From an uncultured Holophaga sp. (GTDB lineage Bacteria; Acidobacteriota; Holophagae; Holophagales; Holophagaceae), in the NCBI GenBank assembly GCA_963664825.1, contig OY761614.1:928001-992000 (forward strand): 64,000 nucleotides of DNA, in the 5' to 3' direction. This document shows, one piece after another, positions 1-64,000 of the stretch. The position numbers and the translations under genes are program-made. The notes beneath the pieces were generated by a model, which worked only from the letters and a program-made list of their open reading frames with translations, was not told where the DNA came from and made no database searches. How positions within the stretch are numbered: position 1 is the first letter of the stretch; every line of letters starts with the position of its first letter.

Positions 1-1403
1 ATGGCCGTGCCCCCCAGATCCAGACCGCGGTTCAGGTCCCGCAGGATCCCCGCCAGGCCGATGGCATCCACGTCGAAGACGGCGGTGGCCCTGGGATAGG
101 GCCCGAGTTTCGGCGGATCCCCGGTGATGGCCAGGATATTGTGCAGTCCGAGGGCCGCCGCGCCGAGGAGGTCGGCCTGGATGCCCAGGAGATTGCGGTC
201 GCGGCAGGCGTAGTGGAGCACGGTCTCGATGCCCACCCGCTGCTGGATGAGGAGGGCCGTGGAAAGGGCCGAGAGCCGGGCCATGGCCCGGGGGCCATCG
301 GGCACGTTCACGCAATCGGCGCCCAGATCCCGGCACTGCTGGGCCTTGACCAGCATCTTCTCCATGTCCAGGCCCCGAGGGGGCACCAGCTCCACGGAAT
401 AGACGAATTCCCGGCGCGCCAGTTTGCCACTGAGGGTCGAGCGCTCCGCGAAGGGCATCGGTTCCACGCCCTGGGGCTCCTCTTCCCGGACCCGCGTTTC
501 CTGGCCCTGATGGAAGGCCTGCTCCTGCCGGAGGGCCCCGCACATGGCCCGGGTGTGGATGGGACTGGTGCCCGCGCAGCCGCCGATGGCCCGGGCCCCG
601 GCCAAGAAGGCCTGCCTGGCGAATTCGCCCAGGTATTCCGGGCTGGCCATGTAGAGCATGCGCCCGTCCACCACCCGAGGCAGGCCGGCACTGGGTTGCA
701 CCAGGATGGGGGAAGTGGCCACCTCTTTGAGGCGGGGCAGCATTTCCAGAATCGTGGCGGGCCCCGCGCCTTCGGAGATGCCCACCAGATCAGCCCCGGC
801 CTCGGAGAGTTTGCGCACGAACCACTCGGGATTCACCGAGAACCCCACGCCGGCGGCTGTGCCTTCATCGGCACTAAAGAGGGCCGCCACGGGAAGATCG
901 GAGACGGCCTTCACCGAGGCCAGGGCCTCCAGGGCCTCATGCAGATCCTGGAAGGATTCCAAGACGAAGAGATCGACCCCTCCTTCCGCCAGGGCCAGGG
1001 CCTGTTCCTGGACGATGCGGTGGGCATCCTCCAGGGCTAGGGGGCCGAAGGGCTCCAGGGTGAGGCCCAAGGGACCGATGCAGCCCGCCACCCAGCCGTT
1101 CCCCCCTTCCAGGGCCCTGCGGGCCAGCCGGGCTCCTTCGCGGTTGATATCGCCCACGCGCTCCGCCAGCCCGAAGGCGCCCAGTTTGGCGCTATTGGCC
1201 GCCCAGGTATTGGTGGTGAGCACCTGGGCCCCGGCGTCTGCGAATTCCCGGTGGATGGCCAGGACCAGATCCGGCCGGGTGAGATTGGTCTCCTCGAAGC
1301 TGCTATTGATGAACACGCCCCGCTCGTAGAGCACCGTGGGCGTGGAGCCGTCGAAGAGGAAGCGCTGGCCCGCTTCCAGGGCGTCCTTGAAGGATGGAGA
1401 CAT
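1..1403 (-). CDS. Bifunctional homocysteine S-methyltransferase / methylenetetrahydrofolate reductase (YitJ-like), 3' end outside window
   Basis: Manually translated from ATG at 1403: MSPSFKDALEAGQRFLFDGSTPTVLYERG...IHREFADAGAQVLTTNTWAAN; later GGCCG-like segment and MTHFR-type VELVPPRG / CRDRN motifs; SAM riboswitch upstream. Missing from ORF track because it runs off the edge. Confidence 0.9.
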   Translation of the reverse strand, partial: MSPSFKDALEAGQRFLFDGSTPTVLYERGVFINSSFEETNLTRPDLVLAIHREFADAGAQVLTTNTWAANSAKLGAFGLAERVGDINREGARLARRALEGGNGWVAGCIGPLGLTLEPFGPLALEDAHRIVQEQALALAEGGVDLFVLESFQDLHEALEALASVKAVSDLPVAALFSADEGTAAGVGFSVNPEWFVRKLSEAGADLVGISEGAGPATILEMLPRLKEVATSPILVQPSAGLPRVVDGRMLYMASPEYLGEFARQAFLAGARAIGGCAGTSPIHTRAMCGALRQEQAFHQGQETRVREEEPQGVEPMPFAERSTLSGKLARREFVYSVELVPPRGLDMEKMLVKAQQCRDLGADCVNVPDGPRAMARLSALSTALLIQQRVGIETVLHYACRDRNLLGIQADLLGAAALGLHNILAITGDPPKLGPYPRATAVFDVDAIGLAGILRDLNRGLDLGGTA

Positions 1404-1499
1404 GGAACCTCGAGGGAAAAGGCCCGCCAAGCCCATGTGCGACACCCCCCGAGGAACCATGGACTCCCGGGAAGATCCTTGCCGTTCCTATTTCAGCTC

Positions 1500-1612
1500 A
1501 GCATCTTTCCCGGATGGCAGCCTCGCCACCCCGGGGGGAATTGGCACCACGCTTGGGAGCAAGCAGGTTGCCAAGGTTTCACAGGGCCCGTCCCTCCACC
1601 TTTCTGGATATC
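1500..1612 (-). ncRNA. SAM-I (S-box) riboswitch
   Basis: Reverse complement reads UAUCCAGAAAGGUGGAGGGACGGGCCCUGUGAAACCUUGGCAACC...GGUGCCAAUUCC...GGAAAGAUG, matching the SAM-I consensus; directly upstream of a methionine-synthesis gene. Confidence 0.95.
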
Positions 1613-1682
1613 GCGCTATGGAACTGGCAAAGACCTGGACGAACCAGGATGGGGCCCCGCCCCTGCCCCGTCAAGCGAGCGC

Positions 1683-3482
1683 TCATAATCCCAGCGCGGG
1701 GAACCCCACCACCTGGTTGCGGCCATTCCCCTTGGCCCCATAGAGGGCCTTGTCGGCCGAGGCCATAAGGGTCTCCCCATCCGAGCCATGCTCGGGGAAT
1801 GTGGCCACGCCGATGCTCACCGTCACCCGACATCCGGCAGGGAAATCGGGTTCGGGCAGGGAGAGCGCTTCCACGCAGAGGCGCAGGCGATCCGCCATGA
1901 TGAGGGCTACCTCGAAGGCCGTGAAGGGCAGCAGGATCGCGAACTCTTCGCCACCATAGCGGGCCACCACATCGCCCCCGCGCACCTGTTCCCGGAGACA
2001 ACGCACGACGGCGCGCAGTACCTGATCCCCCGCCTCGTGCCCGAACTGGTCATTGAACTGCTTGAAGTGATCGATATCGAGCATGAGGGCCGAGAGCGAC
2101 TGTGCCCCCCGCCGAGCCTGATCGACCAGCTTGCCCAGGATCTCGTCCAGGAAGCGGCGGTTGTAGATGCCGGTGAGTCCATCCCGAATGGCCTGGTCCT
2201 TGGCCAGATGCAGGGCCCGGAGGGCCTGGAGGGCGGAGGCCGCGATGGAGATGCAGGCCTCGGCGATGCGGCAGAGTTTCGGGGTGAAGTGGCCGGGCCG
2301 CCGGGATTGCAGGTTCACCAGGCCCAGGATCTGACCGGAGGCCACCAAGGGAATGCAGAGGTAGGCGCCCCTGCCGGGCACGCCCAGGGCACAGAGGCAG
2401 GCCGTGGGCGCCTTGGAATCGAGCTGGACCGAGCTGCCCTTCTGCATGGCCCGGCAGGCCATGGCGTCCTCGAACATGCGAGAGCCGGTCTCGTCCATCT
2501 CCAGTGGCAACGCGGCCTGGAGGCCATCCCCCACAGAAGGCCGCAGCAACACCTGGACGAGGTCCACCTCCAGGCGGCGCCGCAGGGCCTGTTCCAGGGC
2601 CGCCAGGAGATCCTCCTCCCGGTCGATGCGCTGCACCAGTTCCGTGAACTCCCGAATGGCCTGGGCCTCCTCCTGGTCCTGAAGCAGGGTCTGCTCCCGT
2701 TCCCGGGCTCGGATATCGAGTTCGAAGAGGGCCTGGCCGAGCACCTCCACCTCGCGCACGGAATGGATCGATTCGGGTTCAGGGAATCCTGCCCCCAACC
2801 TAGCCGCGTCGGCGAGCTCGATGAGGGGGTCGGCGATCTTCCGCAGGATCCAGCGGGAGATGCTGAGCCCCAGGAAGAACATGACCAGCATCGCGATTCC
2901 CGACATCCACCGGGCGGCTCCAAGGGAGGCCTCCACCGCCTCGAGACGGGCATTATCGCGCTCGTCCAGGAACCTCAGGAGAGAATCACTGGCCTCCCGG
3001 ATGGCCTCGAAGCTCCGCTTTTCCGCTTCAAGGTCCCCCTTGAGATTGGGGAGGGGGGCCACCCTCCGCCGCCGCACCAAGGGATCGGCCACATCCTCAT
3101 GCCAGCCCCGGATGATCCCCTGGAGCCGATCGACCCGGAGCCGGGCCTCTTCCTGATCGGAAGGATCCAGGTTTTCCAGTGTGCTCCGAAAGGCCTCGGC
3201 CTCGACCTTTATTCCCTGGTAGTAGGACCCCAGCAGGCCGACATCGCCGATGCCCAGGAAGCCCCGAAGGCCCACCTCCTCATCGAGAAGGGTTGCCATG
3301 AGCGACTGCTGTGACCGGTAGCGATTCAGGGCCCGGATCTGGGCCTCCGCCTGCTCGGAGATACGCATCTCCACGAAATACCTGAGGCCATAGCTGGCCA
3401 CGGCGAAGGCCAGCGAAATCCCGACCAGGCCCAGATAGAGGTGGGTCCGGAGGGAATGATGTCGGGGCAGGGGGTCCAGCAT
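1683..3482 (-). CDS. Membrane sensor diguanylate cyclase (CHASE3-like + GAF + GGDEF)
   Basis: Two TM segments flanking an LRGFL-containing periplasmic domain; GAF-like region; DGLTGIYNRR, DIDHFKQFNDQFGH, RGGD I-site and GGEEF active site. Confidence 0.92.
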   Translation of the reverse strand: MLDPLPRHHSLRTHLYLGLVGISLAFAVASYGLRYFVEMRISEQAEAQIRALNRYRSQQSLMATLLDEEVGLRGFLGIGDVGLLGSYYQGIKVEAEAFRSTLENLDPSDQEEARLRVDRLQGIIRGWHEDVADPLVRRRRVAPLPNLKGDLEAEKRSFEAIREASDSLLRFLDERDNARLEAVEASLGAARWMSGIAMLVMFFLGLSISRWILRKIADPLIELADAARLGAGFPEPESIHSVREVEVLGQALFELDIRAREREQTLLQDQEEAQAIREFTELVQRIDREEDLLAALEQALRRRLEVDLVQVLLRPSVGDGLQAALPLEMDETGSRMFEDAMACRAMQKGSSVQLDSKAPTACLCALGVPGRGAYLCIPLVASGQILGLVNLQSRRPGHFTPKLCRIAEACISIAASALQALRALHLAKDQAIRDGLTGIYNRRFLDEILGKLVDQARRGAQSLSALMLDIDHFKQFNDQFGHEAGDQVLRAVVRCLREQVRGGDVVARYGGEEFAILLPFTAFEVALIMADRLRLCVEALSLPEPDFPAGCRVTVSIGVATFPEHGSDGETLMASADKALYGAKGNGRNQVVGFPALGL

Positions 3483-3565
3483 GGTTTGGGCTCCGCAAAG
3501 GCTATCGGCAGAACCCACCGGAACTCATGAACAGGCATCCGAAAAAACCCCAGCTGGGCTAGTCT

Positions 3566-5260
3566 GTGATTATGCTTGCCTCTCTGCGAATCCAGAACCT
3601 CGCCCTGGTCGAGGACCTGACGGTGCCCTTCGAGGCCGGCTTCACCGTGCTGACGGGGGAGACCGGCGCTGGGAAATCCCTCCTGGTGGATGCCTTGGCC
3701 CTGCTGGTGGGGGCCCGAGGCGACCTGGAGCTGGTGCGTGTGGGTTCGGAAAGGGCCGTGGTCGAAGGCGTCATCGAGGATGGCTTCGAGGGCTGGAGGG
3801 GGTTTCTGGAGGCCCGGGGCCTGCCCGCGGAACAGCCCGTCGTGCTGCGCCGGGAAGTGGGGGCCCAGGGCCGCAGCCGCGCCTGGATCAATGGCGCCAG
3901 CTGCAACCTGGGCGATCTCCGGGAAGCCGGGCGCATCTGGATGCGCCTCACGAGTCAGCATGACCACCAGTCCCTGCTCTCAGAAGAACGCCATCTGGGC
4001 CTGCTGGACGAGGCCCTGGGCCTCCACCCGGATCTCTCCAGCGAAGCCGAAGCCGTGCGCGAGGCCGAGGCCGCGCTGAGGGCGCGGCGCAAGAGCGAAT
4101 CCGAGCGGGAATCCCGCCTGGCGTGGCTGGCCGATCAGATCCAGGATCTGGAAAAGCTCGCTCCCAAACCCGGCGAATGGCTCCAACTCCGGGATGAGCG
4201 CGAGCCCTTGCGCCACGCCGCCCACCTCGAACAGGCCTTTCGGGAGGCCAGCGAGGCCTTCCGGGAGGCCATGCCCCAGATCGAGACCGCCCACCGCGCC
4301 TTCATCAGAGCCGCCAGTGTGCTGCCCGATACCCAGCTCGAAGTGGACCGCCTGCGCTCGGCTCTGCTGGAACTGGAGGATCTCCAGGCCCTGGGCCAGG
4401 AACAGGCCATCCACTGGTCCAAGTCCGGCGTGGAGCGCATCGAGGCCGTGGAATCGCGCCTGGCCGCCTTCGAGAGGCTGGCCCGCCGCCACCACTGCGA
4501 GCCCGAGGAACTGGCCGATCGGCTGAAGGTCTTCCGGGAGGAACAGCGGGATCTGTTGGCTGGATCATCTTCCATCCAGGATCTGGAGAAGCGACTGGCC
4601 AAGGCCGCCGAAGCCTACCGGAAGGCCGCCGAAGCCCTGCATGAGCGGCGGGGCACCTGGATCCCCAAGCTCGAAAAGGAAGTCCACGCCCGGCTCCAGA
4701 AGCTCGGCATGGGGGGCGCGCGCCTTCAGGCTCGGCTGAGCCTCGCCGGGGAACCGGGCAGCCCCGTGCAACAGGCCGGGCAGTCCGTGAGGGTCTCGGC
4801 CTCCGGATTTTCCGCCCTGGCCCTCTGGATCGAGCCCAACCCGGGCGAAGGCTTCCGCCCCCTGGCCAAGATCGCTTCGGGCGGAGAACTGAGCCGCGTG
4901 ATGCTGGCCTTCCTGGGGGCCGGCATGGCCCTGGGCGAAGGCACAGAAGAGGGCCTCACCCTCGTGCTGGACGAAGTGGACGCCGGCATCGGCGGCGAAA
5001 CGGCCCTGGCGGTGGGCGCCGCGGTGCGGGAACTGGGAAAGCGCCACCAGGTCCTGGCCGTCACCCATCTCGCCCAGGTCGCCGCCCGAGCCGAACACCA
5101 CGGCCGTCTCCGCAAGGCCACTCTGGCAGGCCGCACCCGCAGCGAACTCAGCTGGCTCGAGGGAGAGACCCAGGTGAAGGAACTGGCCCGGCTGCTCTCG
5201 GGGCACCCCGAGGGCCTCGAAGCCCAGGCCCACGCCAGGAGCCTGCTGGGATCACTCTGA
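3566..5260 (+). CDS. recN: DNA repair protein RecN
   Basis: LTGETGAGKS Walker A, coiled-coil middle, ASGGELSR signature, LDEVDAGIGG, VTHLAQVA. Confidence 0.95.
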   Translation: MIMLASLRIQNLALVEDLTVPFEAGFTVLTGETGAGKSLLVDALALLVGARGDLELVRVGSERAVVEGVIEDGFEGWRGFLEARGLPAEQPVVLRREVGAQGRSRAWINGASCNLGDLREAGRIWMRLTSQHDHQSLLSEERHLGLLDEALGLHPDLSSEAEAVREAEAALRARRKSESERESRLAWLADQIQDLEKLAPKPGEWLQLRDEREPLRHAAHLEQAFREASEAFREAMPQIETAHRAFIRAASVLPDTQLEVDRLRSALLELEDLQALGQEQAIHWSKSGVERIEAVESRLAAFERLARRHHCEPEELADRLKVFREEQRDLLAGSSSIQDLEKRLAKAAEAYRKAAEALHERRGTWIPKLEKEVHARLQKLGMGGARLQARLSLAGEPGSPVQQAGQSVRVSASGFSALALWIEPNPGEGFRPLAKIASGGELSRVMLAFLGAGMALGEGTEEGLTLVLDEVDAGIGGETALAVGAAVRELGKRHQVLAVTHLAQVAARAEHHGRLRKATLAGRTRSELSWLEGETQVKELARLLSGHPEGLEAQAHARSLLGSL

Positions 5261-5421
5261 GGTAGAGGAACAGCCAAGAAGAGGGGAGACCCCATTCGAC
5301 CCGCCTGTTTTCCTGCCTACAGGGTTCCCATTGAAGCCACCAACATGGAGATGATCCGGTTCGCCAGAGTGCTTCTCCAGGGCCTTGTTCTGCGGACCCA
5401 CCCCATTGGCTTATGCGAGTC

Positions 5422-6063
5422 TTACTTGGTTTTCGGCGCGTAGGGGCCATCTGGGAGGCCCTGATTTACCCGAAACACAGCTTGACCGTTGGCCTGCTGG
5501 GCGAGCGGAATGTAGTTAGGGGCAGCCTTGGTCACGCCGGCAGTGATGGCCGCGCTAATCAGGTCCACGAGCGGGTTGCCACTGGAATTATTCTGCGGAG
5601 TATAAACCAGGGACTCTTGGGCGGCCCATAACTCCTCACCCGTCTTCCCGCTCTTCAACGAATACTTGAAGGCAACCTTCACGGATGTGGAAAGGACAGC
5701 GTATTCGGCAGTCCAAGTGTCAATGGTGATGTAGAGAATGGTGTCTGTGCCGAACAGTGCGCCGAGACGCTTGGGACTCGCATTGTGGACGAGGTTTGCA
5801 TCGGCGAGACCGTCGTCCTCGAGTACACGTTTCACGAGATTGACCGGGAAGACGTAGTAGCCCCGCTCAGCCACAGGCCTGCTGATGGTGGCAAGGAAGT
5901 AGTCGGCCGCGGTCACATCGACACTCCTGTTGATGACGGGGACGATGAGGATGGACTTGGGGTTTTCCGCTCGAAATTTCGTGTAATCCTTGGGGTACGC
6001 TTCGGGGGGGCGGCAGCCAAGACCAAGCAGAGCCGCAGACACACAAATCAAAAGGGCTTTCAT
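5422..6063 (-). CDS. DUF799 / GNA1162-like lipoprotein
   Basis: Lipobox LGLGC; PKSILIVPVINRS, ERGYYVFP, GLPDGPY motifs; typical neighbour of DUF4810 and CsgG. Confidence 0.8.
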   Translation of the reverse strand: MKALLICVSAALLGLGCRPPEAYPKDYTKFRAENPKSILIVPVINRSVDVTAADYFLATISRPVAERGYYVFPVNLVKRVLEDDGLADANLVHNASPKRLGALFGTDTILYITIDTWTAEYAVLSTSVKVAFKYSLKSGKTGEELWAAQESLVYTPQNNSSGNPLVDLISAAITAGVTKAAPNYIPLAQQANGQAVFRVNQGLPDGPYAPKTK

Positions 6064-6473
6064 CGGACACTCCCAGCGGCTGCCGCAACAACGGGCTTGG
6101 TCTCCGCAGCGGCGCTTGCTTTGGCAGGCATCGCCTTTGGGTTTTGGCAGGTGAGGATCATCTTGTCCATCAAGAAGGTAGACTCAGGCCACTTCGCCTT
6201 TTCCTTCTGAAACCAGGGGACGGCTTCGTTGTGCTTCTGGGCGGCCATCAGGAAATAGCCGTACTCAGCGTAAATGCCGGGAGGAATGTTCCCGAGGGTT
6301 TCGGCCTTCACGATCTGTTCGTTCAGGGCGAGGCCGTATTTGTCGAGACTGGTCGGATCCTTCATGAGCCGGTATAGGGAGCCTTCGTAGTCTCCCCAAT
6401 GGTAAAGGGTTGGTGGGGTACAAGCGGTGGTTGCCAGCAGCACGAGTGCGCCTGCCAGAAGACCATATTTCAT
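6060..6473 (-). CDS. DUF4810 family lipoprotein
   Basis: Lipobox TTAC; LYHWGDY, PPGIYAEYG, EKAKWPES motifs. Confidence 0.8.
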   Translation of the reverse strand: MKYGLLAGALVLLATTACTPPTLYHWGDYEGSLYRLMKDPTSLDKYGLALNEQIVKAETLGNIPPGIYAEYGYFLMAAQKHNEAVPWFQKEKAKWPESTFLMDKMILTCQNPKAMPAKASAAAETKPVVAAAAGSVR

Positions 6474-6787
6474 CAGTTCACCTCACGGGGAACAATGATG
6501 GAGCGCATCTCGCCGCCTCCAAAGAACACGCGCTGGCTAAGCAGCGTCGACCCTCCAGACCTGATCTCGATCAGGTGGGTTCCGGGCTCGACAGACAAGA
6601 CATTGGGGTCGCCCGCGAAAGCAACGGCATTTCCGACCGGCTTCCCGTCGAGGCAGAGAATCGCGCCTGCAGGCGCACCCACCACCCTCAAGGTCGAGCG
6701 GCCGTCAACGGTCTGGACCGTCGTATTGGGAACCTTGCAGCAGATGGAACCGAGGCCAAGTAATGCGATAGCAACAAACAACCTCAT
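6473..6787 (-). CDS. Small secreted/lipoprotein with PEGA-like beta domain
   Basis: Signal peptide with Cys; PAGAILCLDG...VEPGTHLIEI pattern; translationally coupled within the operon. Confidence 0.6.
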   Translation of the reverse strand: MRLFVAIALLGLGSICCKVPNTTVQTVDGRSTLRVVGAPAGAILCLDGKPVGNAVAFAGDPNVLSVEPGTHLIEIRSGGSTLLSQRVFFGGGEMRSIIVPREVN

Positions 6788-6789
6788 GG

Positions 6790-7734
6790 CTATTTCGCCT
6801 CCGCAACATAGAGCTGATTCTGGGATTGGATGTTCCCTTCCGTGATTTCGCAGACCGCGCCTTCATTGACTTCGGACTCGCCGAACAAGCTAATCACACG
6901 AGCCGAGCCGATGCGTTCAGAGGGAAGGGCGATGTCGAAACCGCTCTGGGCGCTCTTGACCTTCTGCCCATCCCTGAAGATCGCCAATTTGTCACCAACC
7001 TTGAGGCCCTGCCGCTGGCCACCCGTGATGTAGATGCGGTTGTTGTCCACCTTCAGGATGTCTGTGCGCCATGGGCGCTCGTTGATCTTACTGACGAGGT
7101 CGTTCATCACGTCCGAGATAGCCGCACCGATAGCGCGGTCGTTGAGGGTGGCGTCGTAATCAGCGCGGCTGCCATAACCAGCTATAGACCCGGTTTCTGT
7201 ATTGGCCTCACCAGTCCCAGTGGCCGTAAAAAAGGCGAGTCCGGTCTTTACATCGACCAAGCGAATCTCCACCTTGGCGCGCGCAACCTGATTCTTGGTT
7301 GAGCTCAAAAAGCCAACCTTGCCGCCGGTACTGCGACCGAATTCCGTCACGGAGCCAACGATCAGCGTGTCCACACCAACCAGATTCTCCTGGCCTGTCA
7401 GGCGCTGCTCACGCTTGATCTTCTCCAGATCGGGGCGCTCAAACACCAGGAACTGACCGGATTTGATCAGGCGGTTGTAGAGCATATCCGAGGCCTGCTT
7501 GCCCAGCGGGTCTAGGTCACCATCCGTGAGCAGAGAGCGTCCATAGCGCGTTTCGTTGGTGAAGCGCCCCACCGCAATCTTTCGCTTGAACCATTTCTCA
7601 GGCAGAGCATTGGACTGCTGCTGAGCCGTCGCAACAGGGGCAACCGGGACGACCACAGGGGTAGAAACGGTCGCACATCCTAGGCCGACGAGAAGTGCAG
7701 CGATAGACACAGACAGCGCAATAGTCCTGGACAT
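6790..7734 (-). CDS. CsgG/HfaB family outer-membrane lipoprotein with C-terminal extension
   Basis: GGAGG RBS then ATG; lipobox GLGC; KIAVGRF, FLVFERPDLEKI, GSVTEFGR, IRLVDVKTG motifs. Confidence 0.85.
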   Translation of the reverse strand: MSRTIALSVSIAALLVGLGCATVSTPVVVPVAPVATAQQQSNALPEKWFKRKIAVGRFTNETRYGRSLLTDGDLDPLGKQASDMLYNRLIKSGQFLVFERPDLEKIKREQRLTGQENLVGVDTLIVGSVTEFGRSTGGKVGFLSSTKNQVARAKVEIRLVDVKTGLAFFTATGTGEANTETGSIAGYGSRADYDATLNDRAIGAAISDVMNDLVSKINERPWRTDILKVDNNRIYITGGQRQGLKVGDKLAIFRDGQKVKSAQSGFDIALPSERIGSARVISLFGESEVNEGAVCEITEGNIQSQNQLYVAEAK

Positions 7735-7972
7735 CTTCACCTCCATTGCAGGGATTGATCTCATTGCGGATTTCGGGACAAAGCTCACTTCGGTCGGCAC
7801 TGGCTGAGAATGGGATCTTGCATCAGACTACATCACCCCCTCGACCAAGTGATTGTTTTATTATTTTTCCTACCCACAGGATGCCCTTAGAAGACAACCA
7901 GACACCGCATGCAATCTTCTCCGCGGACACCACACCCTGTGTTGAATCCGCTCCTTTGAACCCGGAACCGGT

Positions 7973-9007
7973 TCACCCCAGCCTGGTCTCCCCCCGGGCC
8001 ACCTTCACCAGCGAGGTCAAGGTCTCGTGATTGCCCATCGCCAAGAGCACGTCCCCGACCTGGAAGGTCTCCGTGCCCCGGGGATTGAAGATGAGTCCAC
8101 CTTCGGCGCGGTGGATGCCCACCACGAGGGCGCCTGTGGTGTCCCGCAATCGCGCCTCCCGCATGGACAGGCCCACGAGCTGGGAAAGGGGGTTCACCAG
8201 CACATGTTCGATGGCCATCTCCGTGTGATTGTGGTCGAGCACCACGTCCACGTAGTTCACCAGCTCCGGGTCCAGCAGCAGGGCGGCCATGCGTCGCCCG
8301 CCGATTTCATAGGGGCTCACGATGTGATTGGCGCCGGCGGCCCTCAGTTTGTTCTCCGTGCCCCGCTGGGCCGAACGGGCCACGATGGGCAGTTCCGGCG
8401 CCAACTGCTTGGCTGTGAGGGTCACCAGCACGTTGTCGGCGTCGGTGGTGAGGGCCGCGATGAGCCCCCGGGCCCGGTCGATCCCAGCCCGCTGGAGGAT
8501 CAGCTCGTCCATGGCATCGCCATAGAGGAAGACCTCCCCCTCGAAGCGGGGGTTCTTGGAACCCTTGCCCAGTTCCTTTTCGATGATCACGAAGGAGACG
8601 CCCATCTGCTTCAATTCCCAGGCCGCCTGAAAGCCCATCTTGCCGAAACCGCAGACGATGACGTGATCCTGGAGATTGGAAAGTCGTTTTTCCATGCGGC
8701 GCTCCCGGAGGTAGCCCTGGAGGTCTCCCTCCACAATGAGGGCCGTGAGATTGGAGAGGGCGTAGGTGGCCACGCCCAGGCCCGTGATGAGGTAGACGAT
8801 GGTGAAGAGCTTCGTATGGTTGTTGACCTCGCCCAATTCGCGGAAGCCCACCGTGAATAGCGTCGTGATGGCCATGAAGCAGCTGTCGAGGTAGTTCAGC
8901 TTCGCCAGCCACCGGTAGCCCAGCACCCCCACCAGAACGACGAGGGCGAGCAGCAGCAGCGTGTGGCGCAGCCGCTGAAGCGGAGGCGAAGTCTTCGATA
9001 TGGCCAT
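7973..9007 (-). CDS. Potassium channel protein (2-TM pore + TrkA-N/RCK + TrkA-C)
   Basis: TTLFTVGF pore, HVIVCGFGKMG Rossmann motif, DADNVLVTLTAK, TrkA-C with VVGIHR. Confidence 0.9.
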   Translation of the reverse strand: MAISKTSPPLQRLRHTLLLLALVVLVGVLGYRWLAKLNYLDSCFMAITTLFTVGFRELGEVNNHTKLFTIVYLITGLGVATYALSNLTALIVEGDLQGYLRERRMEKRLSNLQDHVIVCGFGKMGFQAAWELKQMGVSFVIIEKELGKGSKNPRFEGEVFLYGDAMDELILQRAGIDRARGLIAALTTDADNVLVTLTAKQLAPELPIVARSAQRGTENKLRAAGANHIVSPYEIGGRRMAALLLDPELVNYVDVVLDHNHTEMAIEHVLVNPLSQLVGLSMREARLRDTTGALVVGIHRAEGGLIFNPRGTETFQVGDVLLAMGNHETLTSLVKVARGETRLG

Positions 9008-9008
9008 T

Positions 9009-9644
9009 TCAGCCCTGCCAACCCTGGCGCGCGAAGCGCCGCAGCCGATCCTCGCTCCCCTGCATCCCCAGGACCCGGGCCACGTAGCGCCCAATGGGGT
9101 CCACCTCGAGATTCACTTCAGAACCGGGCCTCAGGGTTTCCAGACGGGTATGGATCACCGTCTCCGGGATCAGCGCCACGGAAAACCAGTCCCCGCCGCA
9201 CTCCACCACCGTAAGCGAGATCCCATCCACGGCGACGGAGCCCTTGGAGGCCAGCATGGGCGCCAGCGCCGCAGGCATTGCGAAGCGCCAGATGCCCTCC
9301 CCCTCGGGCCGCTCCAGCACCTGCCCCACGCCATCCACATGGCCCGAAACCAGATGGCCGTCCAAAGGTTCCCCCACGCGGAGTGCGGGTTCCAGGTGCA
9401 GCAGGGCCCCGGTGGCCATGCGGCCGAAGGTGGTGCGTTCCAGGGTCTCTTCGGAAAGATCGGCTTCGAAGGTCTTCCCATCCCGCGCCATCACCGTAAG
9501 GCAGGCGCCATTCACGCAGACGCTCGCTCCCAGTTCGGCTCGCACCAGTAATTCCGCGGGAGCCTTGATGCGCAGCCGCGCCCCACCGGGCCGGTGTGTG
9601 CGGCCATCGAGGGCCCCGAGATGACGGATCAAGCCTGTGAACAC
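9009..9644 (-). CDS. ribE: Riboflavin synthase (alpha chain)
   Basis: GTG start giving MFTGLI; GASVCVNGACLT, GHLVSGHVDG, KGSVAVDGISLT, VNLEVD. Confidence 0.95.
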   Translation of the reverse strand: MFTGLIRHLGALDGRTHRPGGARLRIKAPAELLVRAELGASVCVNGACLTVMARDGKTFEADLSEETLERTTFGRMATGALLHLEPALRVGEPLDGHLVSGHVDGVGQVLERPEGEGIWRFAMPAALAPMLASKGSVAVDGISLTVVECGGDWFSVALIPETVIHTRLETLRPGSEVNLEVDPIGRYVARVLGMQGSEDRLRRFARQGWQG

Positions 9645-9685
9645 GTGCCCTCCCCAGCGGCTCGCTTTTCCTGGCGGAAACAACC

Positions 9686-10648
9686 ATGATGGCATGGCAG
9701 ACCCACGGCCACACGGAACCCATGAAGCTCTGGAATGATCGTCGCCTCCACCTCTCCATCACGCGCCTGGGCCTCGAATACCTGGCGGCCATGCTGCTGG
9801 TGGGCCTGTTCGCGGTGCATACGGGCAATAATCTGCTCTACCTCGTCTTCTCGCTGATGGTGGGTCTATTCCTCGTCTCGGGCTGGGTGAGTCGGCGCAC
9901 CCTCCAGGATCTCGAACTGACGGCTATCGAGGAGGGCAACATCTTCGCCCGGGTGCGAGGCGGCCTCCGGGTCCGCCTGAAGGACCGGGCCCCCGGACGG
10001 ATCCGAGCCATGGAAGTGCGTCTTGAGATGGACCAGGGCCGCGGGGAACCGGGGTTCTTCCCCGGAGGTCAGGGGCGAGAGGAGGTGTTGGTGGTCCTCC
10101 AGGCCCGCGCTGAGCGCCGGGGCCCCTGCCGTCTCCGGAGCCTCGAGCTGCGCACGGCTTTCCCCTTCGGCTTTCTCGAGAAGGCCCGGCGCTTCCCCCT
10201 GGACCAGAAGATCCTCATCCTGCCCCACCCCCGGGCCGTGACTCCACGGCTGGGGCTCAGGGGCGAATCCAGTGAATCCCAACCCAAGCCGGGCTCCCAG
10301 GCCCCGGAGGGCGCACGCCCCTTCCGGGAAGGGGATCCCCTCAGCCGCATCCACTGGAAGCGCACAGCCCAGCGCGGAGCCCCTTGGGTGCGCACCTTCG
10401 AAGACGAAGTCCCTTCCAGGATCCGCCTTTGGCTGGACCCGCGGCTCTGGAACGCCGGAGCCGCCTTCGAGAAGGAACTGGAGCACCTCTCCGGGGCCAT
10501 CCTCCAGGCGCGGCTCCAGAAGCGGGAGGTTTCCCTGGAGCTCCTCTCCGACGCGGGCCACCAGGAAATCCACGGTTTCACCGCCTGCTGGAGAGCCCTG
10601 GCCCTCCAGCAGGCCCAAGGCGCCCCGCATTTTTCCGATGTCTCCTAG
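9686..10648 (+). CDS. DUF58 domain membrane protein
   Basis: TGNNLLYL TM hairpin, FPFGF, RPFREGDPLSRIHWKRTA; start could be 9722. Confidence 0.85.
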   Translation: MMAWQTHGHTEPMKLWNDRRLHLSITRLGLEYLAAMLLVGLFAVHTGNNLLYLVFSLMVGLFLVSGWVSRRTLQDLELTAIEEGNIFARVRGGLRVRLKDRAPGRIRAMEVRLEMDQGRGEPGFFPGGQGREEVLVVLQARAERRGPCRLRSLELRTAFPFGFLEKARRFPLDQKILILPHPRAVTPRLGLRGESSESQPKPGSQAPEGARPFREGDPLSRIHWKRTAQRGAPWVRTFEDEVPSRIRLWLDPRLWNAGAAFEKELEHLSGAILQARLQKREVSLELLSDAGHQEIHGFTACWRALALQQAQGAPHFSDVS

Positions 10649-10698
10649 CAAGAGCCGGGCCCCGCGATTAACCTAGACCCATCAACTTCGGGAGTGAA

Positions 10699-11127
10699 AT
10701 GCCCTACACGACCCCCCAAGATCCCCAATGGAATGCCCTCCTCGACGCCGCCTGGCGCGCCCGGGATTGCGCTTATGCGCCCTATAGCCACTTCCAGGTG
10801 GGGGCCGCCCTCATCCGGAAGGACGGTTCCATCCAGGCCGGATGCAATGTGGAGAACGCCAGTTATGGCGGCACCATCTGCGCCGAGCGCAATACCATCT
10901 GCGCCGCCACGGCCCAGGGCATGCGCCCCGGGGATCTGGTGGCCATGGTCATCGTCACCGAGGCCGAGGACCTGACGCCGCCCTGCGGCCTCTGTCGGCA
11001 GGTGATCGCCGAATTCGCCGAGGAAGTGCCCATCCTCCTGGCTAATCGCCACACCCGCTCCCTGCATCACATCTCGGAGCTATTGCCCCATTCCTTCACC
11101 GGACGGAATTTCCAGACGCCCGCCTGA
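10699..11127 (+). CDS. cdd: Cytidine deaminase
   Basis: AYAPYSHFQVGAA, GCNVENASY, CAER, PCGLCRQ. Confidence 0.95.
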   Translation: MPYTTPQDPQWNALLDAAWRARDCAYAPYSHFQVGAALIRKDGSIQAGCNVENASYGGTICAERNTICAATAQGMRPGDLVAMVIVTEAEDLTPPCGLCRQVIAEFAEEVPILLANRHTRSLHHISELLPHSFTGRNFQTPA

Positions 11128-11172
11128 ACTGCCTCAAGATTCCCTGATCCCACCTATTCGAGACGAACCCCC

Positions 11173-13815
11173 ATGGCCATTGATCGCACGAAGGTCCAGA
11201 AGCAGGCCGAAGCTTACATGGCCGCGGGGAAGATGGATCGGGCCATCGACGAATTCCAGAAGCTGCTCGATGACAAGCCCGAGGACTCCAACCTGATGAA
11301 CCGCATCGGGGACGCCTACCTGCAGGTGGGGAAGCTGCCCGATGCCCTCGATATGTTCAAGCGCTCAGGCATGGGATTCGAGCGCAGCGGTTTCACCAAC
11401 AAGGCCGCCGCCGTCTTCAAGAAGGCCCACCGGGCTGCCCCGGAAGATGTGGACGTATCGGCGCGCCTGGCCGAGACCTACCGCGCCACCAACATGATCC
11501 AGGACGCCATCCAGATCTACATCGAGGTGGCGGAATTCTTCACCAAGAAGGGGCTCCTCAAGCGCGCCCTGGAGGAATTCGCCAAGGTCGTCGAGCTCGA
11601 TCCCAAGAACCTGAAGAACAAGGTGAAACTGGCCGACCTCTACAACAAGGAGGGAGTCAAGGAGCGCGCCGCCGAGATCTACCTGGAGGTGGCTGAGGCC
11701 CTGGCCTTCGAGCAGATGCCGGCCGAGGCCATCCAGGTCCTGGAGCGGGCCAAGGCCATGACGACCTCCCCCAAGGTCTTCCTCACCCAATCCAAGCTCT
11801 GCATCGTGCAGAAGGATCTGGTGGGTGCCGCCCAGCATCTCAGGGAGGGCCTCGAAGCCAACCCGAGGAGTGCCGAGATCCTGGAAGCCTTGGCCGAAGT
11901 GGAACTCCAAGCCAAGGCGCCGGAGCGCGCCCTGGAAGTGCTGAGCCAGATCCCCCAACTCCCGGAGAAGGCCACCGCCCTCTGTGAGCGGGCCCTGCGC
12001 GAGATGATCCGCACCAACGCCATCGATGAGGGCCTCCGGCTCTTCAAGAGCATCGGCCACGAATTCGCCCGGAGGGGCATGGGCGAACAGGCCACCCGCA
12101 CCCTTCGCAATGCCTTCCAGGGCCTTTCCATCCCCATCGAGGCCTGGGTTCAACTGGCCGATATTGCCTACCAGGGCAACGATCGGCAGGGACGCATCGA
12201 GGCCCTCAGCCAGGCCCACGCCCTGGCCGTGTCCACCAACGATAGCTCCCTGATCCGCAACCTGGAGGAGCAGCTCCAGTCCCTCAATATCGACCCCACC
12301 CAGATCGAGGCCCAGCCCCAATCCGAGGACTTCCAGGACAATTTCGGAACTCCGCAGGGCGCGCCCTTCTTGGAGACGACCGAAGTCGATCCCATCAAGC
12401 GGATGCAGATCCAGCAGCTTCAGCGCGAGGCCGAAAGCTACGTCCGCAGCCGCTTCAACGACCGGGCCCAGGATACCTACCACAAGATCCTGGAATGCGA
12501 TCCCACCAACCGGGACGCCATCAACCGCATTGCCGAGATCCACAAGGCCTCGGGCGTGATGACCAAGGTCCAGCAGCACTACGTCAAGATGGCCGAGAAG
12601 CTGGCTCCCATGGGGCACCGGAACCTGGCCCTGGAGATGCTCGATAAGGCCGAGGAACTCTTCCCTGGTTCTACGAGGCTCCATCGACGGATGCTGGGCC
12701 TCACCAGCCTGGCCCCCGCCGCGCCCGCCCCCTTTGCCCCCGCTCCCATCGCCCTGGATTCAGGCATTGGGGCTCCCCCTCCCAGCGATCTGGATGTGCT
12801 CATCGCCCTGGATGACACCAACGGGGGCTATGAGCGCCCCGGGGCCTTCGTTCCGCCCCCCCCGGCAGGGCCGCCCTCCATCGCCCTTGGCGTGGTGGGT
12901 GAACCCGCCGCCCTCTACCCCGAGGATCTCCAGTGGACCCCTCCGGAGGATCTCCTCGAGGAGGAGGAAGAGGAGGTCCTTTCCCCAGACTCGGAAGTGC
13001 TCCCGGAGATCGAGCCCCTGGAGCTGGAACCCCTGCCCTTCGCCCAGGGGAAGGTGCCCGTGGCCCCTCCCCAGATGCCGACGCCCAGTGCCCCGATCAG
13101 CGATGAGCTGGCCTCCACCCTTTCGGATATCGATTTCCAGCTCGATTACGGCAGCCCCGAAGAGGCCAAGATCGAAATCCAGAAGGCCCTTGCGGAATGG
13201 CCCGGCCAACCGGGACTCCTGGCCAGCCTGGAGCGCGCCGAGGAGGCCCTGCACAGGATCGGCCATGAGGCCCCAGCCCCCAGCCTGGAGGCGGAAGCCG
13301 AACTGACCCATTCCTTCTTCGATCTCACCGATGTGCTGGGGGACTCCCTGCTGGAGCCCGGCGAAGGCGAGGAAATGCACGACGCCACCAATGTGGTGGA
13401 AAAGATCCATAGCGTCGACGAGCTCTTCAATGCCTTCCGGGAAGGCGTCGAGCAGCAGGTGAAGGTCGACGACTACGAGACCCACTACAACCTGGGCATC
13501 GCCTATAAGGAGATGATGCTCATCGAACCGGCCCTGGAGGAATTCAAGAAGGCCATGCGCGACCCCGAGCGCACCCTGGAATGCTGTTCCATGCTGGCCA
13601 TCTGCGAGCAGGTGCAGGGCAATCTGGAGACGGCGGTCCAATGGCTGCACCAGGGCATCGATGCCCCGGGCTTCCCCCCGGAGGACTCCATCGGCCTGCG
13701 CTACGACCTGGGGGATACCCTGGTCCAGCTGGGGCGTCTGGATGAAGCGCGAGAACACTTCCAGATCGTCTTCGACATGGACCCCGAATACAGGGATGTG
13801 GCCAAGAAACTCTGA
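11173..13815 (+). CDS. Large tetratricopeptide-repeat protein (SgmX-like architecture)
   Basis: N-terminal TPR array, Pro/Glu-rich linker, C-terminal TPR block ETHYNLGIAYKEM...YDLG...YRDV. Confidence 0.85.
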   Translation: MAIDRTKVQKQAEAYMAAGKMDRAIDEFQKLLDDKPEDSNLMNRIGDAYLQVGKLPDALDMFKRSGMGFERSGFTNKAAAVFKKAHRAAPEDVDVSARLAETYRATNMIQDAIQIYIEVAEFFTKKGLLKRALEEFAKVVELDPKNLKNKVKLADLYNKEGVKERAAEIYLEVAEALAFEQMPAEAIQVLERAKAMTTSPKVFLTQSKLCIVQKDLVGAAQHLREGLEANPRSAEILEALAEVELQAKAPERALEVLSQIPQLPEKATALCERALREMIRTNAIDEGLRLFKSIGHEFARRGMGEQATRTLRNAFQGLSIPIEAWVQLADIAYQGNDRQGRIEALSQAHALAVSTNDSSLIRNLEEQLQSLNIDPTQIEAQPQSEDFQDNFGTPQGAPFLETTEVDPIKRMQIQQLQREAESYVRSRFNDRAQDTYHKILECDPTNRDAINRIAEIHKASGVMTKVQQHYVKMAEKLAPMGHRNLALEMLDKAEELFPGSTRLHRRMLGLTSLAPAAPAPFAPAPIALDSGIGAPPPSDLDVLIALDDTNGGYERPGAFVPPPPAGPPSIALGVVGEPAALYPEDLQWTPPEDLLEEEEEEVLSPDSEVLPEIEPLELEPLPFAQGKVPVAPPQMPTPSAPISDELASTLSDIDFQLDYGSPEEAKIEIQKALAEWPGQPGLLASLERAEEALHRIGHEAPAPSLEAEAELTHSFFDLTDVLGDSLLEPGEGEEMHDATNVVEKIHSVDELFNAFREGVEQQVKVDDYETHYNLGIAYKEMMLIEPALEEFKKAMRDPERTLECCSMLAICEQVQGNLETAVQWLHQGIDAPGFPPEDSIGLRYDLGDTLVQLGRLDEAREHFQIVFDMDPEYRDVAKKL

Positions 13816-13839
13816 TCCCGGCCAAGGGCTGGCATCGCC

Positions 13840-14778
13840 TCAGTGGACTTCGATCCGCCCTTGAATACCCCAGGGCTGAAGGGCCTGGAGGGCGGGCTGG
13901 ACGGGTTTACCCGATCGCTGGAGCCGGGTCAATTCCAGGGCCCAGCCATCACCCGCCGCGAGCCAGGCGCCCCCGCGGTCCCAGGCCAGTGTGCCCGGCG
14001 CCTCCGTCGTGGCGCGAATATCGCCCACGGCGGCGATCTTGAGGACGGTACTTTCCAGCATGCATTCCGCGCCGGGCCAGGGATGGAGGGCCCTCACCTG
14101 GCGATGGAGTTCCAGGGCGGGGCGACTGGGATCCAGCCGCGCCATCTCCCGGCTCAGTTTGGGGGCCACCGTGGCCAGCGCATCGTCTTGGTCCACGGGC
14201 GCGGCCTCACCCGAGAGGAGCAGCGGTAGTTCCTGAATCAGCAGCTCGGCGGCATCTTCGGCCAGGCACTTCAGCAGGCCAGGCGCCGTGTCCTCCAGGG
14301 TGATGGGGCGGCGGCTCACAGCCAGCAGGGGGCCCGCATCGAGACCGGCCGTGATGCGCATCAGGCTGACGCCTGTTTCCAGGTCCCCGGCCAGGACCGC
14401 ATGGTTGACGGGGGAGGCGCCCCGCCAGCGAGGCAGCAGGGAGAAGTGCAGGTTCCAGGCACCCAAGGGGCAGGAATCCAGCATCCACCGGGGCAGGATA
14501 TGGCCGTAGGCCGCCACGATGGCCAGATCGATGCCGAGCCCCTCCCAAAGGGCGCGAGTCTCCGGCAGCTTCCAACCCTCGGGCTGATGGATGGGCAGTC
14601 CGAGGCTCAGTGCCTCCCCCTTCACCGGAGGCGCCTCCAGATGACGCCCCCGGCCTTGGGGGCGATCGGGATTGCAGAAGACCGCTTCCACCCGCTGAGA
14701 GGCTGCAAGCCTCGCCAGCACGGGCACGGCCACGGCAGGCGTACCCAGAAATGCGATGCGCGGAGGAGGCAGGCCCAT
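13840..14778 (-). CDS. fmt: Methionyl-tRNA formyltransferase
   Basis: FLGTP, PDRPQGRG, NLHFSLLPRWRGASP, GLDAGP; downstream of def. Confidence 0.95.
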   Translation of the reverse strand: MGLPPPRIAFLGTPAVAVPVLARLAASQRVEAVFCNPDRPQGRGRHLEAPPVKGEALSLGLPIHQPEGWKLPETRALWEGLGIDLAIVAAYGHILPRWMLDSCPLGAWNLHFSLLPRWRGASPVNHAVLAGDLETGVSLMRITAGLDAGPLLAVSRRPITLEDTAPGLLKCLAEDAAELLIQELPLLLSGEAAPVDQDDALATVAPKLSREMARLDPSRPALELHRQVRALHPWPGAECMLESTVLKIAAVGDIRATTEAPGTLAWDRGGAWLAAGDGWALELTRLQRSGKPVQPALQALQPWGIQGRIEVH

Positions 14779-14781
14779 GGG

Positions 14782-15288
14782 CTAGCGCCCGGTGCGGTTC
14801 TTCTGGAACCTGCGCTGGAGGATCTGGCGCTTCACGGGGCCGAAGTACTCCACGAAGAGCTTCCCGCGCAGATGATCGATCTCGTGACAGAAGGCCCGCG
14901 CCAGCAGATCCTCGCCCTCCAGTTCCTCCCAGCTGCCATCCCGCCGCCGGTTCTTCACCCACACATGCTGGGGCCTTTCCAGGGTCTCATGGACGCCGGG
15001 GATGGAGAGACAGCCCTCCTGGCCCACCTGCTTGCCCTCGGTGCGGACGATCTCAGGATTGATGAGCACCATCTGCTTGGCCGGATCCAGGCCACTGGAG
15101 ACATCGATCACCGCCAGATTGAGGTTCACGCCCACCTGGGAGGCGGCCAGGCCCACGCCCTCCTCGGCCACGGTGGTCTCGAAGAGATCCTGCACGAGGA
15201 CCTCCAGTTCCGGGGTCCATTCGCCGATATCGGCGCTATTGATCTTGAGTCGGGGGTCCCCCCAGGTGATGACGGGTCGGATGGTCAT
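14782..15288 (-). CDS. def: Peptide deformylase
   Basis: GVGLAASQ, EGCLS, HEIDH motifs. Confidence 0.97.
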   Translation of the reverse strand: MTIRPVITWGDPRLKINSADIGEWTPELEVLVQDLFETTVAEEGVGLAASQVGVNLNLAVIDVSSGLDPAKQMVLINPEIVRTEGKQVGQEGCLSIPGVHETLERPQHVWVKNRRRDGSWEELEGEDLLARAFCHEIDHLRGKLFVEYFGPVKRQILQRRFQKNRTGR

Positions 15289-15401
15289 GCGTTCTCCTAC
15301 TTCAAGTTTATTCGATAGGCCATTCCTTTGATACGCTAGGAGGTTCGGATCCCGCTTGAGCCATGCTCCGGGACCACAGGAATCTGCATTCGGGAGTCTC
15401 C

Positions 15402-17321
15402 ATGCTTCGCAATTTCCGCCAAGTCTTCAAGGGAAACCAGATGCCCATGACCGTCGTGATGGGCGTGGTGCTCGTCGGGATGGTGGCCTATCTGGCGCCC
15501 AGTTCGGGGAATCCCGAGGCCCCCGATAACGTCGTGGCCCGGGTGTATGGCCGGGATGTGCTCAAGCGGGATTCGGACCGCCTCATCTCCGACATGGTCC
15601 AGCGCATGGGCAAGCAGGCCAACCTGGATCAGATGCTGCCCTTCCTCCAGCAGCGCGCCCTCAGCGAACTGATCGGTTCCAAGCTGCGGGAGGAACTCGC
15701 CGAGCGGCATGGCATCCTGGTGACCGACGAAGAAGTGCGCCAGGCCTTGGAAGCCAGGCTGCGCCGGGAGCCCGTCTTCCTGACCCCCGAGGGCCAGCTC
15801 CGGGATACCGCCGAGATCCGCGCCATCCTCCAACAGGCCGAACAGAGCCTGCCCCAGTGGGAACAGGAAGTCCGCACAGGGCTCACCATCCGCAAGCTCC
15901 TGGACCAGGAGGCCGCCAAGATCCCCGTGGACGAGGCCTGGCTCAATGTCGAGTACCGGGTGCGCAACGAGAAGCTGAACCTCGAGACCTTCACGGTGAG
16001 CCCCGATCCCTCCACCGTGGCCGACCCCGGAGACGCCAGGCTGGCGGCCTTCCTCAAGACAGGCGGGGCGCGCTTCCAGGTGGGTCCCCGGCGCGTGATC
16101 CAGTTCGTGACCCTGGACGAGGCCTTCTTCGGCAACGCCCTGGCCGTCGACGACACAGCCCTGAGGGCCGCCTATGAATCCAAGAAGGCCCATTACTCCG
16201 AATTGAAGGCCAGCCACATCCTCTTCAAGGCCCAGAATGAGGCCGAGTTCGCCGCCGCCCGGAAGAAGGCCGAGGATCTCCGCCCCAAACTCGCCGGCAA
16301 GGATTTCAACAAGGTCGCTTCCGAAACGAGCGAAGACCCCACCGCCAAGGCCAATAAGGGGGATCTGGGCTGGTTCAAGTCCGGCAGCATGGCCAAGCCC
16401 TTCGAGGACGCGGCCATGGCCCTGAAGGATGGCGAGATCAGTCAGCCGATCCGCACCCAGTTCGGCATCCATCTCATCAAGCTCGGAGGCAAGCGCACCC
16501 GGAGCTTCGAGGAGGTCCGGGAGGAACTGCGCGCCCAGCTCACCGGGGAGCGCTTCACGGCCAAGGCCAAGGAACGCCTGGAGCAGCTCCGTAAGCGCAG
16601 CGGCGAACGGGGTGATCTATCGGCGGCCGCCCGCAACCTGGGCCTCAAGGTTCAGACCAGCCAGCCCTTCCTCAACGAAGCCTCCGTCACCCTCCCCGGC
16701 CTGCAGGATGCGGGCTACGTCACCAGCGAGGCCTTCCGCCTGAAGGTGGGACAGGTCTCCAAGCTGCAGCGCACGGGCAATAGCTTCACGGTTTTCCGGG
16801 TGCAGGAAGAGCGCCCCATCGCCGTGCCGCCCCTCAAGGAGATCCGCGACCGGGTGCTGGGCGCCTGGAAGCTGGAAGAAGCCCGCAAGGTGGCCCTCGC
16901 CAAGGTCCAGACCGCCCTCCGGAACGGTGACCTCAAGGCCCTCGGGGAAGCCAAGAGCCAGGAGACCACCATCACGGCCCTCGGGGAACTCGGCCAGCAT
17001 CCGGCCATCCGCAGGGCCCTGCTGGGAACGGGCGAAGGGAAGTTCACCCCCGCCCTCTGGAACCCGGAGGGTCAGGTGTGGGTGGCCCGGGTGAAGGGCC
17101 GCACAGCCGCCGAACCCCTCAACTTCGAGAAGCGCCAGGCCCTGGTGCGCGAGATCCAGCAGGCCGGGAGCCAAAAGCTGCTCGTCTCCGAACTCCAGGA
17201 CATGGAGGCCAAGGGCCGCCTGCGCCCAGGCTTCAGCTCCCTCTGGGGCCGCTTCGGCGGGATCTGGATCAACACCGAAGCCCGAGGCAAGGAAGACCTG
17301 CCCGACATCGGGGACATGTAG
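15402..17321 (+). CDS. ppiD: PpiD-like peptidyl-prolyl isomerase/chaperone (SurA N-terminal + parvulin)
   Basis: N-terminal TM anchor; ASHILFK, GDLGWF, FEDAAMALKDGEISQPIRTQFGIHLIK. Confidence 0.85.
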   Translation: MLRNFRQVFKGNQMPMTVVMGVVLVGMVAYLAPSSGNPEAPDNVVARVYGRDVLKRDSDRLISDMVQRMGKQANLDQMLPFLQQRALSELIGSKLREELAERHGILVTDEEVRQALEARLRREPVFLTPEGQLRDTAEIRAILQQAEQSLPQWEQEVRTGLTIRKLLDQEAAKIPVDEAWLNVEYRVRNEKLNLETFTVSPDPSTVADPGDARLAAFLKTGGARFQVGPRRVIQFVTLDEAFFGNALAVDDTALRAAYESKKAHYSELKASHILFKAQNEAEFAAARKKAEDLRPKLAGKDFNKVASETSEDPTAKANKGDLGWFKSGSMAKPFEDAAMALKDGEISQPIRTQFGIHLIKLGGKRTRSFEEVREELRAQLTGERFTAKAKERLEQLRKRSGERGDLSAAARNLGLKVQTSQPFLNEASVTLPGLQDAGYVTSEAFRLKVGQVSKLQRTGNSFTVFRVQEERPIAVPPLKEIRDRVLGAWKLEEARKVALAKVQTALRNGDLKALGEAKSQETTITALGELGQHPAIRRALLGTGEGKFTPALWNPEGQVWVARVKGRTAAEPLNFEKRQALVREIQQAGSQKLLVSELQDMEAKGRLRPGFSSLWGRFGGIWINTEARGKEDLPDIGDM

Positions 17322-17331
17322 CACCAAAGCG

Positions 17332-17373
17332 CTGCATGAAAAGGGCCGCTCTCGAGCGGCCCTTTTCATGCAG
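17332..17373. terminator. Bidirectional intrinsic terminator
   Basis: Perfect 19-bp inverted repeat ctgcatgaaaagggccgct-ctcg-agcggcccttttcatgcag between convergent genes. Confidence 0.85.
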
Positions 17374-17428
17374 ATCTATCAGGATCAAAAACCAGCAGCG
17401 CCGTCTTTGATCCGGCTACGCTGTCTGG

Positions 17429-18583
17429 TCATTTCATCGAAGTGCCATAGTAGGCGGCGGTGTAGATCGCCTTCACGTCGGCGACCGTGGGTTTGCCGGG
17501 GTTGGTGAGGGTGCAGGGATCGGCCAGGGCATTGGCGCTCATGCGGTCCAGGACCTCCTTGAACTTCGCCTCGCTGAAATCCACTTCCGTGCAGTCCTTG
17601 AAGGCCGCAGGGATGTCGAGCTTCTTATTGAGCTGGCGGACCTCCTCGGCGATGTCTGCGACGCCCAGGGCTTTCTCGACCTGGTCGTATTTCTTGGTGA
17701 ACTTGCGGTTGAAATCAATGATGTAGGGCAGCAGGATGGCGTTCGCGAGCCCGTGGGTGACGCCGAACTCGCCGCCCAGCTTGTGGGCGAGGGAATGGAC
17801 CAGGCCCAGGGATGCGTTGGTGAAGGCCATGCCCGCAAGGGCTGAGGCGTTGTGCATGTTGTAGCGCGCCTCCATATCGTCGCCCTTCGCATAGGCCCGC
17901 TCGAGGTTGCCGAGCACCAGCCGGATGGCCTCGATGGCGTAGGGGTCGGTGAAGGAGGTCGCCGCGATGGAGGCGGCAGCCTCGATCGCGTGGCACATGA
18001 CGTCCATGCCGGTATTGGCTGTGACGCTCTTGGGCATGCGGGCCGGGAGAGCAGGGTCCAGGATGGCGACATCCGGCACCATGTCGGCGGCGACGATGGG
18101 GTATTTGATGTGCTTGGCATGGTCGGTGATCACGGAGAAGGCCGTGATCTCACTGGCTGTGCCGCTGGTGGAAGGCACGGCGGCAAAGCGGGCCTTGTTG
18201 CGCAAGGCAGGCATGGAACCGGGCTGAATGATGTCTTCGAAGGAGAGTTCGGGGTGCTCATAGAAGCACCACATGACCTTCGCCGCGTCGATCGCGGAGC
18301 CGCCGCCGATGGCGACGATCCAGTCGGGGCCGAACTTGAGCATCGCCTCGGCGCCCTTCCGGACCGTCTCCACCGAGGGGTTAGGCTCGACGCCGTCGAT
18401 GACGATGGTCTGCATGCCGGCCGACTGGAGGAGTTCCACCGCCTTGTCCAGGAAGCCGAACTTCTTCATCGAGGAGCCGCCGGTGACGACGGCGGCTTTC
18501 TTGCCCTTCAGTGTGCCGAGTTTTTGAAGCGCGCCTTCGCCGTAGACGATGTCGCGCGGGATTGAGAAGTTGAGGGTTGCCAC
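17429..18583 (-). CDS. Iron-containing alcohol dehydrogenase (NADPH-dependent butanol dehydrogenase type)
   Basis: GTG start with GGAGG RBS; GGSSMKKFGFL, GGGSAIDAAK, PSTSGTASE, GMDVMCHAIEA, GLVHSLAH, HGLANA. Confidence 0.92.
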   Translation of the reverse strand: MATLNFSIPRDIVYGEGALQKLGTLKGKKAAVVTGGSSMKKFGFLDKAVELLQSAGMQTIVIDGVEPNPSVETVRKGAEAMLKFGPDWIVAIGGGSAIDAAKVMWCFYEHPELSFEDIIQPGSMPALRNKARFAAVPSTSGTASEITAFSVITDHAKHIKYPIVAADMVPDVAILDPALPARMPKSVTANTGMDVMCHAIEAAASIAATSFTDPYAIEAIRLVLGNLERAYAKGDDMEARYNMHNASALAGMAFTNASLGLVHSLAHKLGGEFGVTHGLANAILLPYIIDFNRKFTKKYDQVEKALGVADIAEEVRQLNKKLDIPAAFKDCTEVDFSEAKFKEVLDRMSANALADPCTLTNPGKPTVADVKAIYTAAYYGTSMK

Positions 18584-18615
18584 GATCTGCCTCCATGCCG
18601 GAATGGCAATTCATT

Positions 18616-18635
18616 ATCGATAAAATTTTATCGAT
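18616..18635. promoter_or_regulatory. Perfect 20-bp palindrome, candidate operator of the alcohol dehydrogenase gene
   Basis: atcgataaaattttatcgat, AT-rich, about 33 bp upstream of the start codon. Confidence 0.6.
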
Positions 18636-18683
18636 TGCGACGCACACCGTCAAGGGCATTCGAAATCATCGGCAGGGGCGTGG

Positions 18684-19334
18684 TCAGAGCCTCAGCCCGT
18701 GGTCGCAGAGGCGCCCCACGGCTCGGGGATCATGACTCAGGAAGAGGAGAGCGAGGCCCTCGGCCTTGAACTCCAGCAGCAGGTGCAGCAGATGCCCGGC
18801 CAGAGTGGGGTCCAGGGCCGAGAGGGGCTCGTCCAGCACCAGCAGGTGGGGCCCTGGCATCAGGGCCCGGGCCAGGGCCAGACGCTGGGCCAGACCACCG
18901 GACCAGGCTGCCGGGCGCTGGGCCAGGGAGGCCTCGGGGAATTTCACCCGGGCCGCCATGGAAGCGCAGGCCTCTCGGCGCTCTGCGGCATCCCCTCGAC
19001 GATGGATGATCAGGGGCTCCTCCAGGATTTCCCAACCGCTCAAATGGGGCGGCAGGGAGGCCTGGGGATCCTGAAAGACCGCTTGGATCCGGCTCCGGCG
19101 GGCTCGCCGCTGACCTTCAGGAAGGGAGGACCAGGGTCCGCCATCCAGGCGAACTTCCCCCTCGGCGGCCTCCAGCAGGCCCAGGACCGTCCAGGCCAGC
19201 GTGGTCTTGCCTGCGCCGCTCTCACCCATCACGCCCCAGGCTTCCCCCCGCTGGACCTCGAAGGAGAGGCCTCTCAGCACCCAGCGGTCCCCTCGCCGCA
19301 CACCCAGATCTCGGACTTCCAGGATCGGCACCAT
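18684..19334 (-). CDS. ABC transporter ATP-binding protein (peptide/nickel type)
   Basis: GESGAGKT, VFQDP, SGGLAQR, LVLDEPLSALD, SHD. Confidence 0.9.
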   Translation of the reverse strand: MVPILEVRDLGVRRGDRWVLRGLSFEVQRGEAWGVMGESGAGKTTLAWTVLGLLEAAEGEVRLDGGPWSSLPEGQRRARRSRIQAVFQDPQASLPPHLSGWEILEEPLIIHRRGDAAERREACASMAARVKFPEASLAQRPAAWSGGLAQRLALARALMPGPHLLVLDEPLSALDPTLAGHLLHLLLEFKAEGLALLFLSHDPRAVGRLCDHGLRL

Positions 19335-19393
19335 GCAATGTCCAAGGGCCTTCCAGGCCACACGCATTGTAGTGCCCAAAGGGATGAAGATGA

Positions 19394-19861
19394 AGAACGC
19401 GAAGAGCGCTAAGGAAGCGAAGGCCGCGAATGGGAGCTCGGGAAATGGGCAATGCCTCGGGTCCCTTCCATTGTCCCCGTTCTTCGCGGACTTCGCGTTC
19501 TCTCATGGCGAGCTACCGGGAGGGCACCTTTAGCGAATGACGTCACATCCCAGGTAGGGCTGGAGGGCCTTGGGCACCTGGATGCTGATTTGAGCCTGTC
19601 CATCCTGGCCTTCATTCTTTTCAGCCGGGATGCAGGGAATGAAAGCAGAACGCGAAGAGCGCTAAGGCAGCGAAAGCCGCGAATGGAATTTCTGGGATAG
19701 GAGAATGGCTCAGCCCTGTTCCTGTTGGTCTTTATTTCTTCGCGCTCTTAGCGCCCTTCGCGGACTTCGCGTTCTCTCATGGCGAGCTACCGGGAGGGCA
19801 CCTTTAGCGAATGACGTCACATCCCAGGTAGGGCTGGAGGGCCTTGGGCACCCGAATGCTG
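19394..19861. repeat. Tandem pair of REP-like elements, each adjoining a duplicated serS 3' end
   Basis: 19482-19578 identical to 19756-19852 (97 bp). Left arms agaacgcgaagagcgctaagg... at 19394 and 19647 pair with right arms ...cttcgcgttct; middles differ. Confidence 0.9.
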
Positions 19862-21075
19862 CCATCGGGCTGCTGGTAGTTCTCCAGGATGGCCACCCAG
19901 GTGCGGCCCACGGCCAGGCCGCTGCCGTTGAGGGTGTGGAGGAGCTGGGGCTTGGCCTTGGGCTCGGTTCCCTTGAAGCGGATATTGGCGCGCCGGGCCT
20001 GAAAATCGCCGAACCAGCTGCAGGAGCTGATCTCCCGGTAGGTGTTCTGGCTGGGCAGCCACACTTCCAGGTCATAGGTCTTGCGGCTGGAGAAGCCCAT
20101 ATCGCCCGTGCAGAGCAGCATGCGGCGGTAGGGAAGCTCGAGCGCCTCCAGGATGGCTTCGGCGCATTCCGTCAGATGTTCCAGCTCGGCCTCGGCTTCA
20201 GAAGGGTTGGCGAAGGCCACCAGCTCCACCTTGTGGAACTGGTGCTGGCGGATGATGCCCTTGGTGTCCTTGCCGTAGCTCCCGGCCTCGCTGCGGAAAC
20301 AGGGGGTGAAGGCGCAGTGGCGCAGGGGCAGCTGATCGCCGGGGAGCACCTCGTCCCGGTAGAGGTTCGTCACGGGCACTTCGGCGGTGGGGATGAGGTA
20401 GAGCGCGTCCTCCCCGCGGTGGGTCTTGAAGAGCTCCGCCTCGAACTTGGGCAGTTGGCCCGTGGCGTACATGCTCTCGGGCAGCACCAGGTAGGGCGGC
20501 AGCACTTCCCCCCAGCCCGCTGCGGTCTGGCGATCCAGCATGAAGGAGATGAGGGAGCGCTCCAGCTTGGCCCCCAGGCCCTTGAGCACGGCGAAGCGCG
20601 ATCCGCTGATCTTGGCGGCCCGGTCCAGATCCAGGATGCCGAGCTGCGTGCCCAGTTCGATGTGATCCTTGGGCTTCTCGATGGAAGCGGGATTCCCCCA
20701 GCGCTTGGTCTCCTGATTGGCCCGCTCGTCGCGGCCCACGGGCACGCTGGGGTCCGGCAGATTGGGGATGGTGGCCAGGAAATCCTTGAAGGCGGCCTCG
20801 GCCTCGCGCTCCGCGGCCTCCAGGCAGGACAGTTTCTGTCCCACCTCCCGCTGAGCCTGGATGAGAGGCTCCGCATCCTGCTTGGCGCGTTTGAGCTTGG
20901 CCACTTCGTCGGAAACGCGGTTGCGCTCGGCCTTCAGCACTTCCGCTTCCTGGATCACGCGGCGCCGCTCGGTCTCCAGCCTCAGATAAGTCTCCCGATC
21001 GAAGGCATAGCCCCGGCTGGAGAGACCCTGGAGGGCGGCTTCGAGGTCTTGACGGAGGAGAGCGGGATCGAACAT
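19804..21075 (-). CDS. serS: Serine--tRNA ligase
   Basis: LIPTAEVP, FRSEAGSYG, RQHQFHKVE, REISSCS, HTLNGSGLAVGRT. Confidence 0.98.
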   Translation of the reverse strand: MFDPALLRQDLEAALQGLSSRGYAFDRETYLRLETERRRVIQEAEVLKAERNRVSDEVAKLKRAKQDAEPLIQAQREVGQKLSCLEAAEREAEAAFKDFLATIPNLPDPSVPVGRDERANQETKRWGNPASIEKPKDHIELGTQLGILDLDRAAKISGSRFAVLKGLGAKLERSLISFMLDRQTAAGWGEVLPPYLVLPESMYATGQLPKFEAELFKTHRGEDALYLIPTAEVPVTNLYRDEVLPGDQLPLRHCAFTPCFRSEAGSYGKDTKGIIRQHQFHKVELVAFANPSEAEAELEHLTECAEAILEALELPYRRMLLCTGDMGFSSRKTYDLEVWLPSQNTYREISSCSWFGDFQARRANIRFKGTEPKAKPQLLHTLNGSGLAVGRTWVAILENYQQPDGSIRVPKALQPYLGCDVIR

Positions 21076-21302
21076 GGGAGCCTCTGAAACAATCAGTTTA
21101 CGGCAGAGGACGGAGGATTCGCGCCAACGCAAATGGAAACTGCACAGCATCTTGGGGCAGCCCCCTTGATCAGACCGATTCGTCCGCCCAGGACGCGCCA
21201 AAGGCCTCTCGTGAGAACGCCAACATTTGGCATATCCACGCTCACATCCCAGGTCATTACACACCCAAAAGTATCTAGATTTCCCCTAGGTACGAGCATT
21301 GA

Positions 21303-21875
21303 TCAATTATTGCGCCCAATTAAAAGATCAAAGGCGAAATTCACCCTCCCATATAGCGCAAGAACAACCTCATAGGGTTTATCAAGAGGGTTTGTTATCG
21401 CAATTCTACGGGACCGCAAGCTCTTCGGGGCTAGGTTGGCCCTCCGAATTGCCGAGGCTACCTCATCTGCCGTTGGCGTCTTGACGAACTGCATCCACAC
21501 TTTGTCGGTGGATTCACATTGCAGTTCGAGTTTCAGACATTCTTTCGGAGCAAGTTTGAAAACATAATAATTTGAGCCATTCGGGAGTTCTGACTGTAGA
21601 TCGGACATCCGATCATTCCCCTGCGGCGATATATTCATGTTACCGAGCAGCCCCGTGTTTCTCGCTGCCAATCCGCTGTTCTGAGAGGCCTGAAGGGCCG
21701 AAGTCAAACGAAGACCTTTTTCGTGAATGAGGCGAATGGCCCCATCCACAAAAACCAGCTGACGCCCCCCAGAGGGAGAGCCAGAACGAGAAGGTCCCAG
21801 TTCGCCCTGTCCAAAAAACGGTATATAGACTAATCCCAGAACAAAACAAGAAATGGGCATTTTGAAACAATTCAT
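21303..21875 (-). CDS. Hypothetical secreted protein, paralog of 28105-28665
   Basis: Hydrophobic N-terminus; shares PNG..Y.F.L.P.E, KV.M.F, I.R.N.AP..LR..R, LYG.V motifs with 28105-28665. Confidence 0.75.
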   Translation of the reverse strand: MNCFKMPISCFVLGLVYIPFFGQGELGPSRSGSPSGGRQLVFVDGAIRLIHEKGLRLTSALQASQNSGLAARNTGLLGNMNISPQGNDRMSDLQSELPNGSNYYVFKLAPKECLKLELQCESTDKVWMQFVKTPTADEVASAIRRANLAPKSLRSRRIAITNPLDKPYEVVLALYGRVNFAFDLLIGRNN

Positions 21876-21912
21876 ACAATCCCCATAGTAAAATCCCCTT
21901 CTATCAAAAAGA

Positions 21913-21941
21913 GAAGGGCCCCCACACTGCGGGGCCCCTTC
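21913..21941 (-). terminator. Intrinsic terminator after OMP
   Basis: gggcccc / ggggccc stem with adjacent A-run on + strand. Confidence 0.6.
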
Positions 21942-21959
21942 CCTTTACTAAGATTAAGA

Positions 21960-22529
21960 TCAGAAGTGGAACTTGGCACCTACCTGGAGCCAGGAAGGAT
22001 TATAGTTCTGGCTGGCGTTTCCGTTAACACCCATCTCCACGACCTGCAGCATGGCATGGGCGGAAAAACTCTTGTTAATGGCGTATTCGAGTCCAATACG
22101 GCCACCGATCTTCATACCCTTGACGGTCTCCGTGGTCGTGACTGTGGGGGCTGTTGTTTTCATCCGCCATTTGTTCACAGAGACGCCGGTCACGATGCTA
22201 AGGCCTTTATACCCTGTGTTGATGAACAGGTCTCCGGCCAATTGGTAATCATCGAGACGCACCTTGTTCCCATCCGAATTGGGATCACCGGCGGGAAAGA
22301 TATTCGCCCCTAGGCTCACCCGAAAGGGAACCGCGGAATCCATAACATGGCCATTATAGCCGAAATCCACACAGGCACCCGCCACGCTGCTGTGGTTGGT
22401 GATGTTCTGCAGGGTATTCAGCGACCAGGGAAGCGCGATTCCCACATCGAAGGTCTTGACATCCTGGGCGGACAGCCCTCCCGAAAGGAGTGTCGCCAAC
22501 CCGATCATCATCAGTTTACTTTTTTTCAT
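21960..22529 (-). CDS. Small outer-membrane beta-barrel protein
   Basis: Signal peptide, amphipathic strands, C-terminal PSWLQVGAKFHF; paralog of 28866-29465. Confidence 0.85.
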   Translation of the reverse strand: MKKSKLMMIGLATLLSGGLSAQDVKTFDVGIALPWSLNTLQNITNHSSVAGACVDFGYNGHVMDSAVPFRVSLGANIFPAGDPNSDGNKVRLDDYQLAGDLFINTGYKGLSIVTGVSVNKWRMKTTAPTVTTTETVKGMKIGGRIGLEYAINKSFSAHAMLQVVEMGVNGNASQNYNPSWLQVGAKFHF

Positions 22530-22547
22530 ATTATCTCCCGGATTGGC

Positions 22548-25500
22548 TTAGAACTTGAGGCCCAGGCTCGTGCCCACCGAACGCCCGTAATTCCAAAAAT
22601 TAGCGATCTTATTATCCGCAGTCATTTGGCTTGGGTTCAGCATCATGTTAAGGTTCCCGGAACCATTGGCTGCCGTCGTAATGTTATAGGTCCCCTGCAG
22701 CTGGGTATTGAAGAGGTTGTTTACAGATACATCCCCTATCAGCTGGAGACGCTTGAAGCCCAAGGGAATCATCCAGTTGAGTTTGAAGTCCACCTGGTAG
22801 GTGTCGTTATAGGTGTAGGCACCGCGATCGCTGTAGAACTGCGCATAGGTGGTGGGATAGGCGGGAATCCCGACACCCTGATACTTTCCACCCGCGTAGG
22901 GGGCCCCAGTGGCCGTAAGGTTAGCCAAACCCGTATTCTTGTAATCAGTCAGGGACCAATTGTTGCCACTGTCATAGCGCAGTAGCCAACTGAAGGAGAC
23001 CTGACCCTTGCCTACGGGCACGACAGCCGTGGCCGCAACCCGGGCCCTGTGGGTCTGATCCATAAGCAGAGGGCCCGTGGGGGCGAAATCGTTGGTCGAA
23101 AGCCCTAACCCGGTATAAGTCCCATTGGTTCCGGTGAGCCATGCGCTGTTGCCGTAATACCCGGGTACACCGTTATCACGGAAGGAAGAGGTGCTATCCC
23201 CACCATTGTTATTGCCGATCAGTCGGCTATATGTGTAGTTGCCGGAGATCGTCCAAATCGAGTTCACACGCTTCAGCCATTCCATCTCCAGCGCATGGTA
23301 GCGCCGGGTCAGATCGTCCGAATTGAAGACGTAGGTCTTCTGGACCCAGGCTGGATTGAGATGCGTCACGGGATTGGCAATCTGGATCCAGTTCGCAGGA
23401 TCGTAGTCCTGCTTGAAGGCCCAGTTGGCCTTGTAATCGCGGTTCACATAGGTAAGACGCACGAAGGAACCATCGTTGAAATTGCGGCGATAGGTCAGGG
23501 TGAGCTCATCCACATGGGGGGCCTTGAGCTTGCCCTGCATCACATAGGATTTCGACGCATCACCATAGGAAAAGGCGTTATTGACACCTGCCACCGCCTG
23601 CCCATAGTTGGCGGGGTCTGTCAGCTGGGCATAGGTAAGCCAGCGGAGACCAAGGGCGGGGTCCGTAGCCGTGCCGGGAGCCGGCTGACCGGCAATGCCG
23701 CTAAAGCCGTACTGGACGTAGGAGCTATCAGCCTTCTTGATGAAGGCATCCGTGAAGCCCGTGTAGAAATCGCCACCATAGCGGGCCGCCGTCGCCGTCA
23801 GAATATGTTTGTTATCGCCGAAGGCATCAAAGACAACTTGAAGACGAGGTGAGAAATCTGAGCTGGTAGTGAGGGTCGCACCATCCGTATCCTGGATCGA
23901 CATGTGATCCCAGCGGAGGCCCATCATTACATTCCAGTTCTTATTTATGGTCCATTGATCGTTGGCATAGCCACTGGTGGTGGTGTTCTTGGTGATGCCG
24001 TCATGGCCCGCATACTGGATCATCATAGGGGCAAGGCCCGAGTTTCCAGATCCGCTCTGCCCGTTGATGCCCTTACCCATCCAGATGATGGAAGGAAAGA
24101 GATAATCGTCCGTGGTGGGATTGTAGACAGCGCCGCCGGCCCTGAAGGTTGCATTCCCAGGTCCCTGTTCGCGGGAAGTGCCGCGATCCGACTGGTAGTA
24201 TTCCATGCCGAGATCAATCTCATGGCTACCCGCCAATTCTCGGTACATCTTCAGATTGGCACTGGCATTGGTGTGGTTGCGGGTATCAGGCGTGGTGGAG
24301 ATGCCGAAACCAAAGGGATATCCTACATTCGTCCAATTGTGATTGGCCGTGTTATAGGGAGTCTGATCTGTATCCATCCAGATGCTGACCTGCTTGTTCC
24401 GAGTCGGGTCCCCAGTCGGGAAGGTCGTGGTGGATTCGAAACGGGCGTACTTCGCATCAAGGAAGGTGGTGCTGCTGAGGATGCCCCTGTAGTTGGCAGA
24501 CCAAGAAGTCTTCTTCGACTCCTGGGTGCCCAGCATGGCAAGGCGGCGAACGGTGTAGTTGAATCCGCTCGTTGAGTCCCCATAGGGATCCCGATTATTG
24601 GTCGTCACCTTGTCGGAGGACATGGAAAATTCGAGCGTATGATCCTGCGTGATAGCGCCTGTGAGCTTACCTTCGTAGTAGGACTCGTCCTGAGTCTTGT
24701 TGTAGAACTTATTTTCATCAAACAGCGTGAGCGCATACCCGCTGGGTGGCGTCTGGAGCTGGCTGTCGATTCCAGCGATACCCGAGCGCTCGATCCACTT
24801 GGCGCTGGGTCCGGCAGTCCCAAGGCTATACACATTCGAATTCTTGGGAGACAAGTTCGTGCCAAGGGAGAACCAGAGCCGGTCCTTGACGATTGGACCC
24901 GAGAGCGTGACCTGGAATTCCCGATTGAGGGTATCGTTAGTCTCGTTGACTGCGCCCTGGGTGCCACGTCCAGCCGCACCCCAGGAGGGGCGACTCAGAG
25001 TGGAGCGGATGGAACCCGCGAAGTCATTGCCGCCGCTCTTAGTCACCACGTTAACCTGGCCACCGAGAGCCCGACCATTGCGGGCATTCAGGGGGGAGGT
25101 AATAACCTGGATGTCCTCGATGTTGTCTTCAATGACCACACGGCCTACCTGGGCACCCTGGTAGTCATCCTTGACATCCACGCCGTTGACCCGATACAGC
25201 GTGTCCTGGGTGGACCCGCCACGCACCGTGAACTGGCCGTTGGCACCAGTGGCGACACCCGGGGCCATGTCGGCGGCACCCGTAAAGCTGCGATCGATAC
25301 CGGGAAGGACCGCCATCTGTTCGGCAGAGAAGTTCGTCGCCGTCTTGGTATCGCTCTTATCCTGGATTTCAGAATTGGCAACAACTTCCACGGTCGCCGT
25401 GGCCGTTGTCACGGCCTTCAAGATCAGATCCTGGCGTCCAGCACTACCGAGGCCCACGCGAACGTTATCAACGCCTGCGGAGATGAAACCGGTCCGGTTA

Positions 25501-25751
25501 GCCACAATCCTGTAGTTCCCGACGGGAAGCATCGCAACCCGCCACTCGCCTTTCGCCCCTGTCGTCAGGGTGCGGGGAGCGAAAAGCGCAGGAGAGCTGA
25601 GGATGACCTGAACACCCGCAAGAGGGGCGCCATTGGCATCCTTGACAGCGCCAGTCAGAGTGCCGGTCGAAACCTGAGCGAAAAGCGCGGAGCCCGCAGC
25701 GAGAGTCATCGCCACGCTGCCAAACCGCGTCATGCCCGTGCAAAATTTCAT
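22548..25751 (-). CDS. Oar-like TonB-dependent transporter with N-terminal carboxypeptidase-regulatory-like domain
   Basis: GTLTGAVKDANGAPLAG, VRGG, GGQVNVVTKSGGN, FSPRL, C-terminal LGLKF; 1067 aa. Confidence 0.9.
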   Translation of the reverse strand: MKFCTGMTRFGSVAMTLAAGSALFAQVSTGTLTGAVKDANGAPLAGVQVILSSPALFAPRTLTTGAKGEWRVAMLPVGNYRIVANRTGFISAGVDNVRVGLGSAGRQDLILKAVTTATATVEVVANSEIQDKSDTKTATNFSAEQMAVLPGIDRSFTGAADMAPGVATGANGQFTVRGGSTQDTLYRVNGVDVKDDYQGAQVGRVVIEDNIEDIQVITSPLNARNGRALGGQVNVVTKSGGNDFAGSIRSTLSRPSWGAAGRGTQGAVNETNDTLNREFQVTLSGPIVKDRLWFSLGTNLSPKNSNVYSLGTAGPSAKWIERSGIAGIDSQLQTPPSGYALTLFDENKFYNKTQDESYYEGKLTGAITQDHTLEFSMSSDKVTTNNRDPYGDSTSGFNYTVRRLAMLGTQESKKTSWSANYRGILSSTTFLDAKYARFESTTTFPTGDPTRNKQVSIWMDTDQTPYNTANHNWTNVGYPFGFGISTTPDTRNHTNASANLKMYRELAGSHEIDLGMEYYQSDRGTSREQGPGNATFRAGGAVYNPTTDDYLFPSIIWMGKGINGQSGSGNSGLAPMMIQYAGHDGITKNTTTSGYANDQWTINKNWNVMMGLRWDHMSIQDTDGATLTTSSDFSPRLQVVFDAFGDNKHILTATAARYGGDFYTGFTDAFIKKADSSYVQYGFSGIAGQPAPGTATDPALGLRWLTYAQLTDPANYGQAVAGVNNAFSYGDASKSYVMQGKLKAPHVDELTLTYRRNFNDGSFVRLTYVNRDYKANWAFKQDYDPANWIQIANPVTHLNPAWVQKTYVFNSDDLTRRYHALEMEWLKRVNSIWTISGNYTYSRLIGNNNGGDSTSSFRDNGVPGYYGNSAWLTGTNGTYTGLGLSTNDFAPTGPLLMDQTHRARVAATAVVPVGKGQVSFSWLLRYDSGNNWSLTDYKNTGLANLTATGAPYAGGKYQGVGIPAYPTTYAQFYSDRGAYTYNDTYQVDFKLNWMIPLGFKRLQLIGDVSVNNLFNTQLQGTYNITTAANGSGNLNMMLNPSQMTADNKIANFWNYGRSVGTSLGLKF

Positions 25752-25783
25752 ATTTTCCTCCAGTTACCAATAATTTCGGTGGC

Positions 25784-26566
25784 TCAGAAGTGGAAAGCGT
25801 ACGCGACCTCGAGGTGGAGACGGTTCCGGCTCTTTTCCGTAAGGTAATCCAGAGAGACATTGTTCCCATATTGGCTAATAGACGTGTCTGCCGGAACCGT
25901 GCCCGCAACGTGGATATAGTTGATGGATTTGTAGCTCACGGAGATGAGGTTCAGCTCAAGGGATGAGTTCTTATCGATCAGATAGGAAACCCCCACAAAG
26001 GGACTGATCGCCAGTGTCGACTTCTTGGGTGTACCATAATAGGTATCCAAGAAATCTACACTTCCATCGGGGATGCTGGCATAGCCACCGTAGGTCTGTC
26101 CGAGGACCTCGTGGGTGAACTTGGCCCCACCCACCTGGACACCAATCTGTGCAGAGAAAGGTGAGCCCAGAATGGGCATCGTCTCGAAGGCAAAGCGTCC
26201 GGTGACGCCTTCCAACTTATTCTTGCGACTATCTACGGAGCCAAAACGGGACTCTGTACCCGTCGGAGCCTGAATGACGACATCGGAGGAGACAGGGACC
26301 ACACTGCTCATGTCATTCATATACTGGTTGCCTGGTTTGTACTGGTACCCAAGCTCAGCCGAGATGCGTCCGAAGCTGAAGGTATACCCAAGATCCACAC
26401 CAAATCCAAAGATCCGATTGGCGAGGTGGTCGGGGTTGGAGCTCAATTCAAGGCCCGTCCGCACTTTCAGCCGGGAATCCAGGCCAGTGTCCTGAGCTGA
26501 AGCAACGCCGACACCCAAGGCAAGGGCCAACGCGATACGACCCCAGTTGTTGAACGTAAATTTCAT
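25784..26566 (-). CDS. Outer-membrane beta-barrel protein
   Basis: Signal peptide, AELGYQY, VDSRKN, SPFVGV, LELN, terminal AFHF; paralog of 32693-33349. Confidence 0.85.
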   Translation of the reverse strand: MKFTFNNWGRIALALALGVGVASAQDTGLDSRLKVRTGLELSSNPDHLANRIFGFGVDLGYTFSFGRISAELGYQYKPGNQYMNDMSSVVPVSSDVVIQAPTGTESRFGSVDSRKNKLEGVTGRFAFETMPILGSPFSAQIGVQVGGAKFTHEVLGQTYGGYASIPDGSVDFLDTYYGTPKKSTLAISPFVGVSYLIDKNSSLELNLISVSYKSINYIHVAGTVPADTSISQYGNNVSLDYLTEKSRNRLHLEVAYAFHF

Positions 26567-26959
26567 AGGGAGTCTCCCAAAGGAAAACCAAAAAGTTCAA
26601 CCGGAATGGCGGAACCTTGGTCGGTTGAAACGCATGTGCTCAGGCAGAAGAGGAGGTGGAGGTGCTCGACACAAAACAGGCAGCACGACTTGAGGTAGCT
26701 AGCATGATTTAGATTTATGATCGAAGTCCCAACCAGGGTCAAGACATTTTTGTGACCGTTTTTTGTCGACGTTACAGCCCCTAGGCAGGGATGGATACTC
26801 CCCCTTGCCCTTTCAGGCCAGATCCGACGCAGGATCCTATTCCAGATTATACCCAAAACCATCCTCAGGCCCCAGGGATGGCAGCATTAAGTATCCAAAA
26901 CAGAATCACATGCGGGGTCCTGCCCGACGAGCCCCTGTTGCTTTGCTAGATCATTTCAA

Positions 26960-27949
26960 TCAGGTGGACATGGGTTCGCCAGCCCATGATGTGTCGAAAG
27001 CAGCCCTAATTCGGGAGGAATCCCAGCCCATGCCCAGGACCAGTCCCAGCTTGGCCAGGGCCGCCCACCGCGTATGCAGGCCTCCCCCGATGGCACCCTC
27101 GCCAGCGGCCTGGGCTCCCAGTTCGTAGGTCTCCAGATCCACGCCACCCCAGAGGCACTGGGTAGTGACCACCATGGGCAGCTCCCGCTCCCGGCCGAAA
27201 CGGAACAGCGCCTGGAGATCCGGCCGCCCCATGGGCAGATTGCCCGCCCCATAGGCCTCGATCAACACGCCCCGGGTGCCCTCGGCAGGCAGGGGCCAGG
27301 TCATGCCCGGAAAGGGCGTATAGACGGCCAGCTCCGAGGCGAAGGCGGTTCCCAGCCCCGGGGGGGTCCGCGGGGTGAAGGCCCCCGCATGGGCATGGAA
27401 GCGCACATGGAGGCCCAGCTCCGCCAAGGGGGGCAGATTGGGCGAATCGAAGGCCCCGTAGCGGTCCACGCTCAGCTTATCGGAGGCCACGCCGCGGTAC
27501 CAGTGATCCCCGAAGCAGATGCCGATTTCCGCGACGCCCTTGGTGGCCAGCGTCACGGCGTCCACCAGATTGCTGCGGGCATCGCTGCGCACATAGGCCA
27601 GGGGCCGCTGGGAGCCCGTGAGCACCACGGGCTTGCCCAGATCGGCCAGCAGGAAACCCAGCATGGAAGCCGTAAAAGCCATGGTGTCCGTGCCGTGGAC
27701 CAGCACCACCCCATCGCATTCCTTGGATTCCGCGCGAATGAGGCGGGCCAACTGGAGGATATCCCCGGGCTCGTTGATGGAGGAATCCTGGTTGAAGGCC
27801 ACCACCAGCTTCAGATCGGCCAATTGCCGCAGTTCCGGCACCTGTTCCAGGATCAGTTCGAGGGAGGGCCCGGGGGCCAGCGAAGAGGGCTCTCCCGAGG
27901 GCGCCATGCCCAGGGTGCCGCCGGTATGGAGGAGAAGAATGGTCGACAT
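26960..27949 (-). CDS. ansA: Type I (cytoplasmic) L-asparaginase
   Basis: HTGGTLGM, HGTDTM, LTGSQRPL, FDSPN, YGAGN; no signal peptide. Confidence 0.88.
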   Translation of the reverse strand: MSTILLLHTGGTLGMAPSGEPSSLAPGPSLELILEQVPELRQLADLKLVVAFNQDSSINEPGDILQLARLIRAESKECDGVVLVHGTDTMAFTASMLGFLLADLGKPVVLTGSQRPLAYVRSDARSNLVDAVTLATKGVAEIGICFGDHWYRGVASDKLSVDRYGAFDSPNLPPLAELGLHVRFHAHAGAFTPRTPPGLGTAFASELAVYTPFPGMTWPLPAEGTRGVLIEAYGAGNLPMGRPDLQALFRFGRERELPMVVTTQCLWGGVDLETYELGAQAAGEGAIGGGLHTRWAALAKLGLVLGMGWDSSRIRAAFDTSWAGEPMST

Positions 27950-28104
27950 ACATCCATTCTAGCTCTCCATAAAGCCCATGGCGAATCTGCCCCATTCATT
28001 GGGCCAGGAGTGAAGGATGTAATTGGTCTCAAACGAATCGGAATAGTTTATTGCACCCTCCGGGCTTTCCAAGGCAATCAACTCCGCGACCGCGAGTCCA
28101 CTAA

Positions 28105-28665
28105 CTATTTGGTTGTCTTGTGCCTTTCAATCTTGAGTGCATACGGGTAACCGACCTCTCCATAGAGCAGGAGAATCATGTGGAAGGGTTCGGATAGCAC
28201 GTTTTCAAGCTCAACCCGATGGGCACGAAGAGGACGAGGCGCTCTGTTAACCCGCTGGATCATGGATGTCATGGCGTTGGGCTGCAGGGGTTCCACGAAC
28301 CGCATCAACACCTTTCCCGGATTGTCTCCTGATTTTGTGATCAGCACCCTTTCTCCAGGCTGAAGGAGGAAGCCGTAGAGCGCAGTTCCATTTGGCTGCT
28401 CAGTTTTGTCCGCTTTTTCCTGAAGAAGCCCTCCTAAGTCAGTCCCACGATTTGCGAAACCCTGGGATACGGATAGCGCTCCCCCGCTGGCGCTTGAGGC
28501 CACCGCATTGTTGTGGAGGAGTGAGCGTTCACGAATGACCGTCACCGTCTCTTCAACCGGCGTCACCTCCATGGCGGCATTCTTCGGTTCACCTGCCAAG
28601 AGGCCAATACCCGCCAAGATGATGAGGCCCCAGACATTGGGCTGCCAGAGCCGACTCGCATGCAT
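28105..28665 (-). CDS. Hypothetical secreted protein, paralog of 21303-21875
   Basis: Hydrophobic N-terminus; shared motifs with 21303-21875; same position in the module. Confidence 0.75.
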   Translation of the reverse strand: MHASRLWQPNVWGLIILAGIGLLAGEPKNAAMEVTPVEETVTVIRERSLLHNNAVASSASGGALSVSQGFANRGTDLGGLLQEKADKTEQPNGTALYGFLLQPGERVLITKSGDNPGKVLMRFVEPLQPNAMTSMIQRVNRAPRPLRAHRVELENVLSEPFHMILLLYGEVGYPYALKIERHKTTK

Positions 28666-28821
28666 AAATGCTCCACCACAAGTGACGACCCAAAGAATAT
28701 CACATCACACAAATAAATAATACATTCACTCAGATATCAAAAAAATATGCGCCATAAACCTTGCCGGCTCCACACGCAAGGCATAGATGAAAATAATCCC
28801 CATAATCCAAGCCAGAAGCCC

Positions 28822-28847
28822 AAAAAGGGGCCTCCGAAGAGGCCCCT
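28822..28847 (-). terminator. Intrinsic terminator
   Basis: aaaaaggggcctc-cgaa-gaggcccct; UUCG loop and U-tract on the minus strand. Confidence 0.85.
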
Positions 28848-28865
28848 CTCAGCGCTAGCGCTGGA

Positions 28866-29465
28866 TCAGAAATGGTACTTCACACCAGCCTGAATCCAAG
28901 TAGGATTGATGTTCTTCCAGTTCACATCGGCCGTGGGGCTACCGAATTCCACCATCTGGAGGAGGACTTCAGCCGTCCACTTCTCGGTGATCTTGACATC
29001 CAAGCCACCCCGGAAGCCAAACTTCAGTTTATTGGGAGCCTTGCTGCCATCCAGGCCCCAGGGGTTCTCGCCCGTGCCGGTTGCGGGGCTGGCGAGGTAG
29101 CGCCAGAGGTTAAGGGAAATACCCGTCACCAAGTGGAGCCGATCGATACCCGTTGGCACAATCAGATCCGTGGAGATCTGGAGATTCGTGAGGCTCGTCT
29201 TCGACCCATCGGCAACCACCTTGCCCGGCAACCACGTGACGCCGAAGGCAGGACGGAATCCAATATTGGTGTCCGCAATGGTGCGATCGAGGCCAATGTT
29301 CAGGTTCACGCCATAGGTCTTGCCCGTGACCTTTTTCAGCGAATCATTGGCAACCGTGACGGCGCCGCCGACAAACATCCCCTGGACATCCTCTGCCCTA
29401 AGGGAGGGTAGGGCGACCAGAGTCGCTGCTGCAGCGATCCAGAGCGTTTTCAGTTTACTGTTCAT
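28866..29465 (-). CDS. Small outer-membrane beta-barrel protein
   Basis: Signal peptide; C-terminal NPTWIQAGVKYHF; paralog of 21960-22529. Confidence 0.85.
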   Translation of the reverse strand: MNSKLKTLWIAAAATLVALPSLRAEDVQGMFVGGAVTVANDSLKKVTGKTYGVNLNIGLDRTIADTNIGFRPAFGVTWLPGKVVADGSKTSLTNLQISTDLIVPTGIDRLHLVTGISLNLWRYLASPATGTGENPWGLDGSKAPNKLKFGFRGGLDVKITEKWTAEVLLQMVEFGSPTADVNWKNINPTWIQAGVKYHF

Positions 29466-29499
29466 GCTAATAGCTCCTTATATTCTGCGTTCAGGCGGT

Positions 29500-32400
29500 T
29501 CAGAACTTCAACCCGATGCTGGCGCTCACATTGCGACCCGCAATCCAGTAGGCATAGTTACCAGCGTCCGTACCAAATGTACTGGGATCCGCCACAGCGA
29601 TCGAGGAGGCGCCGTAGCTCTGCTTCCCAGCAGAGAAGGTGTTCACAAAGCCCGTCCGGATCTGCGTGTTGAACACATTGTCCACCTGCATGGACCCCAT
29701 GAGCTGGAGCTTGCCATAGCCGAGGGGCAGGGACCAGTCGATCTTGGCGTCCACCTGGGAGCTATCGTTGGCGGTGAAGGCGCCAGGCTTCGAGAACCAA
29801 GCCGTGTAGGCCGTAGGCATGGAGCCTGTCGGAACCCCCGCGCCGGTAGGCAGTGTGCCGGGAGTGGCAACAGATCCACTGGCACCATAGTTCACGCCAG
29901 AATCGTAGCGCAGGAGGGCCGAGTAGGAGATGCGCCCCTTGCCCATGGGCAGGGAAGCCGTCAAGTAGAGGCGGGCCTTCTGGGTCTGATTGCTGATGAG
30001 CAGGCCCGTGGGCGCATAGGAGCTGACAGGCGTGCCATGGCTTGCGAACCATCCCTGCAGGTTCGTGGGAGCAGAAGCCGTCGTGTCGTAGAAGCCCTGA
30101 CTGCCGTTGTCCCCACCATTGTTATTGCCCGTAAGGCGGCTATAGGTGTAGTTGCCACCGAACAGCCACGTGCTGTTGATATTATGGCGGAATTCCAGTT
30201 CCACGGCATTGTATTCACGTTTTAACAGGCTGCTATTGCCCCAGCGTGTGGCCAGTGCCGATTTGGGGGTAAGACCACCCCCGGTGGGATCCGGCACGTT
30301 CACATAGTAGGATGGATCGATATCAGTAGAGATGGAGAAATCGTTCTTCCACTGCTTGGAAATGGCGGTGACCTGAACGTAGGAACCGTTCTGATAGGCC
30401 CGACGATAGCCCAGGGTGAACTCAATCACATAGGGGTTGCTGAATTTGTCCAGTTGGTTGTTCTTCGAGGCGTCATAGAAATTCATGAGCGCCGTATAAT
30501 TGTCGGTATTCGTGATATTGGCGTAGTTGACCCAGGCTGCGGTCGGCACACCGGTGTAGCCGTACTGGGCATAGGTGGTATTGGCCTTCTTGATGAAACC
30601 ATCCGTGAAGCCCGCGCTGAACTCGTTCACATACTTCGCGGCCGTGAACGTGAAGAGATGGCGGGTGGACCCGTCCGGATCGTAACGGAGCTGGAAGCGG
30701 GGAGCCAGCGGCCCCCACTTATCGATCAGCACGGTCTTGTCCGTATCCTCGACCCGGAACTTGTCGAGGCGCAGGCCCAGCATCATGTTGAAGTGACTAT
30801 TGATGCTCCAGGAATCATTGGCGTAGAAGGAGGTGGTGCGCGTCTTGGAGGTGCCATCGGCGCCGTAATACTTCCGGAGAACCGCGGCCTGACCAATGGG
30901 GCCCGTGCCAGTCTGGATATAGCCAGGACCGTAAAGACCGCCATCAGGGTCATCCGGATTGACCCTCTTGGCGACTATGGCGTCCATCTGCCGGGCATAA
31001 TTCCAGTTGACAGCCTGGAAGGCCACGTGATTTCCGTAAGGATCGGCCGCAAGTTGACCGACAATGGTGGGGTCATCTGTGACCGCCGGAACATAGAAAC
31101 GGAGATTGCGGCTGCCATTCTGGGTCTGGGTGCCCCGCAGAAATTCATAGAAATCAAAACCGAAATCGAGTTCGTGATTCCCGTAGAAATCCACGAATTT
31201 CTTCAGGTTAATATTCCCACTCTGATTATCGCGCTTATCGAGGGCGGGAGACAGATTGAACCCGTAGGGGGACAGGACACCAGACGCGGTGCCCCCATAG
31301 GTGAGGCGCATGTGGTCTTCGGCCGGACAGGGGAAGGCCGTGTGCGCAACCGTCTTGGAATAGCGGGCTTCGATGAAGGTGCTGGCTCCCAATACGCCGC
31401 GGTAACCGTAGCTGTAGTATTTTTCCACACCATCATAGGCGAAGGAATTGTTCTGGATCGTGGCCGGAACCGCAGAGCCATAAGGGTTTTCGTTGGTGAT
31501 GGTCTGATGGTTCTGCTGGAAGGCGAAATCGATCGTATGATCGGGGGTGATGGCGGCCGTGAACTTGGCGTCGATGTAGTTCTGGGTGGTCTCGCTGACC
31601 AGGGCCTTCCCTGTGTCATACCCATAAAGGCGGCCCTGGGCGAAGGTCGGATCCCAAGTGTGCCATTGCTGCCCCGTGGGGGTCGCAGCGGTCCACTGGG
31701 ACGGAACCTCACCCTCGAGGATCACGTTGCGGCTGCCCTCGGAGGGTTTCTGAATCGTGGAAACCGCGAACCAGAGTTTGTCCTTGATGATGGGACCGCT
31801 GAAGAAGATATCCGTCTGGCGTCGACTATAGACGTTGGCGCGGCCATCAGACCCGTCTGGTTCCGCATGACGGGCGGTTTGCCAGTCATCGCGACTGATG
31901 TAGCTGCGGAGAGATCCAGCAAAATCGTTGCCGCCGCTCTTGGTGACCACATTGACCATGCCGCCACCGGTGCGGCCGAAGCGGGCATGGAGGGGTGACT
32001 GGATGACCTGGGTATCCTCCACGGCATCCTCGATGAGCCGCGTGGTATTCATCCTGCCTTCGTAGTCGTCCTTGATGCTCGTGCCATTCAGGGTGTAACC
32101 CGTTTCCTGGGTCTTGCCACCTCGGATGGAGACGCCGCGATCACCCATGGAAGTGACCCCGGGCGCGAGATCCATGGCGCCGATGAAAGCACGGTCGCCA
32201 CCACTTGTCGGAAGGGCCAGCATTTCCTCGGAGGAAATCGAAGTCGCCGCCTTGGTATCCGATTTATCCATACTGGCACTTGTGCTGATCACATCAACCA
32301 TGGCGGATGCCTGGGCGATGGGCTTCAGGGTGAAATCCTGGTGAATGCTCGCACCCACACCGATGCGGACATTGCGCGCCCCCTGTCCGGCATATCCATC

Positions 32401-32658
32401 CTTGATGACATCCACCTGATAATCACCGGGAGGCAGGAGGGGGGCCCTGAACGTGCCCGAGGCATCCGTCACAACCTTGCGGGGGGCGATGAGCTGGGAT
32501 GCACGAATAAGGACCTGGGCACCCGCCAGTTTGGCGCCCTTGGAATCCTTCACGGAGCCAGAGAGCGTACCGGTTACTTCCTGCCCCTGAAGGACGACAC
32601 CGGCCGTGATGGCCATGGCCACACTACCGAGCATCAATGAGCGTTTCACGAAAGACAT
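29500..32658 (-). CDS. Oar-like TonB-dependent transporter with N-terminal carboxypeptidase-regulatory-like domain
   Basis: GTLSGSVKDSKG, IRGG, GGMVNVVTKSGGNDFAGS, LAPRF, terminal IGLKF; GGAGG RBS before ATG 32658. Confidence 0.9.
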   Translation of the reverse strand: MSFVKRSLMLGSVAMAITAGVVLQGQEVTGTLSGSVKDSKGAKLAGAQVLIRASQLIAPRKVVTDASGTFRAPLLPPGDYQVDVIKDGYAGQGARNVRIGVGASIHQDFTLKPIAQASAMVDVISTSASMDKSDTKAATSISSEEMLALPTSGGDRAFIGAMDLAPGVTSMGDRGVSIRGGKTQETGYTLNGTSIKDDYEGRMNTTRLIEDAVEDTQVIQSPLHARFGRTGGGMVNVVTKSGGNDFAGSLRSYISRDDWQTARHAEPDGSDGRANVYSRRQTDIFFSGPIIKDKLWFAVSTIQKPSEGSRNVILEGEVPSQWTAATPTGQQWHTWDPTFAQGRLYGYDTGKALVSETTQNYIDAKFTAAITPDHTIDFAFQQNHQTITNENPYGSAVPATIQNNSFAYDGVEKYYSYGYRGVLGASTFIEARYSKTVAHTAFPCPAEDHMRLTYGGTASGVLSPYGFNLSPALDKRDNQSGNINLKKFVDFYGNHELDFGFDFYEFLRGTQTQNGSRNLRFYVPAVTDDPTIVGQLAADPYGNHVAFQAVNWNYARQMDAIVAKRVNPDDPDGGLYGPGYIQTGTGPIGQAAVLRKYYGADGTSKTRTTSFYANDSWSINSHFNMMLGLRLDKFRVEDTDKTVLIDKWGPLAPRFQLRYDPDGSTRHLFTFTAAKYVNEFSAGFTDGFIKKANTTYAQYGYTGVPTAAWVNYANITNTDNYTALMNFYDASKNNQLDKFSNPYVIEFTLGYRRAYQNGSYVQVTAISKQWKNDFSISTDIDPSYYVNVPDPTGGGLTPKSALATRWGNSSLLKREYNAVELEFRHNINSTWLFGGNYTYSRLTGNNNGGDNGSQGFYDTTASAPTNLQGWFASHGTPVSSYAPTGLLISNQTQKARLYLTASLPMGKGRISYSALLRYDSGVNYGASGSVATPGTLPTGAGVPTGSMPTAYTAWFSKPGAFTANDSSQVDAKIDWSLPLGYGKLQLMGSMQVDNVFNTQIRTGFVNTFSAGKQSYGASSIAVADPSTFGTDAGNYAYWIAGRNVSASIGLKF

Positions 32659-32692
32659 GTAACCTCCAATCATCAATGAGTTTCGATTGCAA

Positions 32693-33349
32693 TCAGAACT
32701 TGAAGGTGTAGCCGATCTCGATCTTCGGCTTATTGACGCTCTTCTCCCCGATCTGGTAACCCGTAGTAGTTGTTCCGTACACGGGATCCACGGTCGTCAC
32801 CTTGTTGCAGGCGAAGATGACGTTCAACTCCAGTGCGCCAATTTCATTCAGGTCCCACTTGACGCCTGCATAAGGAGATGCCGTCATCCAGGACTTATAC
32901 GTGGCCAATTCCCAGGAGCCATACTGTCCCGTCGAACCGAAGGTTCCGATGGACTCATTGTGGTTCTTGAGCTTCGCGATGGAGACCCCAACCTGGAAGC
33001 CGAAGTCCTTGACGATTTCCTGACTCCACCCCAGCCGCAGCGCGATCCCATCTGTGGAGTTCTTGCGGGAATCCACGGCTGTAGCGTCCGTAAGTCCGAA
33101 GGGGTTGGTCCCAATGGGCTGACGGTATTGCTTGCCCGAGAAATACTGATAGCCGAGTTCAGCATTCAGGGCGCCGGGTCCAATCTTGTAGGCGTAATTC
33201 ACACCGACACCGAAGCCATTCCGCATCCCTTCCGTGGTTTCAAAACCGCCCTGGAAGCGCAGTTTAAGGGAGAGCGGCGACGCATCATCGGCGGCGCTCA
33301 AGGCTCCAGCCAACAAAAAGGCCGAAACCACCAGCAGTGTTTTCTTCAT
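32693..33349 (-). CDS. Outer-membrane beta-barrel protein
   Basis: AGGAGG RBS, signal peptide, AELGYQY, VDSRKN, SPYAGV, LELN, terminal YTFKF. Confidence 0.85.
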   Translation of the reverse strand: MKKTLLVVSAFLLAGALSAADDASPLSLKLRFQGGFETTEGMRNGFGVGVNYAYKIGPGALNAELGYQYFSGKQYRQPIGTNPFGLTDATAVDSRKNSTDGIALRLGWSQEIVKDFGFQVGVSIAKLKNHNESIGTFGSTGQYGSWELATYKSWMTASPYAGVKWDLNEIGALELNVIFACNKVTTVDPVYGTTTTGYQIGEKSVNKPKIEIGYTFKF

Positions 33350-33602
33350 TGCAACTCCTCCTAGGAATTTTGGGGAAGGGCTGGGCACATCCAATGCCCG
33401 GAACCCAGGTGATGGAGCAGGTCTTCCTGGTCCATGTGGCAGCACCAAAAATCACCGCCGTGGCTGGGAACGGTAAAGCTCAGCCAACCATTCTTCGAAC
33501 GGACATCCATGGGCCAAACAAAATGTCAAAGCGGAAACCTTTGAAAGGAAAGTAGCACTATCGGCTTCCCTTAGATGAATTTTTTTCACATCCATGACAC
33601 GC

Positions 33603-33618
33603 CGTGACATTCGTCACA
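33603..33618. promoter_or_regulatory. CRP/FNR-family-like binding site
   Basis: cGTGA-cattcg-TCACA (TGTGA-N6-TCACA, one mismatch) in the intergenic region upstream of the second OMP-TBDT operon. Confidence 0.4.
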
Positions 33619-33658
33619 CGTTCGCCACAGCCCATATCTGACTTGGCTATTGGTTTTT

Positions 33659-34303
33659 TTACGCCCCGATGACCACTCTCATCTCGTCGCTGCCGGCGTC
33701 GGAGCTGCAACCCACCAGCAGGGCACAGTGGCCGGGCTGGCTGGGGGGGAGCTCCACCTGGCCCTGGAAGAGGCCCTCGGCGTCGGTGCGGCCGCTGAGG
33801 AGTGTCACGGCTTTCTTGAGGCTGGAGATCAGGCGAATGGTAATCTCGGCATCCGGGACGGGATTCTGGCTGATGCAGAGCCGGGCCATCACCTTGAGGG
33901 GGAAGAGGGTGCCGAAGGTGGGCTTCAGGGGTTCCTCCACCACCAATTCCAGCGTATCGACATCGCCCTCCTGCTGGAGATACTCCAGGATGGCCTGATC
34001 CAGGGGACGCTCGTTGAAGACCAGCGATTCCGCGCCCTCTCCCTCGACGGGGGTCACGTCATACTTGCCATTCTTGATATCGCGGATGACGGACTTGTGC
34101 TGCTCGTCCATGCGGATCTGGATGACGTTATCGGGGACGGCGCCCCCCAGCAGATCCTCGTAGGAGGAGCGGTAGTTATCCAGGATCTCTCCGCCCACAT
34201 AGATCAGGGTCTCGATCTTGGGGTTTGCCAAGCCCTTGTCCTCGGTCTGGACGTGGAAGGTTCGGCTTCCGTGGCGGACATCCGTGTTGTAGCCAGTGAT
34301 CAT
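33659..34303 (-). CDS. Conserved hypothetical protein (GYNTDV...HVQTEDKG N-terminal domain + Ig-like C-terminus)
   Basis: Clean ORF with host-like codon use, co-oriented directly downstream of the response regulator. Confidence 0.8.
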   Translation of the reverse strand: MITGYNTDVRHGSRTFHVQTEDKGLANPKIETLIYVGGEILDNYRSSYEDLLGGAVPDNVIQIRMDEQHKSVIRDIKNGKYDVTPVEGEGAESLVFNERPLDQAILEYLQQEGDVDTLELVVEEPLKPTFGTLFPLKVMARLCISQNPVPDAEITIRLISSLKKAVTLLSGRTDAEGLFQGQVELPPSQPGHCALLVGCSSDAGSDEMRVVIGA

Positions 34304-34328
34304 GCCGGGTTCCCGTCCTTCTTCCTGG

Positions 34329-35807
34329 TCAGTGCCGCTGGAGGCGCTCAGCCACTTCGGGCATCACCTCCCAGGCGATTTCCCGGAGCACCTGATCGCT
34401 GAGCTTGGCCACCAGGGCCTTGGCCAGCATATCCAGGAGGACCGGGTCTGAGGCGATGGCCCGTACCAGGGCCTCCCCATCGGCCGAGGCTGGAATGGGG
34501 GTCGGAGCCAGAGTCGGGGTCGGAATCGGCACCAGGGGCGTGACGGCCTGCAAGGGGTCAAGGGCTGCGGGCACCTGCGGGGGCAGCATTTCAGCGGCGG
34601 GCGGCACTTCGGCAAGGGCCGGCTCGGCCAAGGAAGAATCCGGGGCCGGAGCGGCCTCCGGTATCTCCCCCAGATCCAGTTCCTCCTCGGGCTCAAGGGG
34701 AGGCATGGGGTGGGAAGGGGTCAGGGTCCCCAGCAGTGCTTCGCTTTCCTCCGGCCAGTCCACCATCGCCACGCCCGGCGTGATGGAAGTCTCGCCCAGC
34801 CCGGCCAGGAAATCAGGATCCGGAGCCAGAGCCGCGGGGGAGAAATCCAGGGGAGACCTGGGTTCGAAGGCCTCATGGGAGAGGGCTTCGAGCCCGGCCA
34901 GGGCCTCGGCATCGAAGGTGGCTTCCCCCTCGGGGCCCAGATCCGGAAGCTCCTGGGTGGCATGCTCCTCCAGCAGGTTCTCCTCCCAGAAGGGATCCAG
35001 GACTGGCGAGGTTTCAAGCGCCGGGGCAGGAATCGAGACGGGTTCGAGGGGTGGAATGACTGGGGGAGGGACCGCTGCCGGAGCCTCCATCCCTTCAGGC
35101 TGGGGCTGGGGCTCGATGACCATCCCCTTCAGGCTATCGAGATCGAGATCCTCCAGATCCAGGGATTCCTCCGGTGGGATCTCAGCGAAGATCGAGAGAT
35201 CCTCGGTGCCTGTGCCCGGGGTCTCCACCCAGAGATCGGATTCCGTGAGGACGAGGAGATCGGCCTCAGGGCTTTCCGATAGGGGTCCTACCGGGGACAA
35301 GGGTTCTGTCGAAGGCGTGGACTCCATGGAAGGAACGGCTTCCACCGGGGCTTCCATTCCCAGGGGCTTGCGGTATTCGGGCAGAGCCGAGAGTTGCACG
35401 GCCGGGAAGGTGGCGAAGGGCGAGGGCGAAGGCTCCACCCGAGCCTCGAGGAAGGCGTGGACGCGTTCCCCCAGATCCCGCAGTTCCACGGGTTTCTTGA
35501 GGAAGCCCTGGATGGAGGCCTTCTCGATCCGCAGGGGATCCACCGTATCCAGGACTCCCGCCATCATGGCAATGGGCATCCCCGCGGTGGCGGGATGCAT
35601 GCGGAACTGGTCCAGCAGCTGCCATCCGTCCATGCCCGCCATCATGATGTCGAGCAGGGCCACGTCGAAACGTTCCCCCTGGGCCACCAGATTCAGCGCC
35701 TCCTGGGCGCTTTCAACGCATACAAGCTGGATATCGGTGGGCGCCAGTAGCGTTTCCGCAATCTTGTGGATGCTCGGGTTATCGTCCACGAGGAGGAGAC
35801 GGGGCAT
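34329..35807 (-). CDS. RomR-like response regulator (receiver + Pro/Glu-rich linker + conserved C-terminal helix)
   Basis: LLVDD...LLDIMM...KP receiver; long acidic low-complexity linker; C-terminal LREIAWEVMPEVAERL. Confidence 0.8.
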   Translation of the reverse strand: MPRLLLVDDNPSIHKIAETLLAPTDIQLVCVESAQEALNLVAQGERFDVALLDIMMAGMDGWQLLDQFRMHPATAGMPIAMMAGVLDTVDPLRIEKASIQGFLKKPVELRDLGERVHAFLEARVEPSPSPFATFPAVQLSALPEYRKPLGMEAPVEAVPSMESTPSTEPLSPVGPLSESPEADLLVLTESDLWVETPGTGTEDLSIFAEIPPEESLDLEDLDLDSLKGMVIEPQPQPEGMEAPAAVPPPVIPPLEPVSIPAPALETSPVLDPFWEENLLEEHATQELPDLGPEGEATFDAEALAGLEALSHEAFEPRSPLDFSPAALAPDPDFLAGLGETSITPGVAMVDWPEESEALLGTLTPSHPMPPLEPEEELDLGEIPEAAPAPDSSLAEPALAEVPPAAEMLPPQVPAALDPLQAVTPLVPIPTPTLAPTPIPASADGEALVRAIASDPVLLDMLAKALVAKLSDQVLREIAWEVMPEVAERLQRH

Positions 35808-35894
35808 AGGAACCTCGGGAGGCCGGGGGTGAGAAGGCTGCGCCTAAACTAGCAGAAAAAAGGGACTACGAGTGTGGAAATGCGGCTGAAGGCA

Positions 35895-37205
35895 TCATCG
35901 GGCCCGCAGCAGGTGGCGAATCTTGCGCGGGCGTTCACCGCCCTGGAGCCGCACCAGCAGGATGCGATCCCCCACCCAGACCCAAGCCACCTCGGAGGCC
36001 TCCCGCATGGCGATATCGGGACCATCGGGGAGCCAGCCCCGCACGGAGGCCCGCAGGCTCGAGGCCGCCCGCCAATCGGCGCGGAAGGCGTTCATGAGCC
36101 CCTCCCGCTGCCTCTCCTTGGGAATCTCCTCCAGGCCCTTGCCCCAGCGCAGATCCCAGGCCGTGAGGGCCCCATCCTCTCCCTGCCAGGCCCAGGCCGC
36201 GTCATAGACGGGCCAGGATGGGCTCCCTTCGGGCAGATCCTTCCACTCCAGGGAGTTCAGGGAAGAGATGGACCGGATCATGCGATCCTTCTTCTGCGGC
36301 CGGATCCGCCCCATGCGCAGGGGAGGCAGGGCCGCCAGTTCCCCATCCCCGGCCCCCAGGCGGCGCCAAGTGCCCCCTTCCAGGCCCCAGAGGCTCCAGG
36401 CATCCCGACTGCTCACCCAGAGGCGATCCTTCCGGGGAAACCAGATCCGGGCTTCCGGACGCAGGGAAACCAAGAGGCGCGGCCCCTTGAGATCCTGGCC
36501 ATCATCCCAGAGCTGATCGGCCTTGGTGATCCAGCCCTTGGGGGCCCTGGGCATTCCGGATTCGTCCCAGGGGGCCAGGGTCTGAGGGGGCACTTCGCCC
36601 TCCACGGGAAGCGTAGTCAAGAGCCAGGCCCCTTCGGGTGCGGGAGCCCGCAACCCGAAGAGCACGGCCTTGCCATCCCAGCTGAAACGGCTCCAGGGGC
36701 CGCTATCCGAGGCCCAGAGCACCCGCCCCTCGGGCATCTCCAGCAGCCGCGTCTCGAAACGATCCGCACCCAGCACAAGGGTCACCAGCAGGTGATTGCC
36801 CTTGTCGGGATCCAGGCGCGCCGAGCAAATGGGCGCCTCGAAGCGGAAGCGCCGCCACTCCAGGCCCCGCCAGATGAGGATCTCGCCCCGTCCCGTGGGG
36901 CCATTCATGGCGAAACCCTGGTCCCCCAGGAAGGGGGAAGCGGGTTCCCAGGGGGCCTCAAAGCCCCCCGCCGAAGGCCAGGGCTTGCCCTGATCGGGAT
37001 CCTGGGCCCCCTGAAAGCGAGGAGCCCACCCATCGGCCAGGCGGTACTCGGCCAGGGTTTCGAAACTCTCCAGACTCAATGCCGACGGGACATCCCCCTT
37101 CCCTACCCCGCCCTGATTCTTGGAGCGCGGCGCCTGCACCACCGCCAGCAACACGAGCATGGCCGCGATGAACAAGGTGGCGATGAGATAGCGTTTCGGG
37201 ATCAC
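35895..37205 (-). CDS. Hypothetical membrane-anchored Trp-rich protein (possible beta-propeller)
   Basis: N-terminal TM; 436-aa ORF; FSWDGK-like motif. Confidence 0.65.
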   Translation of the reverse strand: MIPKRYLIATLFIAAMLVLLAVVQAPRSKNQGGVGKGDVPSALSLESFETLAEYRLADGWAPRFQGAQDPDQGKPWPSAGGFEAPWEPASPFLGDQGFAMNGPTGRGEILIWRGLEWRRFRFEAPICSARLDPDKGNHLLVTLVLGADRFETRLLEMPEGRVLWASDSGPWSRFSWDGKAVLFGLRAPAPEGAWLLTTLPVEGEVPPQTLAPWDESGMPRAPKGWITKADQLWDDGQDLKGPRLLVSLRPEARIWFPRKDRLWVSSRDAWSLWGLEGGTWRRLGAGDGELAALPPLRMGRIRPQKKDRMIRSISSLNSLEWKDLPEGSPSWPVYDAAWAWQGEDGALTAWDLRWGKGLEEIPKERQREGLMNAFRADWRAASSLRASVRGWLPDGPDIAMREASEVAWVWVGDRILLVRLQGGERPRKIRHLLRAR

Positions 37206-37400
37206 CGGGGTTCACCCACTCCTTCCCGCCCATGATGAAGTGAATGGGGGCATCTCCGCCATGGAACATCGCGATCGGCGGAAAACCCAAGACCCCGGCC
37301 GGACTTAGCAGCCTTGTTGCAGAAAGGTCTCCCGGAATTGACCCGGGCCCCACGGAAGCGTCACGGCGGCTATGGATCCTCAGAGCCGAGGAGGTGCCCC

Positions 37401-37943
37401 ATGGCCCCGATCCAGCTCCAGCCAACGCCCACCCCGGACCCCAGCCGCTTCCAGGTGCGGCCGCTGGTATCCACGGACTTTCCCGCGCTCCAGCGCCTCG
37501 AGCGGGCACTCTGGTCAGAGGACTCCGCGGGGCTCCTCTGCCCACACTACTTGCGCCTCTGCACAGAGATGTACGCGGACTGGTGCTTCATCGCCTGGAG
37601 GGGCGAGGAGGCCGTGGGCTACGTGCTCAATTTCCCCAAGGGCAAGGTCAATTACTGCGCCACCCTGGCCGTCCTGCCGGAATTCCAGAAGACCCGGGCC
37701 AACTACCTGCTGATCCGCGCCATGGTCAATAAGCTCCTGGAAGAAGGCATGGAGGAATGCCGCTTCCTGGTCGAACCAAACAACCGCGAGGCCCGCAGCG
37801 TCCACCAGGCCCTGGGGGCCCGGGTGGTGGCCGAAGTGGAGGACTACTACGGCAAGGGGGACACGCGGCTCTGGTCGGTGATCGGCCAGGAGGATCTGGA
37901 ACGGCTCCGGGCCAAATACACCCGGCTGCGCCTGGTCTCCTGA
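37401..37943 (+). CDS. GNAT acetyltransferase (EctA-like N-terminal motif)
   Basis: GGAGG RBS; YLRLCTEMYADWCFIA, LAVLPEFQK, N.EARSVHQALG, DYYGKG. Confidence 0.85.
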   Translation: MAPIQLQPTPTPDPSRFQVRPLVSTDFPALQRLERALWSEDSAGLLCPHYLRLCTEMYADWCFIAWRGEEAVGYVLNFPKGKVNYCATLAVLPEFQKTRANYLLIRAMVNKLLEEGMEECRFLVEPNNREARSVHQALGARVVAEVEDYYGKGDTRLWSVIGQEDLERLRAKYTRLRLVS

Positions 37944-38650
37944 TGAATATGCTCGGGACCTCCTTCCGCCTCGGGGCAGTCCTGGCCGAAACCCTCTGGG
38001 CCCTAGGCCGCATCTCCCTGTCTCGGAATCCCCACAGGCTCCTTTCCCCCTCCTGCCATCGCCTGCTGGAGAGCCTGGGGGTGGAGATCCGGGTGGAAGG
38101 GCATATCCCGCCAGGTGGCCAACTCTGGGTGGCCAATCACCTCAGCTGGCTGGACCCCCTGGTGCTGATGTCCCTTCGCCCCAGCAGCACCCTCGCCAAG
38201 CGCGAGATGGCGGACTATCCCCTGGTGGGCCGGGGAGCTCGACAGGCCGGTGTGCGCTTCGTGCGCCGGGAAGATCCCTTCAGTCGGGCCACGGCCCTCT
38301 GGGGGATGCGTCGGGAATTGGCGGCGGGCCGAAATTTTCTGATCTTCCCCGAAGGCACCACCACCCATGGCGAAAGCCTGGCCCCCCTAAGGGAAGGCGC
38401 CCTGCGCCTGGCGTTCCGCAAACAGGTGCCCCTGCTGGCCCTGAATCTATCCAGCGGACATGTCAACTATCCATGGGTGGGGGATGACGCCCTGCTCTCC
38501 CACATCCAAGGCCTGTGCCGCTCCCGGACGGTGGTGCGCGTGCGCCCTGGAACCGTGCTCCACCCCGGGGAATTTCCCTCGGAGGCAGCCTGGATCCGCC
38601 GGATCCGGGCAGACATCCACCCCAGCTCCTCCATCCAGGAATGTGCATGA
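37943..38650 (+). CDS. PlsC-family lysophospholipid acyltransferase
   Basis: NHLSWLD (HX4D) and IFPEGT; TGATG overlap with the GNAT gene. Confidence 0.9.
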   Translation: MNMLGTSFRLGAVLAETLWALGRISLSRNPHRLLSPSCHRLLESLGVEIRVEGHIPPGGQLWVANHLSWLDPLVLMSLRPSSTLAKREMADYPLVGRGARQAGVRFVRREDPFSRATALWGMRRELAAGRNFLIFPEGTTTHGESLAPLREGALRLAFRKQVPLLALNLSSGHVNYPWVGDDALLSHIQGLCRSRTVVRVRPGTVLHPGEFPSEAAWIRRIRADIHPSSSIQECA

Positions 38651-39588
38651 ACCCCTCGGAAGCCCTGCTTGGCCATCTCCAATCCGGATTGACGCCCTTC
38701 CTGGGCCTGCCCCACGGCAGCCAGCCCAGACCCGTTTCAGGCGTCGTGTTGGGCGCTCCCTTTGATGGCGGCGTCATCAACCGCCCCGGTGCACGAATGG
38801 GCCCCTGGGCGCTGCGCATGGCGACCCTCGGCATGGGCAGGCAGCCCATGCCTCTGCGTCTCCAGGGCCCTAGAGAGGAATACCGCCCCTTCGCCGGGCT
38901 CGATTGGGTGGATGGGGGCAATATCCCCACCCGACCCTTCGATATGATCGTGGCCCTGGACGCGGTAGAAGAGACAGTGGCCGCCTGGATCGCTCAAGGG
39001 GCCCGCACATTGATGCTGGGAGGCGATCACCTGATGACCCTGGGCGCCCTGCGGGCCCAGGCCAAGCGGAACGGCCCCTTGGGCCTCCTTCATTTGGATG
39101 CCCACCCCGACGCAGGCCACGGCGAGGCCTGGGGAACGCCCCTCCATCACGGCACCTGGGTGCGCCAAGCCATCGAGGAAGGCCTAGTGGACCCCCATCG
39201 CACGGTGCAGGTGGGCCTGAGGGCCCCCCGCTTCGAGGAAGGTGAACTCGCCTTCCTCCATGGAGCAGGCGTCCACCTCTGGACCCCCTGGGATCTGAAG
39301 GATCCGCGCCTCAGCAGCCAGCTCCAGGGTGATCTGGCCCGAGTGGGCCAGGGGCCCGCCTATGTGAGCCTGGATCTGGATGTGCTGGATCCCGCCTTCT
39401 GCCCCGCGGTGGCCGAACCCGTGCCCGGGGGCCTCACGGTGATGGAGGTGATCGGCCTCCTGCGCCCCATCCACCACTGGAGCGTCCCCTTCGTAGGCGC
39501 CGATGTGATGGAACTGGCCCCCACCCTGGCCGGCGCCGAGGAATCCGCCCGGGTGGCCGCCCATCTAGCTCTGCATCTGCTCGGGTAA
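38647..39588 (+). CDS. Agmatinase-family ureohydrolase
   Basis: GAPFDGG...RPGARMGP, GGDH, DAHPD, HGT, SLDLDVLDP, PGG; ATGA overlap. Confidence 0.88.
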   Translation: MNPSEALLGHLQSGLTPFLGLPHGSQPRPVSGVVLGAPFDGGVINRPGARMGPWALRMATLGMGRQPMPLRLQGPREEYRPFAGLDWVDGGNIPTRPFDMIVALDAVEETVAAWIAQGARTLMLGGDHLMTLGALRAQAKRNGPLGLLHLDAHPDAGHGEAWGTPLHHGTWVRQAIEEGLVDPHRTVQVGLRAPRFEEGELAFLHGAGVHLWTPWDLKDPRLSSQLQGDLARVGQGPAYVSLDLDVLDPAFCPAVAEPVPGGLTVMEVIGLLRPIHHWSVPFVGADVMELAPTLAGAEESARVAAHLALHLLG

Positions 39589-39668
39589 CGCCGAGATATC
39601 ACCTCGTTGTCAGAGCAATGCCACGGCCTCTTCACAGGGCCCCCCGATACTTTCCTTGAGGTGATGCG

Positions 39669-40178
39669 ATGGTGATCGGCAACTGGTTGGGCCTTCTTTC
39701 GAGGCAGTCCCTGAAGGGCGCGGCCATCGGATGGGACGAGATCGTCGTGGGCTACGACTTCGGGTTCCTCAAGGCCGAGGAGATCCAGGCCTGGGTGCGG
39801 GATCAGGGCTTCGCAAGCGAGGCCTGCCAGCGCCTCATCCAGCTGGAGGGCCCCGGCCTGGAGGTCTTCGAGGCGGCCCTTTGGCTGGCCTCGGCCGAAC
39901 TCACCGGCAAGACGCCCCGGCCCGGGGGACGCCGCTGGGCCCGAGCCCAGGACCGATGGAGAATCGCGCTCCTGAAGGATGTCCTGGAGGCGCCCCTCAG
40001 CGCCGAGGCCCTGGGCATCGCTGTGGAGACCGTCTACGAAGCCGTGGGCTGCCCGGAGGACATGCTGGATCTGTGGAGCCGGGGAAACCGCTGGACCCAG
40101 ACTCCAGCCTCGGCCCAACGCCCCACCATCGAAGCCTTCCTGCGCCGCAGCGAAGAAGGACTCGTCCTGGCGAGTTGA
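39669..40178 (+). CDS. Hypothetical protein, DUF2247-like
   Basis: W.EI..GY..G, RWRIALL, VYEAVGCPEDM pattern; GAGGTG RBS. Confidence 0.55.
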   Translation: MVIGNWLGLLSRQSLKGAAIGWDEIVVGYDFGFLKAEEIQAWVRDQGFASEACQRLIQLEGPGLEVFEAALWLASAELTGKTPRPGGRRWARAQDRWRIALLKDVLEAPLSAEALGIAVETVYEAVGCPEDMLDLWSRGNRWTQTPASAQRPTIEAFLRRSEEGLVLAS

Positions 40179-40218
40179 GCTCTCGGATAAGCTGGCAGGG
40201 CCCCGAGGCAGATAGCCC

Positions 40219-40656
40219 ATGAACAGATACAGCCCCGCGATCCTCCTGTCCTGCCTTTTCCTGGCCTGCGCGCCCTCCAGCCCCGAGGCTCGCGTGAAGC
40301 GCGCCTTCGAGGCCTGCGTGAAGGGTGTGGAGACAGGCGACATCGACGCCGCCCTTGAGGCCCTCGATCCGAAATTCACGGGTCCCGAAGGCATGGATAA
40401 GGCCTCGGCCAAACTCTATCTCCTGGGCGTGCTGCGCCGGGAGAAGATCGGCCTGACGATCATCTCCAGCCGGATCCAGGTTCAGGGCCGGGAGGCCCTC
40501 CAGACCGTGGAGATCCTGCTCACCAGCCGCAGTGGCGGCATCCTGCCCCAGGACGCCTCCCGCCATACCTTCCTCCTGCGTTGGACAGAGACTGACGACA
40601 CCTGGCGCCTCCGGGAACTGGTGGAGGAAAGGGCCGCCCCGATTCCAGCGGGATGA
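40219..40656 (+). CDS. Lipoprotein, possible NTF2/SnoaL-like fold
   Basis: Lipobox LFLAC; helix then beta meander ending WRL. Confidence 0.7.
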   Translation: MNRYSPAILLSCLFLACAPSSPEARVKRAFEACVKGVETGDIDAALEALDPKFTGPEGMDKASAKLYLLGVLRREKIGLTIISSRIQVQGREALQTVEILLTSRSGGILPQDASRHTFLLRWTETDDTWRLRELVEERAAPIPAG

Positions 40657-40690
40657 TCCGCCAGGAACACCGATCACCCTTCGCAGTGTT

Positions 40691-44350
<3,660 letters not shown>

Positions 44351-44354
<4 letters not shown>

Positions 44355-46237
44355 GGTGCGACCTCGGAGCTCTGCGCCTTCTTGGGATCCAGCTTGAAGG
44401 CATCGGGCAGCTTGCCCCCGGGCGGGGGCAGCGGGTTCTTGAAGCGCTGGAGGAACCAGTACTCGCAGAGTTTCTTGGCGATGGGCGCGGCGCTGGAAGC
44501 TCCGAATCCGGCGTTCTCGGCCACGATGGCGAAGGCGATCTGGGGGTTCTCCCGGGGCGCATAGCCCGCGAAGAGGGCGTTGTCCTTCAGATGCTTGGCC
44601 AGCTGCGCGTAGTGGGCCTTGTCCACGAAGGTGGTCACCTGACTGGTGCCCGTCTTTCCCACCATTGAAAGGCCGGGGATCTTGCTGGCGGAGGCCGTGC
44701 CGATCTCCACCACCTGGGCCAGGCCCTCGTCCAGCACGGCCCAACTGCTGGGATCCAGGCCTGTCTCCCGGGGCGTGGGGGGCCGGAAGGGATCCATCTT
44801 CCCGGTCTGTTCGTTGCGGAAGCCATAGAGCAGATGGGGCGTGAGGAGCTTGCCCCGGGTGGCCAGCATCCCGTAGAAGCGGGCCAGAGCGATGGGCGTG
44901 AGGGCGTTCTGCCCCTGGCCGATGGCCACGCTGATGGTCTCGCCTCCGTACCACTTGGGTTCCTTGGGGCGATACTTCTTCGCCCAGGCCCGGCTGGGCA
45001 CGCGGCTGGTGGCCTCGTGGGGCAGATCGATGCCCGTCTTCTCCAGGAGCCCGTACTTCACCGCCGCGGCATTTATATCGTCCACATCGAGACGCATGCC
45101 CAGCTCGTAGAAATAGACATCGCAGCTATGGGCGATGGCCTGGATGAGATTGACGGAACCGTGCACGGCGTCGCATCGGTAATCCCGGTTGTAGAAGACC
45201 TTGTGGCCCGCGCAATGGAAGGCCGTCTCGGGGGTGATGATCCCCTTGTCCAGGGCGGCCAGCGCCACCAGCAGCTTGAAGGTGGAGCCCGGAGGATAGA
45301 GACCCTGGACGACCCGGTTGAGCATGGGCTTCACGGGGTTGCGCATGAAGTAGTCCACCTGCTCCTGGCTGAGGCGGTTCAGGAAGACATTGGGATCGAT
45401 GGAGGGCGCCGAATAGAGGGCCAGGATGCCGCCATCCCGCAGATCGATGACCACCCCCGCGCCATTTTCCGTGCCGAAGGCCTCCTTCATCACCTGCTGC
45501 AAACCCGCGTCCAGGGTGAGGAAGACGCTGCGCCCGGGGACGGGTTCCTGCACGCCATAGAGCGCCATCTCGCGCCCCAGATGATCCACCAGGATGCGCC
45601 GCATCCCGTCTACCCCCCGGATATCGTCGTTGTGGGTGGCCTCGAAACCGCTGCGGCCGATGATCTCCCCCAGGTGATAGCGTTCCGGATTCTTGGCCAG
45701 GAGCTTGTCGTCGACCTCCCCCACGTAGCCCAGGGCATGGCCCGCCAGATCCTCGCCGAGATAGGAGCGCCGGGGAGCTGCCTGGATGCTGAGGAAGGGG
45801 AAGCGGGCCCGCAGCAGTTCCGCCTGGGCCAGACCGGCGTCATCCAGATTGTCCTGGAGCACCACCATGCGGTTGCCCCCCACCTGGCGACTGAGAGCGA
45901 TGCGCCGCTTCAGGTCATTGGGATCCCGCTGGATCAGCTGGGCCAGGGCCTCCACCTGGCTGAGATCCTTGGGCAGTTCCTCGGCCTGGATCACCAGATG
46001 CAGGGCCCTCCGGTTATCCACCAGCTTATGGCCATTGCGATCGAAGATGATGCCCCGGGGGGCGGGCGTCGTGCGGTTCTTCACGGCCTGGCGCAGGGCC
46101 AGATCCTGCATCTCCCGGCGCTTGATCAGCTGGACCCACCCATAGGCCAGCATCAATCCGATGATGCCCACCCACACGAGGGCCTTGAGCACCTCGATGC
46201 GCTTCTGGACATGGCTGCGGATCCGCCCCTCCAACAC
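44351..46237 (-). CDS. mrdA: Penicillin-binding protein 2
   Basis: APRGIIFDRNG, STFK (SxxK), SCD (SxD), KTGT. Confidence 0.95.
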
Positions 46238-46240
46238 GGC

Positions 46241-46723
46241 CTACCTCCGGTGGATGGGCTGGTGGAGCTTGAAGGCCACCGTGCCCCAGAGGGGGACTGC
46301 GAGAAGCGTCCAGAGCCAGCCCCATCCCCAGGGATGGGGACCGCAGGCGATGCGCACCGCGAAATGGATCAGCAGGGATTGGAACAGCGCAAGAGCGGCC
46401 AGCCGAGTCCAGAAGGCCTTGCGATGGCTGGGAGGCCACTGGGTCAGGGCCCAGCCCGCGATGAGAGCCACAATCAGATTGGCCAGGGCCGTGCCGCCCA
46501 GGTGCGGGTAGGCGCGCATGGCGCCCTCCAGCACCCAGCCCGCCGCCGCCGCCCAGCAGGCGCCCACCAGGGGGGAACGGAATTCCGGCGCCAGCCCCAG
46601 GACGAGGAAGGCGTTGAGCACGGCCTGGAGGGCCGGCCAGGGGGCCGTGTGATAGATACCGCCGAGGACGAGCAAGACGAAGATCAGGCGCCGCACGGTG
46701 ATGGAGACGGTGGAGGTGCTCAC
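46241..46723 (-). CDS. mreD: Rod shape-determining protein MreD (divergent)
   Basis: Small polytopic membrane protein between mreC and mrdA. Confidence 0.7.
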   Translation of the reverse strand: MSTSTVSITVRRLIFVLLVLGGIYHTAPWPALQAVLNAFLVLGLAPEFRSPLVGACWAAAAGWVLEGAMRAYPHLGGTALANLIVALIAGWALTQWPPSHRKAFWTRLAALALFQSLLIHFAVRIACGPHPWGWGWLWTLLAVPLWGTVAFKLHQPIHRR

Positions 46724-47595
46724 TTGTCACCCCCCTTGGGGAGTTCGGCCCCGGGTTCCGAGGGGGGCTGGACCTGCATGGGGGGCTTGGGCGGCAGGAG
46801 CAGAACCAGATGGACCCGGTCCAGGGGGGCCGCCAGGGCCACCTCCACGCCCAGTTCCGCGTCCCGGGGCTTGGCGGAGGTCACGTACCCCACCAGGAGG
46901 CCCCGGGGAAAGACCCGGTCCAGCCCCGAGGTGTAGACGGGCTCCCCCACCTGGGCCACTTCCTGGCTGCTGATATAGCGGATCTCGGCCCGGCCAGGGC
47001 CCACGCCCTGGAGCACGCCAGTGGCCCGGCTCCGAGCCAGCATCACGGCGGTGGAAGCGTTGTAGGAATCCAGGGGCAGCACGCTGGCCTGCCCGTGGAC
47101 CACCGACCAGATGCGGCCGACGACCCCTTCGGGGCAGATGACGCCCTGGTCCGGCAGGAGGCCCGCGTCCTCCCCCTGATCGAGCACCATGCCCCCGAAG
47201 GGCGCCCGGCGAAGATTGGCGATGATCCGCGCCCCCCGGGTCTCCAGGGGCAGGAGCTGCTTGAGGCCCATCAGCCGGAGGGCCTCGTCGGCTTCCATGC
47301 GCCGGGAGGCATCCTGGATGGCGGCCATCTGCAGATATTCCACCCGCTGGCGCAGCATCTGGATCTCCCACAGGGCCTTCCGGTGATCGCCAGTCCTCTG
47401 GCTCCGAGCGAATCGCCAGGCCTCGAAACGGGCGCTCAGCACCTGGGAAGGCCGGGACAGGACTCCCAGCAGGTTCTGCCAGCGGGTGGCCGGGCCCCGT
47501 CCCAGACAGACCCACAGCACATGGCCCACCACAAGCACCAGGATGCCCCAGCGGCGGCGACCGGAAGGGTTCCAGCCCCAGGGGCGCTCACGCAT
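46720..47595 (-). CDS. mreC: Rod shape-determining protein MreC
   Basis: TM + coiled coil, GVVGRI, VYTSGLDRVFPRGLLVG. Confidence 0.92.
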   Translation of the reverse strand: MRERPWGWNPSGRRRWGILVLVVGHVLWVCLGRGPATRWQNLLGVLSRPSQVLSARFEAWRFARSQRTGDHRKALWEIQMLRQRVEYLQMAAIQDASRRMEADEALRLMGLKQLLPLETRGARIIANLRRAPFGGMVLDQGEDAGLLPDQGVICPEGVVGRIWSVVHGQASVLPLDSYNASTAVMLARSRATGVLQGVGPGRAEIRYISSQEVAQVGEPVYTSGLDRVFPRGLLVGYVTSAKPRDAELGVEVALAAPLDRVHLVLLLPPKPPMQVQPPSEPGAELPKGGDK

Positions 47596-47636
47596 GGATG
47601 GCCCCCCCGCCTTCCCAGACGACAGGAATAGACTCG

Positions 47637-47731
47637 CCACCGAGGCACGAAGAAAAGAGCACCGGGAGAACACGGAGAAATAGGTGTGTCCTGGTCATTC
47701 CTCCATGCACTCCGTGTCTCCGTGGTGGTGG
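47637..47731. repeat. REP-like imperfect inverted-repeat element between mreB and mreC
   Basis: cacc/cacggaga-type subunits on the left arm and ctccgtg(t/g)-type subunits on the right arm. Confidence 0.6.
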
Positions 47732-47745
47732 GTCGGACTAAAGCC

Positions 47746-48801
47746 CTAGTCGAGAATCTGGATGCGCCGCAGGAACGGGATATCGTCCAGCAGCTTGGCC
47801 GTGCCGCGCACGACGGCGGTCTCGGGGTTCTCGGCGCGGTAGCAGGGGAGGTGCGTCTCCTTGGAGAGACGGATATCCAGTCCCTGGATCTTGGAGCCGC
47901 CGCCCGTGAGGCAGATGCCGCGGTCGATGAGGTCGGCCGCCAGCTGGGGAGGCGTCTCGTTGAGGGCCTTGCGCACCAGATCGATGATGGCGCTGATGGG
48001 CTCCGAGAGGGATTCGCGGATCTCCGTATCGTTGAGCACCAGGGTCTTGGGCAGGCCCTCGAACTGATCCCGGCCGGAGATGTTCATGGTGCGCGGCTTG
48101 TCGGAAGGATAGGCCGAGCCCAGGTTCCACTTCACCTCTTCGGCGGCGGATTCGGAGATGAGGACGTTGTACTTTTCCCGGATGTACTTGATGATCGCCT
48201 CGTCCATCTCATCGCCTGCGATGAGGATGGAATCGGCGAAGACCTTGCCGTTGTAGGAGATCACCGCCACATCCGTGGTGCCGCCCCCCACGTCCACGAT
48301 CATGCAGCCGCGCTTCTCGTTGATGGCCAGCCCGGCGCCGATGGCGGCCACCATGGCCTGATCCACCAGGAAGACCTCCCCGGCCTTGGCGTCATAGCAG
48401 ACCTGCTTCACGGCCCGGCGGGCCACCTGGTGGGCCCGGGGCGGAACGCTCACCACGATGCGCGTGCGGGCGATGCCGCGGTTAGGGCGGGCCTTCTTGA
48501 TGAAGGCCGCCAGCATCTTCTCGGCGGCATCCACCTCATAGATCATGCCGTCCTTCATGGGGCGGATGGTCTGGACGCCCTGGGGAGCCCGGCCCAACAG
48601 CTGCTTGGCCTCGTCGCCCACGGCTTCCACCTCGTGGGTCTGGGTGTTCAGGGCGACGATGGAAGGTTCGTAAATCACGATGCGCCCAGCCTGTTTGGTA
48701 TAGACCAGCACGGAGGCCGTGCCCAGATCGATAGCCAGATCAGTGGTGAAGAGGTTGGACCAGAAATGGGATGAAAAGGGATGCGACAAGGCAGGCTCCA
48801 A
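47746..48801 (-). CDS. mreB: Rod shape-determining actin-like protein MreB
   Basis: AIDLGTA, RPMKDG, AAIGAGL, VDVGGGTTD, GICLTGGG; TTG start with GGAGG. Confidence 0.95.
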   Translation of the reverse strand: MEPALSHPFSSHFWSNLFTTDLAIDLGTASVLVYTKQAGRIVIYEPSIVALNTQTHEVEAVGDEAKQLLGRAPQGVQTIRPMKDGMIYEVDAAEKMLAAFIKKARPNRGIARTRIVVSVPPRAHQVARRAVKQVCYDAKAGEVFLVDQAMVAAIGAGLAINEKRGCMIVDVGGGTTDVAVISYNGKVFADSILIAGDEMDEAIIKYIREKYNVLISESAAEEVKWNLGSAYPSDKPRTMNISGRDQFEGLPKTLVLNDTEIRESLSEPISAIIDLVRKALNETPPQLAADLIDRGICLTGGGSKIQGLDIRLSKETHLPCYRAENPETAVVRGTAKLLDDIPFLRRIQILD

Positions 48802-48844
48802 AGGAACCTCCTAGTTTTCCACGAATTCGATCCCTTGGACAGGC

Positions 48845-48867
48845 TTCACGGCGCTGCGCGCCGTGAA
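48845..48867. terminator. Hairpin downstream of the displaced glutaredoxin 3' end
   Basis: ttcacggcgc-tgc-gcgccgtgaa. Confidence 0.5.
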
Positions 48868-48868
48868 A

Positions 48869-49192
48869 GGGGCTCAGGCCCTCCCGGCCTCCACCAATTC
48901 CCGAACGAATAGCTCCGCATCGAAGCGGCCGGGCCGTTCGGGATGGAAGTCCCGGACCCGCGAACCGGATGTGGGTCGCGAGTGGACAGCCCAGTGGGCT
49001 GTCCCGAGCGGGGCACCCACACCGGTGAGCATCAAAGCCGGATGTGGGCCGCGAGCCATCCCAGGCTCGTCCCCATCGACGCAGGCATCAGGCGCGTGTC
49101 CGGGGCTCAGGCCCTCCCGGCCTCCACCAATTCCCGAACGAATAGCTCCGCATCGAAGCGGCCGGGCCGTTCGGGATGGAAGCCCCGGACCC
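48869..49192. repeat. 91-bp direct repeat of the glutaredoxin 3' end flanking a 142-bp structured insert
   Basis: 48869-48959 vs 49102-49192, one mismatch; insert 48960-49101 has hairpins and an internal 18-mer repeat. Confidence 0.9.
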
Positions 49193-49403
49193 AGCGCCTC
49201 CCGTCCACGAGAATGAACGGGATCGAACGCTTGCCCGTTTCCCGTTCCAGCCTCTCGGCGGCCCCCTCCACCTCTTCGATATCCACCACGGTGTGGGCCA
49301 GGGCATTCTCCCCGAGCCAACGATCCAGGCGACGGCAATCCCCGCACCAGGTCGCCGAATAGACCTGGAGATCGAGTCCTTGGAGAAGGCTGAGATCAGG
49401 CAT
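49107..49403 (-). CDS. Glutaredoxin/NrdH-like redoxin
   Basis: YSATWCGDC, TGKRSIPFILVDG; GGAGGG RBS. Confidence 0.9.
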   Translation of the reverse strand: MPDLSLLQGLDLQVYSATWCGDCRRLDRWLGENALAHTVVDIEEVEGAAERLERETGKRSIPFILVDGRRWVRGFHPERPGRFDAELFVRELVEAGRA

Positions 49404-49532
49404 GTTCCCTCCGATGAGACAGCTTAACCCGGGGTCATCCTGCCCCCTCGACGAAGGCAGCCCCCTCTTTCTATGGCAGGATAGGATGCACAGCCCAGTC
49501 ATGCTGGGACAACAGGATTAGAGGAGAACGAT

Positions 49533-50132
49533 ATGAAGCTGCGCCACGCGCACGGGATTGCCATCGCAGGACTGGCCCTGGTGGCAAGCCTTGGCTGCCA
49601 CAGGTTTTCCAGGGATAACAGCAAGGTCATCGCCAATGTCGCAGGCGAAAAGATCACGGAAAAGGCCTTCGCCGAGACCATCAAGGCCATGGTGCCCGAC
49701 GAAGCCAAGGCCAAGGAGATCCTCACCAGCGAGACCCTGCGCGATAAGCGCAACGAGTTCCTGGGCCAGGTGGCCAAGGCCAAGGCCCTGATCCTGCTGG
49801 GCAAGGCCCAGGGCCTGGACAAGGACCCCGCCGTCAAGCTCCGCATGGAACAGATGACGGCCCAGGCCTACGTGCAAACCCTCATGGAGCGCCGCCTGGC
49901 CAAGGCCCAGCCCACGGATGCCGAGCTCAAGGCCACCTACGACGAACTGGTCGCCGAGCGGAAGGCCCAGGGCCAGGACCAGGCTGTCCCGCCCTTCGAG
50001 CAGGTCAAGGCCCAGATGCCCGCCCTCTGGAAGCAGCGGCAGGAGACCAAGGTCTTCGAGCAGCTCATGAAGGAAGCCACCCAGAAATACCAGATCACCT
50101 ACGCCGACGCCTACAAACCCGCGCAGCAGTAA
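49533..50132 (+). CDS. Lipoprotein with SurA/PrsA N-terminal-like domain, no recognisable PPIase domain
   Basis: Lipobox SLGC; VIANVAGEKIT, GLDKDP, PFEQVK. Confidence 0.75.
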   Translation: MKLRHAHGIAIAGLALVASLGCHRFSRDNSKVIANVAGEKITEKAFAETIKAMVPDEAKAKEILTSETLRDKRNEFLGQVAKAKALILLGKAQGLDKDPAVKLRMEQMTAQAYVQTLMERRLAKAQPTDAELKATYDELVAERKAQGQDQAVPPFEQVKAQMPALWKQRQETKVFEQLMKEATQKYQITYADAYKPAQQ

Positions 50133-50153
50133 GGCCCAATTTGCTTTATGGGA

Positions 50154-50179
50154 AAGGGGGCGCTGGCGCCCCCTTCTTA
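50154..50179 (+). terminator. Intrinsic terminator
   Basis: aagggggcgc-tg-gcgccccctt followed by T-rich sequence. Confidence 0.65.
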
Positions 50180-50210
50180 TGTCCCGACGGGACCAGCCGT
50201 CGCATCTTCG

Positions 50211-50740
50211 TCATGCCTTCCGCCCCCGCTTCTGCTTGACCTGGGTCTCCAGGGCTTCCAGCTCCGCGAGATCCTGGCGATCGGCTTCCTGGGCATCGAG
50301 CTGTTTGCGGCGGGCGTCGAAAGCCTCGAAGCGGGTATGGATTTGCTCGGACATGGCTTCGTGGCTGATGCTGCCCTTACCCTTCAAGAGTGGCAGTTCC
50401 TGGAAGGCGATGAGGCTGTCCTGCTTGCGCACGATGCGGCCCTGCCAGGTGGTGAGGGCCATGTGGGGTTGGGTGGGATCGGCCCGCTCCAGGACGAGTT
50501 CGGCCGCCGTGCGCTCGGTGGCGGCAAAGTTGTTAAGTAGTCCTTAACAACTGAACCAGCGTTCAACTCCTTTTCCTGCAATATCTTAGAGATGTGCATG
50601 CTGGTATTAGGCACCGAGGTGGCAAAAAACTCAGTGAGCTGGGCCTGGTTCATCCAGACGGATCCATCCCGGGCCATCAGGGACAAGGCGGCCTTGCCGT
50701 CATCGGTGCGGTAGAGGATGACTTGGGTATCGTCGGCCAT
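50211..50740 (-). pseudogene. RhuM-family (virulence-island) protein pseudogene with internal deletions and a frameshift
   Basis: ILYRTDDG...VWMNQAQL..F...HI..I N-terminus, then in another frame FAATERTAAEL...MALTTW, then LL.GKGSISH..A C-terminus; much shorter than a full family member. Confidence 0.75.
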
Positions 50741-50919
50741 TAAAGCAACTTTCAAAGGCTAAGGGAGGGATGCCGTTACCGATGGGAGTCCACCTGGAAC
50801 CCGGCCTTCAAGTCTAGTTCATTCCCGTCCCCACCCTTCACCGCCCATCACGAAAGAAGCCCAGGCGGGCCCAGGCTTCTCTTGACCATAGAATCATTGG
50901 GCGCTCGCGCCCCCCGATT

Positions 50920-52347
50920 CTATTTCCAGTGCTTCTCCACGAAGGCGTCCACTTCGGGCAGGCCGCCCTGAAGGATCAGGTAGCCGTTGTGGGGCTCCCG
51001 GGTCTCGATCTCGTGGTTGATGGCGGTGGTCATCATCTGGCGGATCGTCGCAGGGTCATCGGTCTGCCCCAGCACCCAGGCCAGCTTCATGTAGGCGGTC
51101 TCAGGCAGCATGTTATCCATGGGGATGATGCCCAGATCCAGCAGATCCCGCCCCGTGTCGTAGACGTACATCTGGGCGAAGCCCCAGAGGGTCTGCACGC
51201 ACATCACCACGGTCATGCCCTTCTCGATGGCCCGGCGGATGGCCGGATAGAGGGGCTTGTTCACGTGCCCCAGTCCCGTGCCGGCCATGACGAGGCCGCG
51301 GTAGCCCATGGAGGAAAGCCCATCGATGATGTCGGGATTGAAGTTGGGGTAGTAGTACTGGATCGTCACCTTCTCTTCGAAGCTGGGGTTGATGATGGGC
51401 TTGCGCGTCTTGTCCCGGCGGAGGATCTCCTCGGAGATGTAGGTAAAATGGCTGCCGTTGGCGTTGGGGTAGCGGCTCACGGTGGCCAGGGGGGTGGCGC
51501 CGATGGTGCGGAAGGTGCTGCGGTAGGAGGAGTGCATCTTCCGACAGCGGGTGCCCCTGTGCAGCAGATCGTAGTTGTCCGAGGTCGGCCCGAACATGCA
51601 GAGCATGACTTCGGCGATATCGCATTCGGCGGCCGTGCGCACGGCGTCCATGAGGTTCAGGGCCGCATCCGACGAGGGCCGGTCCGAGCTGCGCTGGCTC
51701 CCCACGATGACGATGGGCACGGGGCTCTGCTGGACCATGAAGCTGAGGATGGCGCCCGTGTGGCTCATGGTGTCGGTGCCATGGCCCACGACGATGCCGT
51801 CGACGCCCTTCTCGATCTCCTTGCCGATGGCGATGGCCAGGGCCTTGTACTGCTCGGGGCCCATATTCTCGCTGAAGACGCCGAAGAGCTTTTGCGTATC
51901 CAGATTGGCGATATCGGCCAGTTCGGGCACGGCGCCATAGAGCTCCCCCGGCGTGAAGGCGGGGATGACAGCGCCTGTCCGATAATCGAGGCGCGAGGCG
52001 ATGGTGCCCCCCGTGCCCAACAGCGTGACGTTCTTCTTCTTGGGGTCGTAGGGGAAAGCCTTCTCGGGAATCTTGTAGACGGCCTTCTTGTAGCCCTTCT
52101 CCTGGACAGAGACGATGCGGTCGGCGTGGATGCCCACGTTGTAGCCGTTGAAGAGCTTGATGACCACATGCTGATCGTCGGCGGTCTCGCTTCGGGGAAG
52201 GATCACGCCGATGAAGCTCGAGCCCTTGTCATTGAGGATCTCGACCTCGCTCCACACGCCGATTCCAAACTTCTCCAGCGTCTCCTTGGCCAGGCCTCGA
52301 TAGCCCTGGAAGGGGTTGGTGCGCTCTGCGAAAGGTGTCGTTGTCAT
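50920..52347 (-). CDS. gatD: Glu-tRNA(Gln) amidotransferase subunit D (archaeal-type)
   Basis: GatD N-terminal domain (VIKLFNGYNVGI) + TGGTIASRLDYRTGAV, HGTDTM, GSQRSSDRPSSD, RKMHSSYRSTF, GTGLGHV, MLPETAYMKL. Confidence 0.92.
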   Translation of the reverse strand: MTTTPFAERTNPFQGYRGLAKETLEKFGIGVWSEVEILNDKGSSFIGVILPRSETADDQHVVIKLFNGYNVGIHADRIVSVQEKGYKKAVYKIPEKAFPYDPKKKNVTLLGTGGTIASRLDYRTGAVIPAFTPGELYGAVPELADIANLDTQKLFGVFSENMGPEQYKALAIAIGKEIEKGVDGIVVGHGTDTMSHTGAILSFMVQQSPVPIVIVGSQRSSDRPSSDAALNLMDAVRTAAECDIAEVMLCMFGPTSDNYDLLHRGTRCRKMHSSYRSTFRTIGATPLATVSRYPNANGSHFTYISEEILRRDKTRKPIINPSFEEKVTIQYYYPNFNPDIIDGLSSMGYRGLVMAGTGLGHVNKPLYPAIRRAIEKGMTVVMCVQTLWGFAQMYVYDTGRDLLDLGIIPMDNMLPETAYMKLAWVLGQTDDPATIRQMMTTAINHEIETREPHNGYLILQGGLPEVDAFVEKHWK

Positions 52348-54311
52348 CGCAGGACCTCCGCGGAGCCCGTGCCAGGGGCGCCTCCGCTGGTGTTGGGGCT
52401 GGAACCTCCCTCAAGCTTGGCGCGCAGGTAATCGGCGACGTCCTTGGCCGGAGCCTTGCCCAGGAGTTGTTCCATGGCGCGCCCGGCCAGAAAGCGCAGG
52501 CGCTTTTCCTGGGTATCCACCTTCTCGCCCTGGTAGCCCTCCATGGTGAGGCGGTCCACCTGTTCCTTCCACCTTTCCCGGGGCTGGATCGCCACGCCTT
52601 CGGCGCTGGCGGCCGCTTCCGCGGAAAGGCCATCCTCGGCCACACGGGCCGCCACGATGGAGATGGTCTCCCGGGGGATGAGCCCCCCTGTGAAGAGATC
52701 AAAAATTTGCACCCATTCGGAAACGCCCAGGCGTTCCACGGGGATGCCCGCCCGCTTGAGGGCCTTGCTGTGCTGGCCGATCTCGATGGCCGCCAGCAAC
52801 CCGTCCACGCCGGTCTTCTCGATGACCGCATCGAGGATCTCCGCCCCGCCCCGGCGAATGAGATACTGGCAGGTTTCCTCGGGCACGCGCCAGGACATGT
52901 AGCGCTCGATGCGCTTCCAGGGCACGGGTCGCAGGCGGGCCCGCAGACCCTCCACGCGGTCGTTGGTGACGCGGGTGGGCGGCGAATCCGTATCGGGATA
53001 CATGCGATCGGGACCGGGCAGGATGCGTTCGAAGGTGGTGAAGCCACCCGTCACCGCCTGGCGCGTCTCCTGGGGCACGCCCTGGGTGGCGTCGGCAAAG
53101 CGCAGGCGGATCTCTTCTGCGGCCGTGCGGCAGTCGTCCTCGGGGCCGAAGACGAGGAAGAAGTCGTCCCTTTCCCCCACCCGGGCCCGCTTGCGCAGGC
53201 GTTCGAGCACCCTGTGCTTATCGGGGAATTCCGGTAGCAGGGCACCACTCAGCACGATGGGCGCCTCGTCCAGGCACGCGATGACGCGGATGCGGCCGGA
53301 GAGTTCGTCCAGGAAGGTGGTATCGGGCTGGGTGGGATACTGGGCCAGGCCCGCCACACCCTCCACCTTCACGGCAAAGACCTTCCCGCCCACCTTGAGG
53401 GCCCGGCGCAGGAAGCCCAGATCCACCTCGGCGCAGATATCCGAGACATCGAAGGGCTGGACATGGATGGATTCACGGGTGCTGAGGCCCCTCGCATGGA
53501 GCTCGTCCCGCAGCTTCAACAGATTGCACTGGCGGACGCCTTCGTTGTGGACCAGCTTCACGGCGTAGCCCGCCCGGGGCACGCCCTTGATCTCGCAGCG
53601 ATTGCCACCCCGCACGCTGACATTCACGTCCTGGCGGCTGGCGCCGATCCCGGTGCGCACGCGCTGGGTGGAACGGGCGGTCATGCCGCAGAGGATGATG
53701 GCGTCCCGCACTTCCTGGGGCGAGCGCAGCTCGGGACCGGTCACGGTCTCCGTGAGCGGCATGCCCAGGCGATCCGTGCGCCACACGATCTGGTGGCCCT
53801 TGTCGCGCACCTCCCGGCAGGAATCCTCCTCCAGGCTCACATGGGTGATGGTGAGATCGCGGCCGTGGAAGGGCAGCTTCCCGTTCATGCCGATGATGGC
53901 CGTGCGCTGGAAGCCCGTGGGGATGGAACCATCCAGGTACTGCTTCCGGGCGATATGGATCTCGTCGATGATGTCCATGCCCATCATCAGGCAGAGCTCG
54001 ATGGAGGCGTCGATGGCCTCCTGGTTCACGAGGAAGGGCGGCGTGTCGTCCATCTCGTAGGTGCAGACGTTCTGGTGGTTCAGGAGGTAGATGATCTCCT
54101 TCTTCGTCTTGAATTCCATGAGGGCGGTGCCATCGTACTCCCCCAGTTCCGAGAGGGTCGGTCTCATGTGGCGCAGCACTTCCCCATCGTGGGTCTCGGT
54201 GTAAAGCCCTGCCGGGCAGCGGCAGAACAGCTTGTGCTTGGTCAGCAACTGCTGATGCACCTCCAACCCAGAGATGAGTCCTACGGCTTCGTAATCCAGA
54301 CGCTCAAGCAT
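52344..54311 (-). CDS. gatE: Glu-tRNA(Gln) amidotransferase subunit E (archaeal-type)
   Basis: DYEAVGLISGLEVHQQL, RPTLSELGE, DGSIPTGFQRT, LEEDS, DRLGMPL.E, RQDVNVS, EIKGV, AspRS-like insertion, RMYPDTD, YqeY-like tail; ATGA overlap with gatD. Confidence 0.92.
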   Translation of the reverse strand: MLERLDYEAVGLISGLEVHQQLLTKHKLFCRCPAGLYTETHDGEVLRHMRPTLSELGEYDGTALMEFKTKKEIIYLLNHQNVCTYEMDDTPPFLVNQEAIDASIELCLMMGMDIIDEIHIARKQYLDGSIPTGFQRTAIIGMNGKLPFHGRDLTITHVSLEEDSCREVRDKGHQIVWRTDRLGMPLTETVTGPELRSPQEVRDAIILCGMTARSTQRVRTGIGASRQDVNVSVRGGNRCEIKGVPRAGYAVKLVHNEGVRQCNLLKLRDELHARGLSTRESIHVQPFDVSDICAEVDLGFLRRALKVGGKVFAVKVEGVAGLAQYPTQPDTTFLDELSGRIRVIACLDEAPIVLSGALLPEFPDKHRVLERLRKRARVGERDDFFLVFGPEDDCRTAAEEIRLRFADATQGVPQETRQAVTGGFTTFERILPGPDRMYPDTDSPPTRVTNDRVEGLRARLRPVPWKRIERYMSWRVPEETCQYLIRRGGAEILDAVIEKTGVDGLLAAIEIGQHSKALKRAGIPVERLGVSEWVQIFDLFTGGLIPRETISIVAARVAEDGLSAEAAASAEGVAIQPRERWKEQVDRLTMEGYQGEKVDTQEKRLRFLAGRAMEQLLGKAPAKDVADYLRAKLEGGSSPNTSGGAPGTGSAEVLR

Positions 54312-54433
54312 CGGAATCCTTCCGGTAATGGGTACACTCACGGAAGGGTCCCGCCTTCGGGGACCCATCGTCAAGCCGCAAAATCTTCTGAAATCGAGGA
54401 ATGACGGGCGTCACAGCCTCTGGACGACAAAAG

Positions 54434-54463
54434 ACCGCCCGGCCTCCGAAAAGACCGGGCGGT
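54434..54463 (-). terminator. Intrinsic terminator after pepD
   Basis: accgcccgg...ccgggcggt stem with A-run on the + strand. Confidence 0.65.
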
Positions 54464-54488
54464 TTCTATTGACGCTGGCAATCTCGGT

Positions 54489-55937
54489 TCAGGCCTTTTC
54501 CAGCACGGCCGTCACCAGTTTCCAGCAGTTGCTCACGGACGGGATGCTCAAGTGCTCGTCGGGGGTGTGCACATCCCACATATCGGGGCCGATGGAGACC
54601 ATCTCCATCTCGGGATATTTCTCGCCGATGAGGCCGCACTCCAGGCCCGCATGGATGGCCACCACCTTCATGGGCTGGCCGAAGAGCTGCTTCTGCAGGC
54701 CGTCCACGAGCTTCACCAGGGAAGCATTGGGCTCGGGCTTCCAGCCGGGATAACCGCCCACCAGATGGGACTCGAAGCCCGCCATGGCGCAAACCGCGGC
54801 GATGCGGTGGGTCAGGGCGAACTTGGAGGCATCGATGGAGCTGCGGGAGAGGAGATTGATCTCGATCTTGCCATCCTTGGTATCGATGACGCCCAGGTTG
54901 GTGGAAGTCTGGACCAGGCCCTGGATATCGGGGCTCATGGCCTCGACGCCGTGGGGCAGGCAAAGGATCAGGCTGATGACGGAGACCGCGTCGTGATCGG
55001 ACATGACCTGGCCCGCCACGCCGGCTTCCAGGCTCATGACCAGCCCGGGATCGAAGGCGCCGAAGGCGGCCTTCCAATCGGCTTCCTGCTTGGCCAACTC
55101 GGCCTTGAAGGCCGCTTCCTGGGCAGGCGCCAGATAGAGATAGGCGGAAGCCTCTCGGGGAATGGCGTTGCGCTTATTGCCGCCCTTGATCGCGGAGAGC
55201 TCGAAGGCGAAGTCCGGCCGCAGGGCATAGAGCACCTGGCCCAGGATGCGGATGGCATTGCCGCGGCCGGCGGGGATATCGATGCCGGAATGGCCGCCCT
55301 TGAGGCCCGAGATCTTCAGGCGGAAGGGCTTCTTGGCTGCGGGAGGCGCGCTCAGGGTGAGCTGGCGGGTCGTGATGGTATCGACGCCCCCGGCGCATCC
55401 GATGGTGAGAAATCCCTCTTCCTCGCTATCGAGATTGAGGAGGTACTTGGACTTCAGCCAGTTGGCCTGGATGTTGGTGGCGCCCGTGAGACCCGTCTCC
55501 TCGTCGATGGTGACCAGCAGCTCCACGGGACCATGGGCGATGTCCTTGCTGGCCATCACCGCCAAGCCCATCGCGACTCCGATGCCGTTATCGGCGCCCA
55601 GGGTCGTGCCCGTGGCCCGGAGGTTATCGCCATCCCGGCGCAGCCGGATGGGATCCTTGAGGAAGTCGTGCTGGGTGTCCTCGTTCTTCTCGCAGACCAT
55701 GTCCACATGGGCCTGGAGACAGACGCCGGGGCGGTTCTCCTTGCCCTTGGTGCCGGGCTTGCGGATGAGCACGTTGCCGATGGCGTCCCGGGAGACATCC
55801 AGGCCCAACGCGCGGCCCTGGTCGGCCACCCAGTTCGCAGCCTCGGCTTCCAGCTTGGATCCCCGGGGGATCTTGGAGAGTTCGAAGAAATAGTTCCAGA
55901 GCGGATTGGGCTCTAGGGTTGCGAGAAGCTTATCCAC
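54489..55937 (-). CDS. pepD: Aminoacyl-histidine dipeptidase (M20)
   Basis: QAHVDMVCEKN, TTLGADNGIG, DEETG, NLDSEE, GGHSG, HAGLECG, HTPDE. Confidence 0.95.
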   Translation of the reverse strand: MDKLLATLEPNPLWNYFFELSKIPRGSKLEAEAANWVADQGRALGLDVSRDAIGNVLIRKPGTKGKENRPGVCLQAHVDMVCEKNEDTQHDFLKDPIRLRRDGDNLRATGTTLGADNGIGVAMGLAVMASKDIAHGPVELLVTIDEETGLTGATNIQANWLKSKYLLNLDSEEEGFLTIGCAGGVDTITTRQLTLSAPPAAKKPFRLKISGLKGGHSGIDIPAGRGNAIRILGQVLYALRPDFAFELSAIKGGNKRNAIPREASAYLYLAPAQEAAFKAELAKQEADWKAAFGAFDPGLVMSLEAGVAGQVMSDHDAVSVISLILCLPHGVEAMSPDIQGLVQTSTNLGVIDTKDGKIEINLLSRSSIDASKFALTHRIAAVCAMAGFESHLVGGYPGWKPEPNASLVKLVDGLQKQLFGQPMKVVAIHAGLECGLIGEKYPEMEMVSIGPDMWDVHTPDEHLSIPSVSNCWKLVTAVLEKA

Positions 55938-56081
55938 GACAGACCTCCAGAAAGGGAAACTTGGAACCATCGGATTTCTGTGGACCCCGAGGCCACGCCC
56001 CTGAGCCCTCATGGCACGAGGGTACCAGGAACGGGCTCCCGGGGGGCCTCATCCCCTGATATTCATCTCAGCCATATGCGC

Positions 56082-56113
56082 CAAAGGGGGGAGGCGCATG
56101 GCCTCCCCCCTTG
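56082..56113 (-). terminator. Intrinsic terminator
   Basis: aggggggaggc-gcatg-gcctcccccct stem. Confidence 0.65.
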
Positions 56114-56129
56114 CATTCGCGTGGTGAGG

Positions 56130-57083
56130 CTAGAAGGTGAAACTCAGACCGGCTGTGACCCCGTTCAGAGAACCCCAGCCGCGGTTGGGCTCAGCATTGT
56201 AGACGGCCAGCATGGGCTGCTGCGAATCGGCCGTCACCTTGCCGAAATCGCGCATCTCGCAGCCCAGATAGCCGCTGAGCTGCTTGGTGAAGGCCATGTT
56301 CAGGCGCACCCGGTAATCCAGCTGCTGGAAGGAACGATGGTTGCCCTTGTTGGTGATCATCCGCCAGCCGTCATCTCCGTTGCCCATCTGGAAGACGCCC
56401 CGGATATCCCCCTGGAGCATGGCGCAGGTGACGCCCGCACTGAGCCAGAGGCTCTTGGTGAGCTCGTAGCGGGTGTTCAGGCCGAAGGTGAAGCCGTAGG
56501 CCGCGGTCTTGGCCTTGTTGAAGAATTGCTCACTGTTGGTGCCATCGGGCAGGGCATCGATCACGCTCCCCGTGCTTGCCGTCCAGGAACCGTAGCGAAG
56601 GCCGAGCTCGTAGCCGAAGGAGGCCGAGCCCACGGTGGCCAGGGGACGCATCCACTTGAGATCCAGGACCACGGCCTCCAGCTTGCTCTGGCCATCGATG
56701 CGATCGGCCGAACCGCCGGGGCCGAAGCTTCCCCAGACCAGGTTAGGCCCCACTTCGGTCTGCCGCGTCGTCTTGGAGGTACTCATGTAGTCCAGGACGA
56801 AGCTGTTGTCCCCGAGCTTCAGGCCGAGGTTGATCCCGAGAGGCGTGTGGGAGCCGGCCTTGAAGTTGATATCCTCCACTACACGGGTCGAGACCGAAGC
56901 GAATTTGGCCCCCGCGGCCTTCTCCACACCCTTGGGGTTCACCCCCGCCCCACGCATGGCCAGGCTCCGATCGGTCCCCTGGACGGTGGCATAACCGGTG
57001 TTGATTCCAAAAGTGAACTCCTGAGCCTGGACGCTGCAGGCCGCAAGGGCGAGGGCCAGGGTGGTAAAAACTGAGGTCTTCAT
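56130..57083 (-). CDS. Outer-membrane beta-barrel protein (Lpg1974-like tentative)
   Basis: Signal peptide MKTSVF...VQA, amphipathic strands, GLRY, terminal LNGVTAGLSFTF. Confidence 0.75.
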   Translation of the reverse strand: MKTSVFTTLALALAACSVQAQEFTFGINTGYATVQGTDRSLAMRGAGVNPKGVEKAAGAKFASVSTRVVEDINFKAGSHTPLGINLGLKLGDNSFVLDYMSTSKTTRQTEVGPNLVWGSFGPGGSADRIDGQSKLEAVVLDLKWMRPLATVGSASFGYELGLRYGSWTASTGSVIDALPDGTNSEQFFNKAKTAAYGFTFGLNTRYELTKSLWLSAGVTCAMLQGDIRGVFQMGNGDDGWRMITNKGNHRSFQQLDYRVRLNMAFTKQLSGYLGCEMRDFGKVTADSQQPMLAVYNAEPNRGWGSLNGVTAGLSFTF

Positions 57084-57279
57084 GATCATCTCCAAAGGGA
57101 AGGTGGGAGCGCTTGACGCGCTCCGCTTCAGGCGGCCCCACCTGGGCCGTCCTATCAGCGTGGCAAGGGAAGGCATTCCCGTCTGTCCGGGAAAAGTACG
57201 TACACCGCCCCTCGGAGTTCCGGCTGATCGGCGAGAAGTCCCTCGGCCGCCCCCGGCGTTTGGGGCACACTGGAGGGCT

Positions 57280-60200
57280 ATGGAAACCCGTGACCGCGCC
57301 GCGCTGAACGATCTCCTGCGCCTGTTGGACGGCCCCGCGAAGGCCCTTGCCCTCGAGGGGGCGCGCCTGCGATGGACCGCCGTGCCAGGCCTGGCGCTGC
57401 TCCTGGCGCGCTGGGCCCGGGAGGGAGGGCGCGTCCAGACCCTATGGGTGGACGCCCCCACGGAGCTGGAAGCCCAGACCCTGGCCCATGATCTGGCCGT
57501 GCTGCTGCCCGAGGCCGGCGTGGCCTACTTCCCGGGCTTTGCACCCTTCGCCGGAGGGGAATCGAGCCCTCCGGGCATGGTGCTCCGGGAACGCCTTTCC
57601 ACCCTGGTGGGCCTCCTGGAGCGCCGTATCCAGATACTCGTCGCCACTCCGCTAGCGGCCCTTGAGCGCCTGCCCCATCCCACCTGGTTCGCCAAGCAGA
57701 CCCTTCAGCTGCAGAAGGGCGCCGAAGTACCCCGAGAGCTGCTGCTGGAAACGCTCGTGGCCTTGGGCTACCGGCGCACGGATCTGGCCTCGGAGCCCGG
57801 GGAATTCAGCGCCCGGGGCCTGGTGGTGGATCTCTGGCCCGATCATCTGGAGACGCCGCTGCGCATGGAATTCTTCGGCGATGAGCTGGAGCAGCTCTCC
57901 CCCTTCGACCCCGATACCCAGCGGCGCACGGGGGATTCCCTGGAGTCCCTCACCCTCTACCCCCGCTTCGAGGGCGCCAAGGGGGATGGCGCGCCCATGA
58001 TGGCGGCCCTGGAATCCCGGGCCGACAGGACCCTGGAGCCCGCGGAGGACCTGGGGTTCCGCCGGAGCCGCCTGGCCACCCAGGGCCACTTCCCCGGCGA
58101 AGAGCTGTTCTATCCCATGCTGGACCAGCCCAAGGGCCAGCTCACACACTGGGTGCCCCCCTGCCTGCGGGTGAGGCTCGAACCCGAATGGGCCGCCGCG
58201 CTGAAAGAAACCGAGAAGAATCGCATCGATGCGAGCCTGGCCGTGCTCCGGCGGGGAGGCGTGGTCTGCCCCGACTTCGAGGACCGCTACCTGGATGCCG
58301 ATCCCAGCCGCCCCACGCTGCTCCTCACGGAATGGCAGGCGGAGGCGAGCCTAGCCGATGCAGACCAGGATGGACCCCGCAGCGAGTCGGGGCAGAGCCC
58401 CACCTCGCTGCCCCCGATCCAACGGATGACCATTCCCTTCAAGGCCCTGAAGGCCCGGGAATTCCAGGGCCGCCTGGGAGAACTCCACACCTATCTCCGG
58501 GAGCTCACCGACACCGGCACCCGCGTCTTCCTGGCGGGTTCCACCGCGGGCATGCGGGATCGCCTGAGCGAAATCATCTCCGAATACGAACTCCCCCTCT
58601 CCCAGGGCACCGAAGCAGGATGCCGCGCCATCCTCCTGCCCTTGAGCGCCGGTGTGATGATCAAGGAAGGGGGCCAAACGCTATTGGAGGCCCTCCCGGG
58701 CGCTTCCCCCTTGAATATCTTGAATGTCCTGCTTCTCACGGAGCGGGAGGTCTTCGGCCGCAAGGCCATCCAGGCCAAGCCCCAGAAGAGCCGCACGGCG
58801 GCCTTCCTCTCGGACCTGAAGGATCTGAAGCCGGGGGATCGCGTGGTCCACATGGACCATGGCATCGGGGAATTCCTCGGCCTCGGCACCCTCATCGCAG
58901 GAGGGGAGGAACACGAGGTCGTGGAACTCCGCTACGCCGACGGGGGCCGGGTGGACGTGAGCCTGGAGCGGGCCGATCTCATCCAGCGCTACGTCTCTCC
59001 GGATGGCACCCAGCCTCCCCTGGATAAGCTGGGCGGCGCCAGCTGGGCCAGGATCAAGCGGAGGGCCAAGAAGGCCATCCGGGATATGGCCGAAGAGCTG
59101 CTGAAACTCTACGCCAAGCGCAAGCTGGAGAAGGGCCACGCCTACGCCCCGGACGGCCCGGAGATGGCGGAATTCGAGGCCACCTTCCCCTTCGAACCGA
59201 CCCCGGATCAGATCGAGGCCATCCAGGCCATCAAGGCCGATCTCGAATCGGACAAGCCCATGGACCGCCTGCTGGTGGGGGACGTAGGCTACGGCAAGAC
59301 CGAAGTGGCCATGCGCGCCGCGGCCAAGGCCGCCCTGGACGGCAAGCAGGTGGCCATTCTGTGCCCCACGACCGTGCTCTGCTTCCAGCACTTCAGGACC
59401 TTCAAGGAACGCTTCGCGGGCTTCCCCCTGCGCATCGAGATGATCAACCGCTTCGTGGATCCCAAGGAGGCCAAGCAGATCCTGAAGGATGTGGCCGATG
59501 GCCGAGTGGAGATCCTCATCGGCACCCACCAGCTCCTGGGGGCCCGGACGAAGTTCCACGATCTGGGCCTGGTGGTCATCGACGAGGAGCAGCGCTTCGG
59601 CGTGGGCCACAAGGAGAAGCTCAAAAAATTCCGCGCCAATGTGGAAGTGCTGGCCATGAGCGCCACGCCCATCCCCCGCACCCTCCACATGAGCCTCACG
59701 GGCCTGCGGGAGATCTCCCTCATCGAGACGCCCCCCAAGAATCGTCTCGCCATCGAGACGGTGGTGGCCCCCTGGTCCGACGAACTCATCGCCACGGCCA
59801 TCCAGTTCGAACTGCGCCGGGGAGGCCAGGTCTATTTCCTCCACAACCGCGTGGAATCCATCGTCAGCATCGCCGAGCATATCCGCACCCTGGTGCCCGA
59901 CGCCCGGGTGGGCGTGGGCCACGCCCAGCTCACGGACGAGGCCCTGGAAAACGTGATGCTGGGCTTCATGGAGGGCCGCATCGATGTGCTGGTTTCGACA
60001 ACCATTGTAGAAAACGGCCTGGACGTGCCCAACGCCAATACGCTCATCGTCCACCGGGCCGACAAGTTCGGCCTCAGCCAGCTCTACCAGCTCCGGGGGC
60101 GGGTGGGCCGCAGCGATGTGCCCGCCTACGCCTACCTGCTGATCCCGGGGAAAAATGAGATCAGCGAGGACGCCCGCAAACGCCTCCAGGCCCTTGAAGA

Positions 60201-60816
60201 CTTTTCGGAACTCGGTTCGGGCTTCCGCGTGGCGGCCATGGACCTGGAACTGCGAGGGGCAGGCAACCTGCTGGGGGGCGAACAGTCCGGCCACATCCAC
60301 GACATCGGCTTCGAGCTCTACATCAAGCTGCTGGAGGAGACCCTCCAGGAACTCCAGGGCCAGCCCTCCGGCACCTTCGAGGTGAAGATCGAGCTGGGCC
60401 AGGCCCAGCTGGGGCGCCGCTGGATCGATATGGCCGCCGAGCGCCTAGTGGCCTACAAACGCGCCTCGCGCCTCAAGACTGAGCGGGATCTGGAACTCTA
60501 CCGGCTGGAACTGGAGGACCGCTTCGGCCAGGTGCCCCAGGACGATGAGGACAGCGCCCGCTTCTTCGAGCTGCTCAAGGTGAAGCTCCGGGCCCAGGCC
60601 ATCGCCGTAAACGAGGTATCCCTCGACAAGGGCCGCCTCAAGCTGCGGGTCAGCCCCCAGACCTCGGTGGATTCAGCCAAGCTCCTGGACTGGATCGGCG
60701 CCCAGAAGGGCGCCCAGTTCGCCCCCGATGGCTCCGTGTTCCTACCCGTCCAGGGCCACGAACTGGGTGCAATCCACCAGGCCCAGCGCGTGCTGGAGGA
60801 ATGGGCGAAGCTGTAA
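57280..60816 (+). CDS. mfd: Transcription-repair coupling factor
   Basis: GEFSARG, VVHMDHGIG, GDVGYGKT, DEEQRFGV, SATPIPRT, QLRGRVGR, DLELRGAGNLLG. Confidence 0.97.
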   Translation: METRDRAALNDLLRLLDGPAKALALEGARLRWTAVPGLALLLARWAREGGRVQTLWVDAPTELEAQTLAHDLAVLLPEAGVAYFPGFAPFAGGESSPPGMVLRERLSTLVGLLERRIQILVATPLAALERLPHPTWFAKQTLQLQKGAEVPRELLLETLVALGYRRTDLASEPGEFSARGLVVDLWPDHLETPLRMEFFGDELEQLSPFDPDTQRRTGDSLESLTLYPRFEGAKGDGAPMMAALESRADRTLEPAEDLGFRRSRLATQGHFPGEELFYPMLDQPKGQLTHWVPPCLRVRLEPEWAAALKETEKNRIDASLAVLRRGGVVCPDFEDRYLDADPSRPTLLLTEWQAEASLADADQDGPRSESGQSPTSLPPIQRMTIPFKALKAREFQGRLGELHTYLRELTDTGTRVFLAGSTAGMRDRLSEIISEYELPLSQGTEAGCRAILLPLSAGVMIKEGGQTLLEALPGASPLNILNVLLLTEREVFGRKAIQAKPQKSRTAAFLSDLKDLKPGDRVVHMDHGIGEFLGLGTLIAGGEEHEVVELRYADGGRVDVSLERADLIQRYVSPDGTQPPLDKLGGASWARIKRRAKKAIRDMAEELLKLYAKRKLEKGHAYAPDGPEMAEFEATFPFEPTPDQIEAIQAIKADLESDKPMDRLLVGDVGYGKTEVAMRAAAKAALDGKQVAILCPTTVLCFQHFRTFKERFAGFPLRIEMINRFVDPKEAKQILKDVADGRVEILIGTHQLLGARTKFHDLGLVVIDEEQRFGVGHKEKLKKFRANVEVLAMSATPIPRTLHMSLTGLREISLIETPPKNRLAIETVVAPWSDELIATAIQFELRRGGQVYFLHNRVESIVSIAEHIRTLVPDARVGVGHAQLTDEALENVMLGFMEGRIDVLVSTTIVENGLDVPNANTLIVHRADKFGLSQLYQLRGRVGRSDVPAYAYLLIPGKNEISEDARKRLQALEDFSELGSGFRVAAMDLELRGAGNLLGGEQSGHIHDIGFELYIKLLEETLQELQGQPSGTFEVKIELGQAQLGRRWIDMAAERLVAYKRASRLKTERDLELYRLELEDRFGQVPQDDEDSARFFELLKVKLRAQAIAVNEVSLDKGRLKLRVSPQTSVDSAKLLDWIGAQKGAQFAPDGSVFLPVQGHELGAIHQAQRVLEEWAKL

Positions 60817-60855
60817 ATCGTGATCACGAAATGACAATGCGATTAGGGCCGGCCC

Positions 60856-61986
60856 CTACTGGACTCCAGCCGCTTCAGCGGTTTCAGGTTTCGGTGGCGC
60901 CACCAGCAGGGTCGACGGCTGGGGTTTCCCATCGATTCCCATGAGAAAGCGGAATCCCGACAGGAGTTCAGGCTTCAGCAATCGGCTCGGCAAGCCCTCT
61001 GGCGTGGCGACCGGATGGAAGGTGCCTCCATCGGGCCGGAACTCCCACCACAGGACATCCGGATAGGCATCCAGGCTCCGCTGATGGGTCGCGTAGTTTC
61101 CCACCTGCCACGCCGAGACGGTTGCGCCCAGTCCCGAGGTCGGATGGACTTTGCGGGAGAAGAGCACGGCGTCCATGCTCCGGCTGGCCAGCAGCAACTG
61201 GCCATCGGGACACGGCTGGACACCCAGCACCGCGAATTCATCCTCGGAGCTCAGATCGGCGATATCGCGGCCAAACAAGGTGCATACCCTCTCTAGGTTA
61301 CCGCGTTCGGCATTGAAGACCAGGAGCAGGCCATGCCATCCGTCCACGGCCACCACGCGGCCCTCTGTGTGGACAAAGCGGGTCCAGATGCCGAGGGAGT
61401 CCATCGCGGCAAAGGGTTTCCGGAGGGACCATCTCTGGGTTCCAGGAATGGGCTGCCACATCGGAATGCCGAGATCGATGGATTCTTCGAGGGTGACCTC
61501 GCCATCTCCATGGATGTTGGCAATCGCAAAATAGGAAGGTCGGCGGTCGATAACGAATGGATCGGCAAACCCGGCCAGGAGCAGCTTGCCGTTGGCAAGC
61601 AGGCGGAAATCCAGCACCGAGCCCTGCTTCCGGAGTTTCCCCAAGAGTTCCCAATGGTGCCCATCCGGACTCCGATAAAAGCCGTAGCTCCGATCGGCCT
61701 TGTCGTAGCGCCCGCCGAAGAAATACCCCTGGGCTGCGTACCGTGGGGCGATCCCTCCAGGCAGCGGGATGACTTGCGGCCCAGGATCCGCGCGCTTGTG
61801 CCTGAGGTCCTTCGGCAGAGGCTGGAGCACCTCGAAACTCCTAGGGTTCGTGTCCGGCCGAACGCTGACCAGCCTCCCCTCATCCCAGCATTGGCGCGGG
61901 GATGGGGCAGGAATCTGCTGCGCGCGCAGAGCCCCAAGACTCAAGAACAGGCAGGCCGCGCAGAACATCCTTGAGCATTCGCGCAT
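60856..61986 (-). CDS. Hypothetical secreted protein (possible beta-propeller)
   Basis: Signal-peptide-like MFCAACLFLSLGALRAQ; YRSPDG..W motif; start uncertain. Confidence 0.65.
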   Translation of the reverse strand: MRECSRMFCAACLFLSLGALRAQQIPAPSPRQCWDEGRLVSVRPDTNPRSFEVLQPLPKDLRHKRADPGPQVIPLPGGIAPRYAAQGYFFGGRYDKADRSYGFYRSPDGHHWELLGKLRKQGSVLDFRLLANGKLLLAGFADPFVIDRRPSYFAIANIHGDGEVTLEESIDLGIPMWQPIPGTQRWSLRKPFAAMDSLGIWTRFVHTEGRVVAVDGWHGLLLVFNAERGNLERVCTLFGRDIADLSSEDEFAVLGVQPCPDGQLLLASRSMDAVLFSRKVHPTSGLGATVSAWQVGNYATHQRSLDAYPDVLWWEFRPDGGTFHPVATPEGLPSRLLKPELLSGFRFLMGIDGKPQPSTLLVAPPKPETAEAAGVQ

Positions 61987-62239
61987 CGGGGACCCCGGAG
62001 GAAAAGTGCTGTGTGCAGGCAAGGCTAGCCGCATATTCGTCGGCAGGCCCCTGGACGTGATCTTCATGACGCGCTGGTTGATTGTTTATAAAATCCTGTC
62101 CCCCACCTAGGCACATGTCAAAGGGTAAACAGGCGGTGCCCGGGTTCATTGCCAGGCGCGGAAAGGCCTGGCAAGGCCCTTTCCCTGTTTGATCCTCGCG
62201 TTACGAGGGCTATCCTGGAGCCCGTATCAAGGAGTCCCC

Positions 62240-64000
62240 ATGCGCATCGCACCCTCCTCCCTCACCGTCCTGCTCGTTCTGGGGGGCCTGAACTTCGCCC
62301 CAGCCGCCGCGCCCGTGGCCAGGGTTCACGCGACCAAGGGCAAGGGCATCGATCTCGCGGCCATGGACCGGACCGTCATCCCCGGGGACGACTTCTACGC
62401 CTTCGCCAACGGGGCCTGGACCAAGCGCACCGCCATCCCGGCGGATCGGGGTTCCTACGGCATCGGCACGGAGGTGCAGGAGCGCACCAGCGAGCGCATC
62501 GCCGCGCTGATCCGGGATATCGCCCAGGGCAAGGCGAAGCCCAGTGCGGACGCCGCCAAGATCCGGGACTTCTACACCAGTTTCATGGATGAGGCCGGCA
62601 TCGAGGCCCGGGGCCTGAAGCCCCTCCAGCCCACCCTGGACAGGATCCAGGCCATCTCCGACCGCCAGGCCCTGTCCCAGGCCCTGGGAGATACCCTGAG
62701 GGCCGACGTGGATGTGCTCAACGCCACGAGCCTCACCACCCGCAATCTGCTGGGCCTCTGGGTGGCCCAGGACCTGAACGATCCCTCCCGCTACGTGCCC
62801 TTCCTGCTCCAGGGAGGCCTCAGCCTGCCGGACCGGGATTTCTACCTCTCGGCCACCCCCCAGATGGAGACCATCCGCGCGCGCTACCTGGCCCATATCG
62901 CCAAGGTCCTCCAGCTGGCGGGCCTCCCCGACGCCGAGGCCAGGGCCTCACGCATCCTCCAGCTGGAACACCGCATGGCCGAGGCCCACGGCAGCCGCAC
63001 GGAAACAGGCGACGTAAAGAAGGGAAACAATCCCTGGACCCGCCATGACTTCGACACCAAGGCTCCCGGCATGGATTGGGAGGCCTACTTCAAGGCCGCA
63101 GGCCTCAAGGACCAGCAGGCTTTCGTGGTATGGCAACCCGGCGCCCTCACGGGACTCTCGGCCCTGGTGGGTTCCGAATCAATGGATACCTGGAAGGACT
63201 ACCTCACCTACCAGGCTCTGGATGGCGTCTCCAGCGTGCTGCCCAAGGCCTTCGCCGAGGAGCGCTTCGCCTTCTTCGGTCAGACCCTCCAGGGTGTGCC
63301 CCAGCAGCGGGAACGCGCCAAGCGGGGCATCGATTTCACCAGCGTGGCCCTGGGGGAGATCACCGGCAAGCTCTACGTGGAGCGCCATTTCCCCGCTGCC
63401 GATAAGGCCCGAGTCCAGGCCCTGGTGGCCAATATCATGAAGGCCTTCGAGCGCCGCATCGATAACCTGGAATGGATGGCCCCCAGCACCAAGGCCAAGG
63501 CCAAGGCCAAACTGGCGGTCATGAAGGTAGGCGTGGGCTACCCCGATCAATGGACGGACCACGCGGGCCTCACGATCGACCCCAAGGATATCGTCGGCAA
63601 CCTGGAGCGCATCGGGCGCTTCGAGCTGGCGCGGAACCTGAAGAAGCTGGGCAGCCCCGTGGACCGCGCCGAATGGGTGATGACGCCTCAGGTGGTCAAT
63701 GCCGTGAACCTGCCCGCCATGAACGCCATGAACTTCCCGGCAGGGATGCTGCAGCCCCCCTACTTCGACCCCCGGCAACCCGACGCCATGAACTACGGCG
63801 CCATCGGCGCCATCATCGGCCACGAGGTCAGCCATAGCTTCGATGACCAGGGCGCCCTCTTCGACTCGAAGGGCAGGCTCAACAACTGGTGGACCGACGA
63901 GGACATGGCCCACTTCCAGGCCAGCGCCGCCAAGCTGGTGGCTCAGTACAACGGCTACCATCCCCTCCCGGATGTGGCCGTCAATGGCCAGCAGACCCTT
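62240..64000 (+). CDS. M13-family metallopeptidase (PepO/neprilysin-like), 3' end outside window
   Basis: Manually translated: signal peptide, PGDDFYAFANG.W, VNAVN, NYGAIGAIIGHEVSHSFDDQG (HExxH). Confidence 0.93.
   Translation, partial: MRIAPSSLTVLLVLGGLNFAPAAAPVARVHATKGKGIDLAAMDRTVIPGDDFYAFANGAWTKRTAIPADRGSYGIGTEVQERTSERIAALIRDIAQGKAKPSADAAKIRDFYTSFMDEAGIEARGLKPLQPTLDRIQAISDRQALSQALGDTLRADVDVLNATSLTTRNLLGLWVAQDLNDPSRYVPFLLQGGLSLPDRDFYLSATPQMETIRARYLAHIAKVLQLAGLPDAEARASRILQLEHRMAEAHGSRTETGDVKKGNNPWTRHDFDTKAPGMDWEAYFKAAGLKDQQAFVVWQPGALTGLSALVGSESMDTWKDYLTYQALDGVSSVLPKAFAEERFAFFGQTLQGVPQQRERAKRGIDFTSVALGEITGKLYVERHFPAADKARVQALVANIMKAFERRIDNLEWMAPSTKAKAKAKLAVMKVGVGYPDQWTDHAGLTIDPKDIVGNLERIGRFELARNLKKLGSPVDRAEWVMTPQVVNAVNLPAMNAMNFPAGMLQPPYFDPRQPDAMNYGAIGAIIGHEVSHSFDDQGALFDSKGRLNNWWTDEDMAHFQASAAKLVAQYNGYHPLPDVAVNGQQTL

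Follow-up and report, generated by a model that had tools for sequence, protein, structure and literature searches.

A GatDE-type amidotransferase operon on a Holophaga chromosome and its place in a large bacterial GatDE clade

Introduction

In the cited parts of the literature GatDE is described as confined to archaea, which lack GlnRS (PMC2330236, PMC8007984, PMC9499178), and reviews from 2008 to 2022 treat it there as a signature enzyme of archaea, evolved jointly with their tRNA-Gln (PMC2330236, PMC2811023, PMC8007984, PMC9499178). As set out in sections of one of these papers, GatE binds the mischarged tRNA and phosphorylates the side-chain carboxyl with ATP and Mg, and GatD hydrolyses Gln or Asn, with the ammonia tunnelling to GatE, where the intermediate so activated is amidated (PMC2330236); the enzyme reads the A1:U72 pair of its substrate tRNA-Gln, according to cited excerpts (PMC2330236, PMC9499178). 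The supposed archaeal restriction of GatDE is used in arguments on why GlnRS never entered archaea and on whether GatDE was present in LUCA.

Bacterial GatCAB (Staphylococcus aureus, 2DF4/3IP4) is likewise a tRNA-dependent kinase plus glutaminase and serves U1:A72 tRNAs; its glutaminase is the amidase GatA, whereas that of GatDE is the asparaginase homologue GatD, and GatDE has no GatC. In Deinococcus, Thermus and Bdellovibrio, GatCAB is retained for asparagine synthesis with ND-AspRS. GlnRS, AsnRS and GatCAB occur together in these bacteria, as far as the cited excerpt goes, so that an amidotransferase is kept despite both direct synthetases (PMC4206432), as in the genome considered here. Here we analyse a gatE-gatD pair in a 64,000-nucleotide window of an uncultured Holophaga chromosome (contig OY761614.1, positions 928,001 to 992,000).

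Results and Discussion

Layout of the gatED locus

The features of the locus are listed below by window position; the leader and its two elements were read from the sequence, and the terminator-like hairpin from sequence reading alone.

52344..54311, minus strand: gatE, kinase/amidotransferase subunit, 655 aa, ORF from the ATG at 54311
50920..52347, minus strand: gatD, glutaminase subunit, 475 aa, GatD N-terminal domain plus asparaginase-type core, ORF with ATG start
52344..52347, minus strand: overlap of the gatE stop codon and gatD start codon, which from the ORF coordinates is four bases long and can read only ATGA
54312..54428, minus strand: gatE 5' leader
54323-54317, minus strand: Shine-Dalgarno-like GGAAGGA in the leader
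54366-54346, minus strand: hairpin GGGTCCC...GGGACCC in the leader
54429..54462, minus strand: terminator-like GC hairpin plus T-run, just 3' of the pepD stop codon (54489)

The putative terminator would separate pepD from gatED, the ATGA overlap is likely to couple translation of gatE with that of gatD, and the leader hairpin may also have a role. The probable gatE start is the ATG at 54311, since tblastn matches to relatives open at residue 1 in most loci; a TTG at 54374, which would give an ORF of 676 aa (52344..54374), is a possible start unsupported by relatives. Rfam yielded no family near gatE or its leader, and one chance-level sRNA match inside pepD.

Of 73 related loci, 67 have gatD immediately downstream of gatE in the same orientation, and the remaining six are cut by a contig end; every locus that shows both genes (67 of 67) thus has them adjacent and with intact frames. 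By tblastn on related loci this is the only conserved adjacency among the neighbours. The flanks diverge beyond close kin, and pepD is found upstream of gatE in only about seven close loci.

Assignment to GatE and GatD

Profile searches confirm the predicted products as true GatD and GatE rather than GatB or AnsA, as the preliminary description had supposed when it proposed this comparison. The gatD product scored 480.8 bits on NF003217 (cut-off 310) and 479.4 on TIGR02153 (324), and in Pfam it carries GatD_N (48.8 bits, 25.7) and both asparaginase domains; the gatE product scored 481.6 bits on NF003107 (cut-off 456) and 425 on TIGR00134 (319.55), and only 131.6 on the best GatB model (cut-off 338). 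The Pfam GatB_N match in GatE is spread over residues 14-453 for a profile of 277 positions, which indicates the large insertion described earlier, and the match to the GatE tail lies under the gathering score (22.1 versus 27). The overall architecture is that of the GatDE type, with a cradle domain bearing a large insertion domain, a helical domain and a YqeY-like tail. All of the stretches on which the first identification was based (RPTLSELGE, DGSIPTGFQRT, RMYPDTD, ASRLDYRTG and SQRSSDRPSSD) are present in the ORF translations, and the two intact genes with their ATGA overlap stand on both ORF coordinates and equivalog scores.

Archaeal GatDE enzymes (Methanothermobacter thermautotrophicus, 2D6F, with tRNA-Gln; Pyrococcus abyssi, 1ZQ1) have the same two subunits, the same domain order and adjacent genes. 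GatE aligns end to end with 1ZQ1_C (residues 1-634) and 2D6F_C (5-634), and GatD with 2D6F_A (E 1e-110 over 15-450), where the stretches TGGT(I/V)AS, HGTDTM, RSSDRPSSDA and RKMH of the active site are identical or nearly so. The predicted Mg ligands His19, Glu161 and Glu188 of GatE align with His15, Glu157 and Glu184, given as the Mg-binding residues of M. thermautotrophicus GatE in the cited section (PMC2330236), and both the 52 bacterial and the 79 archaeal GatE rows retain these columns in their consensus, as do GatB rows. The short GatE-type cradle loop is also shared with the archaeal enzymes.

Two other assignments were considered and rejected. A free-standing type I L-asparaginase (AnsA) is ruled out for GatD by its equivalog passes and GatD_N; the 329-aa ORF at 26960-27949, by comparison, is type-I-asparaginase-like, has no GatD N-domain and reaches 136 bits on GatD models, in line with its earlier designation as an ordinary asparaginase. 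GatB is ruled out for GatE by the score shortfall and by a cradle loop two residues shorter than DGNMEEGS, the longer turn region found in five bacterial GatB rows and absent from the window GatE; in GatB this region near pair 1:72 is a 3-10 turn, according to the cited excerpt (PMC2811023). A genuine GatB (522.7 bits) is encoded elsewhere in the genome.

Distribution and phylogeny

The pair had been presented as a peculiarity of this lineage, which is not borne out: of 251 high-quality genomes sampled from the phylum 45 have GatE, MAGs assigned to other phyla have it too, species-representative genomes contain at least 580 stretches that match, and the window gatED is one ordinary member of a large bacterial GatDE clade. 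Such proteins are already named GatE by the NCBI and JGI pipelines. Within families its presence is all-or-none (e.g. 8/8, 3/3 and 3/3), which implies long retention.

Tree results are taken from a thorough tree, a quick IQ-TREE tree having proved suboptimal. Bacterial GatE forms one clade (100/100); cluster look-ups gave seven useful labels from 30 proteins, and most deep rows of this 'bacterial' clade carry none. Beside it, as nearest archaeal neighbour of the whole clade, stands a Heimdallarchaeota cluster (99/99), represented by P0156, a single MAG sequence, a member of whose cluster NCBI names Candidatus Heimdallarchaeota archaeon. P0156 is 38% identical to the window GatE, within the approximately 30-38% seen with archaeal representatives; unlike the bacterial clade, it still has the archaeal form of both motifs, with KRGIGTIRQD as its cradle loop sequence and GQRALGK as that of the tail. 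This neighbour, together with a GatB root that falls among other archaea, favours the old inter-domain transfer suggested previously, presumably from archaea. That suggestion stands only in part, however, as a tree that keeps the archaea in a single group is 8.5 lnL worse and is not rejected (p-AU 0.383): the AU test does not separate a bacterial clade nested in archaea from one sister to them.

Glutamine and asparagine routes in GatE-bearing genomes

Unlike the hosts of archaeal GatDE, the host here has GlnRS (729 bits), GatA, GatB and AsnRS, so the proposal that GatDE gives this lineage its glutamine route is not supported. Among the 45 GatE-positive genomes of the phylum, GlnRS is present in 42 and GatB in the other three, and AsnRS in all 45; GatDE is therefore never the sole Gln-tRNA route among them, and the archaea-only description does not hold for an enzyme encoded on a bacterial chromosome and mostly accompanied by GlnRS. 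Whereas Deinococcus, Thermus and Bdellovibrio use GatCAB, here an archaeal-type GatDE has been added to it or, in relatives, replaces it. GatE occurs in 27 of 63 GatB-less genomes versus 18 of 188 GatB-bearing ones, so that GatDE tends to replace GatCAB, a distribution that suggests a stand-in. GlnRS is absent from none of the 27 GatE-only genomes, compared with 63 of 170 that have GatB without GatE, and in the only family that has GatE but not GlnRS, GatB is retained in 3/3 genomes.

No AsnA or AsnB match was found in the host genome. In the phylum sample, where the asparagine synthetase searched for was AsnB, it is missing from 9/27 GatE-only genomes, 39/188 GatB-positive genomes and 2/36 without any amidotransferase, and 48 of the 50 AsnB-less genomes keep an amidotransferase. 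The four genomes of one genus (g17) all have GatE, GlnRS and AsnRS and are without GatB, AsnA and AsnB. A negative link between AsnB and GatE in the class sample (AsnB in 4/17 GatE-positive versus 18/24 GatE-negative genomes) weakens in the phylum sample (32/45 versus 169/206).

tRNA substrates and tRNA-reading motifs

Both host tRNA-Gln genes have U1:A72, as had been expected of a bacterium, and A73; a tRNA-Gln with A1:U72, the pair read by archaeal GatDE, was not found in the host genome. In two related loci (L052 and L063) a tRNA-Gln(CUG) gene with U1:A72 precedes gatE by 60-70 nt in the same orientation, and a third (L042) has a tRNA-Gln derivative with a CUA anticodon at the equivalent position. 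Such a linked gene was seen in three of 58 loci scanned, and not in the window; it gives each of the three genomes a second CUG isoacceptor gene, and the linked tRNA-Gln genes of the relatives have U1:A72 and A73.

Both published tRNA-reading elements differ from those of the archaeal enzymes. The GatE tail motif, given as GXXAXGX in the cited excerpt (PMC2811023), was scored as GxxAx[G/S]x in an anchored register and is found in 0/51 bacterial rows versus 24/78 archaeal rows, the window GatE reading QEKRLRF at this place. In the loop described in a section of the same paper as lying next to tRNA pair 1:72 (PMC2811023), the archaeal T-I (61/79 and 73/79) gives way in bacteria to A together with a small residue (A in 41/52), with the short GatE-type length kept. 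In the bacterial clade the tail motif has been lost and the loop altered. The insertion domain of GatE, predicted by modelling in the cited section to clash with ND-AspRS (PMC2330236), is kept in the window GatE. A large bacterial GatDE clade facing U1:A72, with GlnRS or GatCAB always at its side, amounts to a natural experiment on change of amidotransferase tRNA identity. It also adds a data point to the LUCA question and is simple to approach biochemically, as there is a single enzyme with two candidate substrates and a defined set of motif differences.

Supply of the mischarged tRNA

The host genome encodes one full GluRS; a second match, considered as a tRNA-Gln-specific GluRS2, was rejected as a truncated GluQRS-like gene. 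At a position occupied by Arg in E. coli GluRS and T. maritima GluRS1, the full GluRS has Lys, as does T. maritima GluRS2, which was crystallised as a fusion with GatC. According to the cited excerpt, exchange of Arg358 for Gln makes T. thermophilus GluRS non-discriminating (PMC2978374), and we infer that the Lys column is equivalent to Arg358. Arg occupies this candidate column, however, in 9/9 single-copy GluRS from genomes requiring a non-discriminating enzyme and in 13/14 of the other group, and among 68 rows from 52 genomes no column separates the must-be-discriminating GluRS from those that must not be. The GluRS argument for a supply of Glu-tRNA-Gln is accordingly a weak one, and the specificity suggested for the host enzyme is tentative.

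Function of the bacterial GatDE

We tentatively favour a working GatDE amidotransferase of a bacterial branch, retuned from A1:U72 to U1:A72, that would convert Glu-tRNA-Gln to Gln-tRNA-Gln, a reading to which we give just short of even chances. The bacterial branch would have shifted from archaeal A1:U72 tRNA-Gln to the bacterial U1:A72 tRNA, the single host GluRS would make Glu-tRNA-Gln, and GatDE would amidate it, working alongside GatCAB as an additional amidotransferase and in parallel to GlnRS; where relatives have lost GatCAB, it would take on whatever duties GatCAB still had. The tRNA substrate we infer as Glu-tRNA-Gln is thus the favoured one, Asp-tRNA-Asn being possible.

In weighing the substrate we counted for Glu-tRNA-Gln the gatE-linked tRNA-Gln, the GluRS Lys, the kept insertion domain and the change in the 1:72 loop. 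For a working enzyme we counted the computed family membership, the integrity of the genes, the Mg ligands, dN/dS and a weak hint from metatranscriptome run X2. On the other side we entered that GatDE is never the sole Gln route, that A1:U72 and the tail motif are absent, the weakness of the GluRS argument, the rarity of the tRNA-Gln linkage and the possibility that X2 reflects DNA.

A possible but clearly less probable reading is that Asp-tRNA-Asn is the main or an additional substrate of bacterial GatDE, which would then supply asparagine by the tRNA-dependent route that GatCAB serves in Thermus and Deinococcus. This would explain why GatDE replaces GatCAB only where GlnRS covers glutamine, and it agrees with the AsnA/AsnB inventory of the host and of g17, with the retention of amidotransferases in AsnB-less genomes and with the U1:A72 pair that host tRNA-Asn and tRNA-Gln have in common. 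However, AsnB is above cut-off in 18/27 GatE-only genomes and also in G043 and G044 from other lineages, the nine AsnB-less GatE-only genomes come from only three families, and the universal AsnRS means that no genome forces the role for translation. The gatE-linked tRNA gene is tRNA-Gln and never tRNA-Asn, and the insertion domain expected to clash with ND-AspRS is retained. Archaeal-type ND-AspRS was not found above cut-off in five GatE-bearing genomes (G000, G025, G027, G062 and G197), nor in five amidotransferase-less ones, the best matches coinciding with AsnRS loci, so that this result is not discriminating.

A broader scenario, which we consider unlikely, would make bacterial GatDE a deep and diverse lineage, either older than the archaeal radiation and passed on by descent or acquired very early from an Asgard-like archaeon, that switched from A1:U72 to U1:A72, lost the tRNA-Asn-excluding motif and, as sole amidotransferase in many GlnRS-containing bacteria, does the job of GatCAB, including tRNA-dependent asparagine synthesis.

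Repurposing outside ordinary Gln/Asn decoding, for a special tRNA isoacceptor, a tRNA-like RNA or tRNA-dependent metabolite synthesis, seems improbable. The inventory never requires GatDE for translation in any genome examined, yet both genes are under strong purifying selection, and the differing tRNA-reading elements and the CUA variant in L042 point the same way; but no partner gene is conserved with gatED, and over its whole length the enzyme matches the tRNA-Gln enzyme in its catalytic core and in every domain. Moreover, GatCAB poses the same puzzle, being equally unneeded by inventory, in 87 genomes that lack GatE and have GlnRS, AsnB and GatB, so the retention of GatDE can be explained without a new substrate.

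Selection, transcription and contiguity

That gatED is a redundant leftover, kept by chance beside GatCAB and GlnRS, is very unlikely: other host genes cover all possible translation roles, but gatE and gatD both have a dN/dS of about 0.1 (0.08-0.15 in comparison with the five nearest loci, 0.12-0.26 with three that are more remote), and the intact frames and family-wide retention also speak against it. In run X2, contigs 95-99% alike cover gatD, gatE and pepD and none cover the other flanks, a weak hint of transcription from a library that could contain DNA; stretches without X2 cover prove nothing. RNA runs X1, X3 and X4 contain just 0.05-0.06 of the words.

An assembly or binning artefact, with archaeal DNA placed on a bacterial contig, is refuted for practical purposes, as the host genome is one closed contig of 3,474,696 bases, the GC3 of gatE (0.855) and gatD (0.893) is close to the 0.848-0.881 of mfd, pepD and mreB, public-run contigs from three studies bridge gatD with its downstream flank (X5), gatD with gatE (X5, X9) and gatE with pepD (X5, X8), X5 being possibly the source sample and hence not independent, the order pepD-gatE-gatD recurs in several relatives' assemblies, and the nearest homologues lie on bacterial contigs of up to 5.7 Mb. 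The host-like composition noted at the outset is thereby upheld, the flanks show no sign of a chimera, and of the bacterial genes named for the window MreB and Mfd are confirmed.

Identity and integrity of the gatE-gatD pair

The pair comprises two reading frames:

50920-52347, minus strand: gatD, 475 amino acids
52344-54374, minus strand: gatE open reading frame; translation from the ATG at 54311, where the related loci start, gives 655 amino acids

The preliminary description took these for a true gatE and gatD rather than GatB and AnsA homologs, joined by an ATGA overlap, and both points are borne out: the 4-base overlap can be read only as ATGA, and each product passed both of its curated equivalog models (GatD, 480.8 bits with a cut-off of 310 and 479.4 with 324; GatE, 481.6 with 456 and 425 with 319.55), whereas the best GatB model gave GatE only 131.6 bits against a cut-off of 338. 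GatD contains the GatD N-domain and both asparaginase domains of Pfam and matches 2D6F_A at E 1e-110, with plain asparaginases scoring at most 124 bits; the frame at 26960-27949, previously called an ordinary asparaginase, is indeed plain and type-I-asparaginase-like. In GatE the Pfam GatB/GatE catalytic domain extends over residues 14-453 although the profile has only 277 positions, implying a large insertion. GatE can be aligned over its full length with archaeal GatE chains of known structure, 1ZQ1_C and 2D6F_C, whereas GatB chains cover only residues ~95-266. His19, Glu161, and Glu188, the counterparts of the Mg ligands His15, Glu157, and Glu184 described for Methanothermobacter thermautotrophicus GatE (in passages of PMC2330236), are kept across the whole alignment.

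Both genes are under purifying selection, with dN/dS of 0.08-0.15 relative to the five closest loci and 0.12-0.26 relative to three further loci. The host-like composition noted earlier is reflected in GC3 values of 0.855 (gatE) and 0.893 (gatD), compared with 0.848-0.881 for mfd, pepD, and mreB. Contiguity also holds: the source genome is a single contig of 3,474,696 bases, and in three studies contigs of public runs bridge the junctions; one of these runs may be the source sample itself.

A large bacterial GatDE clade

Scanning a single genome from each species gave at least 606 pattern matches, at least 580 of them confirmed as relatives. The best 80 matches, retained as 73 loci (43-90% identical, on contigs of up to 5.7 Mb), carry labels including Holophagaceae, Vicinamibacterales, Thermoanaerobaculia, Terriglobales, Planctomycetota, Gemmatimonadota, and Ignavibacteriales, some of which may be wrong where they derive from metagenome-assembled genomes (MAGs). 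In 67 of the 73 loci gatD lies immediately downstream of gatE in the same orientation, and the remaining six are cut by contig ends; beyond the pair, no conserved neighbors were found around the related loci. GatE scored above cut-off in 17 of 41 genomes (the source and 40 relatives) and, in a phylum sample of 251 genomes each at least 90% complete, in 45 genomes and 31 of 165 genera. Its presence is all-or-none within families: some have it throughout (8/8, 3/3, and 3/3) and others lack it altogether (0/19, 0/20, and 0/15). The pair is therefore not peculiar to this lineage but belongs, as a real and unexceptional representative, to a large clade of GatDE in bacteria, and it is to the clade, not to the window itself, that interest attaches. 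NCBI and JGI annotation already names these proteins GatE. The clade is apparently undescribed in print: a search of the main texts of openly accessible articles gave no account of GatDE in bacteria, and the single article that names both GatDE and Acidobacteria does so in unrelated passages.

For phylogeny, 1.84 billion proteins were searched; the 150 best-matching cluster representatives (clusters at 50% identity) were filtered for full length and combined with 18 labeled bacterial loci and GatB outgroups, labels being taken from cluster look-ups. FastTree (132 rows) placed all 19 labeled bacterial rows in one 52-row clade (support 97), and grouped the other 78 rows together (support 99). 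The thorough IQ-TREE run (LG+G4; 67 rows including five GatB outgroups; lnL -65351.2) recovered the bacterial clade at 100/100 and united it with a Heimdallarchaeota-labeled cluster at 99/99; a quick search gave a worse tree and was rejected. The 31 bacterial-clade rows of this subset comprise 12 window or labeled loci, one candidate-division bacterium, and 18 sequences without a label. The GatB root adjoins a Thorarchaeota-labeled sequence, nesting the bacteria within archaea, but constraining all 31 archaeal rows to group together cost only 8.52 lnL units (p-AU 0.383), so the unrooted relations are solid and the rooting is not. The old inter-domain transfer proposed in the preliminary description is the favored reading, a position of the bacterial clade as sister to the archaea being the alternative. 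Within one tight subclade, labels of different phyla intermix at 66-90% identity, which points to transfer among bacteria.

The bacterial clade also differs from archaeal GatDE in sequence. Reading of the first base pair has been assigned to a cradle-domain element that is a 3-10 turn in bacterial GatB and a short, conserved, positively charged loop in GatE (in passages of PMC2811023). In our alignment the loop has the GatE-type length in both clades, but archaeal T (61/79) and I (73/79) are replaced by A (41/52) and then A/S/T in bacteria. The residue before them is Arg in 76/79 archaeal rows; among the 52 bacterial rows, 26 have T there and 20 have R. None of 51 bacterial rows has the complete tail motif G..A.[G/S]., which gives way there to more basic residues; 24 of 78 archaeal rows have it, a lower bound since indels shift the register. 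The Heimdallarchaeota sequence retains the archaeal states at loop and tail.

Gln-tRNA formation in the host and across the phylum

The source chromosome encodes GlnRS (729 bits), GatB (522.7), GatA (532), and AsnRS (624), one full bacterial GluRS and a truncated GluQRS-like gene, and bacterial-type AspRS and LysRS; AsnB and AsnA had no match in this genome. Because GlnRS, GatA, and GatB are present in the same chromosome, GatDE is unneeded for Gln-tRNA here, contrary to the earlier suggestion that it might supply an archaeal-style route. Archaeal GatDE reads the A1:U72 pair of tRNA-Gln (in passages of PMC2330236 and PMC9499178). ARAGORN found no A1:U72 tRNA-Gln in the source genome: both tRNA-Gln genes (CUG and UUG) have U1:A72 and A73, a further difference from the archaeal system. 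The tRNA-Asn has U1:A72, and tRNA-Glu and tRNA-Asp have G1:C72.

We cross-tabulated GatE, GatB, GlnRS, and AsnB over the phylum sample, and a recount gave the same tallies.

Table. Occurrence of GatE, GatB, GlnRS, and AsnB in 251 genomes. Three genomes flagged unpublished (G067, G091, G185) are counted only in GatE-negative cells and totals.
GatE+ GatB+ GlnRS+ AsnB+: 12
GatE+ GatB+ GlnRS+ AsnB-: 3 (source genome included)
GatE+ GatB+ GlnRS- AsnB+: 2
GatE+ GatB+ GlnRS- AsnB-: 1
GatE+ GatB- GlnRS+ AsnB+: 18
GatE+ GatB- GlnRS+ AsnB-: 9
GatE- GatB+ GlnRS+ AsnB+: 87
GatE- GatB+ GlnRS+ AsnB-: 20
GatE- GatB+ GlnRS- AsnB+: 48
GatE- GatB+ GlnRS- AsnB-: 15
GatE- GatB- GlnRS+ AsnB+: 30
GatE- GatB- GlnRS+ AsnB-: 2
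GatE- GatB- GlnRS- AsnB+: 4

All 45 GatE-positive genomes have GlnRS (42) or GatB (3), and all 45 have AsnRS, which occurs in 246/251 overall. Judged by gene inventory, none of the genomes examined depends on GatDE alone for Gln-tRNA or for Asn-tRNA. GlnRS is missing from 0/27 GatE-only genomes versus 63/170 with GatB but without GatE, and GatE is commoner without GatB (27/63) than with it (18/188; odds ratio 7.1; the nominal p-value overstates this association, since kin are not independent). GatDE thus behaves as a GatCAB replacement in GlnRS-containing lineages. Seemingly unneeded GatCAB is likewise retained in the 87 genomes with GlnRS, AsnB, and GatB but without GatE, and the same cause may keep GatDE. 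Five GatE genomes from loci labeled as other lineages have GlnRS (5/5), GatB (3/5), and AsnB (4/5).

Four genomes that are 92-98% complete (G236, G237, G239, G280) have GlnRS, GatB, and GatE all below thresholds and no visible Gln-tRNA route, probably reflecting assembly gaps or divergent genes. AsnRS scores fall into two classes, at least 600 bits in 14/251 genomes and ~470-510 bits in the others; 13 of the 14 are GatE-positive (eight of family f40, three of f20, and two of f1), among them the source genome (AsnRS at C1:1332274-1333644).

Candidate substrates of bacterial GatDE

The function of GatDE in bacteria may lie with either of two candidate substrates, tRNA-Gln and tRNA-Asn. With tRNA-Gln, the enzyme would clear or use Glu-tRNA-Gln produced by a non-discriminating GluRS. 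In 3 of 58 related loci scanned, gatE is preceded by a co-oriented tRNA gene at a distance of 60-70 nt; these genes and the twin copies found in two relatives' genomes are:

L052:5857-5931, tRNA-Gln(CUG), U1:A72
L063:84-158, tRNA-Gln(CUG), U1:A72
L042:4188-4263 (+), 69 nt upstream of gatE, tRNA-Gln-like derivative with anticodon loop AUCUACU
G286:C390:2604-2678, twin tRNA-Gln(CUG)
G287:C37:5176-5250, twin tRNA-Gln(CUG)

All three genomes have the gene for the CUG isoacceptor twice, the gatE-linked gene being the second copy. Relative to the L052 copy, the G286 twin is 100% identical, the two G287 copies 99% and 96%, and the L042 variant 88%. The L042 gene, labeled "Pyl" by ARAGORN, has a CUA (amber-reading) anticodon and an unusual C37; it may be a copy undergoing decay or else act as a natural suppressor. 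The L052 and L063 genes, 99% identical, lie in MAGs labeled as different classes.

At a position occupied by Arg in the GluRS of E. coli and in GluRS1 of T. maritima, the only GluRS of the source genome has Lys, and so does T. maritima GluRS2, which was crystallized fused to GatC; an Arg358-to-Gln change renders T. thermophilus GluRS non-discriminating (in passages of PMC2978374). This argument is weak, since Arg also occurs in GluRS that are necessarily non-discriminating and we infer the equivalence to Arg358.

Many phylum genomes have two GluRS paralogs. At column 451 (presumed Arg358; L105-L171) of one paralog group, 20/20 copies from genomes with an amidotransferase are non-Arg, and 5/6 from amidotransferase-less genomes have Arg.

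Alternatively, GatDE may act on tRNA-Asn in tRNA-dependent asparagine synthesis. The source genome's lack of AsnA and AsnB matches is consistent with this, as is the absence of AsnB from 9/27 GatE-only and 39/188 GatB-positive genomes versus 2/36 amidotransferase-less ones, although 18/27 GatE-only genomes do have AsnB. Loss of the GatE tail motif in the bacterial clade and the U1:A72 pair common to tRNA-Asn and tRNA-Gln would also fit, but GatE retains the insertion domain predicted by modeling to clash with non-discriminating AspRS (in passages of PMC2330236), archaeal-type non-discriminating AspRS was not found in the GatE-bearing genomes searched, and the loci scanned have no tRNA-Asn gene beside gatE.

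Further features of the locus and genome

A third tRNA-Gln call in the source genome (82 nt, G000:C1:3083857-3083938) was taken as false, having no CCA and irregular arms. About 1 kb away, outside the window, a tRNA-Arg call (87 nt, G000:C1:3084869-3084955) likewise has no CCA and odd arms; both calls are probably false or tRNA-like elements.

The gatE leader contains a perfect 7-bp hairpin (54346-54366, minus strand; GGGTCCC, 7-nt loop, GGGACCC) between a terminator-like element of pepD, the upstream gene, and the Shine-Dalgarno sequence; Rfam gave no match there. Downstream of gatD, 49533-50755 holds three small reading frames (199, 123, and 83 amino acids), none matching NCBIfam, the first of which recurs beside gatD in ~5 close loci. 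G+C falls to 0.545-0.599 across 20001-34000, compared with ~0.65 elsewhere in the window; this stretch, which contains the asparaginase-like gene, may be of foreign origin or under different constraints.

Contigs from a public metatranscriptome run (X2) are 95-99% alike on gatD, gatE, and pepD, with none on the remaining flanks, a weak hint of transcription in a relative from a library that may contain DNA. One of them joins across 104 bases inside pepD (55709-55814; shorter side 175 letters), which may represent a strain deletion in the relative or an assembly artifact.
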